In this document: positions 1 to 64,000 of the stretch, in pieces
Position numbering within the stretch: the first letter of the stretch is position 1
How the letters are laid out: every line of letters starts with the position of its first letter
DNA from: Escherichia virus TH42
Sequence record: MT446413.1
DNA length: 64,000 nt
Direction: 5' to 3' (one strand)
The notes under the pieces: model-generated
What the model was told of the DNA's origin: nothing
Database searches by the model: none
The model's input: the letters and a program-made list of their open reading frames with translations, nothing else
Made by a program: the position numbers and the translations under genes

Positions 1-672
1 ATCTCTGTTATCGTCAATACCAAATACATTCTGAACCCATACGTTTTCAGAAAATTCATCAGTTGAACAGACCAGTGGCAAGAATGCGATTGCACTCATA
101 TCGCCAGTAAAATAGGTCGCTGCTGATTCATCATCAGTGTCTACATCATTTGAATAAGACCAACGACCAAAGAAGTTACGACTCAAACCGGCTAAACGTA
201 AAGCTAAGCTGATTCGTTGTCGCTTGAGTAACTCTTCCTTGTCTTGAACGCCTTCCTGAAGGAACTCCATTCCCATAAAATCTCCATCCAGATAACTCCG
301 GAGGGTCATTAATCCAGTAAACACCTTGTCTGCTGGGTGGTCTCGAAGGTTCACGGCAACTGAGTTCACCGAAGTGACAGAGAACATGTTTTTATAGCAA
401 GACATTGAGTTAAAAATGTCTGTTGCTTCAACTAAAGCTCTTTCGATATCTTTAGCTGGTACGCCATAAAAATTGTGAGGCCAGAAGTTAATAACTCCAA
501 TTTCTGAAGTTCTATCACGAAGGCTTGAGAGATTGATACTGTCGCCATTAATGTCTGTAACAGAATACATATGCTGACAGTTGAAAGTACCAAAACAAGC
601 TCGCCCTCTGAACACTGACTCACCAAAGTCCCCTGATGGTGTTACCGGAGCAGTCGATGCGGAGATTGACAT
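1..672 (-). CDS. hypothetical protein, 3' end truncated by window edge
   Basis: Hand translation of minus strand: ATG at 672-670 (MSISASTAPV...), frame open for 224 codons to position 1; absent from track because no stop lies inside the window. Confidence 0.5.
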   Translation of the reverse strand, partial: MSISASTAPVTPSGDFGESVFRGRACFGTFNCQHMYSVTDINGDSINLSSLRDRTSEIGVINFWPHNFYGVPAKDIERALVEATDIFNSMSCYKNMFSVTSVNSVAVNLRDHPADKVFTGLMTLRSYLDGDFMGMEFLQEGVQDKEELLKRQRISLALRLAGLSRNFFGRWSYSNDVDTDDESAATYFTGDMSAIAFLPLVCSTDEFSENVWVQNVFGIDDNRD

Positions 673-680
673 ATTCGCCT

Positions 681-1898
681 CTATTTATTGAAGAATAATT
701 TTTCCAAAATGTTTTCCCACTCTTCTGAGGGACGTACTGTATAATTACTACCTGTCAGTCCATTGGACATACTACTGATAATGTTATACATGTTGTAGCT
801 TCGAGCTGAAGCTGTTTCATTGTTCCAGTTATAACCGAACACAATTTTAGCAAAAGATGTTTCAGATTCAGCCACCTCTCGGATAAATTCAACCAAGAGT
901 GACTTTTCTGTGATGATTGGTCGGGTATCTTCCGACAGATGGCAATATTGAGGCAAAAGGATTGGCAAGAACATCGAATTGTTCACTCGACAATCACGAA
1001 CACCTTCACTGCGATAGATCAGACTGGAGAAGTCTTCATCACGCAGGTGGCCTTCACCTTCAGTGTATTCACACTGTCGCCATTTGGTCTGGCGAGGCTC
1101 AACCATTGTACTACCAACACCCACTGTATACAGAGATGCTTGGAAGATACAGGAATCGTAATCATTCCCTGTTAAAGCAACACGTTCGTTACCGAACACA
1201 TCCACTGAAGAGTTGATCAGTCGGCTGAATGCAAGAGAGGCTAAAGGAGACCAGCCCTTCTTATACATCTTGTTCAACATTTCATACACAGCAGATTTTT
1301 CATCATCTGTATAGAATGTGCGATTCAACATCAGATAGAACAGAGCACGATCAGCGGGACAGCCATCAGTACAAACACCCATGAACCCTACTTCATGCCA
1401 TACCAGACATGAGTCAAGGTCTTTATCCATGAATGCTGCAAAGGTTTCCATAACAACACGATCAGTGATATCAGGACGGTTGTTTTCTTCTGCCCATGTT
1501 TCCACATGAGAAGGAGGACGAGGGTCTTCATTTTCTAACCCTTCACGGAAATACTGAGTAGCGATATATTCAGTATCACCATAACATCTTACACCGTGAG
1601 CTGGAAGATGTGTTCCGGAGTTCCAGATATACTTGATTTCAGACATAGGCAACATATTCTCAAGAACGTTCTCTTCAGCAGTGCCTTGACGAACCATCAT
1701 ATTTCCACTCCACACCTTGATGCGGATATTCCAGCCGAAATTACTATCGTATGTATTATAGTAATCAGGATCACCATCTTCATCTTCGTCATAATCACCA
1801 CCCTGATAGTAACCTGCTTTCAGGAAACCATAACAAGGGGGCCAGACGGTTACAACGTCTTCTGATTCTTTCCAGCTTTGAAGTGTTACAGGGAACAT
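681..1898 (-). CDS. hypothetical protein (405 aa)
   Basis: Long track ORF on the dominant strand of this block, tightly packed with neighbours; no motif recognised. Confidence 0.6.
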   Translation of the reverse strand: MFPVTLQSWKESEDVVTVWPPCYGFLKAGYYQGGDYDEDEDGDPDYYNTYDSNFGWNIRIKVWSGNMMVRQGTAEENVLENMLPMSEIKYIWNSGTHLPAHGVRCYGDTEYIATQYFREGLENEDPRPPSHVETWAEENNRPDITDRVVMETFAAFMDKDLDSCLVWHEVGFMGVCTDGCPADRALFYLMLNRTFYTDDEKSAVYEMLNKMYKKGWSPLASLAFSRLINSSVDVFGNERVALTGNDYDSCIFQASLYTVGVGSTMVEPRQTKWRQCEYTEGEGHLRDEDFSSLIYRSEGVRDCRVNNSMFLPILLPQYCHLSEDTRPIITEKSLLVEFIREVAESETSFAKIVFGYNWNNETASARSYNMYNIISSMSNGLTGSNYTVRPSEEWENILEKLFFNK

Positions 1899-1909
1899 CT
1901 TTTACCTCT

Positions 1910-2272
1910 TTACTCTGCTACCAAAAGGCTCAGAGATTTACGAATGTAGGCAATGCTACGGAAGTTTCGATAGTTCTCTTGGAAGCGCATCTTTTCAAAT
2001 TCTGCTTCCTGAAGTTCTACCTCTGCTGCATTGTATCCTGCCACAGCCAAACTCACCACATCCTGAGGTAAGGTATTACGACGACGAATAAGATATTTAT
2101 TCGCCTTTAGTTTGCTTTGTGCACGAGCCATTTTGGCCTTTGCCGCCTTAATGCCATGAGCAATCCAGAGCAGTTGCTGCTCCAAATCATTCTCGTCCAT
2201 GCCACCCAAATCATTTGCTACTTTATGCAGCGTAGACAGGTTCACATGGCCTTTGATGGGGCGTAGGTTCAT
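1910..2272 (-). CDS. hypothetical protein (120 aa)
   Basis: Track ORF; its ATG overlaps the stop of the upstream small ORF (ATGA-type coupling). Confidence 0.5.
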   Translation of the reverse strand: MNLRPIKGHVNLSTLHKVANDLGGMDENDLEQQLLWIAHGIKAAKAKMARAQSKLKANKYLIRRRNTLPQDVVSLAVAGYNAAEVELQEAEFEKMRFQENYRNFRSIAYIRKSLSLLVAE

Positions 2273-2436
2273 AACTTCTCCTGTTTATCACATTGATTGG
2301 TCAGCCAGTTGTAAGCCCCTCTGTTGTTCTTGCTTAACTCACAAGATGCAAAAGAATAGGTTCTGACAAACCCCACGGTGGCTAAGCAAATAAAGATTGC
2401 TGCCAATAAGAACTTAACTTTCAACTTATTATCCAT
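2269..2436 (-). CDS. small putative membrane protein (55 aa)
   Basis: Hand-translated ORF below track size cut-off: MDNKLKVKFLLAAIFICLATVGFVRTYSF...; hydrophobic N-terminal segment; stop overlaps next start. Confidence 0.4.
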   Translation of the reverse strand: MDNKLKVKFLLAAIFICLATVGFVRTYSFASCELSKNNRGAYNWLTNQCDKQEKL

Positions 2437-2639
2437 ACAACCTCTTCTTTGAACTTAAAAAAGGACTCTCCTAAGAGAGCCAAGCTTTAAGGCCAATTAA
2501 ATAGATATCACCCAATATCTGTGGATAACCTGCTCTTAAAATATTCTATCCGACGGATGTTCGAGGACTATTCCTCTCCCTAGCATCGGCCCCATACGGG
2601 TAAGATTAAATTAAGTTTAGGTTAGTTGAGCCAGAATAG

Positions 2640-2673
2640 CTCACATAGCCCTCTGATACTCACAAGGGCTATA
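2640..2673. repeat. conserved hairpin element, copy 1 (second copy at 8363-8396)
   Basis: CTCACATAGCCCTCTGATACTCACAAGGGCTATA; 8-bp inverted repeat ATAGCCCT/AGGGCTAT; lies directly 3' of the stop of gene 2678..2926. Confidence 0.6.
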
Positions 2674-2677
2674 GATG

Positions 2678-2926
2678 TTACTCTGTGGCTCCGTCAAAGC
2701 GAAGGATTGCTGTTGGAACAGGGATTACAACCATATCAAAATCTAAGCGGAAGAGGTGTCCTGTGCTCAGTTGAACTGCTGTTACAGGCTTAGCAATTCC
2801 TGAGACTTCTGCGGAAGGGATTCTGATAAAGAATTCTCCCGGATACTCAGGTGAATGAAACACTTCTCCCGCTGTCATATTTACCAACTTAATGTCGGGT
2901 ACGGGTTGTTTATTTTCAATTTGCAT
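2678..2926 (-). CDS. hypothetical protein, member of a small paralogous family (82 aa)
   Basis: Track ORF; N-terminal pattern (L..(L/M)..GEVF) shared with 4317..4571, 8404..8628 and 8629..8859. Confidence 0.5.
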   Translation of the reverse strand: MQIENKQPVPDIKLVNMTAGEVFHSPEYPGEFFIRIPSAEVSGIAKPVTAVQLSTGHLFRLDFDMVVIPVPTAILRFDGATE

Positions 2927-3159
2927 TACAGACCCTTCTTGGCACGATCTTTGGCAGTTTTGCCAGTGCGGATACGATGGGAAACATTAACCAGCTCACC
3001 ACCTTCGACGATAGTTACGCTTTTGTTTTTCGCAATATCAAACACAGACTTCTCTGTTCCGCCTAGACGAATCTGACGCGGTTCACTTTGGGTCTGAGTT
3101 GACTTGGACTGGAACTGGAACGGCTGACGGATGGCATCAATTGCGCTAACTTTAGACAT
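2926..3159 (-). CDS. hypothetical protein (77 aa)
   Basis: Track ORF on block strand; start/stop abut neighbours. Confidence 0.45.
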   Translation of the reverse strand: MSKVSAIDAIRQPFQFQSKSTQTQSEPRQIRLGGTEKSVFDIAKNKSVTIVEGGELVNVSHRIRTGKTAKDRAKKGL

Positions 3160-3187
3160 GTTTTTATTACCTTAAATTAAAGAGAGA

Positions 3188-3601
3188 TTAAACAACGAAT
3201 TGGAACGCTTCGTATCCAAACTTATAAGAGAAGTCATGCTTGAATTTCACTACACGACCACGGTCACGGAAAGATTTCAGACGAGTGATGAACCCAGCCA
3301 TCGGCTCAAGGTCAATAGGGCTACGAATCTTCATAGCTACAGAGTGCAGCTTGAAGCGCTTACCAGTGCTACAGGCCATCATCACATACTCCATACGAGT
3401 AGTCCAGATGTTGAGCACCATGCTTGTTTTCTCCGCTGACCAACCAGTCTTACGGGCGATTTCCTTATGGATGTTAAGCTCCAAAGGAAGAGGGAATTGC
3501 TTGTTGAATGAAGCCGGATAAAGTTTGACCAGAAGATCAATGTTTTCTTTATACGTGAGGTAGGCCAATTTTTTGCTTACGTTGGGGAATTTCCCAGCCA
3601 T
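3188..3601 (-). CDS. hypothetical protein (137 aa)
   Basis: Track ORF on block strand. Confidence 0.55.
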   Translation of the reverse strand: MAGKFPNVSKKLAYLTYKENIDLLVKLYPASFNKQFPLPLELNIHKEIARKTGWSAEKTSMVLNIWTTRMEYVMMACSTGKRFKLHSVAMKIRSPIDLEPMAGFITRLKSFRDRGRVVKFKHDFSYKFGYEAFQFVV

Positions 3602-3799
3602 TTTTGAAGCTCCAAAACAGCGCCGAAAAGAGAGGCGTCATAGTAGCTAAAGGGAGGAGAGAAGAGGGCTTATTTACTTGCCTTTTTCTGTCCGTTAATG
3701 TACCAGATAACTGAGCCATCAGGCTGTCGCTGACCAAAGCCTTTCAGGTTAACCATTTCTTCTTCAGAGTAGGCACGTTTTCTCACTGATTTTCTCCTG

Positions 3800-4057
3800 T
3801 CAATAGAAGGTGTGTGTAGAGTCGTCGTTCATAGATAACCAAACGAAGAAGACAATCACACAGAAAGCAATAATACCGAGAATTGCAAGGATTATAGTGT
3901 TAGCTAATGTGATATCTAACACGCTTTGCAGATACATAAAGAACTGTACGACACCACATATCATTAGCACGACACCAACAACAATGAGGAGCCAATATGT
4001 GCAGAGAAGGGCTGCATCCAATAGTGACACATATTTTGGATGATCTTTACGTTTCAC
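3800..4057 (-). CDS. putative membrane protein (85 aa)
   Basis: Track ORF with two long hydrophobic segments (LLCTYWLLIVVGVVLMICGVV; ILAILGIIAFCVIVFFVWL). Confidence 0.5.
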   Translation of the reverse strand: MKRKDHPKYVSLLDAALLCTYWLLIVVGVVLMICGVVQFFMYLQSVLDITLANTIILAILGIIAFCVIVFFVWLSMNDDSTHTFY

Positions 4058-4313
4058 TAACCTTCTCCACTAAATCCAGAGTTGCTGATTCAAATACAAC
4101 ACCAACTGGCATATTAGGTGCCATATTACGAACGTACCCACTCTGCATAGACACGGCTCGAGAGTATTCAGAACCGTTAGAGCTTTTGTTTACTTTCATG
4201 TAAAGGGTTTGTTCTTTATCTTCTTTAAGGGTAAAGAAAGAACCGGGAAGAAGTCCCTGAACGGTTACAGGGATATCTGCAACACGAGTCTTATTGATAG
4301 TAAGGACTGTCAT
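4047..4313 (-). CDS. hypothetical protein (88 aa)
   Basis: Track ORF on block strand, short overlap with neighbours. Confidence 0.5.
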   Translation of the reverse strand: MTVLTINKTRVADIPVTVQGLLPGSFFTLKEDKEQTLYMKVNKSSNGSEYSRAVSMQSGYVRNMAPNMPVGVVFESATLDLVEKVSET

Positions 4314-4316
4314 TAT

Positions 4317-4571
4317 TTATTCCTTAATAATTGCTTCAGCTTTAATAGGAATAACAGCAACATCTTTACGAGGCGCTGTCGCTCGGCCTGTGTTAAGACA
4401 GGCTACAAGTCTATGCTCGTCCGCACCCTTAATGCACAAGCGAGTGGAGAACTCTGTAGAGAGTAAGATGTATAAATCACCATCTTCACTGTTAGGGTAC
4501 ATGAAGCAATCCCCAAGTCGCAAAGCACTGAGGGGTATTGAATTTTTACCTGCTGGCATGTTAACTTTCAT
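4317..4571 (-). CDS. hypothetical protein, small paralogous family (84 aa)
   Basis: Track ORF; LSALRLGDCF motif resembles the 8404/8629 paralogs. Confidence 0.5.
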   Translation of the reverse strand: MKVNMPAGKNSIPLSALRLGDCFMYPNSEDGDLYILLSTEFSTRLCIKGADEHRLVACLNTGRATAPRKDVAVIPIKAEAIIKE

Positions 4572-4848
4572 TTAACCACCTTTAGTTATGGACCAATTTA
4601 TGAGAGAACTCTCGGAAGAATGCTTTCATAAATAGGGGGGAGGGGACGAATCCTCCCATATCCTATTAATTAATGTTGCATGTAAGACCTAACAATCCGA
4701 TGCTGTAGTGGATAGCGTAAAACGCTTACCGGCATTAAACCCAGCCCATGAGGGGCTTATGTGATTAAAATGCTCAACATTGAGCGGTTAGTTGATAGGA
4801 GATCTGAAGTCCTATCTCAAAGGACTCTCGTAAGAATCCTTCACGATA

Positions 4849-5115
4849 TTACTTAGTAATAAAGACTGTCACCTTATCCATTACCCAGCCTATCAACATA
4901 AGTAAAGGTAAGAAGAGGATAAAGATCAGCATAAAAGGCCAGAAGAATATCACCGTCCAAATAGAGTATTCATCAGGCTTACCACTCCATGAGGAATGGA
5001 AGAAGTTGTAGAGTGTATTGGTTTTAAAGCACCATTTAACTACAATGGCTGCCAACCACCAACCAATAACATAAATCAGGAGGACATACGCTGCTGTAAC
5101 CATTGACCGTTCCAT
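4849..5115 (-). CDS. putative membrane protein (88 aa)
   Basis: Track ORF with three hydrophobic segments. Confidence 0.5.
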   Translation of the reverse strand: MERSMVTAAYVLLIYVIGWWLAAIVVKWCFKTNTLYNFFHSSWSGKPDEYSIWTVIFFWPFMLIFILFLPLLMLIGWVMDKVTVFITK

Positions 5116-5330
5116 TGATAGTTGCGAGTTACCACGTTTCCGTGGATAAGGAAGTGCTGGCGGCGAAGGATATCTTTAACGTTGTAGTAGGCAGCGTTAC
5201 CGAGATGGCCTTCTTTGATAAGCCAGCGCAGATTACGAATATCAACCAACAACATGCTTACTTGTTGCTTGCATGAAGTCTGAGCCGCTGTTTCAATCAG
5301 AGATTTCGTATCAGAATAATGACCAGACAT
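5076..5330 (-). CDS. hypothetical protein (84 aa)
   Basis: Track ORF on block strand; 40-nt overlap with downstream gene. Confidence 0.4.
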   Translation of the reverse strand: MSGHYSDTKSLIETAAQTSCKQQVSMLLVDIRNLRWLIKEGHLGNAAYYNVKDILRRQHFLIHGNVVTRNYQWNGQWLQQRMSS

Positions 5331-5331
5331 A

Positions 5332-5631
5332 TCACCACTCCTTACCTGTTGTTGTCACAGAACCACCACACCACAATGCCGTATCAATCACAACCTTGTC
5401 TGGTGTAGACTTCTCTTCGTTGATAGACGGGTTGGCATTAGAACAGGTTGCCCCGTTGTAGCGCATATCAATCTCACCACTAGGAACCTTGTTCCCTGAA
5501 TGCCAGCGAGATACGCACACACCTTCTACCGATAATGCACACCATCCATCAGGACGATGCTGTACACAGCCTGTAAGAGCTACACAGGCGATAAAGATAC
5601 AGGTTAAGGTAATTACACCACCCCAGCTCAT
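5332..5631 (-). CDS. putative lipoprotein, Cys-rich (99 aa)
   Basis: N-terminal signal-like sequence with lipobox-like LTGC, followed by a Cys-rich domain. Confidence 0.45.
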
Positions 5632-5786
5632 GATCCCTCCTGAAGCGCCTTACGGCGGCTATCTCGCCAAGCCATCCATAGGTAGGTTTTAAGTTCTTCT
5701 CTTTCTTCTTCGCTGAACAAAGGAGAAGTAAAGATATCATCGAACCACTCATTAAACTCAGGGGTCATAAACCCTCCTATTTGATT

Positions 5787-5813
5787 TGGTGGACTATCTG
5801 GAATCGAACCAGA
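5787..5813 (-). tRNA. tRNA-like 3' fragment (T-arm, acceptor-like strand, CCA)
   Basis: Minus-sense TCTGG-TTCGATT-CCAGA then TAGTCC-A-CCA; no 5' acceptor partner found by hand within 120 nt. Confidence 0.3.
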
Positions 5814-5911
5814 AGCTCACTAAGAAAGCAATTCCCACTGTTATAAAAGCACTTGCCTCAACAGGGATACACTAACTCTGGTGCCGTACCCATACTAGCC
5901 CTTGTTTAAAA

Positions 5912-5940
5912 TTGGTCGGGACGGAAGGATTCGAACCCTC
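5912..5940 (-). tRNA. tRNA-like 3' fragment (T-arm, 7-nt acceptor strand, A, CCA)
   Basis: Minus-sense GAGGG-TTCGAAT-CCTTC then CGTCCCG-A-CCA; only about 25 nt separate it from the preceding element, so it cannot be a full tRNA. Confidence 0.3.
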
Positions 5941-5964
5941 TTACGTTGATTTAAAAGCTCTTAG

Positions 5965-6043
<79 letters not shown>

Positions 6044-6066
6044 ATTAAGAGCTTTCAATATTTTGT

Positions 6067-6318
6067 TTAACTGAAAATACGCAAGGCCACATCATGACCG
6101 ATATGACCGGGAACTTTGTGCTGCTCTATTTTCAAACAGAGTTTACAAACACGAGACACACGAGACTCTTTCGCTTCGACTGGAGTGTCTTTAGCGTGAG
6201 TGATGTGTAGGTTTTCAGTGATCACCCACTCGTGTTTACATCCAGAATCTTCGGGCTTTTTCTTACGAAAGAACATAATACCCCTTAGATCAGATCTGTT
6301 TTCTTGTGCAGACCACAC
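6067..6318 (-). CDS. small zinc-ribbon-like protein, paralog 1 (83 aa)
   Basis: Track ORF; CKHEW...CKLC pattern shared with the 6285..6449 and 6459..6644 ORFs. Confidence 0.45.
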   Translation of the reverse strand: MWSAQENRSDLRGIMFFRKKKPEDSGCKHEWVITENLHITHAKDTPVEAKESRVSRVCKLCLKIEQHKVPGHIGHDVALRIFS

Positions 6319-6449
6319 ACTTTACAGCGAGAGTAGATACGCAACCCTTGTCGCTCTCTGTCAGTAAGTTTATTTGTGATCGTCAGTTCATAAGTATGAA
6401 GATCTTCCCACTCATGGAAATGAAAGAAACGTTTGAACCATTTAATCAT
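6285..6449 (-). CDS. small zinc-ribbon-like protein, paralog 2 (54 aa)
   Basis: Hand-translated: MIKWFKRFFHFHEWEDLHTYELTITNKLTDRERQGLRIYSRCKVCGLHKKTDLI; below track cut-off. Confidence 0.4.
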   Translation of the reverse strand: MIKWFKRFFHFHEWEDLHTYELTITNKLTDRERQGLRIYSRCKVCGLHKKTDLI

Positions 6450-6458
6450 AATGATTCC

Positions 6459-6644
6459 TTAGATTACATCACGATGACTAACATCACCACACACCTTACA
6501 CTGAATAACGTAACGTGTGCCCTTGTCATTGTTCCCATCTGAATCTGTATAGACCAGAGGACGGGTGTTAATAATCTTCCAATCATGACAATGGAAGACA
6601 CGCTTTAGCCATTTAATCATACTAAGCACACGCCGGTAATTCAA
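6459..6644 (-). CDS. small zinc-ribbon-like protein, paralog 3 (61 aa)
   Basis: Track ORF; MIKWLKRVFHCHDW...CKVCG matches paralog 2. Confidence 0.45.
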   Translation of the reverse strand: MNYRRVLSMIKWLKRVFHCHDWKIINTRPLVYTDSDGNNDKGTRYVIQCKVCGDVSHRDVI

Positions 6645-6912
6645 TTAACTGAGGAGTACGACAAGGGCCATCCTCATACACACCTACTAGTGTTGGCATG
6701 TAAGGCCCAGCGCACTGGTATTCATCGAACAGTTCGTTATAGGTAGGCTTCCACTTCCAAGCCCACACATAGCCCATTCGATCAATGGCAATGTAACGAG
6801 TGTTCAGAGGAACCTGCATCATCACATCACCAACTGCTATTACTTTCGTAATAACTGCTGCTCGGAAGTTTGTCTTCATAGTCTCACCGCTTAACCATAA
6901 ATTGATACTCAC
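6622..6912 (-). CDS. hypothetical protein (96 aa)
   Basis: Track ORF on block strand. Confidence 0.5.
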   Translation of the reverse strand: MSINLWLSGETMKTNFRAAVITKVIAVGDVMMQVPLNTRYIAIDRMGYVWAWKWKPTYNELFDEYQCAGPYMPTLVGVYEDGPCRTPQLIELPACA

Positions 6913-7075
6913 GGATCGAGTCTACGTACTCCAACACCGCAGACTCTAACGTTTCCCACACCGAAGCCGCCCCCTCGCCTACGAGAACCTCCCATAACTC
7001 CGGTGATATCTGCGTTAGTTTTATCGTCGGTTTACCCGCAGCCTTACTCACCCCTAAAATAATTTCTTCCTGCAT
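6884..7075 (-). CDS. hypothetical protein (63 aa)
   Basis: Track ORF on block strand. Confidence 0.4.
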   Translation of the reverse strand: MQEEIILGVSKAAGKPTIKLTQISPELWEVLVGEGAASVWETLESAVLEYVDSIREYQFMVKR

Positions 7076-7101
7076 AGTCTCACCTCTATTATATTCACCA
7101 G

Positions 7102-7410
7102 TTAATCCGACAATGCCGCCATCATTTTATTCATTTTAGCCACACCTTTACGGATAAGTGGCATGAACTCATCGGCCAGTTCAGTGGATAAAAGTTTAAG
7201 ACCACCTGATTTAATTCCATTCACTGCCTTCTCAACCTCATCCGACAGCAATGTCATTGTTAACAATGGGGATTTTATTACCACAGTAAAGCCCGGTTCG
7301 TACCGTGAGTGACTGTAGGTGAACTCTAAGTGAGTGACACCGGGCATCTTAGACATTTGAGCACGGATATCTACATTAGGGTTACAGTGGGTTGAAGATG
7401 AAATTGTCAT
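7102..7410 (-). CDS. hypothetical protein (102 aa)
   Basis: Track ORF on block strand. Confidence 0.5.
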   Translation of the reverse strand: MTISSSTHCNPNVDIRAQMSKMPGVTHLEFTYSHSRYEPGFTVVIKSPLLTMTLLSDEVEKAVNGIKSGGLKLLSTELADEFMPLIRKGVAKMNKMMAALSD

Positions 7411-7658
7411 GGCTTTTTAATCTCAATCTGGACGTTGACAACAAATACAGTATGGTTTGCACTGTACACCGAAGTGCCTATGATTGGTTTGTCATCACTG
7501 AGGATTTCAACAGCGTGCTCAAGGTTAATCTTCAGATGAAGTCGACCTGATTCCATGAAGAAGTCACCAGCACGAATCTCACCAAACTTGGATGGCACAC
7601 CGATAGAGGGTATCAGTATGTCAGTACGACCTTTACGGTCAAATAAACGATTGAACAT
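7407..7658 (-). CDS. hypothetical protein (83 aa)
   Basis: Track ORF; 4-nt overlap with downstream gene. Confidence 0.5.
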   Translation of the reverse strand: MFNRLFDRKGRTDILIPSIGVPSKFGEIRAGDFFMESGRLHLKINLEHAVEILSDDKPIIGTSVYSANHTVFVVNVQIEIKKP

Positions 7659-7667
7659 ATCAACCCC

Positions 7668-7877
7668 TTATGTGATATCAACCTCAAACCAACAGGTAAG
7701 AGCTTTTTCATTGTTGCGCTTTGGTTCAAAGGATTTAGTAACTGATAACACCCGTCGCTGTTGTCCATCAAACCAGATAGTTTCATTTCTTTCAGGAAGT
7801 AGGTTGTGTGCAGCACAAACGATTTCACCTAGCACAACCTGTCTGCCATCTTGTTTACGAACTAAATGAATGTTCAT
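7668..7877 (-). CDS. hypothetical protein (69 aa)
   Basis: Track ORF on block strand. Confidence 0.45.
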   Translation of the reverse strand: MNIHLVRKQDGRQVVLGEIVCAAHNLLPERNETIWFDGQQRRVLSVTKSFEPKRNNEKALTCWFEVDIT

Positions 7878-7920
7878 ATCAACCTCTCTTATTAGTTTAA
7901 GTAAGAGTTATCCCTTAATT

Positions 7921-7952
7921 AAAACAACAAAGGCCACCCCGAAGGGCAGCCT
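7921..7952 (-). terminator. rho-independent terminator-like hairpin
   Basis: Minus-sense GGCUGCCC-UUCG-GGGUGGCC (two G-U pairs) followed by U-rich tract; near-identical hairpin on plus strand at 26184-26213. Confidence 0.45.
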
Positions 7953-7963
7953 CTTATTAATTA

Positions 7964-8101
7964 TCCACCGTAAAACCAATCACCTTGACGTTTACGGATG
8001 TTAGTTGTCAGACGAAGCATGGCAGACTCAATCTTCAGAGCACCATTTGCTACTGCATCCATACGTTCAGGACGGTTCATACGCTTGGTTGACTTCTTCA
8101 T
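7964..8101 (-). CDS. small basic hypothetical protein (46 aa)
   Basis: Hand-translated MKKSTKRMNRPERMDAVANGALKIESAMLRLTTNIRKRQGDWFYGG; followed by terminator hairpin. Confidence 0.3.
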
Positions 8102-8362
8102 AACGTTCTCTCTTTGTTAGTGGAGGCAGGATTGCCAGTTAATATAAAGGGAAGCCCTACACGTTAAGGCTTCCGCTTGTACAAACTGTCGAGAACTCTC
8201 TACCCCTAGATTGTTCTCTATCCCAAACCGATACATACCCCTACATATCGGAATGCCATTCGAAAATTAACAGGTTTTAGTCTATCACCGGATGTTTGAG
8301 ACAAGTCTCGCCCTAGCGGTGAGCCATATGGCACTGAGATTATGGTTAATTGAGGAACACCC

Positions 8363-8396
8363 TCACATAGCCCTCTGATAATCACAAGAGCTATAA
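8363..8396. repeat. conserved hairpin element, copy 2 (first copy at 2640-2673)
   Basis: CTCACATAGCCCTCTGATAATCACAAGAGCTATA, 31/34 identical to copy 1; directly 3' of stop of gene 8404..8628. Confidence 0.6.
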
Positions 8397-8403
8397 GTCG
8401 ATG

Positions 8404-8628
8404 TTACTTGTTGGTCAGTCTAACATTAGGTACACGATATACCTCTGTTGGTTTACGATCAGAGGAACGTTTACCAGTGTAGAGGTTAACAAAATAGGTT
8501 TTGTGTTCCCCATAACACGAAGTACACATGTAGTATTGGGTTTCAGCAGTATTAAACTGGAAGACTTCACCCGGCTCTAAATCACCGAGAGTTACAACCG
8601 CTGGTGTATTGTCGATATCAATCTTCAT
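8404..8628 (-). CDS. hypothetical protein, small paralogous family (74 aa)
   Basis: MKIDIDN...LGDLEPGEVFQF; tandem with paralog 8629..8859. Confidence 0.55.
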   Translation of the reverse strand: MKIDIDNTPAVVTLGDLEPGEVFQFNTAETQYYMCTSCYGEHKTYFVNLYTGKRSSDRKPTEVYRVPNVRLTNK

Positions 8629-8859
8629 TTAACCACCAATATTCGTTACTTGTACATTAGGTACAGAGATAACTTCATGATCTTCAGGTATCTGGAACAA
8701 AGTCCCCTGACCAAGACCAACGACACGGTGCATACCCTGCACATAGGTGTCTGTCTTTAGGTAGAGGTGTTCAGTGTTATTTTGTAATCGGAATACGTCA
8801 CCCGGACGTAACTCACTAAGCTTTTTAGTAACAACTTCAGAGGAGAGATTGATTTTCAT
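8629..8859 (-). CDS. hypothetical protein, small paralogous family (76 aa)
   Basis: MKINLSS...LSELRPGDVFRL; tandem duplicate of 8404..8628. Confidence 0.55.
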   Translation of the reverse strand: MKINLSSEVVTKKLSELRPGDVFRLQNNTEHLYLKTDTYVQGMHRVVGLGQGTLFQIPEDHEVISVPNVQVTNIGG

Positions 8860-9035
8860 TTGATTAACACCAAATCAGTACGACGTTCGAAGGAAGGAGA
8901 GGATTCACCATTCCACTGAACAAGATAACAGAGAACACCATCAATCGTTGTTCTCCGACGAATAACACCTGTTTGAGTACCGCCAACAAGGCGAACAGTG
9001 TGACCAGTGGTAAACTTAACCTTTGAGCGCATCCT
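8856..9035 (-). CDS. hypothetical protein (about 60 aa; start moved to internal Met)
   Basis: Track ORF 8856..9218 overlaps 9016..9321 in another frame; only the C-terminal part from MRSKVKF looks protein-like. Confidence 0.35.
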   Translation of the reverse strand, partial: RMRSKVKFTTGHTVRLVGGTQTGVIRRRTTIDGVLCYLVQWNGESSPSFERRTDLVLIK

Positions 9036-9321
9036 CTGTTTCCTCATTCTGGCGTTTAATTTCTTCAGTGAGTTGCTTATTGAGATCTTGAATACGCTTA
9101 ATCTCCCAACCCAAAGAAGCCAAACGATCATTACGTGCTTCAATTTGCTCCTGCATCTTAACCAATTTGGAACGAACATCAGCATTAAAGACTTCCTCTT
9201 GCTTAAGAAGGAACTCATAACGACGCTTCCAGCTTGCTGACTTATTACTTAAAGCAATAAATCCCAGAGTAGAAATCGTTACAGTGAGTACGAGAAGGAA
9301 CTTATAAACCTCTAAAGACAT
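9016..9321 (-). CDS. membrane-anchored coiled-coil protein (101 aa)
   Basis: N-terminal hydrophobic segment FLLVLTVTISTLGFIAL followed by charged helical sequence. Confidence 0.5.
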   Translation of the reverse strand: MSLEVYKFLLVLTVTISTLGFIALSNKSASWKRRYEFLLKQEEVFNADVRSKLVKMQEQIEARNDRLASLGWEIKRIQDLNKQLTEEIKRQNEETEDALKG

Positions 9322-9384
9322 ATCTTTATCCTCTTAAAGTAAGATATTATAAGAAATATTATTTAGAATTTATTATTTCTAAAC

Positions 9385-9909
9385 TTAATTTCTATCAATA
9401 ATTTTCAGAGGTCTATATACAGTCATTACCTCTGGTTCCGAATCACTACCACTTTTTGCAGAGAAAATCATAAGTAGGTGATTTATAAGGGAATTTAGTT
9501 TGTCAATCTTGGCACCTATGAACCAGTCACGGGCACTATTATTGAACACTAAATCACCACAATACATTGGATTGGTATACCACTTTGGCACCCCTTCGCT
9601 CTTACTCTGAAAGTATGTACCGCTATACAAAGGCACATAGCTTTTCTTCAGTGCACGTCTTGCAAGCTGCTCGCTCTCCCTGATTGACTTCTTTGTCAGA
9701 GGATTATCATCACGAATTAGCTTTACATAACGTTTAAAAGGCTTCTCCTTCTTTAATAAGACGGGTATCCACTCGAACTGGTTTCGTTGTTTTATAACCT
9801 GCTCGGCAGTCAGTTTTCGTTGTGACATTCTGTTTATTACGGTATCCGCTACTAATGCTTTGCAAGCGGTTGGCTGATTCCCTGCCTCATAATAAATAGT
9901 CAATGTCAA
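9385..9909 (-). CDS. cell wall hydrolase, SleB/Hydrolase_2-like
   Basis: N-terminal IYYEAGNQPTACKALVADTVINRM...QFEW resembles the SleB-family signature (..YAEAGNE....K.AVA.VI.NR....QF); recalled consensus, not searched. Confidence 0.5.
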   Translation of the reverse strand: MTLTIYYEAGNQPTACKALVADTVINRMSQRKLTAEQVIKQRNQFEWIPVLLKKEKPFKRYVKLIRDDNPLTKKSIRESEQLARRALKKSYVPLYSGTYFQSKSEGVPKWYTNPMYCGDLVFNNSARDWFIGAKIDKLNSLINHLLMIFSAKSGSDSEPEVMTVYRPLKIIDRN

Positions 9910-9961
9910 AAGTAGCTGGGCTGTCGTTATCAGAACTTACTACCCCCTTGTTTTACGGGCA

Positions 9962-9988
9962 TAAAAAAGCCCCATCCGAAGACGGGGC
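9962..9988 (-). terminator. terminator-like hairpin (1 of 3 in tandem)
   Basis: GCCCC...GGGGC stem preceded on plus strand by A6 (U-tract after hairpin in minus sense). Confidence 0.4.
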
Positions 9989-10041
9989 GACCTGAAAAGT
10001 GAACATGACCTCACTCGTTTAAGAACCCTCTCAAAGACTCT

Positions 10042-10066
10042 TAAAAAAGCGGCCTCATTAGAGGCC
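10042..10066 (-). terminator. terminator-like hairpin (2 of 3)
   Basis: GGCCTC-ATTA-GAGGCC with A6 on plus strand. Confidence 0.4.
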
Positions 10067-10146
10067 CGGTCAAATGACCATCCAATAGGGATTGAACCAT
10101 GCCAATGATTCACAAAGGGCTTTCCCTTTAGGCATCACTAGCTACG

Positions 10147-10168
10147 CAAAAAGCCGCACAAAGGCGGC
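10147..10168 (-). terminator. terminator-like hairpin (3 of 3)
   Basis: GCCGC-ACAAAG-GCGGC with A5 on plus strand. Confidence 0.35.
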
Positions 10169-10228
10169 AGGCACAAAGACGCCCTAGAAGAGCGTCATAG
10201 TAGTTGACTACAGGTGTAGAGAAGAGGC

Positions 10229-10672
10229 TTACTTTACTCTCGCTTCCTTGATAGGGTCTATGTATTTTTCGACTCCCCATTTATGCTGACTATCAGCGTA
10301 GAAAACATCCGGTGCACATTGGCTGGTAGTAGGGAAAGCTTTCGGTGGCTTAGTGCTACCTTTATTCTTCTGCTTACCCTTAGTGCGGCCGTTACAATAG
10401 ATTTCTAAACGTTTCTCTTCTTCTGTTTTCGCTGCACCGTTGGTTAACAAGGAACGTTTATGATCAGCAAGAAGAAGTGCATCAGCACGGTGAACACGAC
10501 GCCCTAACACCTTTGCTACGGTAGACGGTTTATGTTCTTGAGCGGCTTGTTTGATAGCTCTACGTTTAAGGCTACGTTTGCTAACGTGGTTAGTAGCGAC
10601 TGGCTTATCTTTTTCCAGTTCACTCATCGAGAACACACGCCCGCCTTTCATGCTGATTTTAGATTTAGCCAT
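10229..10672 (-). CDS. hypothetical basic protein (147 aa)
   Basis: Track ORF, Lys/Arg-rich. Confidence 0.5.
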   Translation of the reverse strand: MAKSKISMKGGRVFSMSELEKDKPVATNHVSKRSLKRRAIKQAAQEHKPSTVAKVLGRRVHRADALLLADHKRSLLTNGAAKTEEEKRLEIYCNGRTKGKQKNKGSTKPPKAFPTTSQCAPDVFYADSQHKWGVEKYIDPIKEARVK

Positions 10673-10742
10673 TGCTTTATTCCTTTCGCTGATAAATTAT
10701 ATCGTGCAAGCCTTACCACATAGCAAGGCTTAACCAAATAAC

Positions 10743-10952
10743 TTAATCAATCAAACTAAACGACTTCCAGCTACGCGTAATTGCTACCCGTTCGCCATCA
10801 AAGAGAACACTTACAGAGATTAGCTTACCGCGACAACTGGATACCGTGGTAATACGTCCGGTTAGTGCCTTACCTTTATTCAGATAGTGATAGCGGACAC
10901 GACGCCCTAGTAGTCGAGTAGCTTTCTTCTCTAATGTGCTTAAGCTGGTCAT
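10743..10952 (-). CDS. hypothetical protein (69 aa)
   Basis: Track ORF on block strand. Confidence 0.45.
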   Translation of the reverse strand: MTSLSTLEKKATRLLGRRVRYHYLNKGKALTGRITTVSSCRGKLISVSVLFDGERVAITRSWKSFSLID

Positions 10953-11173
10953 TAAACAACCTCTTTATATTGGAGTGATCTTACACGACGATACATTACA
11001 GAAGATGCATTAATCGCCGCTTGTTTTCTTTCGTGCTCATGCTGGTTTTTGTGTATCTTATCCATCTCGGCATCATTACGACGACGCTGTAAGATTCTGC
11101 TACACTTGCGATGGTTATTGTTAGCACGTGCTTTCTTACAGATAGGGCACAAGTGAGATTGAGTTAAGATCAT
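10952..11173 (-). CDS. small zinc-finger-like protein (73 aa)
   Basis: CPIC...H..C pattern near N-terminus; basic. Confidence 0.45.
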   Translation of the reverse strand: MILTQSHLCPICKKARANNNHRKCSRILQRRRNDAEMDKIHKNQHEHERKQAAINASSVMYRRVRSLQYKEVV

Positions 11174-11394
11174 TTTCGCAGTCCTAACTTACGAAGGAAT
11201 CGGCCTAGCTTAGTTTCCTGCGTGATAGTGTAAGTAACAGAGTTTTCAATTAATGCTTGTTCTTGAATCGGTGACGGATACCATTCACCGGTAAGGATGC
11301 ATTTACACTCGATTCCATACTTATCGGTTTTACGATAGGTCATGTTGTTTAAGATATTACGATACATCTTAACTTCTGTTTTCAATTTTGGCAT
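11170..11394 (-). CDS. hypothetical protein (74 aa)
   Basis: Track ORF; 4-nt overlap with downstream gene. Confidence 0.45.
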   Translation of the reverse strand: MPKLKTEVKMYRNILNNMTYRKTDKYGIECKCILTGEWYPSPIQEQALIENSVTYTITQETKLGRFLRKLGLRK

Positions 11395-11449
11395 GGTGTT
11401 TATCTCTTTTTAGTTTCTTTGATTAGTACACTGAATCAATGCACTAGTA

Positions 11450-11482
11450 AAAGAAAAGGCGCTACCCTTTCGAATAGCGCCT
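11450..11482 (-). terminator. rho-independent terminator
   Basis: Perfect 8-bp stem AGGCGCTA/TAGCGCCT with A-tract on plus strand; directly downstream of gene 11503..12405. Confidence 0.6.
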
Positions 11483-11502
11483 TATATGTTCTTTATTGTA
11501 GG

Positions 11503-12405
11503 TTATGCAGCTTGTTGGCGTGCTGCCATGATCTCGGCAGCTTTACGCAATACTTCTTCCTCGTCTGCCGCCGCTTTCTCGTTCGCTTTGACAGTAGAAG
11601 CTGTAGAGATACGACCGCGAAGGTTAGACAATTTTTCAGTCATTTCGTTGATCGCTTTTTCCATTTCATCAGCGTATGAGTCCAGCGATTCAAGCTCTTT
11701 AACTGAGGCATTGATCAGATAGTCATCGCTGATAGATACAGTTGATGCGGTTACTTTCTTAAGGAGTGAATCAAAAGTTTTCTTAACTTTGCCTACTTCT
11801 TCACTCAATGCGATAGTGTTATCAGAAGATGCACCGTTGCGCTCGTCTGCCAACAAGGCCGCTTCAATACGGATGGCAGCTAAACGATCAGTTAGAGCGT
11901 AAATATCCTGATTAAAGTTTTCGTTAACCTTCTGGTTAATCTGATTTGCTACCGGAACGTTGTCGTTGCAGCCTTTATAGAAAGCTGGATTATCGACCTG
12001 TACATCTTCACCTTTAGCAAAGCGTTCGAAGGAGTTAGACCAGCGGGCACGGTTTTGCTCCATTTTGGTTTTAACCTGTTCCGGTTTAGCATCTTCTTTC
12101 GCTTTCGCTTCACCTTCCAGATTAATCCATTTCTTTTTACCGTTCGCCCCGTCGCTGTTGTACTTGATAGGAGTGAGGAAAGAGATTGCAACCGCAATCA
12201 CATCTAAATCACGGTAACGCTCAGTCAGTAAGAAATCTACCGCCCCCTGCAATACATCCAGCTTCTTACCGTTAGCACGGAAGTGCTGCAAATGACCTAA
12301 CAGGAAGTTAGAAACATCTTGCTTAATCGCTGCGTTGTTGCTACGGATATTGTTAGCCAGTGCGTTAAAGCCAGATTCGTTAACCAGATTGAAAGATTTA
12401 GCCAT
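11503..12405 (-). CDS. hypothetical protein (300 aa)
   Basis: Long track ORF with own terminator; first gene downstream of the ORF-poor region. Confidence 0.6.
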   Translation of the reverse strand: MAKSFNLVNESGFNALANNIRSNNAAIKQDVSNFLLGHLQHFRANGKKLDVLQGAVDFLLTERYRDLDVIAVAISFLTPIKYNSDGANGKKKWINLEGEAKAKEDAKPEQVKTKMEQNRARWSNSFERFAKGEDVQVDNPAFYKGCNDNVPVANQINQKVNENFNQDIYALTDRLAAIRIEAALLADERNGASSDNTIALSEEVGKVKKTFDSLLKKVTASTVSISDDYLINASVKELESLDSYADEMEKAINEMTEKLSNLRGRISTASTVKANEKAAADEEEVLRKAAEIMAARQQAA

Positions 12406-13224
12406 GATAATTTACCTTTTAATTAAAACGCTCTATGCGCCGCTCTCTATGAGCTATTCAAGTCACAATGACTTAACACTAATCACTAACTATTAGTAAC
12501 CAGTGGTAAATCAGGCGGACTTATCAGGAGTTAACCTTGCCGCCTAACTTTCCATGATGTTTCATCCGGTGGATTCTATTAATCGCTATAAACGAAGCCG
12601 ATTTGCCAGCGATGATTAATCATCATAATAAGGCAGTGTGCCCATCTCTAATTAGCTAACGTTCTAGCCGATGGTAATGCTGTTTACTTTACGTTCGCTC
12701 CGCGATACCCTTTTATATTAACTCTCTAAGCCGACTTATCACCTACTACGGGAAAGTATATGGCAAAGAGTCACTAACCGCCTGATAGATTGGCGTTTGA
12801 TTATCTCTCTCGCGATTTACTACAGTGCATTGTTATGTACTCACATCTTATTGACGTGTTTCAAACAACTTGCTTAGTAAACACTCACACTTAAACCTTA
12901 TTATTAAATAGCAATTTGCTACTCTTTAACCTTCACACCGTCGCTCGCTATTGAGCGTTAATTCGTCGGGATTGACTACCCTGATTAACGTCTATTACCG
13001 TAGCACTTTACTAGCACCGCCGCCGCTACCCTTTAACCGTAGGTGATTAGCTTAAGCCTTGCATGTACTCGATAACTTCGTTTATCAGTGGCATCGTTTC
13101 CAGTAAGGGAATGTAAAGCGGTTTTCTCTGATATTTTAGAGCGCCTTACATCGTTTTATCTGGCATAACTTGCAATGGTTATTATTGCTCGTTATGTTCA
13201 ACCGATATAGGAAGAAGTTTAAAT

Positions 13225-14393
13225 TGTTAAAGAGCGGTAAATCTATCGAAGTGCTTTCTCACTTCCCGCCACCGTTCGCCGTGGTTTCGCGTTTCACTAG
13301 TTGCCTAGTGAGTGCTCATTATGAATCATCCCGTTTAGCGTGTCAACCACTTTTTTTAAATCTTTTTCTCGTCTATTCTTTCGAATGACCAGTTAATCAC
13401 ACATTGGATTAACAAGATTGTAAGCGGTTGCGCTTAACTTTCTGATTCATATTTTTAAAGAGCGGTGCGGTTTTCATGACTCCGCAAACATTTTCATTTT
13501 GAAGTCTACTTATGCACTAACGGGGCGACTACACCCGACCTACACGCTGCACTATGTGCCACCTTTCCCGCGCTACGTCACTTAGGGGAACTGTTTAGCA
13601 AGTTGCCTTGCTTAGTGAACATTCTAACAGAGTGTTTCACCTTGTCAACTCTTTTTATCATCTTCTTTTATTCTATTCCCTTATCTCGCGTGAATCTTTG
13701 CGAAAGGGCAAGATGATAATTTGTTAAAGAGCGTTAAATCTGTCGCCGTCTTCCTCGGCTTCGTGCCTTGAGTGTTCCCACTCCTTCCAGTTTAAGCCTT
13801 TTTACATGATGCTAATCATCTATCTGGAAGTGTTCTGTACTGCTGAGATCACATCTTATCATAGTGATTCGACGTGTCAACAACTATTTTTCGATTAATG
13901 CATCTTGATAAACTAGCGACCATTGAGGCCGCTAACCTACCTTAGTTCATACGTTTAAAGGTTAAATCTTTATCCGTACTTACCAGCGATAACACCGCGA
14001 TAGATTTGCCATTGTCGGCATCAGCTATCATTTCTTTCGCTTGCTGTAACGTGCTACCGACTATTCTCATAATCATGTTAGTAACGTTAATGCTAGTGCA
14101 AGTGATTTGCGTGTCTTTGCTTGAGAAGGTGTAAATGTTCATGGATAAATCCTCATTATGGCATGGTTGGGAGTTTATCAAGATACACTAATCGAATTTT
14201 TAAAGAGCTAGTAAACAAAGTTTGCCTTGAGAGAATCTAGTACACTGTTAAACGCTGATTTCTTTGAAGTATCGACCTTATAGGCCGCCAAATCCACGCA
14301 TGAAAGAGGAATCGACTAGGATAATCAACTAAGTGCCTTATAGTAATGACGCTTGTTAGCACCACTCCTAAGCAAACCTTGTTTTTAAAGAGC
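13225..14393 (+). repeat. array of six same-orientation TTTAAAGAGC-type motifs in an ORF-poor region
   Basis: Copies at 13225-13248, 13454-13465, 13721-13745, 13954-13976, 14197-14208, 14384-14393; two are near-identical 24-25-mers (TTGTTAAAGAGCGGTAAATCTATCG vs TTGTTAAAGAGCGTTAAATCTGTCG). Confidence 0.6.
13942..14181 (-). CDS. hypothetical protein (79 aa), uncertain
   Basis: Only minus-strand track ORF inside the ORF-poor region. Confidence 0.3.
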   Translation of the reverse strand: MINSQPCHNEDLSMNIYTFSSKDTQITCTSINVTNMIMRIVGSTLQQAKEMIADADNGKSIAVLSLVSTDKDLTFKRMN

Positions 14394-14642
14394 AAGGCTA
14401 AAAGTCTAGCCTATCAGGCTTGTTACCGACTGCATAACTAAACCTGAGATTCAAATATAAATCTATCAAGCAAAGAAAGCAATACCTTTTTCTAAAATAA
14501 TTTCACTTTCTTTTAGGTATAGATGAGCACGCGCACGAATAACATCAGGGGAGGAAGAAAACAAGCCTTATAATCGAAAATAAGGCATACAGGAGGCGTT
14601 CTAACGAGCTAAACAGGGGCAAGATGTGCAATCACCTTAGAA

Positions 14643-14670
14643 ATGAAAAAAGCGCCTCAAAAGGGCGCTT
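14643..14670 (-). terminator. rho-independent terminator
   Basis: AGCGCC-loop-GGCGCT with A-tract on plus strand, just downstream of gene 14690..15031. Confidence 0.55.
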
Positions 14671-14689
14671 AGGAAGTCTTACGGGTTGG

Positions 14690-15031
14690 TTACGGATTGG
14701 TGCAAGTGCCGTTACCGGATGATATTTCGTTCATCGACTCATCGAACAACGTCATACTAGACCGCATCATGTGATCAATAGTAATTTGTTTGCCTGTAGC
14801 TTCGTTAACAAGCATCGCATATTTGCTATCAACAACCTTGTTGTCGTAGTCATTCAGGTCAATCAATACTACCTTGCTGGACTTCTTGCCAGTGTCGTAA
14901 TTTTCCATAAGGTAGGTACATTGCAGGCCATCGAGATTAGCCTCATTGAATACGGCAGCATAAGACACGGAAGAAACAGCGAACAAGGCAGCACATACAG
15001 CTAATTTAATTTTCATAATCCAATCCTCCAA
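14690..15031 (-). CDS. putative secreted protein (113 aa)
   Basis: N-terminal signal-peptide-like MKIKLAVCAALFAVSSVSYAA. Confidence 0.5.
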   Translation of the reverse strand: MEDWIMKIKLAVCAALFAVSSVSYAAVFNEANLDGLQCTYLMENYDTGKKSSKVVLIDLNDYDNKVVDSKYAMLVNEATGKQITIDHMMRSSMTLFDESMNEISSGNGTCTNP

Positions 15032-15143
15032 TACGATTGGGGCAATCCTTAAAAAGAACGTGCAACATAAGAAATCATGTCATAGGTAAATAACATGATA
15101 CAGAAAGCAATCAGGCAATGCAAAAAGTATTTATGAATCACCA

Positions 15144-15392
15144 TTAACGATCCTCGACGGTTAACAGTTCTTCCAGTGATAGACCGGATTTAACCAGCAA
15201 ATCACGATATTCGTTAGCATCCATCGGATCAAGGCCGGACAACCGGGCAATAGTCATGCGTGCATGTGCTGAAGACAAGGAAGCCAAAGCACGGATAGGA
15301 ATCAGTACAAGCCCATATTTACCGCTGATAACCAAATCACCATGCTGGATGCACATATGGGAGTTTATTACGGTTGCAAATGATTCGTTCAC
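15144..15392 (-). CDS. hypothetical protein (82 aa)
   Basis: Track ORF on block strand. Confidence 0.45.
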   Translation of the reverse strand: MNESFATVINSHMCIQHGDLVISGKYGLVLIPIRALASLSSAHARMTIARLSGLDPMDANEYRDLLVKSGLSLEELLTVEDR

Positions 15393-16285
15393 TGGATAGC
15401 CTCACAATTAGCAAAGTTAATAAAGGTTGTATAAACTGCTACACCGTCATTGTAAGCAGTGGTAGCGAGTACAGTTTCACTAACATCACCATAGCTAACG
15501 AGATTAGTCACGAACTGTAATTTCTCTTTCTCAACCTTCTGATATAGAGAGTATGTAACCATGTCATGATCACTATCAGCACGCTTTAAATTAATAACCG
15601 ACTGAATGCCTGATTTCTCACTTAACGGGGTAAGAGTGACACGCACATCTTTTACGGTTACAGAGTTAAAATGCACCTTCCAGAATGAATCATTACCATC
15701 ACTGCCAACGTCACGGCAAGCCATATCAGGAGCATTCTTAAACGTGCTAACAAAGGATTGAAGACCTGTAGAAAGAGAGTCTTTTGCCTGCACATTGGTA
15801 GCGATAGCACTAACACTGATAGCTGCAACCAGCGCATAACTTGCAAGGTTGACAGACTTCATAATCTTACTTGCAATAGAAGGCTTACTATCTTTCTTCT
15901 TCTTGTTCTGAACAGCTTCAACCATAGCAGACAAGCGGGATAATACTGCGTTAACATCGCGGCAAGATTCAGGCCAATCATTCTGAGTCCAACTATCTAA
16001 ATTAGCCTGAATGTAACAGTTGATAGCATCTTGCATATCTGTAAAACCATTCTCTTTCATTGACTGCTCATCTTCACACTGTAAGGCGTTCGCAGCGGAA
16101 TCTATGATAAGACAAGCCAGAATGACAGAGTTTTTAAAGCTGGTGCGAGCTTGCTGGTTATCCATCCATTGAGAAGGCACACCAACGGAAAGACCTAACA
16201 GAGAAAGTACATCATTTGCCTGATTCAAGTATTTAATTGCTAACTTTGACATTTCATTAATCCTTTCGGTTGATGTGAACTGCAA
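15389..16285 (-). CDS. hypothetical protein (298 aa)
   Basis: Track ORF; first gene of the minus block next to the divergent region. Confidence 0.55.
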   Translation of the reverse strand: MQFTSTERINEMSKLAIKYLNQANDVLSLLGLSVGVPSQWMDNQQARTSFKNSVILACLIIDSAANALQCEDEQSMKENGFTDMQDAINCYIQANLDSWTQNDWPESCRDVNAVLSRLSAMVEAVQNKKKKDSKPSIASKIMKSVNLASYALVAAISVSAIATNVQAKDSLSTGLQSFVSTFKNAPDMACRDVGSDGNDSFWKVHFNSVTVKDVRVTLTPLSEKSGIQSVINLKRADSDHDMVTYSLYQKVEKEKLQFVTNLVSYGDVSETVLATTAYNDGVAVYTTFINFANCEAIQ

Positions 16286-16443
16286 ACTACAGTCGCAACT
16301 ATATATTAAAGGAAAAACATGTCAACCACTTATTTTCAAACTATTTCATAACTCATTGAATCTAAAAGGAATTTAATTTACTAAACTTTCTTACTCAGAG
16401 GTACAGCTTACTAACAGAATGTTACTTTATAACGCTTATAGAA

Positions 16444-17038
16444 CGGGTAGCAGATCAACGGTAACGACAGATGGGTAGAACGTGCCGCATAGGTTAGCCA
16501 ATGGGTAAGAAGCCTAACGAGGAAGGGGAAACGGGTAGGATATAATGTAAGTTAGTTACAGGTAACAGGTCAGACCATGCGGGAGTTAATTACCAGTCAA
16601 ATAATTTACTCAAACAACAAAAGAAAAAGACCAACAGCACGCTGAAAAAGAAAAAGATTAAAAGAAAGGATTAACATAATCACTTAAGTAAACAATAACC
16701 AGTCTAAACATACATACATCAATAATCCACTCATAAATAATCACATAAGTTATTACATTCAAACTATGGGGAGTGTGTGGGTTGATATAATTGCATGGTG
16801 TTACCATGTGGGTATCATTAATGTTCTTACTATTAATACCGGTTAGTTATAGTCTTCTATTAGTATGCCTGTACAGTACATCAGAGTCTAGCCTTTCATC
16901 CCTTCTCAACATGAGTAAGAGAAATACGGGTAGGAAATCACTGGTTAGATATACATGGGTAGATTCGCATTACTAGATAATGCTCATGGGTAAATAATGC
17001 ATGTCTAATATCAATGGGTAGGGTATTTATGGGTAGGT
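16444..17038 (+). repeat. iteron-like array of (A/C)(T/C)GGGTA(G/A) motifs in the divergent intergenic region
   Basis: Copies at about 16444, 16471, 16501, 16531, 16926, 16956, 16985, 17013, 17029; more ATGGGT(G/T) copies at 17408-17520; no ORF of 60 aa or more across 16290-17230 on the block strands. Confidence 0.55.
16542..16549 (+). promoter_or_regulatory. ATAATGTA motif (candidate phage promoter element)
   Basis: One of seven (T/A)(G/A)TAATGTA occurrences lying in intergenic or gene-end DNA and oriented with downstream genes. Confidence 0.2.
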
Positions 17039-17233
17039 GTGCCACTGAACGCAGATAGGGCAAGGCTTAGAGCTTAAAGGCTGATTGATTTCCTAAAGGC
17101 GATTGCATTCCCTATAACCCTTTTTTAAATGAGGACTCCCCCTTTTACCAAAACACGCTCGGAGGGGCTAGGTCCACTCGGTCAAATCAGAATTTTAAAC
17201 CCTTATATATAACTATATGCCCCAACGTTAGTT

Positions 17234-17425
17234 GTGGATTTAAGAGTGAGGAACAACTTTATGTGGAAATTGAAGATGATTATCAGGCAGATTAAATGTA
17301 ATCACGAGTACTACCCAATCCGGATATCGAGAGGTGATGAACGGTTACATGCTTATTACAAGAGTACATGGAGGTGTGCAGATTGTGGTAAGGTTAAGAA
17401 TAGTAAATGGGTGGATAGGCCTTAA
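17234..17425 (+). CDS. small zinc-ribbon-like protein (63 aa)
   Basis: C..H....C..C pattern; first plus-strand ORF after the divergent region. Confidence 0.4.
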   Translation: MDLRVRNNFMWKLKMIIRQIKCNHEYYPIRISRGDERLHAYYKSTWRCADCGKVKNSKWVDRP

Positions 17426-17547
17426 CATGACATGGCCTTTATGAAGTCCCCTTTACATCAGCGTACATGGGTTCATACATGGGTGGGCCTTTAGATGAGT
17501 AAGCCTTTATGGGTTGATCACTCTCGTTTATCAGAGGAGATATAAAA

Positions 17548-17796
17548 ATGATTCTAGACTTTTTATCAGAGCTGCTTCCTTACTTCCGCACTGAAAGATG
17601 TGCATTTGTATTTGATGAAGGGGAGGAGGTATTGAGTTGTTTGGGTAGATTAGTAGACCTAGATGACGATGAAGATTTTGATGCTACGATGGATATTAGT
17701 TCATTGGGCTGGTTGTACATGAGATGCTTTGTAACCTACAAGGCTGAGACGTTTAAAGACTATCGTTATAACACGGAAGGAGAGAATGATGAATAA
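17548..17796 (+). CDS. hypothetical acidic protein (82 aa)
   Basis: Track ORF with GGAG-type RBS upstream. Confidence 0.45.
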   Translation: MILDFLSELLPYFRTERCAFVFDEGEEVLSCLGRLVDLDDDEDFDATMDISSLGWLYMRCFVTYKAETFKDYRYNTEGENDE

Positions 17797-18442
17797 TATG
17801 ACAGGAACTAATACACTGAATGCAATCTACGAGAACATGGGATGTAAAGGCGAGGTTGTTTACAATGGTAATCTCCGTCCCTTATCAGAGGACACTCTCT
17901 ATCTGAATCGTGTTCATGAAACCACTGGAGGTAAATCCCGAGTTGAGATGGTAAAACAATTGGCTCATGGTTCTGTGTATGGTCATGCTCCTTCAACCCG
18001 TGAACTATGGGAAAGTTTGATTCCTCGTACAGAAGCTAAAGATGTGAAAGATTATTTTACTGTAGCAAAAGAAGTTAAACGCAAGTGTCCATCCAATTTA
18101 GAAGTTGTTCCGTATGTATCTGACAAACATGCACACCTACCGGATTATGCCCGTGAGATGATTGAGATGATAGAAGAAGCTGAGTATGAAGCTCTGAATA
18201 ATTATTTAAATTCGAAAGATCAGTGGTCACGTAATGTAGTAATTGATGAAGAAGGTAATGAAGTAGTTACGTGGGTACATGCTAGTGAACAAGCTCTGGA
18301 CCCCGAGCTTGAAGAATACAAAAAATTTTTGGCGTCCTCTTCTTTTGATGTAGAGAATGACAAATCTGTTCCAGTGACTTGGGAAGGTGAAACTGTAGCT
18401 CTCCAGACTTTGTTCAACCTACACGTAGGTAATGTAGATTAA
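17786..18442 (+). CDS. hypothetical protein (218 aa)
   Basis: Track ORF on block strand. Confidence 0.55.
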   Translation: MMNNMTGTNTLNAIYENMGCKGEVVYNGNLRPLSEDTLYLNRVHETTGGKSRVEMVKQLAHGSVYGHAPSTRELWESLIPRTEAKDVKDYFTVAKEVKRKCPSNLEVVPYVSDKHAHLPDYAREMIEMIEEAEYEALNNYLNSKDQWSRNVVIDEEGNEVVTWVHASEQALDPELEEYKKFLASSSFDVENDKSVPVTWEGETVALQTLFNLHVGNVD

Positions 18443-18507
18443 TAAAAGGTGTTGCCTCCTCTAGTGGGAGGCTTTTTGTTATAACGATAATGTAGAAGGA
18501 GTATAAG

Positions 18508-18975
18508 ATGTTTGGAGAAAAAGGAGAACTCACGCCTGCACAGGTAGCTGAGGTTACAGGAAGATTACCCGGTGTAACTGATGAATTGGAAAACCGTGGT
18601 ATGGAGCCAAGCACAGGGAAGTTCCAAAAGGGAAATAAGTTCGGACGACCCAAAGGTAGTAGAGGTAAGTTGACACAGCTCATGTTGGACCGAGTTGCTT
18701 CAAGTCATCTGTCCCCTGATGAAGTGTTGATTCAAATTTATGAAGATCCAAATATTCCACCTGATCTTAGATTCAAGGCTGCAAGTAAAGTTGCAGATCT
18801 GGTATATCCGAAGGCAGCTTCTGTTGAGATTAAGATTGAGGAAGAGAATGTAATTAATGAAGATTCATTGAACGCACAAATCAAGGACTTCTTGGCTGGA
18901 GCATTAGGTGCAGATGTGCTACCTCCAGAGGACTCTGAGGACGCTGAAAAGGAGGAGGAAGCGGACGAGAGTTAA
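18508..18975 (+). CDS. putative terminase small subunit (155 aa)
   Basis: Position directly upstream of large terminase, size, acidic C-terminus; call rests on synteny only. Confidence 0.4.
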   Translation: MFGEKGELTPAQVAEVTGRLPGVTDELENRGMEPSTGKFQKGNKFGRPKGSRGKLTQLMLDRVASSHLSPDEVLIQIYEDPNIPPDLRFKAASKVADLVYPKAASVEIKIEEENVINEDSLNAQIKDFLAGALGADVLPPEDSEDAEKEEEADES

Positions 18976-19041
18976 TAGGAATAAAGGGGAGGGTTCTTTT
19001 CGCGAGGGATCTCTCCCTTTTCTATTTTAATTGGAGGAAAC

Positions 19042-20583
19042 ATGTCATTAGATAAAGAAATATATGAAGCACTAACTGGAGACAAACTATCGGTAGAGGA
19101 GAAGAAGGCTCTGCTTGAAATGCTGAAGGATAGAGATCAATGGAGAAAGTATAATAGGATTCTTTCTTTTAAAGCATACCAGTTTCAGAAAGACTTTTAT
19201 GCAGCGGGACTGAAGCATCGCTTTAGATTCCTGTGTGCAGCTAACCGTGTTGGTAAATCTTACAGCGAGGCATACGAGTTTGCTTGTCATGTCACAGGTC
19301 GCTACCCAACTTGGTGGACAGGATATAGATTTAATCGACCCATATTGGCTTGGGCAGTAGGGATTACAGGGGACTCTACAAGAAAGGTATTGCAAAAGGA
19401 ATTGTTTGGAACACCTATCGGAAAGGATACAAACTTATTAGGGACGGGTGTTATTCCTCGTGATGCTATCGTCATTGACACGATAGAACGAGATGGAAAC
19501 AAATTACAGATCGTACAAATCAAGCACCAAAATGCTAGAGGCGAATTTGATGGGCTGAGTACGTTAGAGTTTCGTTCTACCCAACAAGGTGAACACACAT
19601 TAATGGGTGCTACAGTGGATTACATTTGGCTGGATGAAGAAGATCCTTATGAAAGTATGGCAATCTTCTCTCAGTGCGTAACACGTACACTTACTACTAA
19701 AGGTTTAGTTACGATTACAGCTACACCAGAGAACGGATTAACAGAGCTGGTGGACAAGTTTATGAAAGGTGAAGGGGACGAGAACACAGGTTCTCTATAT
19801 TTCCAAAATGCTTCTTGGTGGGATGCTCATGTGGACCTAGGTGGTCACATCTCTGACCAAGATATAAAGGATATGACAGAAGGTATTCCGGCATGGCAGC
19901 TAGAGATGCGCTCTAAAGGTATGCCTCTGTTGGGTTCAGGTTTGATTTATGATGTATCTGATGATTCAATTAAGTGTGACCCGTTTGAAATTCCTGATAC
20001 GTGGAAACGTGTTTGTGCCATTGATATTGGTATTGATCACCCGACGGCAGCTGTATGGTCAGCTTATGATGCTAACACCGATACAATCTACATTTATGAC
20101 TGCTATAAAGAAAGTGGCTTTACTCCAGTGTATCATGCACCAGCTATTAATGGTCGTGGTCAGTGGATTCCAGTCATTCTTCCTCACGATGCTGATAACA
20201 TTGAGAAGGGAAGTGGTGCTTCTGTAGCACAATTCTATAAAAATGCAGGAGTAAACGTACAAAATGATACCTTCCATAACAAGATCGGAATGGATGGTAA
20301 GAAGAACTTCTTTGTGGAGCCAGGAATTACTGATATTCGTGAGCGTATGATGTCAGGTCGATTCAAAGTCTTTAATACTACCGCATGTGCTAAGCTCTTT
20401 GAAGAGAAAGCACGTTACCATCGAAAAGTTGGTAAGATTATTAAAGAACATGATGACCTTATGGACGCAATGCGATATTCAGCTTGTTCTGTTACACACA
20501 GAGGTCGGTCTAAGCATGACGCTAGCTATGGTAGCTCGTCGCTTTATCAAGAAAATATTAACAGATGGAATCAAAGCTACTAA
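19042..20583 (+). CDS. terL: terminase large subunit
   Basis: 513 aa; Walker-A-like CAANRVGKS near N-terminus, acidic nuclease-domain residues in C-terminal half; followed by portal-sized gene. Confidence 0.85.
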   Translation: MSLDKEIYEALTGDKLSVEEKKALLEMLKDRDQWRKYNRILSFKAYQFQKDFYAAGLKHRFRFLCAANRVGKSYSEAYEFACHVTGRYPTWWTGYRFNRPILAWAVGITGDSTRKVLQKELFGTPIGKDTNLLGTGVIPRDAIVIDTIERDGNKLQIVQIKHQNARGEFDGLSTLEFRSTQQGEHTLMGATVDYIWLDEEDPYESMAIFSQCVTRTLTTKGLVTITATPENGLTELVDKFMKGEGDENTGSLYFQNASWWDAHVDLGGHISDQDIKDMTEGIPAWQLEMRSKGMPLLGSGLIYDVSDDSIKCDPFEIPDTWKRVCAIDIGIDHPTAAVWSAYDANTDTIYIYDCYKESGFTPVYHAPAINGRGQWIPVILPHDADNIEKGSGASVAQFYKNAGVNVQNDTFHNKIGMDGKKNFFVEPGITDIRERMMSGRFKVFNTTACAKLFEEKARYHRKVGKIIKEHDDLMDAMRYSACSVTHRGRSKHDASYGSSSLYQENINRWNQSY

Positions 20584-20650
20584 ATATAGTGGGGAGGCTA
20601 GTCCTCCCTTTAGTAGTTTACTCCAAGCTATCAACCGAGGGAGAGATTAG

Positions 20651-22894
20651 ATGGCTAAGAAGAAATTTAGTGAAGATATTTTGGATGAATTACGCGTTGA
20701 CCTTCAACGTCGATTCAATTATGCACAAGGTTATGTAGACCTCGCTGTAAAAGGTTATTCTCGTGAAGCATGGGAATACTTCTACGGAAACTTACCAGCT
20801 CCAGTAACTGCTGGAAGCTCTAGTTGGGTAGATCGTACAGTATGGGAGTCTGTTAACGGAACTCTCCAAGATATCATTAACGTATTCTGTTCAGGCGATG
20901 AAGCGGTGACGTTTGTTGCGGACAACCAAGCAGATTCGGATGCAGCTGATGTAGCAACTAAGCTGGTAAACCAAATCTTGCTTCGTGATAATCCGGGATA
21001 TAACATCATTTCCTCAGCGGCTCAGGAATGTCTGGTTACACGTAACTCTTTTATCAAATACTATTGGGATGAACAAACCTCCACTCAAACAGAAGAGGCT
21101 GAGGGCGTACCTCCAGAAGCTTTGGCTGCATACGTACAAGGTATGGAAGCAGGCGGACTTCAAGATTTAGAAATCTTTACCACTGAAAACGATGATGGAA
21201 CAGTGGATGTTAAAGTAACTTACAAACAAACAGTAAAACGTGTTAAAGTAGAATATGTTCCTTCAGAGCAAATCTTTGTTGATGAACATGCTACCTCTTT
21301 TGCAGATGCTCAGTATTTCTGTCATCGCACACGTAAATCTAAAGATGATTTATTAGCAATGGGCTTCCCTAAAGACGAGATCGAAGCGTTTAACGACTGG
21401 ACTGATACAATGGACACCACTCAGTCTACAGTTGCTTGGTCACGTACTGACTGGAGACAGGACATTGATGCAGACATTGGTGTGGACACTGAAGATGTGG
21501 CTTGCATGGTTTGGGTTTATGAGCATTACATCCGTACAGGTGTATTGGATAATAACAAAGAATCTAAACTCTATCAAGTAATCCAAGCAGGTGAGCATAT
21601 TCTCTCTTGTGAAGAAGTAACTAGCATTCCGTTTGTTACTTTCTGTCCTTACCCTATTCCGGGTTCCTTCTATGGTCAATCCGTGTATGACATTACTAAA
21701 GATATTCAAGACCTACGTACAGCACTTGTCCGTGGTTACATTGATAACGTTAACAACGCAAACTATGGTCGATATAAAGCCATTGTAGGAGCCTATGACC
21801 GTCGTTCTTTACTAGACAACCGTCCGGGTGGTGTAGTTGAAATGGAGCGTCAGGATGCGATTGATCTCTTCCCTTACCACAACCTACCTCAAGGTATTGA
21901 TGGTCTGTTAGGAATGTCTGAAGAGTTGAAAGAAACTCGTACAGGTGTTACTAAACTTGGTATGGGTATTAACCCTGATGTATTTAAGAATGATAACGCA
22001 TATGCAACCGTAGGTTTAATGATGAATGCTGCACAGAACCGTCTCCGTATGGTCTGTCGTAACATTGCTCATAATGGTATGGTTGAATTAATGCGTGGTA
22101 TTTACAACCTTGTCAGAGAAAATGGTGAAGTTCCTTTACAGGTTCAAACCCCTCGTGGCATGGTTGAAGTAAATCCTAAACAATTACCAGCTCGTCATAA
22201 TTTACAAGTTGTTGTAGCTATCTCTCCTACTGAGAAATCAGAACGTGCACAGAAACTGATTAGCCTGAAGCAATTGATTGCTGCTGATGCTCAGCTTGCA
22301 CCTCTCTTTACTCTGGAGCAAGATCGTTATATGACTGCACAGATCTTTGAGTTGATGGGTATTAAAGACACTCATAAATATCTTATGCCTCTTGAACAGT
22401 ATCAACCTCCTCAGCCTTCTCCGATGGAAATCCTCCAGCTCGAGATGACTAAAGCTCAGGTTGAGAACGTACAGGCTTCTTCTCAGAAGATGATTGCTGA
22501 TGCATTCGACCAGCGTGAACGTACTACGTTTGAACAGCAGAAAGCTGCGGACGAGTTCAGCTTACGTCAAGAAGAATTGCAATTCAAGCAAGAGAATGCT
22601 GCTGATCAGATGACTCTTGAAAATCGTAAGGAAGATAACTCAGCTACTCTTGAACAAGCTAAGCATAAGCTTTCTCTCCTTCAGCAACAGGTTCGTCAAT
22701 ATGAATCTATACTGAAAGAACTTCAGATGACTATGAATCATCAGGTTGATCTTGAGAAGGTAGACCAGCAAGCTAAAATTCAAGATAAGACTTTGGAACT
22801 CCAAAAGAAAGAAGCAAATGAAACTAAGAAAGAACAACAAAGTTCTCTCAAAGATTCTAGGATTCCTAATAGAAAGCTTGGTAGTAGAAAATAA
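20651..22894 (+). CDS. portal protein (putative)
   Basis: 747 aa between terminase and scaffold/capsid genes; C-terminal coiled-coil. Confidence 0.65.
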   Translation: MAKKKFSEDILDELRVDLQRRFNYAQGYVDLAVKGYSREAWEYFYGNLPAPVTAGSSSWVDRTVWESVNGTLQDIINVFCSGDEAVTFVADNQADSDAADVATKLVNQILLRDNPGYNIISSAAQECLVTRNSFIKYYWDEQTSTQTEEAEGVPPEALAAYVQGMEAGGLQDLEIFTTENDDGTVDVKVTYKQTVKRVKVEYVPSEQIFVDEHATSFADAQYFCHRTRKSKDDLLAMGFPKDEIEAFNDWTDTMDTTQSTVAWSRTDWRQDIDADIGVDTEDVACMVWVYEHYIRTGVLDNNKESKLYQVIQAGEHILSCEEVTSIPFVTFCPYPIPGSFYGQSVYDITKDIQDLRTALVRGYIDNVNNANYGRYKAIVGAYDRRSLLDNRPGGVVEMERQDAIDLFPYHNLPQGIDGLLGMSEELKETRTGVTKLGMGINPDVFKNDNAYATVGLMMNAAQNRLRMVCRNIAHNGMVELMRGIYNLVRENGEVPLQVQTPRGMVEVNPKQLPARHNLQVVVAISPTEKSERAQKLISLKQLIAADAQLAPLFTLEQDRYMTAQIFELMGIKDTHKYLMPLEQYQPPQPSPMEILQLEMTKAQVENVQASSQKMIADAFDQRERTTFEQQKAADEFSLRQEELQFKQENAADQMTLENRKEDNSATLEQAKHKLSLLQQQVRQYESILKELQMTMNHQVDLEKVDQQAKIQDKTLELQKKEANETKKEQQSSLKDSRIPNRKLGSRK

Positions 22895-22903
22895 GGACAC
22901 TAA

Positions 22904-23140
22904 ATGAATACTAGACAACAATTCAATAAAGAGCATGCCGCCGCTTTGGCGGCTCTCAATCATAACGGCATTCTTGACGCAGCATTAGAGGCATTAAAAG
23001 AAACCCTCATGAAAGACATAGTTTTAACTGATGTGCATGAGTCAAAGAAACGCGAAGAGTGTTATCAAAAGTATAAAATGGTTGGTAGCTTAAAAGAGGT
23101 CATAAAAGCTGCTATCAATAGTGCAGGAGATAATTCCTAA
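22904..23140 (+). CDS. hypothetical protein (78 aa)
   Basis: Track ORF between portal and scaffold genes. Confidence 0.4.
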   Translation: MNTRQQFNKEHAAALAALNHNGILDAALEALKETLMKDIVLTDVHESKKREECYQKYKMVGSLKEVIKAAINSAGDNS

Positions 23141-24219
23141 TGGCAAATGAATTTTTAGACCCAAACGATTTTAAATCATTCCTCCAACTTGATGACTTGA
23201 AAGGATCTTTTAAAGAAGACCTAAGTCGATTAGAATCTGAACAAGAACCAGAAGTGGACATTGACAGTGAGTTTCCAGAAGATACTGGAGATAACTTTGA
23301 CTTTGATTCCGACCTTCTCGGTAAGGGTGATGAACTCACGTTCGAAGATGAAGAAGGATGGGATGATTCAGAAGAGGAAGGAGAAGACGATGAAGGTGAT
23401 TCAGACGACGACTCTGATGAAGTTGTTGAAGATGAAGAACCAAGTGATGTAGATCACGATGATTCTACTGACAGTGAATACGAAGAAGGTGACGCTTTCG
23501 ACGTAGATTATGAAACTGTTATCACCCTTCCTGATGGTCGTGAGATGACTATTGAAGAGTTATCAAATGGCTATGTTACTGGCTCCGATATGACTGAACG
23601 GGAAGCTGTTCTTCAGCGTCATGTTGAAGCTTTTGAAGAGCGTGTAGGTGGTTTAGCGGATGTATTAGAATTAGCGTCCTTAGAAGCAGACCGAGTAATT
23701 GAAGATTATAACGGTTTTGATTGGGACAAGCTAGCAGTTGAAGATCCACAAGCCTATGTTGAAAACAAACGCTTTTTAGAGAAGTACACTGCTCGTCGTC
23801 AGCAGCTTGAACAAGCGCAAGTTAAGATCAAGCAAGATGCAGCAGCAAAAGAACAGCAAGCCTTCCAAGCTAAATGTACCGAATGTGTTAATGTATTGAA
23901 ACGTGAAATTCCTAATTGGGATGACAGTGTTTATCAGAATCTGATGCAATATGCAATTGATCTCGGTGCTACAGAAGAAGAAGTCTTGAAAGAGAATCGT
24001 CCGTCTATTTTCCTAGCTTTGCACAAAGCATACCAATTCGATAAAGGTAAGCAACAAGTAATGGCTAAGATTAAACGTCCGGGTTCTCCACGTAAGGTTG
24101 TGAAGTCCGACTCTTCTAAGTCTCGTACTTCCAATACGCCAGACAACGCTAAGGTTGCCAAGGCATTTTCAGAGGGTCGAATTCGTCACGAAGATGCATT
24201 TAAGTATCTCGTAGATTAA
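23140..24219 (+). CDS. scaffolding protein (putative)
   Basis: 359 aa, long D/E-rich acidic tract plus helical C-terminus, directly upstream of capsid gene. Confidence 0.6.
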   Translation: MANEFLDPNDFKSFLQLDDLKGSFKEDLSRLESEQEPEVDIDSEFPEDTGDNFDFDSDLLGKGDELTFEDEEGWDDSEEEGEDDEGDSDDDSDEVVEDEEPSDVDHDDSTDSEYEEGDAFDVDYETVITLPDGREMTIEELSNGYVTGSDMTEREAVLQRHVEAFEERVGGLADVLELASLEADRVIEDYNGFDWDKLAVEDPQAYVENKRFLEKYTARRQQLEQAQVKIKQDAAAKEQQAFQAKCTECVNVLKREIPNWDDSVYQNLMQYAIDLGATEEEVLKENRPSIFLALHKAYQFDKGKQQVMAKIKRPGSPRKVVKSDSSKSRTSNTPDNAKVAKAFSEGRIRHEDAFKYLVD

Positions 24220-24259
24220 TCGACAAATTATTTTTAAATAGTATAGGAGCTAACATAAC

Positions 24260-25318
24260 ATGGCAAATCCAACTTTATTTGTATCTTACGACCAGAACGG
24301 TAAAAAACTTTCTTTTGCTAACTGGATTTCTGTCCTCTCTCCGCAAGATACTCCGTTTGTGTCTATGACTGGTAAAGAGTCTATCAACCAGACTATTTTC
24401 AGCTGGCAGACCGATGCACTGGCAAGTGTTGATGCTAACAACGCACACGTTGAAGGCTCTCGCGCTGATGACGGTGAAATGCAACCGACTGTTATCAAAT
24501 CTAACGTAACTCAGATCCTGCGTAAAGTAGTTCGTGTTTCTGATACTGCTAACACCACCGCTAACTACGGTCGTGGTCGTGAACTGATGTATCAGCTGGA
24601 GAAGAAAGGTAAAGAGATTAAACGTGACCTCGAGAAAATCTTGCTGTCCGGTCAGGCTCGTACCGACGTTCTGGCTGACCAGTATCTGACTAACTCAGCA
24701 GCTGATCCTGCTCTGGCTGGTCTGAATGACACTCATGCAGCTCGTAAGACTGGTGCTTTCCAGTTCCTGTGTGCCCATGGTGGTCTGTCTGGTAGCGTTG
24801 TTGATAAGACTAAGAACGGTCCTGCTGACCCGGATACCGGTGCAGTAACTGTTAAAGTTGCACAGAACGCATCTAACCCTACCACTAACGTAGGTTTTGA
24901 TGAAGCAGATATCTTTGATATGACCCTTCAGCTGTATACCGCAGGTTCTGAAGCTGATATCATCATGATTAACCCTGCTCACGCTAGCGTTTTCGCTAAG
25001 CTGCAGGAAAACTCTGTTGGTTCTCGTCAGCGTATCTTTGAGAACACTAAACAATTCATCTACGAAGTTAATAGCATCACCGACCCGCTGGGTCAGAGTT
25101 ATAAAATCATCGTTAACCGTTGGATGCCTACTGATGCAGTTTACTTCTTCCGTAGCTCTGATTGGACGCAGATGGTTCTTCGTGCACCGAAGCGTACTGA
25201 ACTGGCTAAAGACGGTTCTTACGAGAAGTGGATGATCGAGATGGAAGTTGGTCTGCGTCACCGCAACCCGTATGCTTCCGGTGTTCTGTTCACTGCTGCG
25301 GGAAAGGTAGCGGCGTAA
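24260..25318 (+). CDS. major capsid protein
   Basis: 352 aa, strong RBS, head-module position, frameshift signal at 3' end. Confidence 0.75.
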   Translation: MANPTLFVSYDQNGKKLSFANWISVLSPQDTPFVSMTGKESINQTIFSWQTDALASVDANNAHVEGSRADDGEMQPTVIKSNVTQILRKVVRVSDTANTTANYGRGRELMYQLEKKGKEIKRDLEKILLSGQARTDVLADQYLTNSAADPALAGLNDTHAARKTGAFQFLCAHGGLSGSVVDKTKNGPADPDTGAVTVKVAQNASNPTTNVGFDEADIFDMTLQLYTAGSEADIIMINPAHASVFAKLQENSVGSRQRIFENTKQFIYEVNSITDPLGQSYKIIVNRWMPTDAVYFFRSSDWTQMVLRAPKRTELAKDGSYEKWMIEMEVGLRHRNPYASGVLFTAAGKVAA

Positions 25319-25339
25319 CAGTTGACAGCGTAACTGTTA
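25300..25339 (+). promoter_or_regulatory. programmed -1 ribosomal frameshift signal
   Basis: Slippery heptamer G_GGA_AAG (X_XXY_YYZ in capsid frame) at 25300-25306, 10 nt before capsid stop; 7-bp hairpin AACAGTT/AACTGTT at 25318-25339. Confidence 0.55.
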
Positions 25340-26121
25340 GCCCTGCGTCAGTGGCAAGTCTACTGACCGGGGCTACCCAACAGTTTACAGCTCAAGCAGA
25401 ACTAAGCGACGGCTCCACATCAACTACTGGCTTTGATTGGTCAGTATCCGGTGGTGGGGCTATTTCTGCTTCTGGACTGTTCACTGCTCCGGGTTCGCCT
25501 CAAACCGCTGATATCACAGTGACTGCTACGCTTAAAGGTGTATCAAGTACTGCCGTTATTTCGGAAATTAAAGCTCCAATCCCTGACCCAGCTTCCATTG
25601 CTGTAACTGGGGGTGGTCTAACTGGTGATACTCTCACCATAACTGTTCCAGATGCTACCAGCCTGACTGCTTCTGTATCTCCTGCTGGTGCACCTCAAGG
25701 TGTTACTTGGGAAATTGCAGATCCGACTAAGGCTACGGTAACAACTGCTGGTCGTGTAACTGCTGTTGCAGCAGGTAGCACTACCCTTACAGTTAAATCT
25801 TCTACTAAACCTTCTGTCACTAAAGTGATTAATGTTGTTGTCAACCCCCAGCCTCCAACTATCGCGGCTAAAGCTGCTATTACTGGAAAATCTGGTGGAG
25901 ACAGTGTCGCTTTTACAGACATGTTTACTGTTCAACGCTCAGCTGCTAGTGACTATAATTTTGTAGTAACTCCATCTGCTGCTGGTACAGTGAATGCTGC
26001 TGGTCAGCTCACTTTAGCTGGTACGGCTAGCGGTAACGTAACTGTTAAAGCTACTCATAAAACTCAGACCTCAGTAACTGCAACTTCTACTATCACTGTT
26101 GTGGAATCAGGGTTACCCTGA
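25300..26121 (+). CDS. Ig-like domain C-terminal extension of capsid protein (-1 frameshift product)
   Basis: -1 frame is open from the slippery site to 26121; Thr/Ser/Val/Ala-rich beta-strand-like sequence typical of Ig-like decoration domains; the Met at 25228 lies inside the capsid gene and is unlikely to be an independent start. Confidence 0.55.
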   Translation, partial: GKGSGVTVDSVTVSPASVASLLTGATQQFTAQAELSDGSTSTTGFDWSVSGGGAISASGLFTAPGSPQTADITVTATLKGVSSTAVISEIKAPIPDPASIAVTGGGLTGDTLTITVPDATSLTASVSPAGAPQGVTWEIADPTKATVTTAGRVTAVAAGSTTLTVKSSTKPSVTKVINVVVNPQPPTIAAKAAITGKSGGDSVAFTDMFTVQRSAASDYNFVVTPSAAGTVNAAGQLTLAGTASGNVTVKATHKTQTSVTATSTITVVESGLP

Positions 26122-26183
26122 GAACTGACCTAGGTTCTACAGTGTTCAAAACTTACACCATTAAATCTGGTGCTTAAAACTAA

Positions 26184-26213
26184 GGCTGCCTTCGGGTGGC
26201 CTTTTCTCATTTT
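26184..26213 (+). terminator. rho-independent terminator after capsid/Ig gene
   Basis: GGCUGCC-UUCG-GGUGGCC followed by UUUUCUCAUUUU. Confidence 0.6.
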
Positions 26214-26234
26214 AAGACCCTTATAAGGAGATAT

Positions 26235-26242
26235 GTAATGTA
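26235..26242 (+). promoter_or_regulatory. GTAATGTA motif (candidate promoter element)
   Basis: 43 nt upstream of ATG of 26278..27024, between terminator and RBS. Confidence 0.25.
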
Positions 26243-26277
26243 TTCTCTTTGTCTATACATAACTAGGAGGACACACT

Positions 26278-27024
26278 ATGGCAATGCCTGAAGTTCAGTA
26301 TCCTATCAATACCTATGGCTGGCTTAAAAAGGCTGTGTCACTCTGGGCCGATAGGGATGATGGTGAATTTGTAGATCAAATTCCAAACTTTATTAACTTT
26401 GCAGAGAAAGAAATCTATCGTAACTTACGAATCCCTCCTCTGGAAAAAGAAGTATATTTAGATATCAAGGATGGTATTGCTTTTATCCCTCCTGACTTTT
26501 TAGAAGCACAGTGGATTATGAGAGCTTCAAATGGAATGATGTTCAGAGTAACCTCTCCTGAAGAACTTGACTGGTTGAAGAGAAATAACTCAGTCAACCC
26601 ATCCAATTGGAATCAAGGGGAAGTTGTTTTTGCTCGTTTAGGTAGTCGGTTTATGTTCTACCCTCTAATTGATGCAGATACTCCTGTTTATCCTGATGAT
26701 GGAGCACCTGAAATCCCTGCTGAGAATGCTGTAGTTTTAAGTTATTATGCAGACCCACCGGAGTTCCACTCTGATGAAGATACCAGTGCTATTCTAACTA
26801 TTGCTCCTGAGCTGCTTCTATATTTTACTCTGCGTCATGCTTCTTTATTCGTTCAAGATGATAATGGAGTTCAAAAGTGGTCAGCACTTGGTAAAGCAAT
26901 CCTTGACGAGATTGTGGAGCAGAGTAAGAAAGCAGAATACTCAGGTTCCCCTCTAGTAATCCCTAATACTATTAGCCGTCTTAATAGCTCACGAGAAGTG
27001 TACGGCATTCGTAGATACAGATAA
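26278..27024 (+). CDS. virion structural protein (248 aa)
   Basis: Position between capsid and tail-fibre genes; strong RBS. Confidence 0.5.
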   Translation: MAMPEVQYPINTYGWLKKAVSLWADRDDGEFVDQIPNFINFAEKEIYRNLRIPPLEKEVYLDIKDGIAFIPPDFLEAQWIMRASNGMMFRVTSPEELDWLKRNNSVNPSNWNQGEVVFARLGSRFMFYPLIDADTPVYPDDGAPEIPAENAVVLSYYADPPEFHSDEDTSAILTIAPELLLYFTLRHASLFVQDDNGVQKWSALGKAILDEIVEQSKKAEYSGSPLVIPNTISRLNSSREVYGIRRYR

Positions 27025-27033
27025 GGAGAACAT

Positions 27034-29667
27034 ATGATCGTTTATAACAACCAAGAACCTACTACAGTAAATAATGTAGGCCAATTTGGTGCAACAGAAG
27101 GCTCTATCGGAGCCTATAAACAAGCAGCTGAGTATGCTGCTGATTCTAAATATTGGGCACTTTTAGCTGAGTCTAAGTTTGGTACAGTTGATGATCTTAT
27201 TGCTGAAGTAGAGAAACTTTATAAGCAAGGTATTCTATTACAGCAAGATATTGAAGATCTGAAACAGGACTTTAAAGATCAAGATGCTCGACTGATGCAA
27301 CTGATTGCACAGACTAACGCAGCTGTTGCTAATGCTAACAACTCTATTGCTTTGATTAACCAAAAACTGATTGAAGTCGATCAGCAACTTGATATCCTGT
27401 TGGCTATGAAAGTTACAGTGACCACTCTTCCTCCGGGTTCTGAAGCTACTGGTTCTTTCAATAACCAAACTGGTGAAATCAAGCTAGGTATTCCTGAAGG
27501 TGAGCCGGGTCGTGATGGTTCTGTAACCGACTTAAACACTGCCCCAACGGGGGTTCCAGAAGCAGGGGATATTGGTTTTTATGTTGACCCTGATGACAAC
27601 AAAGTGTATAAAACCAGCCTCAGTAATATCGCTAACTTAATCCCTTCTGTTCGTTCTATCAAAGTTAATGATGGTCCAGAACAAACTGGAGATGTAGCCC
27701 TTACTCTTGATAAGAACGTTGTTGGCCTAGGTAACGTTCTGAACGTTGCTCAATATAGTCGTCAAGAGATTAATGACAAATTCGATAAACCTATTAAAAT
27801 ATATCAAACTAAAGCTGATGCTGATGCAAATGCTCAATATCGTCAAACAGGCGAATCTGTTATGGTTTGGGAAAACACTCAATATGTTTTCTACACCGTT
27901 TCAGCTAATAAAACACTAATTCCAGCTAAAACCGAAGGTCGTATTATTACAGTTAACTCACGATCTCCTGACTCATCTGGCAACATTGATATTACTATTC
28001 CTACAGGGAACCCTTCTTTGTATCTCGGTGAGATGGTTATGTTCCCATATGACCCAGCTAAGAATATCTCTTACCCCGGTGTACTACCTGCTGATGGTCG
28101 CTTGGTTTCTAAGGAAAGTGCTTTAGATTTAGGTCCATCTTTGGTCAGTGGCCAATTACCAGTAGTTAGTGAAACTGAATGGCAGTCCGGTGCTAAGCAG
28201 TATTTCTCTTGGGGTAAACTGGCTGATGGTTTTACTGATGCAGACTCTAGCAACTTCATCAGCATCCGACTTCCAGATTGGACTGGTGGGGAAGCTATTC
28301 GTGCTCCAGACGCTGACAAAGATTCTCAATATGACGGGTCTGTTCAATCTCAGAAACCTTATGTGGTTACTGTTAACAATCAAGCTCCTGATGAAGCTAC
28401 AGGTAATGTTACTATTTCTAGAACTACTCTAGGAGCTGCTTCTTCTGGTGCAAACTCAGACATAACCTCTATTACAGGACTTACGACTGCTCTCTCTGTT
28501 TCTCAGGGTGGTACAGGTGGTAAGACAGCAACCGAAGCCCGTGGAAATTTAGGGTTGGATAAGATTGATCAACAGGAATCTGAAACTAAGATTTTATCCC
28601 CTGACAAAAGTACTTACATGTTTGTAGATAATGCCGGCTGGGGTTGTTATAATAACACAACAGGAACAGTTGCACTTACTGTAGAACGTGGAGGCACTGG
28701 AGCTACTGATGCTGCTATCGCTAGAACAAATTTAGGCCTTGGCTCAATTTCTACCTTAAGCAACGTCCCTGTTGCTAGTGGTGGTACAGGTGCAACTAAT
28801 GCAGCTGGAGCAAGAACTAATCTTGGATTAGGGAACATCTCTACACTAAATAACGTCCCTGTTGCTAGTGGTGGTACAGGTGCAACTAATGCAGCTGGAG
28901 CAAGAACTAATCTTGGATTAGGCAACTCAGCCACAATGAACACTGGAACAAATAGTGATAACGTTCTTAAGGTAGGTGATTTTGGTATTGGGAGACCTGA
29001 TGGTGCTTTAGTTTTTGATACAACGTCCCAAGACGCCCTTCTTGCATCACTTGGCAACTACGGTCTTAGTGTCTTTAGAAATAACCAACAAATTCCAGCT
29101 CCTTGGGACATATGGAATTATTCCTCAAACCTTTTCTTTAAGGCAGGTGATACGTACAGTATGATAAGTATCCCATTTGAGAGTGCTGGCAAGATAAAAG
29201 TTTTTGGTGGTGCTGAGGGGCAGGGATGGAAAACTTCGAGGACGGTATACGATACCGTAAATACAACTGTTGACGTCAATGGTTTTATTAAAGCAGCGTC
29301 ACCAATAGTAAAAGTGTTTCATGATGGAAGTTTTGAAACAAATGAACAATCAGATGGAGTTAGTGTTAAAAGAATTTCAGCTGGAGTGTATTTAGTTTCA
29401 GGATGCCTAGGTCTCAATTCAGATGCAGGGTGGGGTGGGGTTAATGGTGGTTTTGAGATACCGTGTGATATTAACAAACAAGCGAAAGTATGGCTTGATT
29501 ACGAAGTGAAAGAAGATGGTTCTATTCTGGTAAAAACTTACCACAGAACACATCCTACTTCTCCCGTCTTTGCTCGTAATGAGATTGAAGGATATTCTGA
29601 TGGGGACCCTATTGACATACCGAAAGATACTTTCATCTCTGTTCGTATTGAAATGCCATCTAAGTAA
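27034..29667 (+). CDS. tail fibre/tail protein with internal tandem repeat (877 aa)
   Basis: Repeated peptide VPVASGGTGATNAAGARTNLGLG encoded by a 90-bp tandem duplication; own terminator. Confidence 0.6.
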   Translation: MIVYNNQEPTTVNNVGQFGATEGSIGAYKQAAEYAADSKYWALLAESKFGTVDDLIAEVEKLYKQGILLQQDIEDLKQDFKDQDARLMQLIAQTNAAVANANNSIALINQKLIEVDQQLDILLAMKVTVTTLPPGSEATGSFNNQTGEIKLGIPEGEPGRDGSVTDLNTAPTGVPEAGDIGFYVDPDDNKVYKTSLSNIANLIPSVRSIKVNDGPEQTGDVALTLDKNVVGLGNVLNVAQYSRQEINDKFDKPIKIYQTKADADANAQYRQTGESVMVWENTQYVFYTVSANKTLIPAKTEGRIITVNSRSPDSSGNIDITIPTGNPSLYLGEMVMFPYDPAKNISYPGVLPADGRLVSKESALDLGPSLVSGQLPVVSETEWQSGAKQYFSWGKLADGFTDADSSNFISIRLPDWTGGEAIRAPDADKDSQYDGSVQSQKPYVVTVNNQAPDEATGNVTISRTTLGAASSGANSDITSITGLTTALSVSQGGTGGKTATEARGNLGLDKIDQQESETKILSPDKSTYMFVDNAGWGCYNNTTGTVALTVERGGTGATDAAIARTNLGLGSISTLSNVPVASGGTGATNAAGARTNLGLGNISTLNNVPVASGGTGATNAAGARTNLGLGNSATMNTGTNSDNVLKVGDFGIGRPDGALVFDTTSQDALLASLGNYGLSVFRNNQQIPAPWDIWNYSSNLFFKAGDTYSMISIPFESAGKIKVFGGAEGQGWKTSRTVYDTVNTTVDVNGFIKAASPIVKVFHDGSFETNEQSDGVSVKRISAGVYLVSGCLGLNSDAGWGGVNGGFEIPCDINKQAKVWLDYEVKEDGSILVKTYHRTHPTSPVFARNEIEGYSDGDPIDIPKDTFISVRIEMPSK
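28741..28920 (+). repeat. 2 x 90-bp tandem direct repeat inside tail-fibre gene
   Basis: 69-nt core AACGTCCCTGTTGCTAGTGGTGGTACAGGTGCAACTAATGCAGCTGGAGCAAGAACTAATCTTGGATTA identical at 28762-28830 and 28852-28920. Confidence 0.85.
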
Positions 29668-29677
29668 AACTAAGAAT

Positions 29678-29700
29678 GCCCTCTCTTCAGAGGGCTTTAT
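29678..29700 (+). terminator. rho-independent terminator
   Basis: GCCCTCT-CTTC-AGAGGGC followed by TTTAT. Confidence 0.6.
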
Positions 29701-29712
29701 GGAGGATTATAA

Positions 29713-31890
29713 ATGTCTAGAGAGTTAATGCCCAAGTCTGGGATAATGATGCCTCATGTTGTAGTATCACGAGATGCTGCTGTTGTCGGTGTATCTACTG
29801 TTGATGGTGCCGCTGGCGCTATCGACCTAACTAATAAATATTTACAGAAGACTGCAGCTGAAAACACCTATATGACAAAAACTGAAGGTGCTACTAAGGT
29901 TTATGTTTCAGACTCTATTGCCCCTATTATGGAAGGTGCTCTGTTTAAATCTGATCCTTTTGTAGCTAATGATGTACCATTCCGTGCTGCTGGGGCTAAT
30001 GGTGTAGAGTCTGTCGATATGATTAAAGTTACACCAGAGAACACTATCAAAATCGGTAGCTACGCTTCTTCTGTTCAGGGTGTAGAAGTTCACACTGCTG
30101 GTCGTCTTCAGGTTGTGGATTTGAATGACGGTGGTGTAGAAACTAAATATCCTGTCTACTCAAAACGGTATCGTCCTGAGATTGATGAACTTCCTTTTGC
30201 AGCGATCGGTTCATATGTCAAGGATTCTAAAGGACGCACTATTGGTGTAACTCGTACTGGTATCAACTCTGATATAACTCAGATGACTCAGAAAGTAACC
30301 TTCACACAACCAGTAACTGTTGCAGATGCTGTAGGAGATTATGATGCAGTTACCTACCGTCAACTTAAGAATCAGGGTGGTGGTTCTGGTGGTCCTACCA
30401 TGAGTGGTATCTCCAACTTTGGTATTGGTGATTTCCATCTTCGTGATAGTCGTGCTTTCATTCCTGCATTCGAAGTTGTATCCGATGGTCAGCTACTGAA
30501 TCGTGCTGATTACCCTGATCTTTGGGCTTATGCCCAGCTGTTAACTCCTATCACAGATGCTGCTTGGTTGGCTGATGCACAGCAACGAGGTAAATATTCA
30601 ACTGGTGATGGTTCTACTACCTTCCGTGTTCCTGATAGGAATGGTGTTCAGAGTGGCTCTCTGAAAGAACTCTTTGCTCGTGGTGATGGTGGTAATAGTA
30701 GTAATAATGGAATGGCTTATGATGCGGCACTTCCTAACATCGTAGGTTACACTGCCCACACTCTTTTAACTGCTGCGAGTAATCAAGGACAGGTTGCTAC
30801 CGATGGAGCTTTTACCTCTACAACCTCAACCTCAGGTGTTTGGCCTTTGTCTGGCGGCGGCGGTCTTTATACCAACATTCAGCTTAACGCTAACAACAGT
30901 GATGCTACTTATGGTCGCTACGGAATCACAGCGAATGCTATCCCTCGTAACTTCATTGGTGTTTGGACTATCCGTGCTCATGGTGGGTTTGTAGCAGCTA
31001 ATACTTCTTGGGCTGTTATTAACAGTGATACCTCTCGACCTTCAGCTGGTTCAAAAGCGACTGGTGGTTCTATCTTATCTCAGTATAAAATAGGCTCTGA
31101 TGTAGAAGCTGAGACTTACTTGAAAACTGATGCTTATATCAACGGAACTTACTACGGAGTTATTGGTGTTATTAACAAAACCAAAGGAGTGACTTCTGAG
31201 CTAACCTTTGGTGATGATGGCATCCTAAACTCTAACAAATACAGAGCAAGGCAAGTCTCGGGTTTGAGTTGGAATAATACAGGAGTTGAGAAGGGTACTT
31301 ATGCAATTGAAGATGTTAACATAGGAACTAACTATAACTTCAACAGTATAATCAGTGCTGCACAATCTTCTAATTCTGGTTACAGAACTTCTACTCATAT
31401 CGGTCAAATTCATAATGACGGTGGCTCTTTTGCTCAATCCTGCTGGCATGTATCAGGAGATGAAACTAACCAATATGGTGTTCGTCTTGCCATCCAACCT
31501 AACTATGAAGATATTTATTACTACTTCTGGGCACCAGATGTTTCTCGAACCTACACTCTTCAGAAGAATGCTGTCTCTGATGAACGTCTTAAGCGTGACA
31601 TTTACGATCTTGATGCGTCTAGGCCTATTGAAATTTTGAAAGGTTTGACTTTCCGTTCCTTTGTCTATAAGGATGATGAAAAGCAGAGAACTCGTCGTGG
31701 TGTTATTGCACAGGAGGCAGAGAAGGTAGAACCTCTGTATGTTAAGACGATTAACTTCTATGACCCTGATGGTAGCAAGAAAGATCAGAAACAGCTGGAT
31801 ACAACTCCTATGCTTCTTGATACAATGGCGGTAGTTCAAGACCTCCTAAAACGTGTTGAAGAGTTAGAAGCTAAACTGGCTGCTAAGTAA
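29713..31890 (+). CDS. tail fibre/tailspike with C-terminal intramolecular chaperone domain
   Basis: 725 aa; C-terminal SDERLKRDIYDL...GLTFRSF...RRGVIAQE resembles the self-cleaving chaperone domain of endosialidase-type fibres (recalled, not searched). Confidence 0.6.
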   Translation: MSRELMPKSGIMMPHVVVSRDAAVVGVSTVDGAAGAIDLTNKYLQKTAAENTYMTKTEGATKVYVSDSIAPIMEGALFKSDPFVANDVPFRAAGANGVESVDMIKVTPENTIKIGSYASSVQGVEVHTAGRLQVVDLNDGGVETKYPVYSKRYRPEIDELPFAAIGSYVKDSKGRTIGVTRTGINSDITQMTQKVTFTQPVTVADAVGDYDAVTYRQLKNQGGGSGGPTMSGISNFGIGDFHLRDSRAFIPAFEVVSDGQLLNRADYPDLWAYAQLLTPITDAAWLADAQQRGKYSTGDGSTTFRVPDRNGVQSGSLKELFARGDGGNSSNNGMAYDAALPNIVGYTAHTLLTAASNQGQVATDGAFTSTTSTSGVWPLSGGGGLYTNIQLNANNSDATYGRYGITANAIPRNFIGVWTIRAHGGFVAANTSWAVINSDTSRPSAGSKATGGSILSQYKIGSDVEAETYLKTDAYINGTYYGVIGVINKTKGVTSELTFGDDGILNSNKYRARQVSGLSWNNTGVEKGTYAIEDVNIGTNYNFNSIISAAQSSNSGYRTSTHIGQIHNDGGSFAQSCWHVSGDETNQYGVRLAIQPNYEDIYYYFWAPDVSRTYTLQKNAVSDERLKRDIYDLDASRPIEILKGLTFRSFVYKDDEKQRTRRGVIAQEAEKVEPLYVKTINFYDPDGSKKDQKQLDTTPMLLDTMAVVQDLLKRVEELEAKLAAK

Positions 31891-31896
31891 AGGACT

Positions 31897-31914
31897 GCCC
31901 CTTCGGGGGCTTTT
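31897..31914 (+). terminator. rho-independent terminator
   Basis: GCCCC-TTCG-GGGGC followed by TTTT. Confidence 0.7.
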
Positions 31915-31983
31915 AGAAGTTAAATTAGTGAATAGGTAATGAAACTAATATATCTAAAAGGATAAACACATAGGAGAAAGAAG

Positions 31984-32202
31984 ATGAAATTAATGAAACA
32001 AATCACATATGGACTGGCTTGCTTAGGTACCGGTTTTGTAGTATCTACAGCAATCCCTGTTAGTGCTGTCAGCTCCCATTCAGTTATTGAAGCTCCAGTA
32101 GAAAAACTTAGCGCTGAATGTAAGCAAAGAACTATCCAGAATAATCTCGTAGTTATTTGTCCAGATGCCCAATCTTCAGCGTTGAGAAAAGTTCTACCTT
32201 GA
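31984..32202 (+). CDS. small membrane protein, holin candidate (72 aa)
   Basis: Strong RBS, one hydrophobic segment, immediately upstream of lysozyme gene. Confidence 0.35.
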   Translation: MKLMKQITYGLACLGTGFVVSTAIPVSAVSSHSVIEAPVEKLSAECKQRTIQNNLVVICPDAQSSALRKVLP

Positions 32203-32230
32203 TACAATAATAAAAATAGAGGAGGTCAAG

Positions 32231-32722
32231 ATGGACGCTATCGCATTGCCACCTGTACAGCATAATTTAAGTCCTGAGGGTTTGGAGTTCATTATGAAGC
32301 ATGAAGGTATGAGAACCCGTGCTTATCAAGACTCCGCTGGCATATGGACTATATGTGTCGGAGCAACGCGCGATATGAATGGGTATCCAGTCAGAAAAGG
32401 ATTAACGTATTCTATAGAGGATTGTTTGATATTACTAGATCGTGACACTCAAGACTCTGTTCGTGCTACTCAGAAAAATATAAGGGTTCCTTTGTTTACT
32501 AATGAGTTTGATGCTTTAACCTCTTTCAACTTTAATGTTGGTGGTACAGCTCTCGCTACTTCTAAACTAAGGAAAGTGATCAACGGAGATGTTAGAGGTG
32601 ATGTTTACTCTGAGTTTTTGCGTTGGGATAAAATAACAGTCAGAGGTGTAAAACAACAGAGTCCGGGACTTCACAACCGAAGGGTTGCAGAAGCAGACCT
32701 ATACACCACAGGTAAATACTAA
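32231..32722 (+). CDS. lysozyme (GH24, T4-lysozyme-like)
   Basis: HEGMRTRAYQDSAGIWTICVGAT matches the E...D...T catalytic-region pattern of lambda R / T4 e-type lysozymes. Confidence 0.8.
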   Translation: MDAIALPPVQHNLSPEGLEFIMKHEGMRTRAYQDSAGIWTICVGATRDMNGYPVRKGLTYSIEDCLILLDRDTQDSVRATQKNIRVPLFTNEFDALTSFNFNVGGTALATSKLRKVINGDVRGDVYSEFLRWDKITVRGVKQQSPGLHNRRVAEADLYTTGKY

Positions 32723-32734
32723 TGGAGGTGCCTT

Positions 32735-33538
32735 TTGGCTATTGAAACTACAGCGGTAGTAACTACCGATTTAAACCCCCTGTACCCTCGTGACAGGGAT
32801 TATATTTATGAAGGGGCGGCTCAACTCCGCCTTATCAAACAAGTCTTGATTAACACATTCCCTAACATCACTGAACCAGTGAACCTTTCTTCTGAATCCT
32901 TTAAGGCTTTGTCAGAGAAAATCACTTTTACTGGTGATGCTATGGATGTTGGTAATCTGATGATTAAAAACCTGACTCCGGGCACTGGTGATAAAGATGC
33001 TGTAACCAAAGGTCAGATGGAAGCTTTCATGTTGAATTGGATGCAGAATAAACTATATCGTATTGGTGCTTACTACATCACTGAAGAAGATATTAACCCC
33101 GGTGATTCTAGCTCTCTCGGCTTTGGCTCTTGGGCTAAAGTTACTGGTGTTGTTATGGGTACTGGTGTTGTCAACCCCGATGGGTCTGTTCCTAACGCCC
33201 AACGTGTTGAGTTCCAAGCAGGCGGTACAGGTGGTCGTGTGTTTAATACAGTTCGTACTGAGAATATGCCTCTAACTACAATCAATGGTTCTAGTTTCCA
33301 AGTTAGCTCCTACTCTCACGCACACAACATTACGATGGGCCGAGGGGATGCTAGTGGTCATAACAGCAGCCCTAACTGGTATAGTCCGGGTGGTGGTTAT
33401 ACTCAAGTAACTGACACAAACACTCACTCACACTCAATCTCAGGTTCTGTTAGTTTTGGTTATGATGACATTTCTCGTCAACCTATCAACACATTACCGC
33501 CATTCCGAGCAGCACATATTTGGAGACGTATTAGCTAA
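32735..33538 (+). CDS. putative tail protein (267 aa)
   Basis: TTG start 6 nt after GGAGG; located in tail module. Confidence 0.45.
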   Translation: MAIETTAVVTTDLNPLYPRDRDYIYEGAAQLRLIKQVLINTFPNITEPVNLSSESFKALSEKITFTGDAMDVGNLMIKNLTPGTGDKDAVTKGQMEAFMLNWMQNKLYRIGAYYITEEDINPGDSSSLGFGSWAKVTGVVMGTGVVNPDGSVPNAQRVEFQAGGTGGRVFNTVRTENMPLTTINGSSFQVSSYSHAHNITMGRGDASGHNSSPNWYSPGGGYTQVTDTNTHSHSISGSVSFGYDDISRQPINTLPPFRAAHIWRRIS

Positions 33539-33547
33539 GGAGGTAGC

Positions 33548-36500
33548 ATGGCTCTCTATCCAATTAAATCACTAGGCGCAGTTGGGGTTATCGCTGACCA
33601 AGCACCTACTGACTTAGCACCAAATGCTTTCACTAACGCTATTAATGCTCGGTTTGTTGAGCAGAGGGTCTTTAAGACGGGGGGCAATGCCCCTCTTTCT
33701 TATGTAGACGAAGATAAAGATCTGACTCCTCTCTCATTCCTTTCAATGCCTTTCGACTATTATAGCGCAGGTAATAGCTTTCTTGTGGTAGGTACAGATA
33801 AGAAACTGTATAAACTTACCGACGAGAGTTTAACTGATATCAGCCGTAAGGTTGCTACAGCGACAAAGAAAGCATCAGCGACAATTAAGATTTATCCAGT
33901 AGTCTCAAATATTGTTCCTAAAGAGACTTCTGTATCTATGAATTTTAACCAGACCAAGATTCTCGAAGTTGAAGTCACCCCTACAGATGCTCAAAATGCT
34001 AATCTAGTTTGGGAAGTAAGCAACTCTTCTTACGGCAGTATTGAAGTTGACCCTACTGACTCCAAGAAGGCTACCCTAACTTCTAAGTCTGTTGAAGGTA
34101 ATTTAGTTGTGACAGTGAGCACATCTGATGAATCTATCTCAGCTCAGATTGCAGTTAATATCATTGATGGTGATTCAGGTATCTATTTGAGCCAAGACAC
34201 TTTGACTATGCGTAAAGGTGGTACATCAACCCTTACAGCAATTACAGGCAAACCGTCTGTAACTTGGTCTTCCTCTAACCCATCGTTAGTTTCTGTTTCT
34301 CCTAATGCTAATACAAAGACAGTTGTTCTTACAGCTCTTGGAGAAGGACAGGTAACTATAACTGCTGATAATGAGACAAAGACTGCATCTTGTATAGTAA
34401 CAGCAATACCTCAAATTGATAGCATCACATTAAGTCAGACAGATATTCAAATGAGCCGTGGTACTCAGTACATCCTAACTGCAACAGTTAGTCCAGCTAA
34501 CGCACCCAACCAAACAATCACTTGGACTTCTTCTAATACCAACATTGCTACAGTAAGTGGTACAGGTACAGAAGCTACAATAACTGGATTGCTTGCAGGG
34601 TATACAGAGATTACAGCAGTTACAGCGGAAGGAGGTCGTTCAGCAGTTTGTACTGTACGTGTTGATTTATCTTCTCGTCTGGCAAGTAGGGCTATGTCAG
34701 CAATGACTATCACTACAGAAGCTCCTGTAGAAGAACCAATGGTTGGCTCAGAAGAGGTAACATACTTCGACACTGATAACATTGGTATTGATACGACAGG
34801 AATGGCAGAAGGGAATAACTTCTACGACTACTCTAACGTCATGGACTTGGAAGGTTTTGGTAGAGCAGCAATGCTTGCTAATGATCCACCTTTGACTGGA
34901 GTTACTCTTGATGTTATTGATGCCTCTCTTGATGTAGGTGAAGAGATTGTTATCACAGCTACAGCATCTCCTACTGGAAGCTATACTTACAAGTGGACAG
35001 TTGATAAGAGTGGTTATGTTTCTACTACTTCTACAACTGACTCAACTTTGAAACTTACTGCTATTCGTAAGGGTGAGGTTAAAGTGACTTGTACTGTAAG
35101 CCAGATGGTTCAGAAAGACTATGATGCGTTTGAAGATTATCCTTGGTATCATGCGATCATCTCTAACTGTGCAGTAGCAACTACTCACTACGAAACTCCT
35201 CAGGTTAAGGAATTCGATTCTGAATACTTCACTGATCTTCCGGGATGGGGTGAGCAGACGGTTGTTGATGCAGATGGTAATCCTTCTGTTAAGAAGTATA
35301 ACTGGAAATGTGAACGAGTGAGAGCTTTTAACAATAGACTGTTTGCTCTGAATATGAGAGAGTCTAATGCCTCTGGTGTTACTACTCACTACCCTCTTCG
35401 TTTGCGTTGGTCTAACTTTGCAGAGGAAAACAAAGCCCCTCAGCTTTGGGATGATTATGCATATGACCGAGCAGTGAGTTCTGACCTAGCAGCTAACATC
35501 GTAGGACAGACAGAAGCTCTTGAGAATGGTTATGCAGGATATATTGATTTGGCTGACTCTAATGGTAGTTTGTTAGATGTTCTTCCTCTGAAAGATTATC
35601 TGTTCGTTTACACTGAGTTTGAAACTTATATCGGCTCTCCTACCAACAACACCTATCAGCCTTTGATGTTTAAAAAGCTGTTTAACGATTCAGGAATACT
35701 TGCTCCTGAGTGTGTGGTGGAAGTTGAAGGTGGTCACTTTGTGGTAACTCAGAACGACGTCATTCTACACAATGGTGCTTCTAAGAAATCTATTGCTTCT
35801 AACCGAGTGAAGAACATGCTCATTAATGAGATTTGTCTGGTGAACCCAATTGCTACACGAGTTCATCTTCATCAGGATAAGAAAGAAGTATGGGTTCTTT
35901 ATGTAGGTCCGGGTGAGCCTAAGGAAAGTTTTGCCTGTACTAAAGCAGCAGTATGGAATTATGAGTTCGACACTTGGTCTTTCCGTACGATTCCTTATTC
36001 TTATTGTATCGGTCTTGTTGATCCTCCGGTTCTGGAACGCGGTCCTATCTGGGCTGATTTCCAAGAGATCACTTGGGATGACCCTTCGATTGACAAACTG
36101 GTGTGGAGAAAAGATGCAACTAACTTCCGTCAGCGAGTTACAATCATAGGTTCTTTCTTGAAAGGATTCTACCAAGTTGATATAGGAGCTTTGGATTATA
36201 TCTATGACAGAACAAACGATGTGGTTATAGAGAAGCCTCTGGAAATGAGACTAGAGAGAACGGGGATTGATTTTGATAACGTCACTAATGAATGGAATCA
36301 GAAACACATTAACCGATTTAGACCTCAAGTAACAGGAACGGGGACTTATACTTTTGAAGCAGGTGGTAGTCAATTCTCTAATGAGTATGGACACAACCAC
36401 TCTACTAAAGAGTTTAGGGTTGGTGTGGATCGTCACGTAGCAGTCAGACTGAACCATCCATACCTATTCTATAATGTTATAGATAATGATGTTAACAGTA

Positions 36501-36553
36501 ATGCGTCTATGAATGGTTTAACCATAGAGTTTGCTGTTGGCGGTCGAAGATAA
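33548..36553 (+). CDS. large tail/structural protein with Ig-like repeats (1001 aa)
   Basis: Several Thr/Ser/Val-rich beta-strand repeats in N-terminal third; own terminator. Confidence 0.6.
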   Translation: MALYPIKSLGAVGVIADQAPTDLAPNAFTNAINARFVEQRVFKTGGNAPLSYVDEDKDLTPLSFLSMPFDYYSAGNSFLVVGTDKKLYKLTDESLTDISRKVATATKKASATIKIYPVVSNIVPKETSVSMNFNQTKILEVEVTPTDAQNANLVWEVSNSSYGSIEVDPTDSKKATLTSKSVEGNLVVTVSTSDESISAQIAVNIIDGDSGIYLSQDTLTMRKGGTSTLTAITGKPSVTWSSSNPSLVSVSPNANTKTVVLTALGEGQVTITADNETKTASCIVTAIPQIDSITLSQTDIQMSRGTQYILTATVSPANAPNQTITWTSSNTNIATVSGTGTEATITGLLAGYTEITAVTAEGGRSAVCTVRVDLSSRLASRAMSAMTITTEAPVEEPMVGSEEVTYFDTDNIGIDTTGMAEGNNFYDYSNVMDLEGFGRAAMLANDPPLTGVTLDVIDASLDVGEEIVITATASPTGSYTYKWTVDKSGYVSTTSTTDSTLKLTAIRKGEVKVTCTVSQMVQKDYDAFEDYPWYHAIISNCAVATTHYETPQVKEFDSEYFTDLPGWGEQTVVDADGNPSVKKYNWKCERVRAFNNRLFALNMRESNASGVTTHYPLRLRWSNFAEENKAPQLWDDYAYDRAVSSDLAANIVGQTEALENGYAGYIDLADSNGSLLDVLPLKDYLFVYTEFETYIGSPTNNTYQPLMFKKLFNDSGILAPECVVEVEGGHFVVTQNDVILHNGASKKSIASNRVKNMLINEICLVNPIATRVHLHQDKKEVWVLYVGPGEPKESFACTKAAVWNYEFDTWSFRTIPYSYCIGLVDPPVLERGPIWADFQEITWDDPSIDKLVWRKDATNFRQRVTIIGSFLKGFYQVDIGALDYIYDRTNDVVIEKPLEMRLERTGIDFDNVTNEWNQKHINRFRPQVTGTGTYTFEAGGSQFSNEYGHNHSTKEFRVGVDRHVAVRLNHPYLFYNVIDNDVNSNASMNGLTIEFAVGGRR

Positions 36554-36559
36554 CAACTA

Positions 36560-36580
36560 GGGAGCTTCGGCTCCCTTTTA
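36560..36580 (+). terminator. rho-independent terminator
   Basis: GGGAGC-TTCG-GCTCCC followed by TTTTATTGTTT. Confidence 0.7.
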
Positions 36581-36590
36581 TTGTTTATAA

Positions 36591-37613
36591 TTGGAGGTAC
36601 TTATGGGTGCTGGAGGTTTTCGTAAGAATACTGGAAGAAACAACACCACACTTCCCTACAACGTTGGGTTTTTAAACAATGTAGAGGATACGGATAAATA
36701 TAACGTTGCAGTTTATGATGAATTGCAGAAAGTCAGTACAGCAACTAACCAGATGTTCCAAGCAATCGACGAGATTCATGAAGAAATAGATGTTCGTATT
36801 AAAGCTCTTAATGCAATGAACCTACAGTTTGATGAACTTGAGAACCGAATTACTACAGAGATTGAAACAGCTATTGCTGATATTCAAACACAGATGGGTA
36901 ATCTTTCTACTGAAGACATTTGGGATAGAAGCACTAACCCTCCGACTAAACTGGATGGTACAGTTGCAGGTTTCAAAACTTCTATTGAAGGTAATGATTT
37001 AAAGATTCAGACAGTACAAGGTATTGTGAATGAACAAGGACAAGAGATTGCTTTAGTTCAGACAGAACTTACTGCTCAAGGTACTCAGATTGCTGAAGTG
37101 GATGGTAAGGTTACTACTGTACAGAATTCTCTTTCTCAATACATGAGACTAGATAGTTACGAAGCTACATGGGGTGTCAACTCTTCTATTAATGGTCAGT
37201 ACGCTGGTGTTAAACTAACTAACAACGGCACGAACAGCCAATTCCAAGTAACGGCTAATAAATTTATTGTTGGTGATGGCAACTCTGGTAATACTCCTTT
37301 TGTTTTTGAAGGTGGTAGAGCTAGAATGGAATTCGCTGATATCAAGAATGTCAACATTACAACTGCTCAGATTGCTAATGCTCGAATCCAATTTGCTCAG
37401 ATTGATAACGTATGGATTCAAGATGGACAGATTGCTAACCTTACTGCTAACAAGATTACTGCTGGCTCTATGAGTGGTTCAAACTGGAGACTTACTGTTG
37501 GCGGGGATTTTGTGATGGGTGGTACAGGCGGTTCTCAGTTGTGGATGAACGGTAATAGAATAGATTTTTATGATGGGAGTGGAACTCTTCGTATAAGAAT
37601 AGGGAGTTGGTAA
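36591..37613 (+). CDS. putative tail fibre-like protein (340 aa)
   Basis: Short repeats (QIANARIQFAQIDNVWIQDGQIANL) typical of fibre shafts. Confidence 0.5.
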   Translation: MEVLMGAGGFRKNTGRNNTTLPYNVGFLNNVEDTDKYNVAVYDELQKVSTATNQMFQAIDEIHEEIDVRIKALNAMNLQFDELENRITTEIETAIADIQTQMGNLSTEDIWDRSTNPPTKLDGTVAGFKTSIEGNDLKIQTVQGIVNEQGQEIALVQTELTAQGTQIAEVDGKVTTVQNSLSQYMRLDSYEATWGVNSSINGQYAGVKLTNNGTNSQFQVTANKFIVGDGNSGNTPFVFEGGRARMEFADIKNVNITTAQIANARIQFAQIDNVWIQDGQIANLTANKITAGSMSGSNWRLTVGGDFVMGGTGGSQLWMNGNRIDFYDGSGTLRIRIGSW

Positions 37614-37614
37614 T

Positions 37615-38649
37615 ATGGCATATGGAATATGGACAAGCCCTGTTGGTCCGGGTCCGGCGGCACCTGCTGATATTTACATCGATAGTGGTAGCACGTTTCC
37701 TCAACTCAAGAATAGAGTTAGCGGTAACTTTGCATTTAGTGGAAACATTTGTGACCTCCCTATAAACGGGTGGGATGGAAGTGGTCAAATAGTTATTGTC
37801 CCAACAGGCTCTGTGGTATGGGAAAGATACATACCGCCTAATGTGACCTCGGACGTATACTGGATAGACAACATCTCAGTTATTAATAACTCTACTTTTC
37901 GAGTTACTATGGATTATAATGTTAATGGGTGGGTATTTGATATGGCTTTTAATGTGTATCAGATATGGCCTAGAGCTAATAGAAACTACGGAATTACTTT
38001 TTCTAACACAGCTGATTACTTCTCTATTTCTGACTCTGGCACTGTTGGTCAGTGTATCTGGGCTTGGGAAGGTGACATAAACGGCTCTCTTCAGATACCA
38101 GATATTGGAGGTTTTGATATGAGCCGGGCAACTGTTTATGCAAACTGGAGTCACGGAGGGGCGGGGTTGTTGTATAACCCATCTAACAGGGTTGTTTATG
38201 TGTACCAAAACAGGTCTCACGATAACAGTAACACAAACCAAACAGGATCTATTGGTGGTGTTAGGATTGCTGTTTTCTGCGATGGTTCTGGGGTACCAAC
38301 CCACAACGGTGGCCTAAACATCTTTTCCCCAAATGGGTCTCAGTGCGTATTCTCTACCTATAGAACCCCTTTTAGTGTTGAAGGGTTTATGCCTATGAGT
38401 GGAGGTAATACATCTCTGGCCTATCCAATGATACCACTGTCTTATGGGGCTGGGGCTATACGAGGAAGTGCTAGTGGTTGGTACTTTCAACACACAAGAT
38501 CTCATATGATGAATGGATCTTCTTTTGGGACAGGGTATGGAAGAATGATATACTCTTGGTCAAATCAGTATGATCTCGGTGGTGGGGGTGCTCTAGGATT
38601 AAGTATTCCGGTATTAGACGCCAAGAAGATTTTTAGAAGCATACAATAA
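37615..38649 (+). CDS. virion structural protein (344 aa)
   Basis: Start overlaps preceding stop; module position. Confidence 0.5.
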   Translation: MAYGIWTSPVGPGPAAPADIYIDSGSTFPQLKNRVSGNFAFSGNICDLPINGWDGSGQIVIVPTGSVVWERYIPPNVTSDVYWIDNISVINNSTFRVTMDYNVNGWVFDMAFNVYQIWPRANRNYGITFSNTADYFSISDSGTVGQCIWAWEGDINGSLQIPDIGGFDMSRATVYANWSHGGAGLLYNPSNRVVYVYQNRSHDNSNTNQTGSIGGVRIAVFCDGSGVPTHNGGLNIFSPNGSQCVFSTYRTPFSVEGFMPMSGGNTSLAYPMIPLSYGAGAIRGSASGWYFQHTRSHMMNGSSFGTGYGRMIYSWSNQYDLGGGGALGLSIPVLDAKKIFRSIQ

Positions 38650-38658
38650 GGAGAGGAT

Positions 38659-39453
38659 ATGGATAGGATTTTAGGAGTTTCAGAACTAGATCCACTGGTT
38701 CAACAAGCTGCTAAGAAGTATGGTATTCCTGCTGCTCTTGTTCATGCGGTCATTCAGAGGGAGTCTAGTGGTAAGCCCTCTGCCGCTTCAGGAACAGGGC
38801 CAGTAGGATTGATGCAGATTAGTAAAGGTTTGGCTAAAGATTATGGTTACAAATTAGAAGATCGTCTAGACCCAGCTAAGAATATCGACATGGGTGCTAG
38901 ATATATCAGGGACAACCTAAAAGCGTTTAATGGTGATGTAAGAAAGGCAATGGTAGGTTATTCAGAAGGGACTGGTGGAGCAAAACAAATGTTCGCTGGT
39001 AAGAGAGGGTTTACACCTCAAGCTCTCGATTCTATGAATAATAAAAACTTCCTCCCTTTCTATACAGCCAATGATGCTGCTGGTCAGGTAGCTAATCCGG
39101 TTGGGGCTTTACAGTCAGCACAGCCAGTGAACCAGTTCTCTCCTGAATTGGTTACTAAAGAAGGTGCTGCTAATTCCCCTACTCAAGCTGAGATTGCTGC
39201 TGCTAAGACAGGTGCTCTAGGTGGTTCTCCTGCTGAGTTCTATTCCGATGCTGTAGCAGAGACTGGGGAAGATCAGAAACCACAACAGAACTTCGGTAAT
39301 GCTGCACTAGCTGCTGCTGCGATGTTAGCAGGGAAGGCTCCTAAGTCTCAAACAGTTCAGAGAGCACATGCACCAACTCAAGCAGGTTCTCAATACAGCC
39401 CACAGACACAAGCCGTTCTTAGACGTTTGGCAAGTGTTGGTGTTATTAAATAA
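38659..39453 (+). CDS. lytic transglycosylase domain protein (putative internal virion protein)
   Basis: QRESSGKPSAASGTGPVGLMQI matches the SLT catalytic motif (E-S....A.S..GA.GLMQ). Confidence 0.7.
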   Translation: MDRILGVSELDPLVQQAAKKYGIPAALVHAVIQRESSGKPSAASGTGPVGLMQISKGLAKDYGYKLEDRLDPAKNIDMGARYIRDNLKAFNGDVRKAMVGYSEGTGGAKQMFAGKRGFTPQALDSMNNKNFLPFYTANDAAGQVANPVGALQSAQPVNQFSPELVTKEGAANSPTQAEIAAAKTGALGGSPAEFYSDAVAETGEDQKPQQNFGNAALAAAAMLAGKAPKSQTVQRAHAPTQAGSQYSPQTQAVLRRLASVGVIK

Positions 39454-39465
39454 TAAGGAGGACGT

Positions 39466-40515
39466 ATGTCTTTATTCGGGTCTGCTTCTAAGACTAAAAC
39501 TACAGTGGCTCCATCCTCTCAGGTTGATGCTCTGTTAAAACAGATTGTGGCTAATGCTCAGAATATGAACAGCAATGATGCTGGATTTATTTCTCAGCAA
39601 CTAGCTGGCCTTAACCCTAACCAACAAGCTGCTCTATCTAACTTAGCTAACTCTTCCACCTTGAATCAACTGAGTAATATGTACACTCCTCGGACACAAC
39701 AAGGTCTGGATCAGATGAACACTTTGGCTCAGAGATATCAAGACTTGGCTAATAGTTCAATCAGTGCTAGTGATGTTAACAAGTTCAGTTCTGGTCTAAA
39801 CAATTCTGCACTGGCTCAGGCAACAGGAAAGGCTGCATCTAACGTATCTCTTGGTAATGGTTCTGATTCAGGATCTCTTCGTAGGGCTGCTGCTCAGGGT
39901 GCTGCTTTGAATTCTGCTAATACCAACCTGTCTCGTACTATCTCTGGTAAGAACTTAGGTGTTGACGCTTTAAGATCTAACAGTTCCTTCCAGCAAGGCC
40001 TTCTGAACGCACAAACAGGGTTGGCTGGACAAAACCTTAACCTCGGCTCTCAAGGCACTCAGGCAGCTCAACAGGCTATCCAGAATCAACTTACTGCTGG
40101 TAACTTACAACAGCAGCAAGATCAGACTCAAGCTGACCTTAATTGGCAGAATGCTATTGGTAGTCAACAGTACGGATGGAATCAACTCAACAACCAATTA
40201 AATGTATTAAACTCAGTAAGCCCTATGGCTGGTTATACAATTACTAATAAAGGAGCCTCTCCTAACACATCCCAGCAAATTCTTGGTGCTGGAGTGACTG
40301 GTCTAGGTATTGCTGGTAGATTGGGTGCTTTCACTCCTAGTCAACAAACTCAGAATGCTTGGAACTCTTATAATGCTTCGGGTGGTCAATCTGGTATGGC
40401 TGGTCCTATGATCGGTGGGTCTAACCTATCCAATCAGAGTAATCAGAATAACTGGTTGTCTACAGCTGGGAGTAATATTTTGGGTGGTGTTCTAGGTGCC
40501 TTCGGGGCAAACTAA
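39466..40515 (+). CDS. Q/N/S/G-rich low-complexity virion protein (349 aa)
   Basis: Strong RBS; extreme low complexity; module position. Confidence 0.5.
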   Translation: MSLFGSASKTKTTVAPSSQVDALLKQIVANAQNMNSNDAGFISQQLAGLNPNQQAALSNLANSSTLNQLSNMYTPRTQQGLDQMNTLAQRYQDLANSSISASDVNKFSSGLNNSALAQATGKAASNVSLGNGSDSGSLRRAAAQGAALNSANTNLSRTISGKNLGVDALRSNSSFQQGLLNAQTGLAGQNLNLGSQGTQAAQQAIQNQLTAGNLQQQQDQTQADLNWQNAIGSQQYGWNQLNNQLNVLNSVSPMAGYTITNKGASPNTSQQILGAGVTGLGIAGRLGAFTPSQQTQNAWNSYNASGGQSGMAGPMIGGSNLSNQSNQNNWLSTAGSNILGGVLGAFGAN

Positions 40516-40526
40516 GGAGGTAAATA

Positions 40527-41498
40527 ATGGCAGGTTTATTCGGTGGAGGGGGTAGCTCTTCTACTTCCAAAATGACAAGACCTGAATATATTCAATCCTA
40601 TATTGACCAACTGGTTAATCAGGTGAATAACACAAGTTCAGGCGATTATGTTTATAGAGATAATGTAGGTTTCAATCAGAACCAAACTGAGGCTCTGAAT
40701 AACCTTTCTCAATCAGGAGCACTTGGTGCTCTGTCTTCTCAATATATGGATGCTGCTCAATCTGGTCTGGGATATCTCGACCAAGCCAATTCAGGCTATA
40801 ACAACCTATCTAACTCTGGTCAAATTACTGGTGAACAGATTGGTGCCTTGGCTGGTCAGCTCTATGACGATGAAGCTGTTCAGGCTGCTATTACAGCTAA
40901 CAATGAACAGACACAACAGGATTTGGCTCGTAATGCTCTACCTCAGTTGGCTCAGCAATATGCTGGACAGCAAGGTTCAGGTGCTAGAATGGCTAAATCT
41001 TTTGCTCAAGGTGATGCTCTTAATCAGATGCAGAACACAGCAACCAATATTACCAACAGTGCTTATGATTCAGCTCTTAATCAAGCTCAAAGCATTCTGT
41101 CAGGTAATAGACAATCTCAAGCTTCTGCTCTAAGTGGACTCTCTGGAATTGGTAGTTCTTTATCTAATTTAGGAACCCAAGCAGGTCAACTATCCCAGCA
41201 GCAGATGCAGAATCAGTGGGCAGCAGGTTTGCAGCAACAGCAACAGCAACAAGCTGGTCTGGATAATGCTTATACAAACGCTCAGAATGCAGCCAATTGG
41301 GGCTGGCAAGACATTAACAACCAACTCGGTGCAGCTGGTGTTCTCAACGGTGCTTTAGGTACTACAACTACTAATAAGGTTTCAGGTGGTGGGAGTGGTT
41401 TCTTAGGTGGTGCTATGAGTGGCGCAGCAGCAGGCTCTTCCTTCGGACCTTGGGGTGCATTAGCAGGTGGGGTTATCGGTGGGTTGGCTAGTTCTTAA
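40527..41498 (+). CDS. Q/N/S/G-rich low-complexity virion protein (323 aa)
   Basis: Strong RBS; compositionally similar to preceding gene; Gly-rich C-terminus. Confidence 0.5.
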   Translation: MAGLFGGGGSSSTSKMTRPEYIQSYIDQLVNQVNNTSSGDYVYRDNVGFNQNQTEALNNLSQSGALGALSSQYMDAAQSGLGYLDQANSGYNNLSNSGQITGEQIGALAGQLYDDEAVQAAITANNEQTQQDLARNALPQLAQQYAGQQGSGARMAKSFAQGDALNQMQNTATNITNSAYDSALNQAQSILSGNRQSQASALSGLSGIGSSLSNLGTQAGQLSQQQMQNQWAAGLQQQQQQQAGLDNAYTNAQNAANWGWQDINNQLGAAGVLNGALGTTTTNKVSGGGSGFLGGAMSGAAAGSSFGPWGALAGGVIGGLASS

Positions 41499-41512
41499 TT
41501 AGGAGATTAATT

Positions 41513-43144
41513 ATGCAACAAACATCTTACGCGTATCTTCGTAGTCAAGACCCGCGAAATCAGATTTATGGTGATCGTCAGAGAGGGGTTACGGCCTCTC
41601 CTTACATGTCCAGACCTGCTGGTCCAGCAGCTGACTTATCTATGTATCAGCGTCCAGCTCTTCCTGCTGTCTTAGGAGCTACAGTTGAACAAGCACAGGC
41701 TGACCAAGAAGCTATGATGAATCCGGGATTCAAGCAACGTCTTTATGAACAGCAGGGTATTTCCACTCCTACTAGTTTGGCTGGTATTGATGCTGGCATT
41801 AATCCGGGTGATGAAGGCTCTATGATGCCTGCTGATGTAGCTCCTGCTTCTAGCCCTCTTCCGGTTACAGCTCCTGCTAAACCAATTGAAGAGTCGGATA
41901 AAGAGTTTGCCCCTGAACAAGTACAACAGGCACAAGGTGTCATGAATACTATCGCTTCTGGTGTTCCTCAGGGTGAAGGTATGAGTGGTGCTACTCGTGC
42001 TGCTGACCAAGAACGTGTGAATCAGGATATTCTTAAAGTTGCACAATCTAAGAACCCGGCAGATGCGTGGAAGACTATGCAGAAACAGCCTTTCTATCAA
42101 AACTCTAGTTTCTATACAGGATTGATGGGTGTGGGTCTTTCTATTATGTCTGGTAAATCTCCGATTGAAGCATTCCAGATTGGCTCTGGTATGGCATCTC
42201 AGGATGAAGCTAAACAACAATTAGAACTGAACCGTGATAACCTGATCGAACAAGGTTACTCTCAGGATTCTGTAGCTGCTGCTGTAGCTGCTGGTGACCC
42301 TTCTCTTCTGAAGATGCGTCAGATTAGTCCTCAAGAGAAGATGGCTCTAGCCGCTCAAGATGAAGCTCGTGCTAATCAAGAGTGGGATAGACGTCAACAG
42401 ATTCAAGAGAATTCGATGCGGGAACGTGCTGCTGAAACCCGTCGTGCTGCTGAACAACGTGCTGATGCTCAGTTTGAGAAGCAGAAAGAGTTGATTGGTT
42501 ATCGTGATCAAGTTAAGGCAGACCGTGCAGAACAAGCTGCTCAAAGTTTTAACTTTAACCCGAAAGAAGTTCGTCTTGCTCAGAACACTGCTGAAGGTAC
42601 GGTTGCTAAGCAATGGGCAGAGAAGGCAGGACTGTTTAACCAGTCTCATAAAGACTTGGATTTGGCAGACAAAGCAGTTAAGGATGGTGATTATCAGACT
42701 GCTCGTTCTGCGTACATGCAGGCTATCATGAACTCCGCGAGAGCTGAGATTGGTGCTAACCGTTCTCTGCAAGCTGATGACTTGTCACACTTCGCAGAAG
42801 ACCCATCCATTCTTGTTAAGGTAGGTAACACTTGGTCTCTTAAAGCTGGTTATCGTCCATCCGATGCCGCTCTTTCCTATGCCCGTAAGCAAGCAACTGT
42901 TGGTGCTTCTTCTGCTGAGAAAGGTGTTAAGGATTCTAAGAAAGCAACTATTGAAGCTTATGTTGGTTCTGGTATGGACAAGAAACGTGCAACTGCTCTT
43001 GTTAACCGAGCTATTCCTTCTGCTGGTTTCTATGACCCTCTCGGTGTATTCGAAGCAGAGTCTGAAGCAGCTGTTGGTGGTTCAGCAACCAATCCTAAAC
43101 TTAATGGTGCTTTGTCTTCTAACACTGATTGGATGACTCAGTAA
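41513..43144 (+). CDS. virion protein (543 aa)
   Basis: Track ORF with RBS, module position. Confidence 0.5.
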   Translation: MQQTSYAYLRSQDPRNQIYGDRQRGVTASPYMSRPAGPAADLSMYQRPALPAVLGATVEQAQADQEAMMNPGFKQRLYEQQGISTPTSLAGIDAGINPGDEGSMMPADVAPASSPLPVTAPAKPIEESDKEFAPEQVQQAQGVMNTIASGVPQGEGMSGATRAADQERVNQDILKVAQSKNPADAWKTMQKQPFYQNSSFYTGLMGVGLSIMSGKSPIEAFQIGSGMASQDEAKQQLELNRDNLIEQGYSQDSVAAAVAAGDPSLLKMRQISPQEKMALAAQDEARANQEWDRRQQIQENSMRERAAETRRAAEQRADAQFEKQKELIGYRDQVKADRAEQAAQSFNFNPKEVRLAQNTAEGTVAKQWAEKAGLFNQSHKDLDLADKAVKDGDYQTARSAYMQAIMNSARAEIGANRSLQADDLSHFAEDPSILVKVGNTWSLKAGYRPSDAALSYARKQATVGASSAEKGVKDSKKATIEAYVGSGMDKKRATALVNRAIPSAGFYDPLGVFEAESEAAVGGSATNPKLNGALSSNTDWMTQ

Positions 43145-43164
43145 GACCTAAGTCCTATCTCTTA

Positions 43165-43172
43165 TAATGTAT
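43165..43172 (+). promoter_or_regulatory. ATAATGTA motif (candidate promoter element)
   Basis: 45 nt upstream of ATG of the 1472-aa gene. Confidence 0.25.
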
Positions 43173-43209
43173 ATAGGAGGTAGGACATTTTTATTTATAA
43201 GGAGAAATT

Positions 43210-46200
43210 ATGGCTAACTTAAAACCGTGGGAAGAAGCTTCTAAAAGCCCTGCGTATTTGAATGCCTCCCCTGAGCAACAGTCTCAGATGCGAGAACAGT
43301 ATAAAGCAGCGGGTGGAACGATTCCTGAGGCTGCTCCAGCTCCTAAACAAGAAGAGCAACCGGGGTTGGTTGGTGATTTTGCCCAAGGTGTGTCCAACGC
43401 TATTCAATCAGGTGGTGCAAACATTGCAGCTAGTGCTGCTAGAGGTATTGGTGGATTAGTTGAGATTGGAGAAAATCTAGCTGGTACACAGACAAGTTAT
43501 GGTAAGCGTATTCAAGACAACTCTAAAAACTTACTAGAAGAACGTCTTTCTCAAATCGAAGATGGTGTAGGTAAATCTGTAGGTCAGTATGCTGGCGTTG
43601 CCGCTGATATCGGTCTTACGGTCGCTAACCCAGCTGTAGCTGCTGCTGTTATTGCAGCTCGTGAAACAGGTAGGGCTTATGCGGACCAAACTCCAGAAGA
43701 GGGTGAAGAGAAGTCTGTTCTTGATGCTGGTCTAGTTGGTGGTGCTAACTTTGCAGCTCAGAAGATTCTTCCGGGGATGACAGGAACTGCTTCTACTACT
43801 CTAGGTCGTGTTGGTCAGAGTGTAGCATCTAACGCAGTGGCTGGTGCTAAAGGTGGTGCTCTTGTAGGTGCTGCTGAAGCACAGAACAAATATGGTGATG
43901 ACACTACTCTTGCTAACATTATTGAAGGTGCTGTAGAAGAAGGTGCGATGGGTGCTGCTTACGGTGGGGCTATCGGTGGGGTTCATGGATTGATAAGTCG
44001 TCCTAGTCCTCAAGTCTTTGACCGTACTCCAGAACACGTTAAGACTGACATTGCCGCTGAAGATGAAGCTATTCGCTCAGCTAAAAATGCAGACGAACTA
44101 AGAGAGGCTTACTCTAAAGCTGATAACGCTAACACAGCTTCCGCTCTTAACCTCCTCGATGAGAACGGTTTCCGTGTTACTGATGCTGTGGCTATGGACT
44201 CCCCTGCTGCTCAGCGTATCCTTAATACTGATCAAAGTCGTGCTGAGAAGGCTGCTACTATTCTGGAAGATCGTTCTAATGTTCCGGGTTTAAATCCTCT
44301 TGCTGCTCCTAATAAAAAGCAAGGTAAAGCTAACGCAGACAACGAACATAACCAGAAACAAGCTGTGGCAATGAAAGATGCAATGGCTGATTATACAAAA
44401 GACAACACTAAATCTCTGTCTGATGTTCTGGATAATCTTGATCGTGAATTAACAGCTGCTCGTGCCAGTGGTGATTTTACTGGTAGTGCTATGGACATTA
44501 AGAATCGTACCCAAGCAGATCGTGATTTCATTGATGCTTATAAAACTTTCTATAACGAAGCTAATCGATTCAAAGCTCGTGATGGTGAAGACTTTAATAA
44601 CTTCATAGAGAAAGCTACAGAGCTTCAGAAACTGGCTGATAATGTATCTCCAGAAATGAAAACTGCTATTGGTGGTTTGAAGAAACTTAAAGGAATGCCT
44701 GAAGGTTTCAACCCAATCCAAGATGCTTTCACTCTGAATAATACAGCTAAGTTAATGAGTAATCAAGACCGTGGTTGGACTTCTCTGACTGCTGATGGTT
44801 TTAAAGAAGCTGCTCCTCCAGTTCTGATTAAGAATCCTCTTGGTGCTGCTAAGCATGTTCTTAACCGTTTCCGTTCTGACCGTGCTCGCTCTCAACGCGA
44901 AAGCCAGCAGGCTGCTAACAGTGAAGCTATTCGTTCTCTTGCTCGTAGTGATATGGAAGTAACTCGTGCTCGTGCTCAGGCTGATGAAGCCCGTGCTGCG
45001 ATGGAGAAAGAACCTGAAGTTGATGACATTAAATTTAAGACTCAAAATGACACGGAAATCGAACCGGTTCGGGAGCCTTCTGCTACTACTGTGACGGAAG
45101 AAATTTCCTCTCCAGAAACCTCTCCTTTAACTGCTCGTGATTTGGTCGCACAGAGACGTGCTTTGAAGGAAGCTGAAGCTAGACGTCAAGAAGCCGAAGC
45201 TAATAAGGTTCAGGAAGAACCAACTCCAGAGCCAGTTCCACAAGAACCAGTTACTACCGCAAGGGATTTAGTTGCCCAGCGTCGTGCTGTTGCAGAAGCT
45301 CGTAAACGTCAAGAAGCAGAAGAGGCTAGCAAGGCTGCTGAGAGCGTTCCTGAGGAGCCTACCGTTCAAGCCGAGCCATTACCTACCCGTGCTCCTAAAG
45401 CTCCTGAGATTGAGCCTGAGCCTGTTAAACCAGCTACTGGAATAGAACGTCTAGCTGCTATGTCAAGTGCTGCCCGTCAAGCTACTAAAGATCGTGCAGA
45501 TCGCTTTGCTCGTTCCCTGTATACGGCAGGTGCTAAGGCTAAAGCCACAGCGGAGAATTTCCTTTCTTATAAAGGTGACCCGAAAGAGTTGATGCGTCGT
45601 ATCCGTCAGGAAGACCAAGCTAACAACGCTGAACGTCATGCTGAGATGGCTCGTAACCAGCTTGCTTCTCAACAGGGTATTGCTGCTGCTAAGTCACAAC
45701 GTGTTCGTTCTTCGTTTGCTGATTGGGTTAAGGAACGTGGTCTACCTTCTGATATTGCTACCAAGGCATTACGTGCTGAGGAGAAAGGTATTGGTGGGAA
45801 CGTGACTAGTCTGGATTCACTGAAGCGTAGGTCTGAACGTCTGTATCAGAAACAGCGCGATGATGAATTTAACAAGATGTATGAAGAAGCTCTTGCAGAG
45901 AATAAGAAGCTTGATAAAGCTGATGCTCCTAAACTGGTTGACCAGAAGAAAGAGTTACACAGCGAAATCAATTTACTTCTTGATGCAGAGCCATTACGTC
46001 CAGCTCAAAAAGATGCTATGCGTAAGTTGATGGAAGACTTTGTAGATGGGAAGTTTAAAGCTTCAGAGAAGGCTGGAAGGGAAGATGCTTTGGAAGTGGG
46101 ACAGATGAAGGATATATGGGATGGATTCATTAACACATATAACCGTGAAGTTAACATGTTCAACAAAGCTAATAAGAACTCTCAGTACGAAGCAGCAGCT

Positions 46201-47628
46201 AAACATTTGCAAGCACGTCAAGAACGTCTTGAGACGCTCCGTAACAGAGCTAAAGCTCGTAGTGATGCCAAGGCAGCAATAGAGACAGAAAGACAGTCTC
46301 TCGAGGCTATAGCGGCTCAGAAATCGGAGATGGAGAACCTGTTGAAAGATTTACCAGAGTCGGTACGTGAGTCTCAGGAAGGTCGTACACTGAAACAGTT
46401 AGCAGCTCACCACGATAAGAACTCTCCTGTACCACCGGAGCGTTTCCGTAGTATTATCGAACGTATCCACAACGCAGAAAGTGATTACATTGACCGTAAG
46501 CGTCGTCTCACTGAAGCGGAAGAAGATGCTCGAGAAGCTAAGTGGAATAAGATGTATGAACAGGCGGAAGAGATGAACCGTAAATACGACATTGATTCCC
46601 GTGTACAACGTGACAAGAAGCTCAAAGAAGCTCAGGAAGCAGAGAACGATCGCATGGCAATACAACGCCAACGTGATGACATTCATAAGCGCCTGATGCG
46701 TTCTATGGAGGATAAAGGGATTCCTAAAGAAGATGCAGAAATCTTTGCAGGTTCTTATATGGATAACCGTTACTCTCTTCTGGAGAAACCTATGACTCCT
46801 ACTGAGCACCAGAATGCTCGTTCTCGTATTGAATCGGATATTTCAAAGTTTGCTAAGGATTTTGAGAAGATGACACCAATCGAGAAAGATATTGCTAAGG
46901 CAACTGGTGATATGGATGGGAAGGTAGAGGTGGATGCAGACACTTCGAAAGCTATCGAAGATGCGAAGAAGGTAGATTCTGAGTTGAAGAAACTTCAGGA
47001 TGAGGAGTTGGAAATGGAGAAAGTTCGTTCGGCATTGCCAGAAGATGAAAGATCTCAAGCCTCCTCTGATATACTGGAAAGCATTAAGAAGCAGGAAGAT
47101 GACTTTGCTAACAAAGCAGAGAAAGCTTTTATCGAAGGTAAAGACTTGCAGGAACTGGCTAGTGTAGCAGAGGTTCTAGATAGAGTTCATGGTGCTGACA
47201 AGGCTGGTAACAACCGTCGCTTTGTACGTGCATTACAAACTGCTGCGGAGAACAAGAAACAGTATGGGGATAATCCAGTGGCTTGGTTTAGTGCTGATGA
47301 CTATTCTGCTATTGCTAAACTTGGGGCTGCTTCAGCGGGTGGTAACAAATCTAGAGCACTGGAGAAAATCTTTGGTTCTACTGCTGAACAAGCTAAAGGG
47401 AAACTTTTAGGGCGGGATGATGTAGCGAAGATTAGACGTGTGATTGAAGAGAATCCTGATGTTAAGATCCCTTCTTACAAGACAACTACTCGACAAGAGT
47501 ATTTACAGTTCTTGGAGAAGTATAATGACGAGGGAGAGTTGAAAGTCAAACGTGGTTCTCTGTCTGACAAGTTGGAGAGAAGTAAGCGTCAAGCTAAACT
47601 CCGTGTTAGAGTTCGAGCTAAGGAGTAA
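43210..47628 (+). CDS. very large helical virion protein (1472 aa)
   Basis: Longest ORF in window; Gly/Ala-rich N-terminus then E/K/R/A-rich helical sequence; internal peptide repeat TARDLVAQRRA(L/V) twice. Confidence 0.6.
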   Translation: MANLKPWEEASKSPAYLNASPEQQSQMREQYKAAGGTIPEAAPAPKQEEQPGLVGDFAQGVSNAIQSGGANIAASAARGIGGLVEIGENLAGTQTSYGKRIQDNSKNLLEERLSQIEDGVGKSVGQYAGVAADIGLTVANPAVAAAVIAARETGRAYADQTPEEGEEKSVLDAGLVGGANFAAQKILPGMTGTASTTLGRVGQSVASNAVAGAKGGALVGAAEAQNKYGDDTTLANIIEGAVEEGAMGAAYGGAIGGVHGLISRPSPQVFDRTPEHVKTDIAAEDEAIRSAKNADELREAYSKADNANTASALNLLDENGFRVTDAVAMDSPAAQRILNTDQSRAEKAATILEDRSNVPGLNPLAAPNKKQGKANADNEHNQKQAVAMKDAMADYTKDNTKSLSDVLDNLDRELTAARASGDFTGSAMDIKNRTQADRDFIDAYKTFYNEANRFKARDGEDFNNFIEKATELQKLADNVSPEMKTAIGGLKKLKGMPEGFNPIQDAFTLNNTAKLMSNQDRGWTSLTADGFKEAAPPVLIKNPLGAAKHVLNRFRSDRARSQRESQQAANSEAIRSLARSDMEVTRARAQADEARAAMEKEPEVDDIKFKTQNDTEIEPVREPSATTVTEEISSPETSPLTARDLVAQRRALKEAEARRQEAEANKVQEEPTPEPVPQEPVTTARDLVAQRRAVAEARKRQEAEEASKAAESVPEEPTVQAEPLPTRAPKAPEIEPEPVKPATGIERLAAMSSAARQATKDRADRFARSLYTAGAKAKATAENFLSYKGDPKELMRRIRQEDQANNAERHAEMARNQLASQQGIAAAKSQRVRSSFADWVKERGLPSDIATKALRAEEKGIGGNVTSLDSLKRRSERLYQKQRDDEFNKMYEEALAENKKLDKADAPKLVDQKKELHSEINLLLDAEPLRPAQKDAMRKLMEDFVDGKFKASEKAGREDALEVGQMKDIWDGFINTYNREVNMFNKANKNSQYEAAAKHLQARQERLETLRNRAKARSDAKAAIETERQSLEAIAAQKSEMENLLKDLPESVRESQEGRTLKQLAAHHDKNSPVPPERFRSIIERIHNAESDYIDRKRRLTEAEEDAREAKWNKMYEQAEEMNRKYDIDSRVQRDKKLKEAQEAENDRMAIQRQRDDIHKRLMRSMEDKGIPKEDAEIFAGSYMDNRYSLLEKPMTPTEHQNARSRIESDISKFAKDFEKMTPIEKDIAKATGDMDGKVEVDADTSKAIEDAKKVDSELKKLQDEELEMEKVRSALPEDERSQASSDILESIKKQEDDFANKAEKAFIEGKDLQELASVAEVLDRVHGADKAGNNRRFVRALQTAAENKKQYGDNPVAWFSADDYSAIAKLGAASAGGNKSRALEKIFGSTAEQAKGKLLGRDDVAKIRRVIEENPDVKIPSYKTTTRQEYLQFLEKYNDEGELKVKRGSLSDKLERSKRQAKLRVRVRAKE

Positions 47629-47633
47629 ATGAG

Positions 47634-47672
47634 AAAAGCCCCCAACCTGAAAAGGAAGGGGGCTTCTTTATT
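47634..47672. terminator. bidirectional terminator between convergent blocks
   Basis: AGCCCCC...GGGGGCT stem flanked by A-tract upstream and T-tract downstream. Confidence 0.6.
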
Positions 47673-47786
47673 TCTAGATGTTAGAATCCATCGAATTCAT
47701 CATACATCCCAATTTTCTTCTTGATGAAGGAGGTCTGGACGTTCATCAAACACTCCCCCAATCTTCTTCTTCGATCATAAGACCTC

Positions 47787-48146
47787 CTAGATTAAATCAT
47801 AATACTTAATAATATCAGAGAGCTTAAACTCTCGAATGTCATTCTTGTCATTGTCCCAAGCGGTCATTATCCAACAAGGTTTGCCCCCATTATGATAACG
47901 GGAAGAAGCAACTGAGGTTCGTATAGGAACAACGGAGCGGTCTGCAATTTCACCTCTCCAATTACGATAGCTAAAGCGAAGAACTTGTTTCGTAGATACT
48001 TGATCATAGGTGTTTTCCTTGTTCATAGATTCAAAGACTTCTCTTTCTTCAGGAGTCTCTAGATTTTTTAAATTCTCGTCTTGCATCATTCTCTTCCTTA
48101 GTTTTAATCTTATGACAAGGCTCTTTACACAAGACTTGAAAGCCAT
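47787..48146 (-). CDS. hypothetical protein (start uncertain)
   Basis: Track ORF overlaps the 3' end of the HNH gene; likely starts at an internal Met (MMQDENL, about 48089). Confidence 0.4.
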   Translation of the reverse strand: MAFKSCVKSLVIRLKLRKRMMQDENLKNLETPEEREVFESMNKENTYDQVSTKQVLRFSYRNWRGEIADRSVVPIRTSVASSRYHNGGKPCWIMTAWDNDKNDIREFKLSDIIKYYDLI

Positions 48147-48453
48147 CTACTTCAACCAAAGCTCTCTCGATGATTTCATCCCAAGAAGCTTCATGGTCCA
48201 CTGGAACAATAGGGTTGATATGGTCAACAGCTACCTCTTTGAGAGGAGAGTCATTACCGCACATGGCACACTCATAGTGCATTGCCAGTTTACCAGTTTT
48301 GGGGTTGATCTTACGCTCTGTCTGAGCCTCTTTAAGAGAGTCAAACATAGGCTTCCACTTTCTAGTGAGAGAACGAATCCCTGACTTGATGAAGGAATTA
48401 TATCGTGCTTCAGTCCACTGACCAGAGCATCTAGTTTTCTCAGCTTTCGCCAT
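48049..48453 (-). CDS. HNH endonuclease
   Basis: YECAMCGNDSPLKEVAVDHINPIVP...LCKEPCHKIK = zinc-ribbon plus HNH motif; start moved to internal MAKAEK because the N-terminal 56 residues of the track ORF look non-coding. Confidence 0.6.
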   Translation of the reverse strand: MAKAEKTRCSGQWTEARYNSFIKSGIRSLTRKWKPMFDSLKEAQTERKINPKTGKLAMHYECAMCGNDSPLKEVAVDHINPIVPVDHEASWDEIIERALVEVDGFQVLCKEPCHKIKTKEENDARREFKKSRDS

Positions 48454-48631
48454 AACCCACATCCATGTCAGCATCTTCCCAAATACGTTTGTTAATACGA
48501 TGTGATTCTTTTTCAGCACGAGGGATACGTCCTGTACGACGATCAAATGCTTGGTGTTTAATCTTCTGGTCTTTACGAGACTCACGATTAGAGGAATTTT
48601 CATCATACGAACGATAGTCAAATTTACCCAT
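48440..48631 (-). CDS. hypothetical basic protein (63 aa), uncertain
   Basis: Track ORF between exonuclease and HNH genes. Confidence 0.3.
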   Translation of the reverse strand: MGKFDYRSYDENSSNRESRKDQKIKHQAFDRRTGRIPRAEKESHRINKRIWEDADMDVGYGES

Positions 48632-48641
48632 TATAATATCC

Positions 48642-49487
48642 TTATTCCCAAGATTTATCTAACCACGACCAATCAAAGAGGTCGCCTTCAGCTTGTCCAA
48701 CGAAGAGCAATCGAGCATTTTCTAACATCTTAGCTTCTGCTTCTTCCTCGAACCTCTTATAGTATTCCATTCGTATAATATGATAAAGAGTCCACTTATC
48801 GAATACCTTCTCAATAAGTTTGATAGCAGCTTTGCTACCAATACCCTTACGACGCATAACTAAGTTACCGCCCCACATCATTTCAACTTTCTCACCACAT
48901 CCGGGGATGTTATCTGTACTGTCTCCAATCAACATCTGATAGAAGAAGTTCTGCCATGCTACTTCCTCTGATACGTAATGAGGGGGTACTTCTTTCTGTC
49001 GTTCACCGCAAGCCCAGCGGTAATGCCATCCGGGAGTGATTAACAAATCCTTATCACGAGTACAGATGATTGTGTTCTTTTCTATACGCTGTCGTTCAGC
49101 GAGTGCATCATCTGCTTCTCTACCAAACACCTCAACGTACTGATAATGTTCTTTGATGTAATCACTAACGTTCTGCCAGTGATGTGGTCTTTCTCCCGGA
49201 GGTCGGTTAGCTTTGTAACCTTGTTGCTGAGCAATATCAAATCGGAAGTTACCACCTTCACTAAAATAGAAGACAGTTCTTTCACAACCAGCTCTTGAGA
49301 TGATTACATCAATCTTATGTTGGAGACGTTCAATCAAGAATCCATAATCAACTGGAACACGACCTGTGTCTAGGAAAGGATGCTCTTGTGTAAGAGCACC
49401 AACTTCATACCTAAGAACATCTGCATCCACAATTGCTACTTCAGGATAGATTACATCAGGCATAGAGATCTCTCCGTGTCTGTGCAA
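48642..49487 (-). CDS. 5'-3' exonuclease / flap endonuclease
   Basis: GREADDALAERQ, TRDKDL and GDSTDNIPG motifs typical of the Pol I 5'-exonuclease/FEN family. Confidence 0.75.
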   Translation of the reverse strand: MHRHGEISMPDVIYPEVAIVDADVLRYEVGALTQEHPFLDTGRVPVDYGFLIERLQHKIDVIISRAGCERTVFYFSEGGNFRFDIAQQQGYKANRPPGERPHHWQNVSDYIKEHYQYVEVFGREADDALAERQRIEKNTIICTRDKDLLITPGWHYRWACGERQKEVPPHYVSEEVAWQNFFYQMLIGDSTDNIPGCGEKVEMMWGGNLVMRRKGIGSKAAIKLIEKVFDKWTLYHIIRMEYYKRFEEEAEAKMLENARLLFVGQAEGDLFDWSWLDKSWE

Positions 49488-50052
49488 TACTGTATTCTAA
49501 ATACTCCACCGCCTCTTCTACAGAACAATCATTAAAGAGAAGGTAGGTTGAAAGGTTCGCGCCTTCAATATAGGAACGAGAGTCTCCTTCAAAAGTACAG
49601 CCATCACGATGAATCTGAATTACTCGAACATGGAAATGTTTTTCCAGTTCTTCAACTTCTGCTTTAAATCCACCATCAGAGAATACAATAACATCATTCT
49701 GTGTTGGGATGCGTTGTTGAATACTGCTAACAGCAAGCTTACCCATGCAGGTGTCACCAAACATTGGTTTCAGGTAGTTCTCACTAGTCGCAATCATTAA
49801 ATCTCGAACTGTCTTACCGCCCCATTCAGGACGGCTATATTCTTTCCACTCACGGTCGTTGTATAGCTCCATGAACTCATAAAGAGGAAGTCCTAATGCA
49901 GCAGCAGCCACTCGATACATAGGCTCCTTAAAAGCCTTTACATGCGGTCTAAACTCAGTGTTACCGACGGTCTTCTCTAACCAAGCATTAGCGATTGTAT
50001 CTTTACCACAACCCGGTGGTCCATTCAGAATTACTACTAACGGTTTACTCAT
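49456..50052 (-). CDS. P-loop kinase, putative (deoxy)nucleotide kinase
   Basis: Walker A GPPGCGKDT at residues 11-19; about 200 aa. Confidence 0.5.
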   Translation of the reverse strand: MSKPLVVILNGPPGCGKDTIANAWLEKTVGNTEFRPHVKAFKEPMYRVAAAALGLPLYEFMELYNDREWKEYSRPEWGGKTVRDLMIATSENYLKPMFGDTCMGKLAVSSIQQRIPTQNDVIVFSDGGFKAEVEELEKHFHVRVIQIHRDGCTFEGDSRSYIEGANLSTYLLFNDCSVEEAVEYLEYSIAQTRRDLYA

Positions 50053-50702
50053 TATTGAATCATCCCTTGAAGATCTTCTTTATCAAAGTGCTTCTCTACT
50101 ACAGCTTCATACAGATCACGATTCTCTGCATAACGGCGATAGAAGGTTCCGTGTGAAATTCCTAACTGCTGCTGAATATGATCATGAGGAATTCCAAGGA
50201 AGAGCATAGAGAACATGCTTGCCATTTTCTTGGTATCCATAATATCACTTAAGTCTTGGAAGAAGAAAAAGATTCTAGATTCCAAGAAGGGGTCTCCAGT
50301 AGAGTCATGCTTATCCATCGCAATCTCTAAAGGACTTTCCCATGAGTTCATCTCAGGAGGTCTAAACATATCAGCCTCTGGAATAGAGTAGATACGTCGA
50401 TCTCCAACTGTCTGACGGTTAGAACGAATAGACCAGATGATATTCTTAACACGATAAGTCATGTGTTCAATATCTTTTTCATCAGTGAGCAGAAGTTCTT
50501 CTTGCTTTGCAAACACAAAACGCCAAGCGTTCAGTAACACTTCCTGAGCAACATCCTCTGCTTCGTGATAATCTTTAATGTCATACATGAAATAGCGATG
50601 CACAACTTTCCAGTTCTCTCGATAGAATTCATCGAAGGTTGGATAATATTTAATAGGAATGCCATGAATACGATAGCGTGTGGGTGTTGTCTTCTTCTTC
50701 AT
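50052..50702 (-). CDS. ECF-like RNA polymerase sigma factor (putative)
   Basis: [13 protein letters not shown] resembles sigma region 2; C-terminal [23 protein letters not shown] resembles region 4 HTH. Confidence 0.5.
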
Positions 50703-50726
50703 AAGTCGTCCTTAACTTACTTTGTA

Positions 50727-50951
50727 TTAAACTACACAGAACAAATACATTGCTGTGTCAGGACAAGGGATGGCTGTCTGAATACCACTTACCTTAATCC
50801 ACATATCTTCTTCAGGGTCGTAATAGGCCCAATAGGATTGATCTCCATCTACAAAGAATTTAAAAGTTCGTCCCCAAACCTGATTATTATATTCCCATAC
50901 TGCATGAAGTTGAGTAACACCTTCTGGTATTGTAAGTTCCGCTCTGATCAT
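50727..50951 (-). CDS. hypothetical protein (74 aa)
   Basis: Track ORF; 4-nt overlap with upstream gene. Confidence 0.4.
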   Translation of the reverse strand: MIRAELTIPEGVTQLHAVWEYNNQVWGRTFKFFVDGDQSYWAYYDPEEDMWIKVSGIQTAIPCPDTAMYLFCVV

Positions 50952-51208
50952 TGTATTCCTCTCTCCTTGAGAGCTTTCAGTAAACCATTATGGTTAGCAG
51001 CACAGGTTGTGTAGTTGTCCTGATACCACTCTAATGTTGTTGCAAATGCCGCTCCCTGTGCACTCTGAAGCAAAGGGAGATCAACATCACACTCAGCTTT
51101 TAGGTTTGTTGGTAAGGGCATTAGCTGCCTGCTGTTGTCGCTCGTTGAACAAGCTGACATACTCATCGCTAGCGCACACATTGTAAAAAACTGGCTTAGT
51201 CTTCTCAT
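50948..51208 (-). CDS. outer-membrane spanin (Rz1-like lipoprotein), putative
   Basis: ATG at 51208; signal peptide with Cys at position 20 (MSAC), Pro-rich mature part; start lies inside the i-spanin gene in another frame. Confidence 0.45.
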   Translation of the reverse strand: MRRLSQFFTMCALAMSMSACSTSDNSRQLMPLPTNLKAECDVDLPLLQSAQGAAFATTLEWYQDNYTTCAANHNGLLKALKERGIQ

Positions 51209-51440
51209 AATGCATCTCTTTGTAAACAGTTTCCGTGTTCTTCTTCCAGTTAGTTAAACTGGTTAGAACTTTCTTAGCTACTTCATCAGCAGCCTTAGCT
51301 CTCTCAATCTCAATCTCTTGTTGTTTCTTCTCTTGGTCAAGAGTGTTACTATCATTTCGATATTGTTCAAACTTCATTCCGCCAAAGAATACAAGAGCTG
51401 TAAAGACTAAGAAGCCGATATTGTTTTGAAGCTTTTCCAT
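51093..51440 (-). CDS. inner-membrane spanin (Rz-like), putative
   Basis: Track ORF starts at a GTG (51464) inside the upstream terminator; the ATG at 51440 with GGAG RBS is the likely start; N-terminal TM segment then coiled-coil. Confidence 0.5.
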   Translation of the reverse strand: MEKLQNNIGFLVFTALVFFGGMKFEQYRNDSNTLDQEKKQQEIEIERAKAADEVAKKVLTSLTNWKKNTETVYKEMHYEKTKPVFYNVCASDEYVSLFNERQQQAANALTNKPKS

Positions 51441-51452
51441 TTTAACTCCAAC

Positions 51453-51476
51453 GAAAAAAGCCACCCGAAGGTGGCT
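51453..51476 (-). terminator. rho-independent terminator
   Basis: Perfect AGCCACC-CGAA-GGTGGCT hairpin with A6 on plus strand; between SSB-like gene and i-spanin. Confidence 0.7.
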
Positions 51477-51499
51477 AAGCTATTACAAGGAGAGATTCA

Positions 51500-52240
51500 T
51501 TAGAAAGGGCTGTCATCTTCTTCAAAGGTAGATTGAGGCTCTTCATTAATAGTAGGGATACTTGGAGTCGCGTCTTTCTGTTCAGTGTCAGAAGCGCGAG
51601 TAACTTCACGACCAGCCAGAGGGATGTTTTTAGCATCATTAGCTTGGGTCAGAAGGTTACGTTGGAATGGAAACATAGCTTGATAAGCAGCCAAGTTAGC
51701 GTCAGTTTCAGCATACGGTTCGAAGAAGATCAACTCACTACGAGGAGCACCTACAGCATCACGATACTTAGTTGGGATTGGAGTGATGCTCTTGATAGAG
51801 TTTTTCTTCTCACCAGCTTTGTTGGTGTAAGAGTTAACCAGAATGTTGACAGGCTGACCAAGCAGCATATCTTTGAACCAACCCAAATCACCTTTCAGTG
51901 CTTGAACACTTGGGTCGATCATTTTAATTAGGTTCAGAATACCAGAGTTCTTAGCTCGTGGGTTTACATCGAAGGATTTAAACTGACAAGCAGGACGTGG
52001 GTCCAATGCCTTACCATCATTATCTGTACCAGTTGCGTCAACACCAATCAGTTCAAATGCCAAGTCCATACGGAAAGCTGGGTTCTTAGGAGTAACTGCT
52101 TTGGTCTTAGGGTCAATCCAAGGGTCACGATTGTGAACACCTAAACCTACTACACGAACAATGCGTGCTTCGTACTCGCCATCAGGGATTACATCGTAGT
52201 TGGATTTACGGGATACAGACAGTTCAGGGATCATAGACAT
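51500..52240 (-). CDS. single-stranded DNA-binding protein (putative)
   Basis: 246 aa ending in acidic tail EEDDSPF, like the SSB C-terminal motif DDDIPF; call rests mainly on this tail. Confidence 0.45.
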   Translation of the reverse strand: MSMIPELSVSRKSNYDVIPDGEYEARIVRVVGLGVHNRDPWIDPKTKAVTPKNPAFRMDLAFELIGVDATGTDNDGKALDPRPACQFKSFDVNPRAKNSGILNLIKMIDPSVQALKGDLGWFKDMLLGQPVNILVNSYTNKAGEKKNSIKSITPIPTKYRDAVGAPRSELIFFEPYAETDANLAAYQAMFPFQRNLLTQANDAKNIPLAGREVTRASDTEQKDATPSIPTINEEPQSTFEEDDSPF

Positions 52241-52301
52241 ATTAATATTTCCTTATATAAATTTAAGATTGTTGCTCTCTTTGAGCGGTTGGTATACTAT
52301 A

Positions 52302-52309
52302 TACATTAC
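52302..52309 (-). promoter_or_regulatory. GTAATGTA motif (candidate promoter element)
   Basis: Minus-sense motif 62 nt upstream of the SSB-like gene ATG; same 10-mer ATACATTACA at 10991-11000. Confidence 0.25.
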
Positions 52310-52561
52310 ACCTATACAGATAAGGTTCTATTATACTATAACCTTTTTGGTAGTAGATAACAGTAAGTAGTAATGTATATATTGTATAGCTAGTAAAGCT
52401 ATTGCAGGCTTGTATATTGGGCAATCATCGTAACCCTTGCAAGTACCGAAGGGCAGGAGACACCTGCGAGATAAAAATAGAGAATTAAGGAAACCCTTGA
52501 TTTAGGTTGAGGACTCCTAGGACTTTGATTCTCTATTAAAATCAAAAGAAAACTAATTAAC

Positions 52562-53140
52562 TTACCATTCAATAAACTGATTTAGATTAGTATACTTAAC
52601 TTCTCTCTGAAATTGAAGATTAGATTCTCTCTGTTTAGCAAGAAGGTTAAGTTCTTCTTCCTTTCTTTTCTCAAACTCTTTTCTAATCTCTTGCAGAGAT
52701 ACAGCTCTATAATCAATTTGTTCCATAGAAGTACAAAAATATCTCCAATCTCTGATAGTAGAATTATGAGTATGAGCATAGATATTATATCTTCCTCTCA
52801 TTTCATCAGAGTGAATAGGAATATGAGTTACCCAAAACTCTTTGTATTTATAATCACCACTGATGTGTCTAAAGATTTTCATCATATCAGGGAGAAGTTC
52901 TAATCTGTCATGGTTTCCTAGGACAAGATGTTTCTCTCCTTTTACTTCAGCGATAATATCAAGTGCGTATTTCTCAAACACCCAATCACCTGTAAAGAAA
53001 GTTTTATCGCGTTTAGTAACATGGTCAAAAGCTGCTAGGATAGCTTTGTCGTGTTCTTCAATACTGCTAAACTTCTTTCTAAAATTACAGATGTTACGAT
53101 GGCCTAGGTGACCATCACCTGCAAAATAAACTTCAGCCAT
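52562..53140 (-). CDS. calcineurin-like metallophosphoesterase
   Basis: GDGHLGH, GDWV, LGNHD and AHTHN motifs in canonical order. Confidence 0.7.
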   Translation of the reverse strand: MAEVYFAGDGHLGHRNICNFRKKFSSIEEHDKAILAAFDHVTKRDKTFFTGDWVFEKYALDIIAEVKGEKHLVLGNHDRLELLPDMMKIFRHISGDYKYKEFWVTHIPIHSDEMRGRYNIYAHTHNSTIRDWRYFCTSMEQIDYRAVSLQEIRKEFEKRKEEELNLLAKQRESNLQFQREVKYTNLNQFIEW

Positions 53141-53300
53141 TCTCGTACGTGTCCTCGTAATATGAGTAGTTGAAGGATTCAGCTTTCGTTTCAGCCTCCT
53201 CCCTATCGTCTGTTTCCAGAATCACTCTCCAGCCAGAACCTTCAGGATATTCAGCCCCTTCGTCTAGCCAGACTTTAAACCTTTTAGATAGTACAACCAT
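53133..53300 (-). CDS. hypothetical acidic protein
   Basis: Track ORF 53133..53369 trimmed to internal Met to reduce overlap with 53284..53484. Confidence 0.35.
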   Translation of the reverse strand: MVVLSKRFKVWLDEGAEYPEGSGWRVILETDDREEAETKAESFNYSYYEDTYENG

Positions 53301-53484
53301 CGCAGATATAATCTTCGCTGAGAGACTCTTGTAAGAGTCGGGATTGTTCATCTGACACCAGCTTATCAACCTCTTCTTTCAGAGCCATAAGGTCAACAAA
53401 AGTTAGTAGCTCATTCCGGTCAGCAATCACTTGGTATTTGTAATCACTTTGGGATGCATTCTTTATGATATAGTTATTAGTCAT
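53284..53484 (-). CDS. hypothetical protein (66 aa)
   Basis: Track ORF on block strand. Confidence 0.4.
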   Translation of the reverse strand: MTNNYIIKNASQSDYKYQVIADRNELLTFVDLMALKEEVDKLVSDEQSRLLQESLSEDYICDGCTI

Positions 53485-53744
53485 TACAACAATTCTCTCT
53501 GTTTATTATTGATGACAGTCATCGCTGTGACTGGATTATTTGTTCCGAGATACTCTAGAACAGGTGGGCTACTAGCTGGTTTACCAGCCTCTACATAATT
53601 TTTAACCTTGCCACCTAGAACCGCTAAAGAAGCCTGAGCTTCGGCTTCATCAGTATGAACTCGGTCAACTGTCTTCTTTCCAATCGTGTAAGTGTGAACG
53701 TAAATCATTTTAATCCTTAATAACGAGTGTTGGTACGACTCCAA
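53484..53744 (-). CDS. hypothetical protein (86 aa)
   Basis: Track ORF on block strand. Confidence 0.45.
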   Translation of the reverse strand: MESYQHSLLRIKMIYVHTYTIGKKTVDRVHTDEAEAQASLAVLGGKVKNYVEAGKPASSPPVLEYLGTNNPVTAMTVINNKQRELL

Positions 53745-53902
53745 CCCTCAACGTAACAGCGACCACCTACAAACTTAGTAGGTGCATTAAACTCTTTTGA
53801 GATTCGAGTCTCGCAATCTTCTTTACTATAATCTCCAAGAGCATCCATCACCCAAAGAAATAGAGCAATGACAATAGACCAGATTAGGAACTTTTTCATC
53901 AT
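53717..53902 (-). CDS. small signal-anchored protein (61 aa)
   Basis: N-terminal hydrophobic segment FLIWSIVIALFLWVMDAL. Confidence 0.4.
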   Translation of the reverse strand: MMKKFLIWSIVIALFLWVMDALGDYSKEDCETRISKEFNAPTKFVGGRCYVEGWSRTNTRY

Positions 53903-54132
53903 TTACTTCCTAAAGGAGTTTTAGTGTCTATACCTAAAAATATTTCATATAAACCTGAACTCCTGCCTTTTTTAGAATATGCTTCTTTTTTGAGAGCTTT
54001 GTACCATTTGATTTCATCATCGTGGTGATATCTTCTCCTTTCAATAAGAGCTAGGGATAGAGGAAAGCCTTTTACTTCTTTTCTAACTCTCTCTATGTTT
54101 TTTATATAATTCTGCTTAACTTTTTTCTTCAT
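53899..54132 (-). CDS. hypothetical basic protein (77 aa)
   Basis: Track ORF; 4-nt overlaps on both sides. Confidence 0.45.
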   Translation of the reverse strand: MKKKVKQNYIKNIERVRKEVKGFPLSLALIERRRYHHDDEIKWYKALKKEAYSKKGRSSGLYEIFLGIDTKTPLGSK

Positions 54133-54521
54133 CGTATCACCAGAGGCTCTTCAGAGTACACAGGAGAAGCTATTTCTACTGGAGGTGCTGCTCTAAGATC
54201 GTTAAGTCTTACGCCCTTCAGCATCCCTTCTAGGTGGTCCATTTTAGGAATACCAACAGGGAAGTCATCAATCCAAACATCCACAAAGAAACCTAAGCTC
54301 TGAGTAACAGAATCCTTCTGAACACCATTGCAAAAGATAACCGGGATATCTAGACTAGCAGCATCTGCCAGTAGTTCTTCATTTGTATACCCATTAGGTT
54401 CAGCGAATCGGTAAGTCACGATACGAACATCATGACCACGGGACTTCATAAGTCCTACGATGTGTGTCCACATCTCTTTGTCCGCTGTAAAAGTGTCGTC
54501 ATAATCTAAGCCAATCTTCAT
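54129..54521 (-). CDS. HAD-like phosphatase (putative nucleotidase)
   Basis: N-terminal GLDYDDT matches the HAD DxDxT catalytic motif. Confidence 0.45.
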   Translation of the reverse strand: MKIGLDYDDTFTADKEMWTHIVGLMKSRGHDVRIVTYRFAEPNGYTNEELLADAASLDIPVIFCNGVQKDSVTQSLGFFVDVWIDDFPVGIPKMDHLEGMLKGVRLNDLRAAPPVEIASPVYSEEPLVIR

Positions 54522-54534
54522 ACCAGCTCCTTAG

Positions 54535-54560
54535 ACAAGAAAAGCCACCCGAAGGTAGCT
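54535..54560 (-). terminator. terminator-like hairpin
   Basis: AGCCACC-CGAA-GGTAGCT (one mismatch) with A-rich tract on plus strand. Confidence 0.45.
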
Positions 54561-54802
54561 TATTTATTTTGTGTTTCCAGCTCGATAATACGAACCTTCA
54601 ATCCATTGATTTCTGCATTAGCAGCTTCTAACTTAATCAAACTTTCTTCAGCGTTAGCTTCAATCTGGATAACAGCAGTAGTCAGTTCATACAAAGCTTG
54701 ACGTAAGGTATCCTTACCCATAGAGTGAATCTGTGCAAGGAGATGTTGTTTACCTTCGGTTGTTTCCAGAGTTTCTTTTAATTCTTTAGAGGTTAGAGTC
54801 AC
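54560..54802 (-). CDS. coiled-coil protein (80 aa)
   Basis: Track ORF, heptad-like charged sequence. Confidence 0.45.
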   Translation of the reverse strand: MTLTSKELKETLETTEGKQHLLAQIHSMGKDTLRQALYELTTAVIQIEANAEESLIKLEAANAEINGLKVRIIELETQNK

Positions 54803-54804
54803 TA

Positions 54805-54969
54805 TTAATTCCTTTCGTAGATTTTGAGAACTGTACCACCATCTGCTTCAATCTGAGCAACGACTTCATCGCGCTCTTCATCAGTATAAACCAGTTGGTT
54901 ATGAAATTTACCAGTGGAATCTTGGTAATAGATGTTCCACTTTGGGGCGGGTTTACGAATCAGGTCCAT
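54805..54969 (-). CDS. small hypothetical protein (54 aa)
   Basis: Hand-translated MDLIRKPAPKWNIYYQDSTGKFHNQLVYTDEERDEVVAQIEADGGTVLKIYERN; fills gap between track ORFs. Confidence 0.3.
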   Translation of the reverse strand: MDLIRKPAPKWNIYYQDSTGKFHNQLVYTDEERDEVVAQIEADGGTVLKIYERN

Positions 54970-55153
54970 CATTTAGCTTTCTCCTCTCGTTCTACCCATG
55001 TTTGAAATAATTCACCATAAGCTTTAGCGTCTTCAAAACGACCTTCATCCTGTGCGAGCTTTTGTTGCTTCAAGCACCATTCAGAACTTTTTACTTCTTC
55101 CACTTCCTTGTCTCCTTAAAAAGAACTAATCAATAAGACTAGTTCATTTTCAA

Positions 55154-57001
55154 TTAGTGCGTATGCTGCCAATTCAGTCCAATCTTACAATCTGATGCAA
55201 GAGGGCATTCCATCTTGAGGTATTCACCCGCTTTACGAACACATTCCTCAGTGAGAGTGCGAAGTTTGTTAACATCATCACGATGTACAGTGAACTGACC
55301 TTCATCATGCATGTCGATAACCTTCGCACAACGAACACCATCACGCTCAATCCATTTATTGAGGAATAGCATTGCATACTTCATAACAATCGCCCCAGCG
55401 CTCTGTAAGAGCGTATTTAAGGCTTTGTGTGTCATGACCTTTCCTGTACCGTCACGTCTCATTGTAATACGACGACCGTCAACACCGTAGATGTATCCAC
55501 TTTGTGCTTTCTCTGTCATACGTTCAATAAGGATTGCAATACAAGGGTTCTCTGCTAAGAATCTAGCTCTCATTATAGAACCTTCATCAGCCCCACCACC
55601 AACAATACTACCTAGCTTAGCATCACCAGCTCCGTAGTTGAATGCGTAGATAAACGTCTTAGCATTATCACGGGTAGGCAAGCCAGCAAGTTTCTGGTTA
55701 TGGGAGTGAATATCACCCTGTAAGAGAATATCTCTGTACAATACGGCAGATGCTAAACCGCGTTCAGCTTCTCGTTTCTTAGCTGGGTTATTCTCTTGTT
55801 CTGCCTCTGCCAACATCTCACGACACTCTTTAATAAGGTAGTGAGCCAGCATACGCAGTTCTAACCCTGAACCATCATAACCAAGAAATACTTCATGACC
55901 AGAAGGTATGTAATATTTCAGAGCACCTATCGGTTTGTCTTTCTTGCCCGGTTTTCCCACTTCGTAGATAGTGTTTGTACCTTTTCGTACGTAACACCCA
56001 TCAGGGATATGGTTGGTAATGATGATAGGATTGTGATTACTATCACTTGAGGTACAGTCAGACTGAAATAGACTGCGGCACTCGTGACCAAACAAACCGC
56101 GAGAAGGAATATTAACAACAATACGGTGTTTAAAACGAAATGTCGGAGTAGCGCAGCTATTAGCTTCGGCGGACAACTTACCATCTTCTCGTTCCTTGTC
56201 TATAAGACCATTAATCAAGCCAAGCCTGTGAGCCGCTACAACACGTCTCTTAAGCAAACCTCCCACACCCCCTAGCTCACCCCCAAGACCTTCTTCAAGC
56301 GTCTCCTCGAGGTTTGTAGGAGCTGTAGGCCACTTGTTTGACATGGCTAAAGCTTTCTTAATTTCATCAAAGGTTACAGGCTTCTTCCTGTTCGGATTCA
56401 AGCCTAAACCACTAACGTACGCTTTCATGTAATTGACAGTGTGATAACGGAAGTGTTTATCCAAGAACCGACGAATGTCAGCGTCAATCATCTCAGCTGT
56501 CTGTTTTTCTTTAGCGTTTCCCCGCATCCAAGCAGAATACCAAGCAGCATATGTGCCATACTTCTTCATCGCTTTACGGATTTCGTAAGTATTCCAAGGT
56601 TTCTTGGATGTGTTCCACTCTGGAGGAATAAAGCCTTCGTCCATCAAGGCTTCTTTGATACGTGCATCTTTCGATGGGTCGAAGTCTACATACTCAACGC
56701 AAGTAAACGCCCCACCGATATCTTCCCTTTTAAGACCAACTCTGTCACAATAGAGCTGAGGCCACTTCTGTAAAGAACCTGACTTCTTAAAAGGTTTCGA
56801 ATAAGTTGAACCATCCACCCGCATTTTGGGGAGGAGAGGAATCAGTTCTTTATCAATATTGACAATAATCTCTTTGAGAAGGTGAACAAACCACCGAGCG
56901 TTTCTTCTGTGGAAGTTGACGCCATGCTTCGCCTGCTTTGAGATTATATCAGCGACTGTCATCTCCGTTATGAAAGGTAACTTATCAGGGTTATCCATCA
57001 C
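55154..57001 (-). CDS. DNA polymerase, family A (polymerase domain)
   Basis: Motif A DGSGLELR, motif B RDNAKTFIYAFNYGAG, motif C HDEGQF; no 3'-5' exonuclease motifs seen in the N-terminal 330 aa. Confidence 0.85.
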   Translation of the reverse strand: MMDNPDKLPFITEMTVADIISKQAKHGVNFHRRNARWFVHLLKEIIVNIDKELIPLLPKMRVDGSTYSKPFKKSGSLQKWPQLYCDRVGLKREDIGGAFTCVEYVDFDPSKDARIKEALMDEGFIPPEWNTSKKPWNTYEIRKAMKKYGTYAAWYSAWMRGNAKEKQTAEMIDADIRRFLDKHFRYHTVNYMKAYVSGLGLNPNRKKPVTFDEIKKALAMSNKWPTAPTNLEETLEEGLGGELGGVGGLLKRRVVAAHRLGLINGLIDKEREDGKLSAEANSCATPTFRFKHRIVVNIPSRGLFGHECRSLFQSDCTSSDSNHNPIIITNHIPDGCYVRKGTNTIYEVGKPGKKDKPIGALKYYIPSGHEVFLGYDGSGLELRMLAHYLIKECREMLAEAEQENNPAKKREAERGLASAVLYRDILLQGDIHSHNQKLAGLPTRDNAKTFIYAFNYGAGDAKLGSIVGGGADEGSIMRARFLAENPCIAILIERMTEKAQSGYIYGVDGRRITMRRDGTGKVMTHKALNTLLQSAGAIVMKYAMLFLNKWIERDGVRCAKVIDMHDEGQFTVHRDDVNKLRTLTEECVRKAGEYLKMECPLASDCKIGLNWQHTH

Positions 57002-57014
57002 CCACTCCTTATAA

Positions 57015-57368
57015 TTATTGGTATATTAAATCAGTGAACGCTTGGTTATCCTCGACAATATCTAACTGTTCATAGGATTCCGTTAATTCATCCACATAAA
57101 AGACTGCTGGAATATCTTCTGCTCGCTGTCTACGAGTTTCTCTTCGTTCATTGCTGTTTCTCTGAACCTGTGCAAGTTTCATACCCCACACCTGCTCATA
57201 CAACTCAGGATACTTATCACTAACCACTACAAAGTTTCGAGCTGGTTGGTTTCGGTTAATCTTCGCTGTTAATTCAATAAACTGACGAAACTCTTGAATG
57301 GAGAGGTTGTCATGAATATTGTCCCATTTGAGAACGCAGTGACGTTCTAGGCGTTGAGGTACTGGCAT
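57015..57368 (-). CDS. hypothetical protein (117 aa)
   Basis: Track ORF just upstream of polymerase gene. Confidence 0.5.
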   Translation of the reverse strand: MPVPQRLERHCVLKWDNIHDNLSIQEFRQFIELTAKINRNQPARNFVVVSDKYPELYEQVWGMKLAQVQRNSNERRETRRQRAEDIPAVFYVDELTESYEQLDIVEDNQAFTDLIYQ

Positions 57369-57371
57369 AAC

Positions 57372-57641
57372 TTACTCCACTGTCGGGAAAGGTTTCAGAT
57401 TGTTCATAGCTGTACGAACATCAGCACAGATTTCAAGATCACGATAAGAAAGGAATTTACCATCCTTACCACGAATCATTACATTCGTCCGTGCTGTTTT
57501 ATTAGGTAATAGAGAAATCCCTCCAATAAGATGATTGGTAGGGTGTTGTCCTTGATTAACCTTGTAATCATGAGTCTGAGCGTCACCGTTAAAGAGATGA
57601 TCACGAATTTGGATTAAGCTAATCTTCATATTATGCACCAA
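57372..57641 (-). CDS. hypothetical protein, tandem paralog a (89 aa)
   Basis: NVMIRGKDGKFLSYRD...NNLKPFPTVE parallels the adjacent ORF. Confidence 0.5.
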   Translation of the reverse strand: MVHNMKISLIQIRDHLFNGDAQTHDYKVNQGQHPTNHLIGGISLLPNKTARTNVMIRGKDGKFLSYRDLEICADVRTAMNNLKPFPTVE

Positions 57642-57882
57642 AGTTAGGGAAAGGTTTCAGATTTTCAATAGACTTAGCAATACGCTTAGGAACAGCCTTA
57701 TCGCGGAAGGAGATGAACTTGCCATCAGGACCACGAAGAGCCACGTTAGTACGAGCTGTTGTTGGGTTAAATTGAATCATCTCAACAGAGCTTGTAACAT
57801 TGCTCACGGGGAAGGTGTAGCTTTCAGTTACATCCAGAAAAGGAAAGAAATCAGTTACAGTGATATAAGTTACTTTAGACAT
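57631..57882 (-). CDS. hypothetical protein, tandem paralog b (83 aa)
   Basis: NVALRGPDGKFISFRD...ENLKPFPNFGA. Confidence 0.5.
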   Translation of the reverse strand: MSKVTYITVTDFFPFLDVTESYTFPVSNVTSSVEMIQFNPTTARTNVALRGPDGKFISFRDKAVPKRIAKSIENLKPFPNFGA

Positions 57883-57904
57883 ATTTATTACCTTAGATTA
57901 TATA

Positions 57905-57940
57905 AAAGAAAAGGCCACCCGAAATGGGTAGCCTTATATT
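57905..57940 (-). terminator. terminator-like hairpin
   Basis: AAGGCCACCC-GAAAT-GGGTAGCCTT (one mismatch) with A-tract on plus strand. Confidence 0.4.
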
Positions 57941-58433
57941 AACTTGAGCTTAAAGCATGTCGGATAGCTGTGTGACTTACGCCAAACATCTTACCTAGTG
58001 CTCTTGTTCCATGAGTGGTAGAGCCTTTAACATATAAACTCTTGATCTTCTCCACATCCAATGTGTTGATTTTAGTCATTCCATTAGCATCCCTCTCTTT
58101 ACCAACATTAAGACCTGTTGAAAAAGCATGTTGCATATTTTCATGACCAGTGACCCACTCTAGGTTCTCTAACCTATTATCACTTTTGTTACCATTGATG
58201 TGGTTAATTTGTGGTTTATTTTCAGGGTTAGGTATGAGCACAGAAGCTATAAGTCTGTGAGCTTTCCATCTCCTCCCTTCAAAGTAAACTCTGATATACC
58301 CTTTTTCATCAACAGCCCCTGCCACTTTTCCCGGATGTGATTTATTCCATTTCTTACCTTTAGAGCTAGATTCGGTAAAAATCAATAAACCAGTATCCAG
58401 GTCGTATGACAAGTAGTCGGAAATCGGAATCAT
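57939..58433 (-). CDS. HNH endonuclease (putative homing endonuclease)
   Basis: NHINGNKSDNRLENLEWVTGHENMQHA is a canonical HNH motif. Confidence 0.6.
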   Translation of the reverse strand: MIPISDYLSYDLDTGLLIFTESSSKGKKWNKSHPGKVAGAVDEKGYIRVYFEGRRWKAHRLIASVLIPNPENKPQINHINGNKSDNRLENLEWVTGHENMQHAFSTGLNVGKERDANGMTKINTLDVEKIKSLYVKGSTTHGTRALGKMFGVSHTAIRHALSSS

Positions 58434-58753
58434 TGACTTAGAGCGCCTTTTCTCGATTTGACTCCTCCTGCTGATTTTCCAGCACGATCTCCACTTTTGC
58501 CGCCGTTCGAGCGATTTCCAGAGACTGATTCAACACGTAAGTTACTTGACGCATTAGAACCTCCCGACTTGATTGATCGTTTATGTCCAACATCTTTACC
58601 TCGGACAGCAGCTTTTCCATCGCGCTTTTCAACGATGCGACGTGCACGGTGGCGCTGAGCATCTCCGCTCTTGCTACCAACGCCGGTTTCACCCCTTGCG
58701 ATTGCAGTTCTTCGTTCTTGTGCATAATCACGTTTTGCCTTATCAGTCATCAT
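58430..58753 (-). CDS. hypothetical basic Gly/Arg/Lys-rich protein (frame ambiguous)
   Basis: Start-stop coupled to HNH gene, but 58438..58731 in another frame gives a more ordinary composition; which frame is coding cannot be decided by eye. Confidence 0.3.
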   Translation of the reverse strand: MMTDKAKRDYAQERRTAIARGETGVGSKSGDAQRHRARRIVEKRDGKAAVRGKDVGHKRSIKSGGSNASSNLRVESVSGNRSNGGKSGDRAGKSAGGVKSRKGALSQ

Positions 58754-58797
58754 AACTCCTTAATATATCAGTGTACACTAAGGAGTATACATTATGT

Positions 58798-59535
58798 TTA
58801 GGATTTTTCAGATTCCATTGCTTTAACAATAGCTTTACAGAAACCTGAACGAACAATATCATCTGACTCACCATCAACCAAAGCAGCAAACTCAAACAGG
58901 TTGTGCTTGTCAATGAAGTCAGTAGCCCATTCCAAACCACTCTCACCACGCATGTCATGCTGGTTAGTGTCACCCATACAGAACATCTGAGAGGTTTCAC
59001 CAAGACGAGTCATAATAGAATATGCTTCATCAGGAGTGGTGTTCTGAAACTCGTCAACAATCACAATAGCATCATTGAACGAACGACCACGGAGGTATTC
59101 CAGAGGTACGAACTCAATGTTACCATTACCAATTTGACACTCGTAGAAACCTTTACCGTAACGCTGAGTAATAACATCAACGATTGGCATCAGGTAAGGT
59201 TCGAACTTCTCACGCAATCCGCCGGGAAGTAATCCAAGCGAGTTGCCCATACCAACAGCAGGCCGGCTTAGGATAATCTTTTGAATCTTCCCACTTTTCA
59301 GAGCATCAATAACTGTTGTTGTGATAGCATAGGTCTTACCGCAACCAGCAGGAGCATCCGTAAAGACTACTTGTTTAGTCTTGATAGCATTGAGCAGTTC
59401 GGATTGAAACTGATTCTGAGGGACTACAGGCTTAGCAAGAACAACTTCTTGATACTCACGTTTACCTTTATTAGTCACCTGTTCACCACGACGAGCTGCT
59501 TTCCGTGCTTCTCTACGAGTTTCTCTGCGATTCAT
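58798..59535 (-). CDS. phoH: PhoH-like ATPase
   Basis: Walker A DAPAGCGKTYAITT and downstream DE/ND motifs in PhoH-like order. Confidence 0.8.
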   Translation of the reverse strand: MNRRETRREARKAARRGEQVTNKGKREYQEVVLAKPVVPQNQFQSELLNAIKTKQVVFTDAPAGCGKTYAITTTVIDALKSGKIQKIILSRPAVGMGNSLGLLPGGLREKFEPYLMPIVDVITQRYGKGFYECQIGNGNIEFVPLEYLRGRSFNDAIVIVDEFQNTTPDEAYSIMTRLGETSQMFCMGDTNQHDMRGESGLEWATDFIDKHNLFEFAALVDGESDDIVRSGFCKAIVKAMESEKS

Positions 59536-59713
59536 TTTCTACCTCCAAGTTCTTCATACGTGTAGCTACAGGATTTACACTCTGAACAATGAGTACCTAT
59601 AACCTTAACTTCGACAAATTTCTTATTCTTCCCTTTCGTCGGAGAGCCTTTAGCAAGCTCTCGTATTACTTTCGAGTCCAGATGGAGAAGAGTGGATTCA
59701 CATTTAAAACATT

Positions 59714-60034
59714 TCAGATAGATTTGTCCTTATGTAAACGATATACTTCAGTAGCCATACAAGCAATACGCTCGTCATGAGGGAGATGCATACCAGTAGA
59801 GCCATTCCACCCATTGAACTCTGAATCAAAGAATCCAATAGGCTCAGGATACATCTCTTGCAAAGTGGTTAAGTCATCAGCCACTTGTTGCCATTTATTA
59901 TCAGACCAGATTGGGTCATCCAACCAATAATACAAATAGGAGTGGATAAGCATCTGCGTTCTGTGTCGTTTAATCACTTCAGCAGGACTAATCTCGTTTC
60001 CGTTACCAGTCCTAAATGTATTATCATTAATCAT
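59714..60034 (-). CDS. hypothetical protein (106 aa)
   Basis: Track ORF on block strand. Confidence 0.5.
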   Translation of the reverse strand: MINDNTFRTGNGNEISPAEVIKRHRTQMLIHSYLYYWLDDPIWSDNKWQQVADDLTTLQEMYPEPIGFFDSEFNGWNGSTGMHLPHDERIACMATEVYRLHKDKSI

Positions 60035-60035
60035 T

Positions 60036-60248
60036 TTAAACCTTTTCGATTTTAATTAAATCAACATCAGCCCAAATACCAACAGGTATCAGCTTCTTCT
60101 TGGATTTAAGGGCAACATCATAGATGCTTTGCCAAGGCCAGATAAACACTTCAGAGATAATCTCATAAGGTTCAATCTTGGTGGGGTATGGATTCCTGTC
60201 TGAGATACGGAAAGTAAATCGATGTTTTCCTAATACTAAACCTTTCAT
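60036..60248 (-). CDS. hypothetical protein (70 aa)
   Basis: Track ORF, 1-nt spacing to neighbours. Confidence 0.45.
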   Translation of the reverse strand: MKGLVLGKHRFTFRISDRNPYPTKIEPYEIISEVFIWPWQSIYDVALKSKKKLIPVGIWADVDLIKIEKV

Positions 60249-60458
60249 TTACTTAACCTCAATAATCCCAAGTTTCCAAACATATCCGGGAGAAGAGTCC
60301 TGAACAGCTCCGTATTGAAGAACAACATCACAAGCATCACTACCCATACCATCTAGCATCAGCTGACCACGAGTAGGACGGTCTTTGTAATAAGTTGCTT
60401 TTACTTCTGTGTCGTGAGTCCATTCACTAAAGCATAGACTTAATTTGTAGATTCTCAT
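60249..60458 (-). CDS. hypothetical protein (69 aa)
   Basis: Track ORF; overlaps upstream gene by 4 nt. Confidence 0.45.
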   Translation of the reverse strand: MRIYKLSLCFSEWTHDTEVKATYYKDRPTRGQLMLDGMGSDACDVVLQYGAVQDSSPGYVWKLGIIEVK

Positions 60459-60934
60459 TCCAAAACCCTTTCTTCTAAATCATAAAAGATTTGATTTGTC
60501 CCATTATTCTCAACAAGCACTGTACCATTATCTAACAGAGTAGCAACTTGTGAATAAGGAATGTTCTTTAACATCAGAGCGTTGATGGTTGGCTTATTTT
60601 TGAAGTAAGCGACCGGTTCAACATAGAAGGAAATCCCACGACTCCCTTTGATTGGGGTACTCGAAGACAATACCCAAATTGTTTCTGGCTTGCCCACTTC
60701 TTTTTCAACACCAACCTCAACAAGTGAGTCAGCAGCAAAACCTACAGGTCGCTTAGAAGAGCCAAGCAACCGAACAAACCCCGGCAGTTTTGACATATTA
60801 GACCAACTACCAGTCTTTTCATTAAATACAGGTTTTACATCACCATATACCCAAACTTGATTATCCCAGTCACGGGCTATGTATTTGGCCCAATCAGGAA
60901 CATCATATTCTCTTCCTTCAAAAACAGCTTTCAT
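60455..60934 (-). CDS. hypothetical protein (159 aa)
   Basis: Track ORF on block strand. Confidence 0.5.
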   Translation of the reverse strand: MKAVFEGREYDVPDWAKYIARDWDNQVWVYGDVKPVFNEKTGSWSNMSKLPGFVRLLGSSKRPVGFAADSLVEVGVEKEVGKPETIWVLSSSTPIKGSRGISFYVEPVAYFKNKPTINALMLKNIPYSQVATLLDNGTVLVENNGTNQIFYDLEERVLE

Positions 60935-61129
60935 TTAGATAACCTTGTGCTTATAGATGCTAGGGTTGAAGTAGTGCAACCAGTTTATATACTGTTTCTG
61001 TTCGAGGTAGTGTCTGCAATCATGACAAAAAGCATGACCCAAACCCGTTTCCTCGTTCAGTTTGAAATTGATAAGAAGCTTATGCTTTTTGCATAAGCTA
61101 CATGCTTTAGTGATTTTCACGTAATGCAT
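60935..61129 (-). CDS. small zinc-ribbon-like protein (start moved to internal Met)
   Basis: Track ORF 60935..61243 overlaps thyX by 137 nt; MHYVKITKACSLCKK...CHDCRHY from Met at 61129 reduces overlap to 23 nt. Confidence 0.35.
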   Translation of the reverse strand: MHYVKITKACSLCKKHKLLINFKLNEETGLGHAFCHDCRHYLEQKQYINWLHYFNPSIYKHKVI

Positions 61130-61757
61130 CCCATGAGATTGGGAAAAGTTTACGAAGCTCTTCATCAATAGTTGATGCGAACAAACGCACCTCATACTGA
61201 GCATGGTCTGACAGACGTTGACGACACAACTCTGACCAACCAAATAAAGAACCTGTCCACACCCACTCAGTGATCATGCCCTGAGGCAATACGAACCGAG
61301 CTTGCTCTGGAGCGATAAACTTAATCAATTCATCATACGACTCAAGAGCTGTTTCATATGCTCGATTAATCAGAACTAGTGCAGAGTTTTGTGCTCCTGT
61401 GGTGAGGAGATTCCCCGCACCTGCATGGAGGTCCGAAGGTCTTTCAAAAATCTCTTTAGGGATGAAGAGTTCAACTGCTCCATCTTTATACCGCCGGGAC
61501 ATTTCGTTCCACGAGAATCCAACTTGATGCTTGCCCAACTGTCTCGCAATTGCGATTGGCGCTTTGCATCGGAAGCTAATTGTTGGATGACGGAATGGTG
61601 TGACATGCTTTTCTCTGGCAAGGAACTTGATAAGGCGTTCATCTCGTTCATTTAACTCTCCTTCACGAGTGACCCCAAAGGAAACTCGAGCTGCATTAAC
61701 AACAGATTTATCAGAACCCATTGCTTCGATTAGTGTTGCTTGTAATTGTTCATTCAT
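61107..61757 (-). CDS. thyX: FAD-dependent thymidylate synthase ThyX
   Basis: VVNAARVSF, HVTPFRH and RQLGKHQVGFSWNEMSRRY match the ThyX signature region, with KHQ where RHR is usual (recalled consensus). Confidence 0.65.
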   Translation of the reverse strand: MNEQLQATLIEAMGSDKSVVNAARVSFGVTREGELNERDERLIKFLAREKHVTPFRHPTISFRCKAPIAIARQLGKHQVGFSWNEMSRRYKDGAVELFIPKEIFERPSDLHAGAGNLLTTGAQNSALVLINRAYETALESYDELIKFIAPEQARFVLPQGMITEWVWTGSLFGWSELCRQRLSDHAQYEVRLFASTIDEELRKLFPISWDALRENH

Positions 61758-61771
61758 CCTTGAACTCTTCC

Positions 61772-61984
61772 TTAATAGTAAACTTTTGGTACTACCACAA
61801 AGAAACCAGTGGCTGTCATATATGCACGGTGGATTGAAATCTTCGAATCACGACCTATCTTCTTGAGAGCACGTTTGGTGCATCGTGCAGTTTTACGAGT
61901 AGCGCAAGTAAGAACCCTTGGGTACTCCATCTCTGGATATTTGGAAACAACAGCCCAGAAATACACATCTTTTCCTTGAGTCAT
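61772..61984 (-). CDS. hypothetical protein, tandem paralog (70 aa)
   Basis: FWAVV...RKTARCTKRALKKIG parallels 62000..62215. Confidence 0.45.
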   Translation of the reverse strand: MTQGKDVYFWAVVSKYPEMEYPRVLTCATRKTARCTKRALKKIGRDSKISIHRAYMTATGFFVVVPKVYY

Positions 61985-61999
61985 AACAGCACCCGTTCC

Positions 62000-62215
62000 T
62001 TAATAATGAATCTTTTTATAAATCATGTTGCTTCCACTTTCTGTTTCAATCCCTTTCTGAATTGTAATCTTAGAAGCGCCAGTGTTAGCAATTTTCAAAG
62101 CTCGCTTAAAGCGGCGAGCCTCTCTCCGTGTTGTGTATGAGGAGAAGCTAGGGATTGTGCTATCAAAATTAAACCACTTAACTACCCAAAAAGTAGTCCA
62201 AGGTTTCTTTTCCAT
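62000..62215 (-). CDS. hypothetical protein, tandem paralog (71 aa)
   Basis: FWVVK...RREARRFKRALKIAN parallels 61772..61984. Confidence 0.45.
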   Translation of the reverse strand: MEKKPWTTFWVVKWFNFDSTIPSFSSYTTRREARRFKRALKIANTGASKITIQKGIETESGSNMIYKKIHY

Positions 62216-62216
62216 A

Positions 62217-62492
62217 TTAAATACCTTTCAGAGCCGTGTCTAAAAATGCACGGAGATTAGATTCAGTTTGCATACCTGATAAACTATAATGAGCACCACT
62301 ATTCTTATCAGGGACGACAAAGGCTGGGATACTGCGAACACCATATTCAACGGCTCGCTCTCGACCATCACCTTCAGAGATATTTACTTCTTCAACTTCT
62401 ACACTGTAGTCAGCCACAACCTTCTTAAGCACAGGAGCCATAGCTGCACACGGAGCACATGAATTACTATAAAACTTAATTACTTTACTCAT
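62217..62492 (-). CDS. thioredoxin/glutaredoxin-like redoxin
   Basis: CAPC active-site dyad after first beta-strand (KVIKFYSNSCAPC); start set at ATG 62492 preceded by AAGGA RBS; track ORF extends further from a non-ATG start. Confidence 0.6.
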   Translation of the reverse strand: MSKVIKFYSNSCAPCAAMAPVLKKVVADYSVEVEEVNISEGDGRERAVEYGVRSIPAFVVPDKNSGAHYSLSGMQTESNLRAFLDTALKGI

Positions 62493-62493
62493 T

Positions 62494-62682
62494 CTATTCC
62501 TTGTTAATAAACAGGTTGATATGACGCTGGGTAGCAGGAACAACAATAAAAGATTTATACTGACCTTTTGCTAAGTCATGAGCAATCTTCTTTGTCTGAC
62601 CAAGACCCATCACACAGCCACTAACGATAATGGCATGTGCTTGTAATTCTTCAGGGAGGTTTAATTTCATTATGCAGTCCAC
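62494..62682 (-). CDS. hypothetical protein (62 aa)
   Basis: Track ORF abutting the redoxin gene. Confidence 0.4.
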   Translation of the reverse strand: MDCIMKLNLPEELQAHAIIVSGCVMGLGQTKKIAHDLAKGQYKSFIVVPATQRHINLFINKE

Positions 62683-62891
62683 AGGTGGAGAAGGAAAGGA
62701 ATAACAACAGAGAAAACTACCAGAGCAATGCTACCATGTTTAATAGGTTTGGCATCATTTGGATTTTCTTTAAGCATTTGCTTTTGAGCCAGATAAACAA
62801 TACCACCAACAAGAATTGCCCACACAGACCATACGATTGCTGAAAACATATTCACATCCTTATAAAGAAGTTCGCCCCACCTCTTAAACAA
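62670..62891 (-). CDS. small membrane protein, two TM segments (73 aa)
   Basis: Hydrophobic segments FSAIVWSVWAILVGGIVYL and IALVVFSVVIPFLLHLW. Confidence 0.45.
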   Translation of the reverse strand: MFKRWGELLYKDVNMFSAIVWSVWAILVGGIVYLAQKQMLKENPNDAKPIKHGSIALVVFSVVIPFLLHLWTA

Positions 62892-62912
62892 AGAGACAGG
62901 GCGGAGGTTTGA

Positions 62913-63479
62913 TTAGTAAGACACATCGCCACTAGAGTGGGACATGTTGCTCTTGACGAAGTAACAGAACTTGCCAAGACCTTCATTAATTTCTTGAAGC
63001 ATACTCTGGTCTACTGGATAAGTGCACAAGTCTGAATCAAACTCGTCCATCTTTTCAATGATACACATCAGAGTCATGCACATGTCGGAAAGCATACCGT
63101 CCATGTCGAGATCAGCACTACCTTCTCTGAACCAAGCACAACTAAGATAGCTACTAGCTGTTGCATCCACTTTGATACAGTGATAACGCATTCGCTCAGC
63201 TACTCGGTCTCCTGTTTCACGAGCATAGTCTTCTAATTCATCGAACATACCATGAACACCTTGGAAACCAGCTCCAGAGACGTTCCAGTGGTAATTCTTT
63301 GCTTTGATGTGTAGAAGCTCAAGGTTAGCCTGCACACCGCATAGGATGTGCTCTAGACTGTTACCGCTGATCAGTTTATTCATTCCCTCAAGACGAGAGA
63401 TAGAGGAGTCAGTTGTAGAGAATGGGTTACTAGAACCCACTCGTGTTAGTTCAGGTAAGTCGAAGACATTATTATGCAT
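62913..63479 (-). CDS. Dps/ferritin-like protein (putative)
   Basis: KNYHWNVSGAGFQGVHGMFDELEDYA resembles the Dps N-terminal helix signature (HWNV.G..F..LH...E..Y); recalled consensus. Confidence 0.45.
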   Translation of the reverse strand: MHNNVFDLPELTRVGSSNPFSTTDSSISRLEGMNKLISGNSLEHILCGVQANLELLHIKAKNYHWNVSGAGFQGVHGMFDELEDYARETGDRVAERMRYHCIKVDATASSYLSCAWFREGSADLDMDGMLSDMCMTLMCIIEKMDEFDSDLCTYPVDQSMLQEINEGLGKFCYFVKSNMSHSSGDVSY

Positions 63480-63819
63480 TAGGAGTCTCTCCTTCTAAAT
63501 TGGTTGAATTGGCTACGTTACGAGCAATGTTGTCCATGACCTGCTGGGTAATAACAATGCAATTCTGTGGGTCTACAGACTTAGAACGCCCCATTTCAGG
63601 GTCATAGACTTTGACTCGCTTGGCTGTTGAGCCAGTAACTTGCAACACTTTGAGAAGATAACCTTGATTTCCAATAGACCATGCAACAACATCACGATTC
63701 TTGATATAACGACCAAGCATATCACGATGATAGAACTGCTGCATAACTTTAGCTTTGCTAATCTCTTCAGATGGCGGGGCCACTTTACTCAAATCTAACA
63801 TAACTCTCTCCTGTTTCAT
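63472..63819 (-). CDS. hypothetical protein (115 aa)
   Basis: Track ORF; 8-nt overlap with downstream gene. Confidence 0.5.
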   Translation of the reverse strand: MKQERVMLDLSKVAPPSEEISKAKVMQQFYHRDMLGRYIKNRDVVAWSIGNQGYLLKVLQVTGSTAKRVKVYDPEMGRSKSVDPQNCIVITQQVMDNIARNVANSTNLEGETPNA

Positions 63820-63871
63820 ACAATATTCTTATACTGTATATACATTTGAGAGTTATCATATCTACTACCAA

Positions 63872-64000
63872 CTAGTAATAAACCTTGCTGGATATGAATC
63901 CAGCACTGTTCTGGATATTTTCAATCCAACGATGAATCTCCACCTTTTCAGCGATTCCTAAAGCTTTTGTAGCTTTTATAGTTTTCTTAGCAAGACGAGC
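63872..64000 (-). CDS. hypothetical protein, 5' end outside window
   Basis: Minus-strand frame open from window edge (ARLAKKTIKATKALGIAEKVEIHRWIENIQNSAGFISSKVYY) to stop at 63872-63874. Confidence 0.3.
   Translation of the reverse strand, partial: ARLAKKTIKATKALGIAEKVEIHRWIENIQNSAGFISSKVYY

Follow-up and report, generated by a model that had tools for sequence, protein, structure and literature searches.

The window, a stretch of 64,000 nucleotides from Escherichia virus TH42 (MT446413.1), carries two consecutive open reading frames on the + strand, ORF A (39466..40515, 349 aa) and ORF B (40527..41498, 323 aa), as an earlier sequence-only reading had proposed. Both frames begin with ATG, and each is preceded at a distance of 5-6 nt by a strong Shine-Dalgarno sequence AAGGAGG, read from the sequence at 39455..39461 (+ strand) for ORF A and at 40514..40520 (+ strand) for ORF B, the latter overlapping the stop codon of ORF A. 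A lytic transglycosylase (SLT) frame (38659..39453, + strand) lies directly upstream of ORF A, as that reading had noted, but the 1472-aa frame that it had also named as a neighbor, here ORF D (43210..47628, + strand), is not adjacent, the 543-aa ORF C (41513..43144, + strand) being located between it and ORF B. The SLT frame matches Pfam SLT (E 4.9e-25) and phrog_12507 (E 1e-159), ORF C matches phrog_12130 and ORF D matches phrog_14629.

The genome belongs to a Kuravirus-like E. coli podophage (Gordonclarkvirinae). The region shares 97.5% DNA identity with Escherichia phage Bas88, whose annotation names the two genes "DNA ejection protein (x2)" beside a transglycosylase, and a protein identical to ORF A is already present in NCBI. 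The pair is an ordinary, already annotated part of the virion module of this phage group and is of a known kind. The five frames match the cassette gp20-gp24 of phage SU10 gene for gene and in the same order, with identities of 83% (SLT frame and gp20), 79% (ORF A and gp21), 83% (ORF B and gp22), 68% (ORF C and gp23) and 78% (ORF D and gp24, over the part compared). The SLT frame is thus the ortholog of the first ejection gene, gp20, ORF A and ORF B are the direct orthologs of gp21 and gp22 with equal lengths, and ORF C and ORF D are the orthologs of the ejection proteins gp23 and gp24. The phage belongs to the branch of Bas88, TH34, TH43 and ECBP2 (97% and 88% DNA identity) and is not SU10 itself; otherwise nothing substantive separates the two.

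The sequence-only reading had suggested ejected proteins and had named virion proteomics as the check, which has been carried out in the relative SU10: mass spectrometry of virions found both gp21 (11 peptides, 53% coverage) and gp22 (49% coverage) (PMC4281155). The ejection proteins of SU10 are gp20-gp24, and the loss of gp21 and gp22 from the genome-release intermediate documents ejection for the two orthologs; neither was resolved by cryo-EM or given an individual role (PMC9509320). The homolog in phage Privateer is a virion protein verified by mass spectrometry. ORF A and ORF B are very probably ejection proteins.

Both proteins match the family phrog_4287, "DNA ejection protein", in full length (E 1.3e-102 for ORF A, residues 2-349; E 9.4e-100 for ORF B, residues 3-311), so that the description "no obvious domain" holds for Pfam but not for PHROGs. 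The phrog_4287-type family comprises 590 clusters at 50% identity (E<=1e-3), mostly of 300-430 aa with full-length matches. The two proteins are mutual paralogs, with 30% identity (E 8e-9) and a profile-profile probability of 99.9%, and the pair goes back to an old tandem duplication of a gene for an internal ejection protein known from SU10-like E. coli phages. The cassette SLT-A-B-C-D is also kept in a relative with only ~43% identity, and the duplication is therefore counted as retained over deep divergence. Because both copies are kept side by side across this divergence, they are probably non-redundant; they may also co-assemble.

Further members of phrog_4287 (E 2e-83) are found in the Grimontviridae C3 podophages, namely gp20 of Salmonella phage 7-11, gp18 of Proteus phage Privateer and the protein of Cronobacter phage GAP52. 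These proteins have a length of ~410 aa, occur in one copy and, of the two window proteins, are nearer to ORF B: the ORF B profile gives the homologs of 7-11 and Privateer 161-168 bits, the ORF A profile 63-72 bits. ORF B is for this reason called the ancestral-like, gp22-type paralog and ORF A the more diverged, gp21-type paralog. No second, hidden paralog was found in 7-11, Privateer or LUZ24 by profile search with ORF A and ORF B. The single-copy proteins carry an additional C-terminal domain of ~90 aa just under the threshold for Peptidase_S74 (PF13884; 18.8-20.5 bits versus a cut-off of 22), a domain that a Pfam search did not find in ORF A or ORF B, and in 7-11 the SLT gene is not adjacent to the ejection protein gene. 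The paralogy of ORF A and ORF B had been missed in the first reading of the sequence.

The residues Q, N, S, G and A account for 62% of ORF A and 63% of ORF B, the two highest values among the 35 window frames with 150 aa or more (next highest, 45%), which bears out the dominance of these residues as originally described. D, E, K and R together contribute 7-8%, and Cys is absent from both proteins. Low-entropy windows of 12 residues cover 16% of the residues of ORF A and 39% of those of ORF B, and the longest run is Q7; the proteins show compositional bias, not simple repeats. The Gly-rich termini that had been described are present at both C-termini and at the N-terminus of ORF B (MAGLFGGGGSSS), the N-terminus of ORF A (MSLFGSAS) being only weakly so. 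In the family alignments, which span identities of 40-93% for ORF A and 31-89% for ORF B, 24 and 20 columns, respectively, are invariant and a further 33 and 36 nearly invariant, the invariant positions of both families including W, Y, N and G. Helical hydrophobic periodicity of the alignments is marginal for ORF B (57/2000 shuffles) and absent for ORF A (330/2000).

AlphaFold2 (AF2) monomer models of the two proteins are of low confidence (mean pLDDT 56-58, pTM 0.31-0.36). They predict an all-alpha-helical body for residues 18-254 of ORF A (39517..40227, + strand), with helices at residues 18-34, 51-61, 64-96, 101-112, 115-125 and 136-254 (pLDDT ~53-77 there), and for residues 20-273 of ORF B (40584..41345, + strand), with eight helices and pLDDT 71-87 for residues 90-195. 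The most conserved block of ORF A, NWQNAIGxQQxGWNQLNNQLNVLNSVSPMAGYT, lies within the predicted body, and the Gly-rich tails of both proteins are unstructured in the models. The proteins do not fall into the disordered or prion-like Q/N-rich class, since helices are predicted over ~70-80% of each chain and conservation is position-specific. The position-specific conservation speaks against disordered filler, and the low-confidence helical bodies point the same way. The description of flexible proteins with no obvious domain was thus only half right: the family to which the proteins belong is conserved, with W, Y, N and G at invariant positions, predicted helical bodies and a glycine-zipper tail.

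A fold search against the PDB gave no significant match, with nothing below E 0.1 for the ORF B model (pLDDT 56), whose matches were generic helical hairpins such as those of colicin E3/E9. Among them was a chain of DNA-ejected T7, at a non-significant E of 2.1. At this pLDDT the ORF B model is too weak to infer a fold. The fold search against BFVD returned only uncharacterized phage proteins of similar size (TM ~0.25), which give no indication of function. Single-sequence searches of the PDB with ORF A and ORF B gave no match at E<=1, and the profile matches obtained there, to Cpl-7 CW_7 repeats (5i8l, E 0.0096), ribosomal S20 and TRAPPII, are weak and biologically unconnected and were taken as due to chance or composition.

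The only hydrophobic segments of ORF A and ORF B are glycine-zipper arms at the C-terminus, which are mild in hydrophobicity (Kyte-Doolittle ~1.0-1.4). In ORF A the first arm comprises residues 269-291 (QQILGAGVTGLGIAGRLGAF; 40270..40338, + strand), with a Kyte-Doolittle 15-residue mean of up to 1.4 and nearly invariant G/L positions, and the second comprises residues 330-348 (NILGGVLGAFGA; 40453..40509, + strand), with a mean of 1.21 and conserved in the family alignment; the two are split by a polar N/Q/S/G loop of ~40 aa. In ORF B the arms form a two-arm hairpin, residues 286-323 (SGGGSGFLGGAMSGAAAGSSFGPWGALAGGVIGGLASS; 41382..41495, + strand), which is the best-conserved part of the family, with invariant and near-invariant positions in the ORF B family alignment. 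This hairpin is a candidate outer-membrane insertion module.

The ejection protein gp7 of Salmonella phage P22 (PF25688, phrog_598) forms a dodecameric channel outside the cell and in the outer membrane. It resembles ORF A and ORF B, whose bodies are predicted to be helical, in being all-helical and of similar composition (58% QNSGA, 10% charged residues), in being encoded first in the small-medium-large order of the ejection cassette and in ending in a two-arm glycine-zipper hairpin, the motif S-S-x-(G)PWGA-x-x-GG-x-IG-x-L being common to gp7 and the ORF B tail. It differs in being ~100 residues shorter and in being the product of one gene in two conformations, versus two genes here. The tail of the ORF B family aligns to that of the gp7 family over 30 columns (hhalign probability 74.5%, E 2.7e-5), and the ORF B tail reaches a Smith-Waterman score of 77 against gp7, versus 43.5 +/- 7.2 for composition-matched shuffles, 0 of 5000 of which reach this score; the ORF A tail is not significant in the same comparison (170 of 5000). 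A gp7 profile also matches the tails of two other family members (E 3.6e-7 and 4.9e-5). In P22 the corresponding gp7 segment is a V-shaped two-helix hairpin in the outer membrane, as seen by in situ cryo-EM (bioRxiv 10.64898/2026.09.03.749273). Searches with gp7 family profiles against ORF A and ORF B gave no match to PF25688 at E<=0.1 and none to phrog_598 at E<=10, and the family HMMs of ORF A and ORF B do not detect P22 gp7. Homology of the whole protein to gp7 is not supported, as only ~30 C-terminal residues align and common descent of the whole proteins is unproven; the resemblance of the ORF B tail could reflect convergence on a glycine-zipper membrane hairpin.

LUZ24 gp53 (phrog_7477) is a homolog of ORF B (hhalign probability 97%, E 8.4e-11; hmmsearch E 1.3e-7) and matches phrog_4287 at E 2e-10; the direct match of ORF B to phrog_7477 is weak (E 0.085), and the ORF A family profile does not detect gp53. 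The size-matched counterpart of gp53 at the same gene position in phage Pa223 is gp56 (313 aa), for which a gp14-like outer-membrane channel has been proposed, a role that is only predicted, from an AlphaFold3 nonamer and membrane-helix prediction (bioRxiv 10.1101/2025.06.11.659172). The Bruynoghevirus proteins gp56/gp53 resemble ORF B in being virion proteins by mass spectrometry, in having a Gly-rich hydrophobic C-terminus and in lying upstream of genes for proteins of ~500 aa and >1000 aa, as in the window; unlike ORF A and ORF B, they occur in single copy, with no tandem paralog and no separate SLT gene alongside. By size and gene order, ORF C is a candidate periplasmic-tunnel subunit and ORF D a candidate inner-membrane or cytoplasmic subunit. 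No BLAST similarity was found between ORF C and LUZ24 gp51 or between ORF D and LUZ24 gp50, so that these two assignments follow order and size only.

T7 gp14 (phrog_805), which forms the pore of the T7 ejectosome in the outer membrane, is an analogous small helical protein preceding the tunnel and large proteins. It differs in its length of 196 aa, in having 20% charged residues and in being without a glycine-zipper C-terminal hairpin, and in T7 the SLT domain is part of the large protein, whereas here SLT is a separate gene. Homology of gp14 to ORF A and ORF B was rejected (hhalign probability 0.1%, no PHROGs cross-match).

To our knowledge, the conduit by which podophage DNA crosses the Gram-negative envelope has been described structurally in a handful of phages (T7, P22, DEV). 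The Kuraviruses, coliphages of interest for therapy, have a nozzle that is unusual in being extendable, and their five ejection proteins have so far been listed without individual roles. Taken as a whole, the explanation of ORF A and ORF B as paired internal ejection proteins forming the outer-membrane-proximal section of the channel appears probable; on the specific point of the outer-membrane section of the DNA channel, the comparisons lean slightly in favor. The head would contain the two proteins along with the SLT enzyme (gp20), gp23 and gp24, and they would exit at genome release, as seen for the orthologs. Each would consist of a helical body of ~250 residues with much Gln/Asn and little charge, followed by the two short hydrophobic glycine-zipper arms, and the small, polar, Cys-free composition would allow the chains to traverse the tail channel of 25-31 Angstrom, either unfolded or in the form of single helices. 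Once released, they may fold again as a multi-helix barrel that caps the extended nozzle at its tip and is stabilized by Gln/Asn hydrogen-bond networks, with the C-terminal hairpins inserted into the outer membrane. The pair would thus take the part of P22 gp7, T7 gp14 and Pa223 gp56 as the outer-membrane-proximal section of a trans-envelope channel, while the SLT protein would cut peptidoglycan and the 543-aa and 1472-aa proteins would carry the channel inward.

An alternative is that the two ejection proteins build a soluble tube, as an extracellular extension of the nozzle or as part of the periplasmic tunnel, and that the 543-aa or the 1472-aa protein inserts into the membrane. The helical bodies (~250 aa) exceed those of P22 gp7 and T7 gp14 in length, and long helical hairpins could span beyond the membrane; gp7 itself also forms an extracellular channel, P22 gp20 gives most of the outer-membrane lumen, and the hydrophobicity of the tails is modest. 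A soluble tube is nevertheless unlikely, as it leaves aside that the C-terminal arms are the sole hydrophobic segments of both proteins, that the ORF B arms match, in the alignment, the part of gp7 observed within the outer membrane and that the homolog Pa223 gp56 has predicted membrane helices at the same C-terminal positions. Less probable still is that the proteins serve inside the capsid as mostly disordered filler or core material, for example by organizing or spacing the DNA, stabilizing the portal barrel or tuning the pressure, and are expelled only passively. The strong compositional bias, the low AF2 confidence and the lack of resolved density in the SU10 head would suit such a role, and E proteins of P22 stabilize the portal barrel and occupy capsid volume (discussed in the Pa223 preprint), but the very low charge is a poor fit to DNA binding, invariant W, Y, N and G are spread position-specifically across hundreds of residues, a conserved hydrophobic hairpin would serve no evident purpose within a capsid, and a role in the channel has been proposed for homologs. 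That the proteins are fibre-like material or an appendage on the outside of the virion, the other possibility raised in the sequence-only reading, is highly improbable, despite the annotation of the ECBP2 ortholog of ORF A as "hemagglutinin", the sub-threshold Peptidase_S74 domain (a fibre intramolecular chaperone) at the C-terminus of the single-copy 7-11-like relatives and some BFVD neighbors with a chaperone auto-processing domain, because ORF A and ORF B are without the S74 domain, gp11, 12, 13, 16, 17 and 18 explain all of the density for tail, needle and fibres in the cryo-EM of SU10, and gp21 and gp22 vanish from particles at genome release while the fibres remain.

Within the preferred reading of a paired outer-membrane-proximal channel section, it is doubtful that ORF A and ORF B form an obligate hetero-oligomer. 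In the P22 gp7 dodecamer, neighboring subunits alternate between the conformations gp7-o and gp7-i to fit the hexameric tail hub. By analogy, each of the two proteins could fill one P22-like position in an obligate 6+6 hetero-dodecamer on the extended nozzle, an arrangement regarded as unlikely. The extended nozzle itself alternates six nozzle proteins and six short fibres, and in such an assembly ORF B would give the compact membrane hairpin and ORF A the hairpin split by a polar loop. If correct, the hetero-dodecamer would represent the resolution of quasi-equivalence through gene duplication in a phage DNA-delivery channel.

Beyond the published work on SU10, the analysis identifies gp21 and gp22 as an anciently retained paralog pair and places this pair in a large family, of 590 or more clusters at 50% identity, to which the proposed outer-membrane channel of Bruynoghevirus also belongs. 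The tail hairpin of gp22 resembles the membrane hairpin of P22 gp7, and ORF A has a split version of it. The outcome is a set of concrete role assignments, put forward at the strengths given above, and a sequence motif for the annotation of such proteins in other podophages. The shorter motif GP[WYF]G is present in only 22 of 139 family representatives.

ORF A (39466-40515, + strand, 349 aa) and ORF B (40527-41498, + strand, 323 aa) both start with ATG, preceded at 5-6 nt by the Shine-Dalgarno sequence AAGGAGG, and lie in a co-directional block with an intergenic spacing of 11-14 nt. Gln, Asn, Ser, Gly and Ala account for 62% and 63% of their residues, respectively, the two highest values when the window's 35 ORFs of 150 aa or more are ranked (the third is 45%), which confirms exactly the sequence-only reading of two ORFs dominated by these residues at 39466-41498. 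Charged residues make up just 7-8%, and a composition count found no cysteine in either protein. The bias is compositional rather than repetitive; low-entropy 12-residue windows hold 16% (ORF A) and 39% (ORF B) of the residues, and the longest single-residue run is Q7. That reading also placed the pair next to a transglycosylase gene and the 1472-aa gene and described Gly-rich termini. The transglycosylase gene (SLT, 38659-39453, +) does lie immediately upstream of ORF A, but the 543-aa ORF C (41513-43144, +) intervenes between ORF B and the 1472-aa ORF D (43210-47628, +), and the N-terminus of ORF A is not notably Gly-rich.

At the DNA level the region shares 97.0-97.5% identity with Escherichia phages Bas88, TH34 and TH43, 88% with ECBP2 and 76-80% with many phiEco32/SU10-like phages (Gordonclarkvirinae); NCBI already holds a protein identical to ORF A, on a 77-kb contig (P0053). 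SU10 gp17-gp24 agree one for one in order and size with the window genes, the orthologs being gp19 for a 344-aa ORF at 37615-38649 (+; 62% identity), gp20 for SLT (83%), gp21 for ORF A (79%), gp22 for ORF B (83%), gp23 for ORF C (68%) and gp24 for ORF D (78%). The 344-aa ORF, which has the tail needle gene on one side and the ejection cassette on the other, has matches to Pfam DUF6453 (E 3e-23) and to phrog_1265 'membrane protein'. In the available portions of the SU10 sources, tail density is attributed to proteins other than gp19, the ejection-protein list comprises gp20-24 only, and gp19 is not among the late-gene rows of the 2014 proteome table.

Virion proteomics of SU10, a close relative, detected both gp21 (35.9 kDa, 53% coverage, 11 peptides) and gp22 "DNA injection protein" (33.3 kDa, 49% coverage) (PMC4281155), which supports the earlier suggestion of ejected proteins by the very assay proposed for it. 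The structural study describes the orthologs as packaged in the head, where the density gives no resolved signal for them, and as leaving with the genome; it gives a tail channel width of 25-31 Angstrom and identifies the tail components as gp11 (adaptor), gp12 and gp13 (long fibres), gp16 (short fibres), gp17 (nozzle) and gp18 (needle) (PMC9509320). The reading as ejected proteins is correct, and ORFs A and B are a component of Kuravirus-like phages that is already annotated and has experimental support.

Full-length matches to phrog_4287 "DNA ejection protein" were obtained for both proteins (E 1e-102 for ORF A, 9e-100 for ORF B); a search for Pfam domains found none in either. By sequence they are paralogs, with 30% identity across 265 residues in BLASTP (E 8e-9) and a profile-profile probability of 99.9% (E 5e-33). 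In alignments of 30 A-type sequences (identity down to 40%) and 36 B-type sequences (down to 31%), invariant W, Y, N, G, P and L positions are dispersed along both chains, which are thus positionally constrained beyond mere bias. The family is large and chiefly metagenomic: when 1.84 billion cluster representatives were searched with a profile, 590 clusters passed E<=1e-3 and 111 passed E<=1e-10, mostly 300-430 aa long and aligned end to end. A weak match of the B-type profile (E 0.0096, 18.8 bits; window 40530-40890, ORF B residues about 2-122) to the CW_7 peptidoglycan-binding repeats of Cpl-7 lysozyme (PDB 5i8l) is probably due to chance or composition; if real, a muropeptide-binding N-terminus would fit an ejection protein adjoining the SLT gene.

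AlphaFold2 models built from these alignments, of low overall confidence (mean pLDDT 56-58, pTM 0.31-0.36), predict all-helical bodies at residues 18-254 of ORF A and 20-273 of ORF B, with pLDDT of 71-87 for ORF B residues 90-195 and about 70-77 in the best blocks of the ORF A body; the last 50-95 C-terminal residues are modeled as unstructured. Hydrophobic stretches are confined to C-terminal glycine-zipper segments. The two arms of ORF B (residues about 290-323, SGFLGGAMSGAAAG and ALAGGVIGGLASS) are contiguous, with an SSFGPWG turn between them, and those of ORF A (residues 269-291, QQILGAGVTGLGIAGRLGAF; residues 330-348, NILGGVLGAFGAN) are kept apart by a polar loop (N/Q/S/G) about 40 residues long. 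Conservation in the B-type alignment is highest in the C-terminal tail.

P22 gp7 resembles both proteins in composition (58% QNSGA), and its C-terminus (...IGGGASGAIAGAGLAKLIGSSTPWGAAIGGGIGLLGSLF) aligns to the ORF B tail with a Smith-Waterman score of 77 versus 43.5 +/- 7.2 for composition-matched shuffles (reached by 0/5000). Comparison of the B-type and gp7 family profiles by hhalign gave a probability of 74.5% (E 2.7e-5), and the gp7 profile matches the tails of two further family representatives. In situ cryo-EM shows the aligned gp7 segment as a V-shaped helix pair within the outer membrane, and gp7 itself as a dodecamer, its helical hairpins linked through Gln/Asn hydrogen-bond networks and its alternating outer and inner conformers docked on a hexameric hub (bioRxiv 10.64898/2026.09.03.749273). 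LUZ24 gp53 (Bruynoghevirus) is, by sequence comparison, homologous to ORF B (hhalign probability 97%, E 8e-11, 204 columns), with independent backing from its own match to phrog_4287 (E 2e-10). Its counterpart of equal length and gene position, Pa223 gp56, is verified in virions by MS and has been proposed to be an outer-membrane channel of the gp14 type; its membrane helices are predicted at 233-243, 278-291 and 296-311, and AlphaFold3 models it as a hollow nonamer (bioRxiv 10.1101/2025.06.11.659172). No match to PF25688 or phrog_598 was found for either ORF, the gp7 and A/B body regions gave no significant alignment, the ORF A tail was not significantly like gp7 in the shuffle test, and T7 gp14 showed no similarity to either protein; ORFs A and B are therefore not placed in the gp7 or gp14 families. 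They probably work like gp7/gp14. No similarity was found between ORF C and LUZ24 gp51 or between ORF D and LUZ24 gp50.

The Grimontviridae C3 podophages (7-11, Privateer, GAP52 and Aeromonas LAh phages) carry one homolog of about 410 aa, scoring 161-168 bits with the B profile versus 63-72 bits with the A profile, and neither profile detected a second copy; LUZ24 likewise has one copy, gp53 (313 aa), found by the B profile only. Since single-copy homologs favor the B profile, ORF B is the ancestral-like copy and ORF A the diverged one. An SU10-like element on an E. coli chromosomal contig has the full cassette (SLT, 291 aa; A, 334; B, 322; C, 498; D, 1113), with just 43% identity to ORF B and about 29-30% to ORFs C and D. 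Judged from these sequences the duplication is old, and the retention of both copies argues for non-redundant roles.

The element (GCA_023211535.1, contig DAHCAP010000002.1, 204317-225285 of 389554 bp; genes at locus 945-15875) lies mid-contig and also encodes an SU10_MCP capsid protein, an SU10_portal portal protein and a terminase; its complete ejection cassette is about 30-45% identical to that of the window. Large Enterobacter contigs also encode B-type proteins of this kind (P0039, P0042). These occurrences point to integrated and possibly temperate relatives of a phage group held to be strictly lytic, though the E. coli module may instead be an assembly chimera. The single-copy Grimontviridae homologs (7-11 gp20, L006 7947-9185; Privateer gp18, L007 7953-9182; P0044/P0045; P0229) have ~90 extra residues right after the glycine-zipper tail (...GGLFSDASLKKNV...), spanning the whole Peptidase_S74 profile at 18.8-20.5 bits, under the cut-off of 22. 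Peptidase_S74 is an intramolecular chaperone of trimeric fibres, and an ejection protein with an auto-cleaving trimerization chaperone would be unusual.

We propose that the small-residue, polar, low-charge, cysteine-free chains would thread the narrow tail channel either in an unfolded state or in the form of single helices and refold into a helical barrel at the nozzle tip, where their glycine-zipper hairpins would enter the outer membrane; SLT would open the peptidoglycan, and ORFs C and D would carry the channel inward. More speculatively, a single ring could alternate ORFs A and B, two genes fixing the two conformers of P22 gp7 and mirroring the alternation of nozzle protein and short fibre in the Kuravirus nozzle; an obligate hetero-dodecamer is nevertheless unlikely. 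What is added here is modest: the two genes are recognized as paralogs, their duplication is given a direction and an age, a link is drawn to a putative outer-membrane channel of Bruynoghevirus, and a membrane hairpin is found in common with P22 gp7. Together these points yield testable role assignments.

A soluble extracellular or periplasmic tube is a plausible alternative to the membrane-inserted channel, to which we give a small share of the probability. Passive disordered capsid filler is more doubtful still, since conservation is positional, charge is very low and the hydrophobic hairpin is conserved as well. An external fibre, the other suggestion of the sequence-only reading, has as its sole support the sub-threshold Peptidase_S74-like domain of distant single-copy relatives and an old "hemagglutinin" annotation, and is very improbable in view of the SU10 tail assignments and the loss of the orthologs upon genome release (PMC9509320); the SU10 virion proteomics (PMC4281155) lends it no support.

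ORF D contains a near-exact internal duplication (window about 45120-45320, residues about 638-705; TARDLVAQRRALKEAEARRQEAEA ... TARDLVAQRRAVAEARKRQEAEEA), its copies set apart by a Pro/Glu-rich linker. Right after ORF D, at about 47630-48050, the long ORFs flip from + strand virion genes to the - strand and the GC skew changes sign, with the cumulative skew maximum at 46-48 kb; terminators are annotated on both strands at the equivalent position of SU7.

Follow-up and report, generated by a model that had tools for sequence, protein, structure and literature searches.

An ortholog of the phiEco32 sigma factor gp36 and its conserved promoters in Escherichia virus TH42

Escherichia virus TH42 (MT446413.1), of which we analyzed one stretch of 64,000 nucleotides (the window), carries a gene that almost certainly encodes the ortholog of the phiEco32 sigma subunit gp36, serving the middle and late promoters of the phage. 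This reading is supported by orthology, by the conserved residues and promoters, by the fold and by the lack of any phage-encoded RNA polymerase. The feature is known biology and not a new prediction, as the ortholog has been characterized biochemically and by cryo-EM, and genetic, biochemical and structural descriptions of gp36 and gp79 in phiEco32-like phages already exist (2008-2025). The practical value of our analysis lies in annotation, since many sister-phage records still label this gene as "hypothetical protein". Only a conserved, putative opposite-strand promoter and non-coding element beside P40 could be new.

Positions 49000-52000 matched 98 phage records by megablast, nearly all of them Escherichia phages, with TH34 (98.3%), StefiGeyer_Bas88 (97.2%), ECBP2 (95.1%) and SU7 (88.7%) as the best nucleotide matches. 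ECBP2 and SU7 belong to the Gordonclarkvirinae, genus Suseptimavirus, and the window is Suseptimavirus-like (ECBP2/Bas88/TH34 group) among the phiEco32-like coliphages, with a genome-wide nucleotide identity to phiEco32 (genus Kuravirus) of 77%. Window positions 1-19041 correspond to Bas88 58235-76606 and the remainder to Bas88 1 to about 46000, so around 12 kb of the genome lies beyond the window.

Table 1. Sigma gene, its domains and the associated regulatory elements, in window coordinates
Feature	Position	Strand	Details
Sigma factor gene	50052..50702	minus	216 aa + stop; ortholog of phiEco32 gene 36
N-terminal sigma-2-like domain	50394..50702	minus	residues 1-103; predicted clamp-helix binding, -10 recognition/melting
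Inter-domain linker, sigma-3.2-like	50286..50393	minus	residues 104-139
C-terminal sigma-4-like domain	50055..50285	minus	residues 140-216; predicted flap-tip-helix binding, -35 contacts, gp79 docking groove
AAGGA ribosome-binding site	50709..50713	minus	6 nt 5' of sigma ATG; read from sequence
Terminator-like hairpin	51459..51476	minus	AGCCACC-TTCG-GGTGGCT + T6; between gp40 ortholog and spanin gene, so between P40 and sigma gene
P6 counterpart (late)	18488..18496	plus	TAATGTAGA, then aggagtataagATG; phiEco32 1677(+), same variant TAATGTAgA
P13 counterpart (late)	26236..26244	plus	TAATGTATT; 34 nt 5' of ORF 26278-27024; phiEco32 9101(+); PMC8948821 Table S3
P26 counterpart (late)	43165..43173	plus	TAATGTATA; 37 nt 5' of 1472-aa gp26 ortholog 43210-47628; phiEco32 26014(+)
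P40 counterpart (middle)	52300..52308	minus	TAATGTATA; 60 nt 5' of gp40 ortholog 51500-52240; phiEco32 36640(-); A at -34
P58 counterpart (middle)	58786..58794	minus	TAATGTATA; 33 nt 5' of ORF 58430-58753; phiEco32 42945(-); PMC8948821 Table S3
P68 counterpart (middle)	63839..63847	minus	AAATGTATA; upstream TTGGTAG (G-37, A-34)
Putative seventh gp36-type element	52371..52379	plus	TAATGTATA; divergent from P40; opposite to surrounding genes; P68-like upstream TTGGTAG

Conserved residues, promoters and partner

Using tblastn, we found one such protein per record in 98 phage records at 81-99% identity, including phi32_36 of phiEco32, and Bas88_0026, annotated as "RNA polymerase sigma factor", is 100% identical to the window protein. 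ECBP2, SU7, Bas86-88, TH34 and others carry a 97-100% identical protein at the same locus. Chain F of PDB entry 9M7Y ("RNA polymerase ECF sigma factor") is 81% identical over 214 residues (E 4.9e-119), and this entry is the cryo-EM structure of a gp79-dependent open complex of E. coli RNA polymerase with phiEco32 gp36 (PMC12276001). The protein also matches PHROG 1740, "RNA polymerase sigma factor" (E 2.9e-44). The family is narrow, as a search of 5.8 billion proteins yielded 20 clusters with a lowest identity of 43%, and the sigma factor belongs to the core proteome of the phage group (PMC9965538).

Cryo-EM revealed that gp36 binds E. coli RNA polymerase like a two-domain (sigma-2/sigma-4) sigma factor (PMC12276001). 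Its sigma-2-like N-terminal domain (residues 1-103) contacts the clamp helices through D44, E47, E49, D50 and E54 and reads the -10 region with E79, H80, Y83, R84, W90, S91, S94 and N95; its linker passes through the active-centre cleft; and its sigma-4-like C-terminal domain (residues 138-214), in which helix 4 is shorter, contacts the flap-tip helix through M138, I142, F166, L167 and F204, and -37G and -34A through R187 and Y186, with F146, M164, L167 and I169 forming the docking site for gp79 helix 1 (PMC12276001). We mapped the 23 distinct contact residues listed in that study onto the window protein and found 22 of them identical. The remaining residue is conservatively replaced, M138 by L140, and this is the only difference in the flap-tip-helix groove; every residue that contacts the clamp helices, either promoter region (-10 and -35) or gp79 is identical. 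Differences from gp36 cluster in the linker, where the alignment shows a 2-amino-acid insertion (N119 S120) and several substitutions.

The gp36 promoter consensus, tAATGTAtA, lies 6-8 nt 5' of the start site (PMC8948821). From the text and Table S3 of that paper we took the six phiEco32 gp36 promoters, namely the late P6 (TAATGTAgA), P13 and P26 and the middle P40, P58 and P68 (aAATGTATA), of which P26 is transcribed in vitro by the gp36 holoenzyme and P68 is the promoter in the gp36 cryo-EM structure (PMC12276001). The window contains TAATGTAT eight times, compared with 2.7 expected from shuffles, and six of the window sites are intergenic, correctly oriented, just 5' of genes and orthologous to P6, P13, P26, P40, P58 and P68 (Table 1). 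Scanning phiEco32 gave six equivalent positions with matching sequence variants. The conserved 9-mer tAATGTAtA spans -15 to -7; upstream of it only A-34, the base that Y186 touches in gp36, is invariant (14/14 window and phiEco32 sites, with G-37 in 7/14), and there is no AAC motif. Because the same six positions and variants recur together with an invariant A-34, the target set of the sigma factor has been conserved along with the protein.

Among more distant relatives, the locus L008, whose sigma protein is 65% identical, has two divergent TAATGTATT elements 5' of its gp40-like gene, and the locus L007, with a 54% identical sigma protein, has no TAATGTAT 5' of its gp40-like gene.

No homolog of gp79 was found in the window by tblastn (best E 0.085), probably because the gene sits in the genome segment outside it. 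The ortholog in Bas88 (51353-51595, 80 aa) is syntenic, adjoins an S6 glutaminyl transferase gene, shares 80% identity with gp79 and keeps the hydrophobic N-terminal helix (L6 to I, L9, V10 to I, M14). In ECBP2, the genes for gp79 and the sigma factor are around 20.5 kb apart, and with the same spacing the gp79 gene of this phage would fall near 71 kb on the window scale, past the window end. Homologs of gp79 are present in 97 phage records, compared with 98 that have the sigma factor.

Given these contacts and promoters, it is very improbable that the window encodes a gp36-type sigma factor with promoter specificity or partner dependence shifted relative to phiEco32 gp36. Such a shift could be read into the 19% of residues that differ from gp36, the linker insertion, the replacement of M138 by L, the presence of TAATGTATT in place of TAATGTATA at the P13-type site, and a gp79 ortholog in the nearest relative that is only 80% identical, with L6 and V10 both replaced by I. 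However, the base-contacting residues are all identical, the same 9-mer is found at 6/6 orthologous promoters with A-34 invariant, and the residues of the gp79 groove are unchanged.

The first-pass annotation had proposed that the phage probably redirects host RNA polymerase with its own sigma, noting that the window has no single-subunit RNA polymerase. This absence holds, as none of the nine open reading frames of at least 400 aa in the window has an RNA polymerase domain (they encode terminase, portal and tail proteins, a DNA polymerase of family A and three function-unassigned proteins in conserved PHROGs), and the rest of the Bas88 genome, as annotated, has no phage RNA polymerase either. 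Redirection of the host enzyme is in turn supported by gp36 orthology and by the conserved residues and promoters.

In phiEco32, RNA polymerase isolated from infected cells carries gp36, the gp36 holoenzyme transcribes middle and late phage promoters in vitro, and gp79 both removes region 4 of sigma-70 from the RNA exit channel and stabilises gp36 (PMC12276001). By analogy with this ortholog, RNA polymerase binding, promoter-specific initiation and gp79 dependence would be expected of the window protein. It would be made as a middle-gene product and replace sigma-70 on the E. coli RNA polymerase core. The sigma-2-like domain would sit on the beta' clamp helices and recognise and melt tAATGTAtA, centred near -11.5, the linker would thread the active-site cleft, and the compact sigma-4-like domain would rest on the beta flap-tip helix and touch the -35 region (A-34, often G-37). 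This holoenzyme would transcribe the middle genes for replication and nucleotide metabolism and the late genes for virion and lysis from six promoters, all inside the window. According to the phiEco32 model, gp79 would bind the clamp and expel region 4 of sigma-70 from the RNA exit channel before docking on the C-terminal domain of gp36, stabilising the open complex; the same gp79-type partner is expected here, encoded outside the window.

Fold and coding integrity

Sequence profiles capture this protein poorly. A region-2-like segment had been pointed out at what are residues 48-60 of the sigma protein, and Pfam Sigma70_r2 does give a signal there (residues 26-61, E 5e-4), although at 20.3 bits it remains below the cut-off of 24. 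NCBIfam TIGR02937 (sigma70-ECF) is likewise sub-threshold, with 21.2 bits against a cut-off of 42.9, and similarity to cellular sigma factors in regions 2.1/2.2 is weak (residues 21-63). No region-4 profile of Pfam (Sigma70_r4/r4_2) or NCBIfam matched the window protein. Across the family, Sigma70_r2 is weakly matched by 15 of the 20 members and Sigma70_r4_2 by a single one (E 0.0036). The proposed C-terminal region-4-like helix-turn-helix thus finds no backing in sequence profiles, but it does in structure, as both the solved ortholog and the predicted model have a sigma-4-like fold.

We made an AlphaFold2 model from the 20-sequence family alignment, which has a mean pLDDT of 77 and consists of two helical domains and a disordered linker, the latter being its least confident part (pLDDT 52-65). 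Foldseek against the PDB placed 9m7y_F at the top (E 3e-21), and nearly all of the matches after it were ECF sigma factors (SigE, SigL, SigH, AlgU, RpoE, SigK, SigW, BldN). Isolated sigma-2 and sigma-4 domains are also among the best non-self structural matches, and the isolated SigL sigma-4 domain (3hug) aligns to the model with a TM of 0.56-0.59; overall TM scores are low because the arrangement of the domains differs. With sigma folds recovered and ECF sigma factors as the best non-self matches, the interpretation as a sigma factor therefore stands. A highly divergent sigma factor was in this case recognisable from raw sequence, though Pfam and NCBIfam thresholds miss it.

An ordinary TetR-like helix-turn-helix DNA-binding regulator that is no RNA polymerase subunit is extremely unlikely. 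The C-terminal helix-turn-helix weakly matches TetR_N (E 0.22) and TetR-family structures (E 0.21, or 0.018 with the family profile), but these matches are non-significant and cover only around 40 residues, and sigma factors, not TetR proteins, top the fold search. We rejected this candidate, as TetR_N scored 11.8 bits against a cut-off of 24 and expects an N-terminal helix-turn-helix, whereas the one found here is at the C-terminus. The cryo-EM open complex shows the full-length ortholog in place as the sigma subunit, and through that structure the TetR-like reading is effectively refuted.

The sigma gene reads from an ATG at 50702 to a TAA ending at 50052, confirming the intact 216-amino-acid protein of the first-pass annotation, which had named no strand. 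The TAA shares bases with the start codon of the dNMP kinase gene that follows (TAATG). Its dN/dS is 0.05 relative to SU7 and 0.08 relative to phiEco32, and the protein is unchanged in the independent isolate Bas88, where the DNA is 97% identical. A chance open reading frame is excluded on comparative sequence grounds by a protein family spanning 98 phage records and by this dN/dS of 0.05-0.08. The order of genes at the locus (gp40 ortholog, spanin, small ORFs, sigma, dNMP kinase, exonuclease, HNH) agrees with Bas88, SU7 and phiEco32, in synteny with the middle-gene cluster. The neighbours of the sigma gene are the spanin genes, a 74-aa ORF without assigned function, the dNMP kinase and the exonuclease, and no anti-sigma factor gene was found among the adjoining genes. 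We found no support for a decaying or non-functional copy of the gene, which is just as improbable as the TetR-like regulator given the full-length intact frame with its ribosome-binding site, the low dN/dS, the identical protein in an isolate with 97% identical DNA, and the inclusion of the sigma factor in the core proteome of these phages (PMC9965538).

Expression of the sigma gene and a divergent promoter-like element

The P40-type element is upstream of the string of genes that leads to the sigma gene, placing the latter downstream of a gp36-type promoter. The terminator-like hairpin that lies between them (Table 1) is kept in phiEco32. A sigma-70 promoter for phiEco32 gene 36 was predicted inside gene 37, and gene 37 is absent here. 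No better-than-chance sigma-70 consensus promoter was found just 5' of the sigma gene. The sole consensus match within 500 nt 5' of the gene (ATGAGA-17-TACAAT, 51208-51180, minus, 9/12) was rejected as no better than chance, because the region has 11 such sites compared with 6.3 +/- 2.3 in shuffles. Around 18 nt 5' of the P40-type element there is a TATAAT with a poor -35, an arrangement as described for SU10. Read-through of co-oriented early and middle transcription from upstream probably supplies the first sigma molecules, and the weak TATAAT adjoining P40 could be an alternative source.

A seventh gp36-type element, absent from the six published promoters (PMC8948821 Table S3), lies on the opposite strand within the 320-nt spacer 52241-52561. 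It shares the upstream element TTGGTAGTAGATA with P68, including G-37 and A-34, and has TTGGTAG at -39 to -33 and TAATGTATA at -15 to -7. The element is conserved in phiEco32 (36704, plus), SU7 and Bas88, and a divergent pair is also present in the metagenomic relative L008, whose sigma protein is the 65% identical one. Downstream of it, an unannotated stretch of around 160 nt is matched in 98 of 98 phage records, is 89% identical to phiEco32, compared with 77% genome-wide, and contains several hairpins. RNA folding of this stretch gave z-scores of -2.1 (plus strand) and -1.3 (minus strand), values that are modest and unconvincing either way. An Rfam scan of 51400-53200 returned only a sub-threshold snoRNA match, which we rejected. 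No antisense transcript in phiEco32 is mentioned in the literature searched, a set that leaves out the primary 2012 paper.

The complete, conserved promoter-like element and the non-coding stretch that follows it suggest a putative seventh member of the gp36-type sigma regulon, a proposal we regard as possible but doubtful and which is drawn from sequence conservation. If it functions, the element would place a small non-coding or antisense RNA within the replication module under control of the phage sigma or, alternatively, serve in transcriptional activation of a replication origin there.

Comparison with known systems

By sequence, contact residues, promoters and synteny, the protein is a member of the gp36 family (PHROG 1740). 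It resembles phiEco32 gp36 in its 81% full-length identity, two-domain architecture, contact residues, six promoter positions and location in the middle cluster; the two loci differ in that phiEco32 gene 35, which has a GTP-binding domain, and gene 37, which has a macro domain, are absent from the window locus, and phiEco32 is a Kuravirus, whereas the window phage is Suseptimavirus-like. Compared with the sigma factors of the Suseptimavirus group (ECBP2, SU7, Bas86-88, TH34), there is essentially no difference, as these are the same gene in sister isolates. Salmonella phage 7-11 has a related genome architecture, and its gp47 is a late sigma factor that sends host RNA polymerase to late promoters similarly placed in the genome (PMC8948821). 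However, gp47 is only around 15% identical to gp36 and uses a bipartite promoter, GTAAtg-(16)-aCTA, and phage 7-11 lacks a gp79 homolog, host shut-off and a middle class of genes (PMC8948821).

Cellular ECF sigma factors (M. tuberculosis SigE/SigL/SigH, E. coli RpoE, P. aeruginosa AlgU) have in common with the window protein the sigma-2 and sigma-4 fold without regions 1.1 and 3. ECF promoters are typically bipartite, with -35 "AAC" and -10 "CGT"-like elements, and an adjacent co-transcribed anti-sigma gene is typical of these factors, if not universal. In contrast, the window protein falls below all curated thresholds, with a region 4 that is unrecognisable by sequence, and its promoters have a single conserved -10-like 9-mer with weak -35 contacts instead of a -35/-10 pair. 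The gene has no adjoining anti-sigma gene, and the phiEco32 system uses the co-activator gp79. Structurally, gp36 differs from cellular ECF factors by a rotation of around 70 degrees in helix alpha1, a shorter alpha4 in the C-terminal domain and a different orientation of the flap-tip helix (PMC12276001). "ECF-like", as the protein had been called in the first-pass annotation, is therefore fair as a description of its shape, borne out by architecture and fold, but not as a family assignment by sequence, given the curated thresholds, the promoter type and the lack of an adjacent anti-sigma gene.

Temporal reprogramming of host RNA polymerase by small phage proteins is a strategy that this system shares with T4 AsiA/MotA sigma appropriation and with the phage sigma factors T4 gp55 and SPO1 gp28 and gp33/34, and in T4 middle transcription sigma-70 is remodelled, not replaced. 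We detected no sequence relationship between the window protein and any of these. In the phiEco32 system, gp79 has been likened to T4 AsiA, and it is gp36 that supplies the sequence specificity (PMC12276001).

A seventh gp36-type element and possible class-specific upstream motifs

Outside the six published gp36 promoters, the window carries a seventh promoter-like element, which points away from the P40-type promoter and whose neighbouring genes all lie on the other strand. The roughly 160-nt non-coding stretch 3′ of it has no annotation, is matched in all 98 of the 98 related phage records and is 89% identical to its phiEco32 counterpart, against 77% genome-wide. The element and this stretch could specify a small RNA or an antisense transcript whose synthesis depends on the sigma factor, or could serve in origin activation.

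In this phage as in phiEco32, P13 and P26, which are late promoters, both carry TAAGAC(C) in the region from about -38 to -32. In P68 and the seventh site the same place is taken by TTGGTAG. These motifs may be class-specific upstream elements of late and middle gp36 promoters. The P26-type late promoter drives the gp26 ortholog, for which no Pfam domain was found and whose PHROG is of unknown function.

Features in the window
Feature	Position	Strand	Remark
Hairpin GCCTCCTCTAGTGGGAGGC, then T5, and P6-type promoter	~18454-18496	+	hairpin terminator-like; promoter directly 3′ of it
TAAGAC(C)	26214-26220	+	upstream of P13
TAAGAC(C)	43143-43149	+	upstream of P26
gp26 ortholog	43210-47628	+	1472 aa; largest ORF
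74-aa ORF	50727-50951		PHROG 30479; in place of phiEco32 genes 35/37
86-aa ORF	50948-51208		o-spanin-like; in place of phiEco32 genes 35/37
Hairpin AGCCACC-TTCG-GGTGGCT, then T6	51459-51476	-	terminator-like
gp40 ortholog	51500-52240	-	246 aa; PHROG 6599 (function unknown)
TTGGTAG	52349-52355	+	upstream of seventh site
Seventh element, TAATGTATA	52371-52379	+	promoter-like; within 52345-52545
TTGGTAG	63863-63869	-	upstream of P68

The gp40 ortholog and its terminator-like hairpin

The gp40 ortholog has no Pfam match, and its acidic C-terminal tail (...FEEDDSPF) is reminiscent of DDDIPF, the C-terminal tip of bacterial SSB. Together with a gp36-type promoter and a terminator of its own, this tail suggests that the protein may be the phage's single-stranded-DNA-binding protein. 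The terminator-like hairpin immediately 3′ of the gene, kept in phiEco32 with a TCCG loop, separates the P40-type promoter from the spanin and sigma genes, implying that read-through is needed for sigma expression from P40.

Comparison with sigma relatives and phiEco32

In alignment A2 of the sigma family, H80, which contacts -11G, is replaced by N in the more divergent members P0012-P0014, P0016, P0017 and P0020. At 7440-7660 of L007, the locus encoding P0017 (a sigma relative with 54% identity), TAATGTAT was not found upstream of the gp40-like gene. These sequence differences suggest that distantly related family members have drifted in the promoters they recognise.

The surroundings of the sigma gene in phiEco32 (33777-35768) and in the window (50703-51464) are not alike in gene content, as phiEco32 genes 35 (GTP-binding domain) and 37 (macro/Appr-1-p processing domain) are missing from the window. 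At P6, where the 3′ arm of the adjoining hairpin contains the -37 to -33 region of the promoter, phiEco32 has the same promoter and hairpin layout.

Follow-up and report, generated by a model that had tools for sequence, protein, structure and literature searches.

Overlapped genes in the phiEco32-like Escherichia virus TH42 very probably encode a two-component spanin

The window analyzed here, a 64,000-nt stretch of DNA from Escherichia virus TH42 (sequence record MT446413.1), belongs to a phiEco32-like (Gordonclarkvirinae) E. coli podophage, a kuravirus. A preliminary description made from the sequence alone proposed an overlapped spanin pair on the minus strand, and all of its coordinates proved correct on re-check. 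The locus DNA is 98.8% identical to that of Bas88 and TH34 and 88-94% identical to that of ECBP2, IME267, and SU7. Records of these relatives label the i-gene 'Rz-like spanin', and SU7 labels the o-gene 'O-spanin'. The features discussed below are:

31984..32202, plus strand: holin gene, late operon (phrog_11161 holin, E=5e-39; Bas88 annotation)
32231..32722, plus strand: endolysin gene (phrog_7 endolysin, E=6e-45; Bas88 annotation)
50948..51208, minus strand: putative o-spanin gene, 86 aa (phrog_2425 match, curated ECBP2 and NJ01 orthologues, lipoprotein pattern)
51093..51208, minus strand: 116-bp dual-coding overlap; one frame gives the i-spanin C-terminus (…FYNVCASDEYVSLFNERQQQAANALTNKPKS), the other the signal peptide, lipobox, and first mature residues of the o-spanin
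51093..51440, minus strand: putative i-spanin gene, 115 aa, ATG start (PHROG 1152 match, identity to ECBP2, codon-position diversity)
51149..51160, minus strand: lipobox codons ATG TCA GCT TGT (M-S-A-C), o-spanin residues 17-20
51216..51219, minus strand: weak SD-like AGAG of the o-spanin, 7 nt 5' of its ATG and within the i-spanin CDS
51375..51419, minus strand: codons of the predicted transmembrane hydrophobic core, i-spanin residues 8-22, IGFLVFTALVFFGGM (Kyte-Doolittle 2.23 over 15 residues)
51446..51449, minus strand: Shine-Dalgarno GGAG of the i-spanin, 5-nt spacer to ATG 51440, marked as SD in entries of the spanin database
51454..51476, minus strand: intrinsic terminator with a 7-bp stem, UUCG loop, and T-run (terminator scan and fold; annotated in phage 4E8)
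52298..52309, minus strand: candidate phage-sigma (gp36-type) middle-promoter motif gTAATGTATATA, ~60 nt 5' of a 246-aa gene (motif search)

The i-protein matches PHROG 1152 'Rz-like spanin' (E=3e-36) and is 93% identical to the curated i-spanin of ECBP2; a single-protein scan for loci gave 6 loci only. Its sequence suggests a short cytoplasmic N-terminus, a single transmembrane (TM) segment, and a helical, highly charged periplasmic domain. We assessed the TM segment by a Kyte-Doolittle hydropathy scan, in which residues 4-22, all uncharged, form the sole hydrophobic segment; the maximum over 19 residues is a modest 1.41 because the hydrophobic core is short. The Sergei homologue carries the annotation 'TMD (7-29) N in, C out'. 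Charged residues make up ~33% of the periplasmic part, whose single Cys, C88, is invariant in 12/12 genomes. A single-sequence AlphaFold2 model (mean pLDDT 79) places helices at residues 2-75, 82-89, and 92-110. Scan and model together describe a small protein with one N-terminal TM segment and a charged, largely helical periplasmic domain, the predicted makeup of an i-spanin under the definitions of overlapped two-component spanins by Summer et al. 2007 and Kongari et al. 2018, which we adopted. Of the 'TM-plus-coiled-coil protein' initially described, the one TM segment stands, whereas the coiled coil is unproven, AlphaFold2 giving long helices alone; entries of the spanin database predict a coiled coil for the ECBP2 orthologue and none for phiEco32 or KBNP1711 (PMC6139136).

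The o-protein matches phrog_2425 (E=2e-24), labeled 'unknown function' in PHROGs, and, weakly, phrog_456, an Rz-like spanin family. Its N-terminus comprises MRR, a hydrophobic stretch, and MSAC with Cys20, from which we predict an SPII-type signal peptide with the lipobox MSA|C, Ser at +2, and a 67-aa mature part. The lipoprotein rule applied, a PROSITE-type pattern, was {DERK}(6)-[LIVMFWSTAG](2)-[LIVMFYSTAGCQ]-[AGS]-C, with the Cys at 15-35 and K or R within the first 7 residues; the o-protein satisfies it at Cys20. By this PROSITE-type rule it is a small protein with an SPII signal, a lipobox Cys, and no Asp at +2, as predicted for an o-spanin sorted to the outer membrane. Its AlphaFold2 model is of low confidence (pLDDT 56). 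In the 12 genomes C20, C41, and C69 are invariant and Cys11 varies (C/S/F), so that, in addition to the lipidated C20, the o-spanin would present C41 and C69 in the periplasm and the i-spanin C88.

The MSAC lipobox, at first considered weak, is in fact an accepted one: the spanin database has this box, TMSA|C, for NJ01, besides NLSA|C, and the ECBP2 o-spanin orthologue was checked there by LipoP (PMC6139136); relatives carry the variants LSAC, MSSC, TSAC, and TSSC at the same invariant Cys. The original characterization of the ORF as signal-peptide/Cys/Pro-rich holds for the signal peptide and the lipobox Cys but not for proline, the 67 mature residues containing 3 Pro and 3 Cys. AGAG is invariant in the 12 relatives and is marked as the SD in the database entries for the ECBP2 and NJ01 o-spanins (PMC6139136).

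The two genes share DNA in different frames. As the preliminary description had it, the o-ORF begins within the i-gene (start 51208) and continues past its stop, ending at 50948; its frame is offset by one base from the i-spanin frame, and it runs 145 bp beyond the i-gene stop. Both ORFs are intact in 12/12 genomes at a DNA divergence of ~20%, with an o-ORF of always 86 aa. Codon-position diversity in these genomes is 0.13/0.07/0.30 for the i frame of the i-only part and 0.18/0.03/0.39 for the o frame of the o-only part; the overlap, at 0.06/0.04/0.16, is about half as diverse as either flank. Judged by these codon-position signatures and the halved diversity of the overlap, both reading frames are under selection. 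The pair exceeds chance, since the ORFs are intact in 12 genomes and each frame bears a coding signature. Gene anatomy, homology to curated spanins, two-frame selection, and the signal and lipobox features are established by the analysis.

Three relatives, SU7, Bas86, and EK010, carry an HNH endonuclease gene inside the spanin overlap, and a 31-bp duplication keeps each frame on a separate copy. The i-side copy in SU7 and Bas86 has only changes that are synonymous in the i frame, and the Cys codon is lost. Their o-side copy retains ACSTSDNSRQ behind an unrelated new N-terminus, a basic-hydrophobic signal ending in LMAC; the new signal of the EK010 o-spanin ends in LSAC. These HNH-split relatives are a clean natural demonstration that both overlap frames are functional. 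Annotated as a two-piece 'join', the Bas86 i-spanin would imply a self-splicing intron at the HNH insertion, which we rejected: an Rfam scan of three HNH-split loci at E<=1 returned no match, and the 31-bp duplication together with the new o-spanin N-terminus explains the arrangement without splicing.

A mechanical ORF call, 51093..51464 on the minus strand, begins at GTG 51464-51462, with ATG 51440 in frame. The GTG lies in the 3' arm of the terminator (AGCCACC-TTCG-GGTGGCT plus T-run), which separates the upstream 246-aa gene from the spanins, ends 13 nt 5' of the i-spanin ATG, and is near-invariant (pi=0.018, 12 genomes). The SD of the ATG, at 51449-51446, reads GGAG in 11/12 relatives and GGGG in 1/12. 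ATG 51440 is the homologous start in the GenBank CDSs of Bas88, SU7, and 4E8, and the i-spanin entries for ECBP2, KBNP1711, and NJ01 place a homologous ATG behind GGAG/GAGG (Kongari et al. 2018, PMC6139136). We conclude from these comparisons that i-spanin translation initiates at ATG 51440 behind GGAG and not at the GTG in the terminator stem, in agreement with the preliminary description on the start, the position of the GTG in the hairpin, and the ribosome-binding site. In one fold, AGCUU 5' of the terminator stem pairs with GGAG; this candidate was rejected, as it contains two G-U pairs and lacks covariation among relatives, and the fold of the terminator/i-spanin start region is weak (z=-1.95). 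Because the pairing is weak and non-covarying, no translational masking is claimed.

The spanin pair lies ~19 kb from the holin and endolysin genes, on the opposite strand, in a cluster of replication and transcription genes; the linkage to holin and endolysin that is usual but not obligatory for spanins is absent from the TH42 window. The middle-promoter consensus, tAATGTATAtA, and the assignment of 'middle genes' come from the SU10 paper (PMC4281155). Since the number of such motifs in the window (5 found, 2.8 expected) is not above chance, the assignment of the motif at 52298..52309 rests on its position; this motif likely drives a transcript that must cross the terminator to reach the spanins. 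The interval from the terminator to the i-spanin start codon yielded no promoter, and a sigma-70 promoter scan around the spanin genes remained at background level (10 found, 7.0±2.6 expected). The location of the pair just 3' of a near-invariant terminator therefore points to expression that is probably modest and by read-through.

In kuraviruses and Felix O1-type phages, all spanin pairs that are unlinked to holin and endolysin have a UUCG-loop terminator immediately upstream, whereas homologous pairs within classical lysis cassettes are without one. The stem sequences differ between the kuravirus and Felix O1-type terminators. Common descent of a larger block, considered as the source of the shared terminator, was rejected because the spanin-flanking genes of the two groups are not homologous. 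We raise, with more doubt than confidence, the possibility that the terminator just before the i-spanin start (12-25 nt) is a conserved dosage control and not an incidental operon boundary. If this were true, terminator read-through would set spanin synthesis in these phages.

Three other readings of the locus were weighed. Translation of the i-spanin from GTG 51464 would give a 123-aa protein with the N-terminal extension MAFFVGVK and a longer hydrophobic N-terminus, and the GTG is in frame with the ATG, with no intervening stop, in 12/12 kuravirus genomes. Yet this GTG has no upstream SD and sits within a stable GC hairpin, in its 3' arm; from GTG to ATG, variation among the 12 genomes is confined to bases that would encode V-K versus D-N; phiEa21-4 and fjerdesal (Ounavirinae) have an in-frame TAA immediately 5' of the homologous ATG; and the ATG is the start in the curated database as well as in the records of Bas88, SU7, and 4E8. 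Conservation of the GTG region is attributable to the terminator, T-run, and SD rather than to coding. We thus consider the GTG an improbable i-spanin start; a minor longer isoform may be made from it. The 86-aa o-ORF, in turn, could be accidental, with nothing expressed in its place or only the shorter downstream ORFs of many GenBank records, which have 41 or 57 aa and lack a signal peptide. Many records do hold a truncated 'hypothetical protein' (126 nt in Bas88; 174 nt in 4E8, Bas94, SU10, and XT32), PHROGs assigns phrog_2425 no function, and the AGAG is a weak SD, but Kongari et al. 2018 (PMC6139136) state that overlapped o-spanins are systematically overlooked or cut short by gene callers. 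An accidental ORF would hardly keep its 86-codon frame, ATG, basic N-terminus M-[RK]-[RK]-L, and Cys20 in 12/12 kuraviruses and in homologues at 30-60% identity, halve the nucleotide diversity within the overlap, or, where the HNH insertion removed the original N-terminus, acquire a new signal peptide with a lipobox. This reading is extremely improbable.

The pair might also be a membrane protein and a lipoprotein with a role other than lysis, e.g. superinfection exclusion or receptor blocking as with other phage lipoproteins, which would suit its place among middle genes beside a sigma factor, flanked by replication and transcription genes, and behind a terminator, with the lysis genes 19 kb away on the other strand. 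However, in Sergei, ESSI2_ev129, and a Proteus phage, homologues of both proteins directly follow holin and endolysin; the near-identical Bas88 genome has no other annotated spanin candidate; and obligatory pairing and overlap of both genes are typical of spanins. Unlinked spanin genes are known in T4, whose lysis genes are scattered. T4 represents the separated type in Fig. 1b of Kongari et al. 2018 (PMC6139136). All this makes a role outside lysis very unlikely. With homology, layout, and context as its basis, the assignment of the region as a two-component spanin of a phiEco32-like E. coli podophage with an overlapped gene layout is one in which we have high confidence, and the overlapped pair originally proposed gains support from the PHROG 1152 match and from curated overlapped orthologues with a 116-bp overlap.

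For this two-component spanin we infer the following membrane topology, complex formation, outer-membrane disruption, and read-through route of expression. The pair, situated in the middle-gene cluster, would be expressed modestly, probably via terminator read-through, with the i-spanin (51440->51093, 115 aa) translated from ATG 51440 behind GGAG. Its N-terminus would anchor it in the inner membrane and its helical, charged domain would extend into the periplasm. The o-spanin (51208->50948, 86 aa) would be exported and enter the lipoprotein pathway, with lipidation at Cys20 and signal peptidase II cleavage; Ser at +2 would direct it to the outer membrane, where it would reside in the inner leaflet. 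The periplasmic domains of the two proteins may then bind each other and bridge the periplasm, the conserved cysteines probably serving intermolecular disulfides. After holin and endolysin have removed the peptidoglycan, the spanin complex would fuse or disrupt the outer membrane and complete lysis.

The pair would complete the lysis set of this phage: holin, endolysin, and spanins. Its value as a discovery is small; it illustrates an annotation problem that recurs. Since gene callers avoid overlaps and phrog_2425 carries no functional label in PHROGs, most GenBank records give the o-spanin of this family in truncated form or as 'hypothetical'. A mechanical ORF call, moreover, sets the i-spanin start inside the terminator. 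For the curation of phage-therapy genomes, the correct calls are 51093-51440 for the i-spanin and 50948-51208 for the o-spanin.

Lambda Rz1 is a proline-rich, mostly unstructured protein, and the lambda spanin genes lie directly after S and R. The TH42 pair resembles lambda Rz/Rz1 in its presumed job and in its two parts, an inner-membrane protein with a helical periplasmic domain and a lipoprotein of the outer membrane, for which a single stretch of DNA is read in two frames. The gene for lambda Rz1 is nested entirely within Rz, whereas the TH42 o-gene extends 145 bp beyond the i-gene stop; unlike Rz1, the mature TH42 o-spanin contains 3 Pro among its 67 residues and has a largely helical predicted structure, and holin and endolysin are 19 kb off. 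Neither protein had a Pfam or NCBIfam match above threshold, and sequence searches against solved structures found no relative of either. As neither protein has a Pfam match, the pair is Rz/Rz1-like in function and layout only: the preliminary description applied 'Rz/Rz1-type' to the layout, which does not extend to sequence homology, and the traits of the lambda Rz/Rz1 family (Pfam match, embedded o-gene, proline-rich lipoprotein) are absent.

A homing endonuclease between the spanin genes, as in SU7, Bas86, and EK010, has a precedent in T5 versus Shivani/phiR201, where a GIY-YIG homing endonuclease converted an overlapped into a separated pair (Kongari et al. 2018, Fig. 6, PMC6139136). There, too, changes in the i-spanin are confined to the extreme C-terminus and those in the o-spanin to the signal sequence. 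SU7, Bas86, and EK010 differ in that the endonuclease is of the HNH type and the 31-bp overlap duplication is visible. The TH42 window itself has the uninterrupted overlapped form.

The spanin pairs of Felix O1-type phages (Ounavirinae; e.g. phiEa21-4 gp12/gp13, fjerdesal) are a further related system. Their i-spanins are likewise of the JH2 family, which in the spanin database includes Felix01, WV8, and Mushroom. At ~27-33% identity they conserve the overlapped layout and the motif PVFxNxC..D.Y..FNE and, like the kuravirus pairs, they are unlinked from the lysis cassette and have a UUCG-loop terminator hairpin just 5' of the i-spanin start. Their o-spanins differ: divergence is greater (34% identity or none detectable), and the database assigns them to a separate group. 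The genes on either side also show no relation. More generally, the layout, the lipobox, and the motifs PVFxNxC..D.Y...FNE and C-A-x-x-[HY]-N-G-L are preserved in distant homologues of 30-50% identity.

The nearest known systems are orthologous. The spanin pair is already catalogued and not new: its orthologues are curated by Kongari et al. 2018 in their spanin database (PMC6139136), whose entries place ECBP2, KBNP1711, NJ01, and phiEco32 in the overlapped class, with the i-spanin family 'JH2' and an o-spanin group of their own, and whose overlap table gives 116 bp for ECBP2, KBNP1711, and phiEco32. Together with the PHROG 1152 match, orthology to these four entries makes the TH42 pair a member of the curated spanin family. 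The TH42 i-spanin is 77-93% identical to those of the phiEco32-like curated pairs (ECBP2/KBNP135, KBNP1711, NJ01, phiEco32). In their entries the ECBP2 and NJ01 o-spanins have 86 aa, with a 19-aa signal and a 67-aa mature part, and the same start as in the TH42 window, and the NJ01 lipobox, MSAC with Cys20, is identical. The TH42 pair shows no substantive difference from these curated pairs, from which a few amino-acid substitutions set it apart.

The two overlapping reading frames described preliminarily as a spanin pair lie on the minus strand, close to a predicted terminator:

51093-51464, minus strand: ORF starting at GTG, 123 aa (mechanical ORF list)
50948-51208, minus strand: ORF starting at ATG, 86 aa (mechanical ORF list)
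51454-51476, minus strand: terminator-like hairpin (51476..51459) with T-run (terminator scan)

The 86-aa ORF, encoding the outer-membrane lipoprotein (o-spanin), starts within the longer ORF at a one-base frame offset, shares 116 bp with it and runs 145 bp beyond the stop of the inner-membrane spanin (i-spanin), confirming the overlapped layout. The surrounding 1.2 kb share 98.8% identity with Escherichia phages StefiGeyer_Bas88 and TH34 and 88-94% with ECBP2, IME267, SU7 and others; these relatives are phiEco32-like podophages (kuraviruses) of the Gordonclarkvirinae. Their records annotate the 115-aa gene as 'Rz-like spanin', and the downstream gene is 'O-spanin' in SU7. A 74-aa gene at 50727-50951 (minus strand; PHROG 30479, labelled unknown function) overlaps the o-spanin stop via ATGA, which suggests translational coupling; other kuraviruses have unrelated genes in its place: SU10 encodes an Appr-1-p processing (macro-domain) protein there, and EK010 has an NrdA-like ORF.

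The 115-aa protein matches PHROG 1152 'Rz-like spanin' (3e-36), and the 86-aa protein matches the unlabelled phrog_2425 (2e-24) and, weakly, phrog_456 'Rz-like spanin'; searches of Pfam, NCBIfam and PDB sequences returned no match for either, and the pair is not related in sequence to lambda Rz/Rz1. The o-spanin family that pairs with PHROG 1152 is phrog_2425, which PHROGs v4 labels 'unknown function'. Because this family is unlabelled and gene callers avoid overlaps, most relatives' GenBank records cut the o-spanin gene short or label it hypothetical, leaving a shortened 'hypothetical protein' of 41 or 57 aa. The i-spanin has a single hydrophobic segment, whose core is IGFLVFTALVFFGGM; its periplasmic part contains 33% charged residues and one Cys. 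Its single-sequence AlphaFold2 model (pLDDT 79) contains helices 2-75, 82-89 and 92-110. The o-spanin N-terminus, MRRLSQFFTMCALAMSMSA followed by C-S, conforms to the PROSITE-type rule for lipoproteins: Cys is at position 20, Ser is at +2, and K/R occurs among residues 1-7. Mature o-spanin comprises 67 residues, of which 3 are Cys and 3 are Pro; the earlier description as Pro-rich was therefore wrong. AlphaFold2 modelled it with low confidence (pLDDT 56).

Two start codons could be considered for the i-spanin. The sequence upstream of its ORF reads TAA-TGAATCTCTCCTTGTAATAGCTT-AGCCACC-TTCG-GGTGGCT-TTTTT-CGTT-GGAG-TTAAA-ATG. As noted preliminarily, the GTG at 51464-51462 falls inside the hairpin, more exactly in its 3' arm; it lacks a Shine-Dalgarno sequence (SD), whereas the ATG at 51440 follows GGAG (51449-51446) at a distance of 5 nt. 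The GTG is in frame with the ATG; the hairpin-to-SD stretch is nearly invariant in 12 kuraviruses (pi 0.018 for the terminator), so the fact that it stays in frame is no sign of coding. The sole variable bases, directly 5' of the ATG, would read V-K or D-N. The homologous ATG of phiEa21-4 and fjerdesal has an in-frame TAA right before it. These observations, together with published curation, argue that ATG 51440, the start favored preliminarily, is very probably the correct one. Since ORF coordinates, hairpin, GGAG-ATG arrangement and overlap all check out, the initial observation was accurate. Between the stop of the upstream 246-aa gene and the terminator, a motif CTCTCCTTGT[A/T]ATAG (51480-51495, minus strand) is present in 12/12 kuraviruses; its CUCUCC is complementary to an SD-like GGAGAG.

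The overlapped spanins catalogued by Kongari et al. (2018; PMC6139136) include those of ECBP2, KBNP1711, NJ01 and PhiEco32, whose i-spanins are entered as family 'JH2', shared with Felix O1-type phages, and whose o-spanins form a separate group of their own. Supplementary entries list the ECBP2 i-spanin (MEKLQNNIGF…, 115 aa) with its SD marked in gtggcttttttcgttGAGGTtaaa, the ECBP2 o-spanin (MKRLSQFFTMCVLAMNLSA-CSTSDNS…) as 86 aa with a 19-aa signal and a 67-aa mature part, an overlap of 116 bp in ECBP2, KBNP1711 and phiEco32, and an NJ01 lipobox, TMSA-C, identical to that in the window. The same source states that overlapped o-spanins are generally missed by gene callers and that the o-spanin start was moved to obtain a LipoP signal. 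Both the overlapped pair and the ATG correction agree with this curation of orthologues. The spanin pair is a real feature, correctly interpreted at the outset, and is already known through its orthologues in the catalogue.

We built an alignment of the region for 12 kuravirus genomes (about 80-99% DNA identity) and calculated mean pairwise diversity by codon position. Both ORFs are intact in all 12. The lipobox varies (MSAC, LSAC, MSSC, TSAC, TSSC) around an invariant Cys20; Cys11 is variable, and no substitution occurs at C41 or C69 of the o-spanin or at C88 of the i-spanin.

Mean pairwise diversity at codon positions 1/2/3 in 12 kuraviruses
i-spanin-only part, i frame: 0.13/0.07/0.30
o-spanin-only part, o frame: 0.18/0.03/0.39
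overlap, i frame: 0.06/0.04/0.16

The overlap shows about half the diversity of each flank, as dual coding predicts. The most variable overlap position, i-frame position 3, equals o-frame position 2 and falls in the substitution-tolerant o-spanin signal peptide.

Three relatives carry an HNH endonuclease gene within the overlap, at a site matching window 51124-51154 (coordinates of the respective loci):

L002:2147-2722: HNH insertion, SU7
L016:874-1449: HNH insertion, Bas86
L017:953-1450: HNH insertion, EK010

With this homing-endonuclease gene inserted, the two spanin genes no longer overlap and form a separated pair. A 31-bp stretch of the overlap (window 51154..51124) is duplicated in SU7 and Bas86 and flanks an insert of ~514 bp, and each copy maintains just one of the two frames. 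Relative to the right copy, the left carries i-frame third-position changes (AAC>AAT, GAG>GAA, CAA>CAG, CAG>CAA twice, GCT>GCG) that retain LFNERQQQAA; its o-frame is destroyed and the Cys codon gone. The right copy retains A-C-S-T-S-D-N-S-R-Q. The o-spanin has acquired a new, unrelated N-terminus, MLTKKKQKSCLVIFLASSLMA-C, in SU7 and Bas86, where the new signal peptide with lipobox overlaps the 3' end of the HNH gene, and a new signal ending …KKKLLSCTGILLAFSLSA-C in EK010. The signal-plus-lipobox was therefore re-created once the original had been cut off. In the Bas86 record the i-spanin appears as a join of two pieces across the insert, and an Rfam scan of the three insertions matched no intron model. 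T5 versus Shivani (Kongari et al., PMC6139136) is a parallel case, but the endonuclease there is GIY-YIG.

The spanin genes lie ~19 kb from the other lysis genes, among 'middle' genes immediately upstream of the phage sigma-factor gene:

31984-32202, strand opposite to the spanins: holin, late operon
32231-32722, strand opposite to the spanins: endolysin, late operon

A tblastn search recovered 171 phage records with the o-spanin and 416 with the i-spanin. Salmonella phage Sergei carries, in this order, genes for endolysin, holin/antiholin, i-spanin ('TMD 7-29, N in, C out') and o-spanin ('SPII cleavage at 19-20'); in ESSI2_ev129 the pair directly follows holin and endolysin, and one Proteus phage shows phrog_126 holin, phrog_465 endolysin, PHROG 1152 and phrog_2425. 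All these distant homologues retain the lipobox, the i-spanin motif PVFxNxC..D.Y..FNE and the o-spanin motif C-A-x-x-[HY]-N-G-L.

The terminator ends 13 nt 5' of the i-spanin ATG, and a scan between the two revealed no convincing promoter; terminator read-through would therefore be the simplest route to spanin expression. Farther upstream, gTAATGTATATA at 52309-52298 (minus strand), within an AT-rich intergenic region of 320 bp and ~60 nt 5' of the 246-aa gene, matches the phiEco32 gp36-dependent middle/late promoter consensus (PMC4281155, PMC12276001); the number of such motifs in the window does not exceed the chance expectation. The 246-aa gene itself (51500-52240, minus strand; PHROG 6599, labelled function unknown) encodes a protein that ends in acidic residues, …STFEEDDSPF, much as single-stranded-DNA-binding proteins do, and weakly matches an NCBIfam phage replication-initiation family (1.2e-5, below cut-off).

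A GC hairpin capped by a UUCG loop and followed by a T-run lies 12-25 nt 5' of the i-spanin start in kuraviruses and two Ounavirinae genera:

window 51454-51476: UUCG hairpin and T-run
L018:446-465: the same element in phiEa21-4
L021:523-545: the same element in fjerdesal

It is absent from homologous pairs embedded in cassettes after holin and endolysin. This distribution, seen in few lineages, is suggestive of conserved read-through control, in which the upstream terminator may set spanin dosage. In the Felix O1-type homologues, which share the UUCG hairpin and T-run right before the i-spanin start, the stems have other sequences (GGCTCC/GGAGCC and GGACTC/GAGTCC), and the genes on either side bear no relation to those of kuraviruses.

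Follow-up and report, generated by a model that had tools for sequence, protein, structure and literature searches.

The polymerase gene and its surroundings

By nucleotide comparison, the window (the whole 64-kb stretch of DNA that was analyzed) is that of a phiEco32-like (Kuravirus) E. coli podophage; megablast of positions 52000–62000 returned 98 phage records, headed by TH34 (Kuravirus, 97% identity), followed by Bas88 and ECBP2. At 55154–57001, the minus strand holds an open reading frame for an intact family A DNA polymerase, nearest to T7 gp5. Counted from the GTG at 57001, the frame comprises 615 aa. The true start is probably the ATG at 56998, giving a product of 614 aa, which was favored over the GTG chosen by the ORF finder because of the spacing of the Shine–Dalgarno sequence (Table 1) and because a 614-aa product is called in phage Bas88 and on public contigs. 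Pfam DNA_pol_A (PF00476) matches residues 362 to 612 (E 4e-24; 85.7 bits against a cut-off of 34.3), with nothing else notable and no exonuclease family detected in the ORF by Pfam at E ≤ 1, and PHROG 17 (“DNA polymerase”) covers residues 10 to 614 (E 4e-81). The closest PDB sequence is T7 gp5 (E 1e-33, or 1e-62 with a 75-sequence profile). An AF2 model of the whole polymerase (pLDDT 90.9, pTM 0.80) was compared with the PDB by Foldseek, and the top matches were all T7 gp5 (E 4e-25, probability 1.00), i.e., the right-hand fold of palm, thumb, and fingers. Polymerase motifs A, B, and C, which the original prediction had called clear in the C-terminal half, are indeed present, far beyond what chance would give, and the motifs and their catalytic residues are invariant across 75 homologs.

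The polymerase gene in the window is uninterrupted, while in some relatives it is broken. In ECBP2 (L001 9615–12066), an HNH gene divides it into an N-terminal part of 570 aa and a C-terminal part of 51 aa. Among metagenomic homologs, many (P0014–P0017, P0086, and others) are fragments of ∼450 aa in which 73% of the query is covered, and the LUZ24 polymerase gene has been reported to contain an intron (PMC3517423).

Table 1. Positions of features in and around the polymerase gene, in window coordinates
Feature	Coordinates	Strand	Residues	Basis or remark
5′–3′ (FEN-type) exonuclease, putative separate gene	48642–49463	−		Pfam 5_3_exonuc_N, E 4e-6, below gathering score
Polymerase subunit, predicted split T7-gp5-like family A DNA polymerase	55154–57001	−		Pfam, PHROG, PDB, AF2/Foldseek
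Motif C, MHDEGQ	55295–55312	−	564–569; D566/E567	Aligns to T7 VHDEIQ, D654/E655
Motif B/O-helix, RDNAKTFIYAFNYGAG	55625–55672	−	444–459; R444/K448/Y452	Aligns to T7 RDNAKTFIYGFLYGAG, R518/K522/Y526
Motif A, GYDGSGLELR	55853–55882	−	374–383; catalytic D376	Aligns to T7 GIDASGLELR, D475
First palm helices and enlarged thumb	55982–57001	−	N-terminal ∼340 aa	Not an exonuclease domain
Shine–Dalgarno sequence, AAGGAG	57005–57010	−		Read from sequence; 6 nt before ATG 56998, only 3 nt before GTG
Free-standing HNH endonuclease	57939–58433	−		Pfam HNH_3, E 4e-10; among small ORFs upstream of polymerase gene
Phage thioredoxin (91 aa)	62217–62492	−		Pfam Thioredoxin, E 1e-12; ∼5 kb upstream of polymerase

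The neighborhood is as the original prediction had described it, with small ORFs of no recognized function (117, 89, and 83 aa upstream of the polymerase gene; 44, 55, and 80 aa downstream) and an HNH endonuclease, here assigned to HNH_3. The site of this HNH gene is occupied in TH34 and on contigs L007, L008, and L012, and empty in ECBP2, Bas88, L013, and L014. The gene looks like a mobile insertion, in keeping with homing-endonuclease traffic. Other relatives carry HNH genes at other nearby sites, e.g., beside ThyX. The possibility that the HNH gene split an ancestral polymerase was considered and rejected: the ORFs around it (117, 89, 83, and 107 aa) fall in PHROGs of unknown function, and because they lack exonuclease similarity and the HNH gene is absent from several relatives, it is not what separates exonuclease and polymerase halves. 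Two adjacent minus-strand ORFs just upstream of the polymerase gene (57372–57641 and 57631–57882; 89 and 83 aa) both belong to PHROG 6814 and share a C-terminal motif (...TARTNV.(I/L)RG.DGKF.S(Y/F)RD...NLKPFP), and are therefore read as a tandem duplication.

Further replication-related genes lie on either side. The FEN-type gene has counterparts annotated “exonuclease” in ECBP2 and Bas88 and corresponds to the third activity of Pol I, which here also has a gene of its own; the 5′–3′ exonuclease is likewise given as a separate subunit in the literature (PMC9965538). Downstream of the polymerase gene, at 51500–52240 (minus strand), lies an ORF of 246 aa (PHROG 6599) in the position taken by a gp2.5-like SSB in LUZ24-like phages. 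Its product ends, like T7 gp2.5, in an acidic stretch closed by an aromatic residue (...FEEDDSPF), and comparison with the MHN1 gp2.5-like protein and with PDB chains detected no similarity; calling it an SSB is only a guess. On the upstream side, the 188-aa product of 62913–63479 (minus strand) is labeled “DNA binding protein” and has a weak Ferritin/Dps Pfam match on public contigs, so that a Dps-like protein appears to be encoded in the cassette of replication and nucleotide-metabolism genes that separates exonuclease from polymerase, as described below.

The N-terminal region of the polymerase

The observation that prompted the original prediction was that the N-terminal 330 aa show none of the Exo I, II, or III motifs, and this was upheld by motif, Pfam, and exonuclease-HMM searches. 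No Exo I/II/III pattern occurs in these residues, and an HMM built from T7-type exonuclease domains had no match in the polymerase ORF. A 3′–5′ exonuclease fold in this region, which had been named in advance as the contrary result, was not detected by profile search. Structure prediction of the N-terminal region, also suggested at the outset, gave a model that matches only polymerase parts of family A enzymes and no exonuclease. The polymerase chain thus lacks the N-terminal DEDD 3′–5′ exonuclease (PF01612) found in proofreading enzymes of the Pol I and T7 types.

What occupies these residues instead is apparent from alignment to T7 gp5. The family profile is collinear with the T7 protein over four segments (residues 7–34 with T7 212–239, 91–137 with 318–365, 255–306 with 407–460, and 358–602 with 470–704), and the polymerase therefore starts where the T7 polymerase domain starts, just after the exonuclease domain. 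By BLASTP, residues ∼54 to 135 align to T7 gp5 283–362 with 28% identity, a stretch that in T7 gp5 takes in part of the thumb's thioredoxin-binding insertion. Residues ∼136 to 240 form an additional, mostly helical thumb insertion of ∼90 to 100 aa without a T7 counterpart, of which LUZ24-like homologs have a shorter version. The N-terminal ∼330 aa are N-terminal palm helices and an enlarged thumb, not a degenerate exonuclease.

The enlarged thumb, with its homolog of the thioredoxin-binding region (∼54–135) and its extra insertion (∼136–240), could conceivably serve as a docking platform for an exonuclease acting in trans, for the phage thioredoxin, or for both, although we regard this as a tentative suggestion that is more doubtful than probable. 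If true, it would describe a T7-like holoenzyme in which all subunits, including the processivity factor, are phage-encoded and separately expressed. The thioredoxin has homologs with at least 60% identity in 97 phage records, a number close to that of the phiEco32-like group, and Pseudomonas (the host of LUZ24-like phages) is not among the top ten host genera of the thioredoxin matches. In phage Privateer, a phage thioredoxin has been proposed to serve the polymerase as in T7, in a processivity role (PMC7881722).

A stand-alone exonuclease gene on a window-identical contig

Within the 64-kb window, tblastn with the ECBP2 exonuclease protein gave only noise and no counterpart, and a five-sequence exonuclease HMM run with all filters off against 625 six-frame window segments reached a best E of 0.45. 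The exact 614-aa polymerase was found on four public contigs of ∼77 kb each. One of these, Logan contig SRR11772958_447 (L012; 76,756 bp), is 100.000% identical to window 45154–64000 over 18,847 bp without a mismatch, and a second comparison with window 56472–64000 was again identical. At L012 3519–4067, it carries a gene for a stand-alone DEDD exonuclease of 182 aa (PF01612, DNA_pol_A_exo1; LVKKIFAFDIEGD...YCEQDV...NWKM) that retains Exo I (FDIEGD; DIE), Exo II (GHNIIDFD), and Exo III (YCEQD). The gene lies directly downstream of, and overlaps, a primase/helicase gene and is upstream of the polymerase gene on the same strand, with 9,736 bp between its stop and the polymerase start (L012 13804). 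In window-equivalent coordinates, it would occupy ∼66,735–67,283, i.e., ∼2.7 kb beyond the window end. We infer its presence in the source genome from the identity of the contig over the overlap rather than from the window itself. The search outside the window for a separate 3′–5′ exonuclease, as originally proposed, was thus successful on the identical contig. The original prediction had left open whether the exonuclease was missing, encoded outside the window, or highly divergent; the second of these stands, and neither in this genome nor in its relatives can the exonuclease be regarded as missing.

The exonuclease is 98.9% identical to ECBP2_0072, whose Pfam DNA_pol_A_exo1 score of 29.2 bits exceeds the gathering cut-off of 23.6. 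Its residues 4 to 156 align to T7 gp5 1–178 (32% identity, E 3e-16) with the equivalents of D5, E7, D65, and D174 kept. In a multiple alignment, the exonuclease C terminus reaches approximately T7 gp5 residue 200 and, in the profile alignment, the polymerase N terminus begins at approximately residue 212. The pair thus covers gp5 from end to end, divided in the interdomain linker, and the two proteins together hold every gp5 element.

On L012, the genes follow one another on one strand in the order DnaB_C primase/helicase (596 aa), 182-aa PF01612 protein, 478-aa protein, dCTP deaminase, small ORFs, Dps/ferritin-like protein, thioredoxin, ThyX, ligase-like protein, PhoH, HNH, three small ORFs, and polymerase. 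The interval from exonuclease to polymerase holds ∼25 genes; dCTP deaminase and ThyX belong to nucleotide metabolism, and thioredoxin and PhoH are among the rest. The same gene order was seen on five further contigs. At 60% identity or more, the exonuclease has homologs in 97 phage records, in agreement with the 98 that share the local DNA. In a search of 5.8 billion proteins, the best 120 polymerase homologs (∼370–618 aa) were all exonuclease-less (120 of 120); their sources are phages of Escherichia, Shigella, Aeromonas, Vibrio, and Pseudomonas, and several bear the name “DNA polymerase part II”. Primase/helicase, exonuclease, a variable insert, and polymerase also follow one another in this order in phages of the LUZ24-like, Privateer-like, and other groups, with inserts of 1.9 kb in MHN1 (LUZ24-like), 4.5 kb in Proteus phage P59, 9.0 kb in ECBP2, and 9.7 kb in TH34. 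In T7, genes 4 and 5 stand in that order, separated by small 4.x ORFs. Probably the gene underwent fission at the linker, or else two separate genes fused in the T7 lineage; a nucleotide-metabolism cassette would then have grown between the halves.

The best explanation, and one that we consider very probable, is that the enzyme is a split T7-gp5-type polymerase whose exonuclease is encoded 9.7 kb upstream, outside the window, and would join it in a non-covalent holoenzyme. On this reading, the ORF product is only the polymerase part (palm, thumb, and fingers) of a T7-gp5-type replicative DNA polymerase, the proofreading 3′–5′ exonuclease domain has its own 182-aa gene beside the primase/helicase, and the two proteins would associate non-covalently during replication to form a proofreading holoenzyme, as the fused T7 domains do within one chain. 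That exonuclease and polymerase act together as one enzyme is suggested by the homology to T7 gp5 and by the co-conservation of the two proteins.

Three other readings were weighed against this split enzyme. A polymerase truly devoid of proofreading, having lost its exonuclease as in Taq Pol I or Pol theta/nu, would account for the lack of exonuclease homology in the ORF and in the 64-kb window; it is made highly improbable by a canonical DEDD gene with all catalytic residues on the window-identical contig and in every relative examined. It is scarcely credible that the N-terminal ∼330 aa are an exonuclease diverged or degenerated beyond motif recognition. There is room for one, with ∼330 aa preceding the conserved palm core and four short beta strands among them, but the region is collinear with the thumb and palm of T7 gp5 (212–460) and not with the exonuclease (1–200), offers no arrangement of D-x-E plus Y-x3-D that fits a DEDD enzyme, and belongs to a genome whose genuine exonuclease domain sits elsewhere.

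The main rival to survive, which we nonetheless consider unlikely, is that the 182-aa exonuclease works on its own, e.g., in recombination, degradation of host DNA, or the processing of primers, and is not the proofreader, leaving the polymerase unedited in cis. The distance between the genes (1.9–9.7 kb) and the variable content of the spacer would agree with such independence, and a literature search found no biochemical work on the split enzyme and no data on interaction of its subunits. Against it, fused T7-type polymerases provide, in their N-terminal domains, the closest homologs that the exonuclease has beyond the split clade. It is held unlikely above all because the two proteins tile gp5 perfectly, with neither gap nor overlap, and because they are found together even in phage groups whose polymerase subunits share only ∼40% identity.

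The novelty implied by the original prediction was not borne out, as the split arrangement is already known, being annotated in RefSeq and published (PMC9965538, PMC3517423). Beyond annotation, the result matters little: the gene product should be labeled [quoted passage not shown] and not proofreading-deficient. When a scan is confined to a window, a “missing domain” may reflect where the window stops, as it does here, with the partner gene 2.7 kb farther on. Phages of the split clade offer a possible natural system for studying proofreading in trans by a family A replicase, an opportunity that has been visible in the literature since 2008–2012.

Comparison with known systems

The division of labor proposed here is reminiscent of the E. 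coli Pol III core (alpha plus epsilon/DnaQ), in which polymerase and DEDD proofreader likewise reside on separate polypeptides. The analogy is functional only, since Pol III belongs to family C and is unrelated to family A, and the subunit interaction is demonstrated in Pol III and only deduced for the phage enzyme. The best match in both sequence and structure is the T7 gene 5 polymerase (PDB 1T7P, 2AJQ). Motifs A, B, and C are near-identical in the two proteins (RDNAKTFIY...), and part of the thioredoxin-binding region also aligns to the window polymerase. In T7, exonuclease and polymerase form one chain of 704 aa, whereas here they are two genes, split at approximately gp5 residues 200 to 212.

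The phiEco32-like or Kuravirus phages (Gordonclarkvirinae) likewise have a separate 3′–5′ exonuclease subunit, as in the pairs ECBP2_0050 and ECBP2_0072 or YF01 gp49 and gp70. In RefSeq, ECBP2_0072 is a 182-aa “DNA polymerase exonuclease subunit”; its gene adjoins that of the primase/helicase and precedes the polymerase gene by 9 kb. The window polymerase is 99.8% identical to that of TH34 and 86 to 95% identical to those of other members of this group (70 to 95% when the split polymerases of phiEco32-like/LUZ24-like phages are compared as one set, before the ∼40% of LUZ24-like “part II”), and the synteny of primase/helicase, exonuclease, ∼9 to 10 kb of genes, and polymerase is shared. There is no substantive difference from this group; the polymerase is intact here and HNH-interrupted near its 3′ end in ECBP2, and the HNH gene upstream of the polymerase is carried here and lacking in some relatives. 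For Kuravirus-like phages, [quoted passage not shown] were described in 2023 (PMC9965538).

The LUZ24-like phages (Bruynoghevirus), with their “DNA polymerase part I” and “part II”, show the same design at greater distance. Their polymerase is also exonuclease-less and ∼40% identical over 99% of the length, and their stand-alone exonuclease gene also adjoins the primase/helicase gene, upstream of the polymerase; they differ in a spacer of only ∼1.9 kb and a polymerase of ∼545 aa. The split has been stated for all LUZ24-group phages, with the first report, for phiEco32, credited to Savalia et al. 2008 (PMC3517423, 2012).
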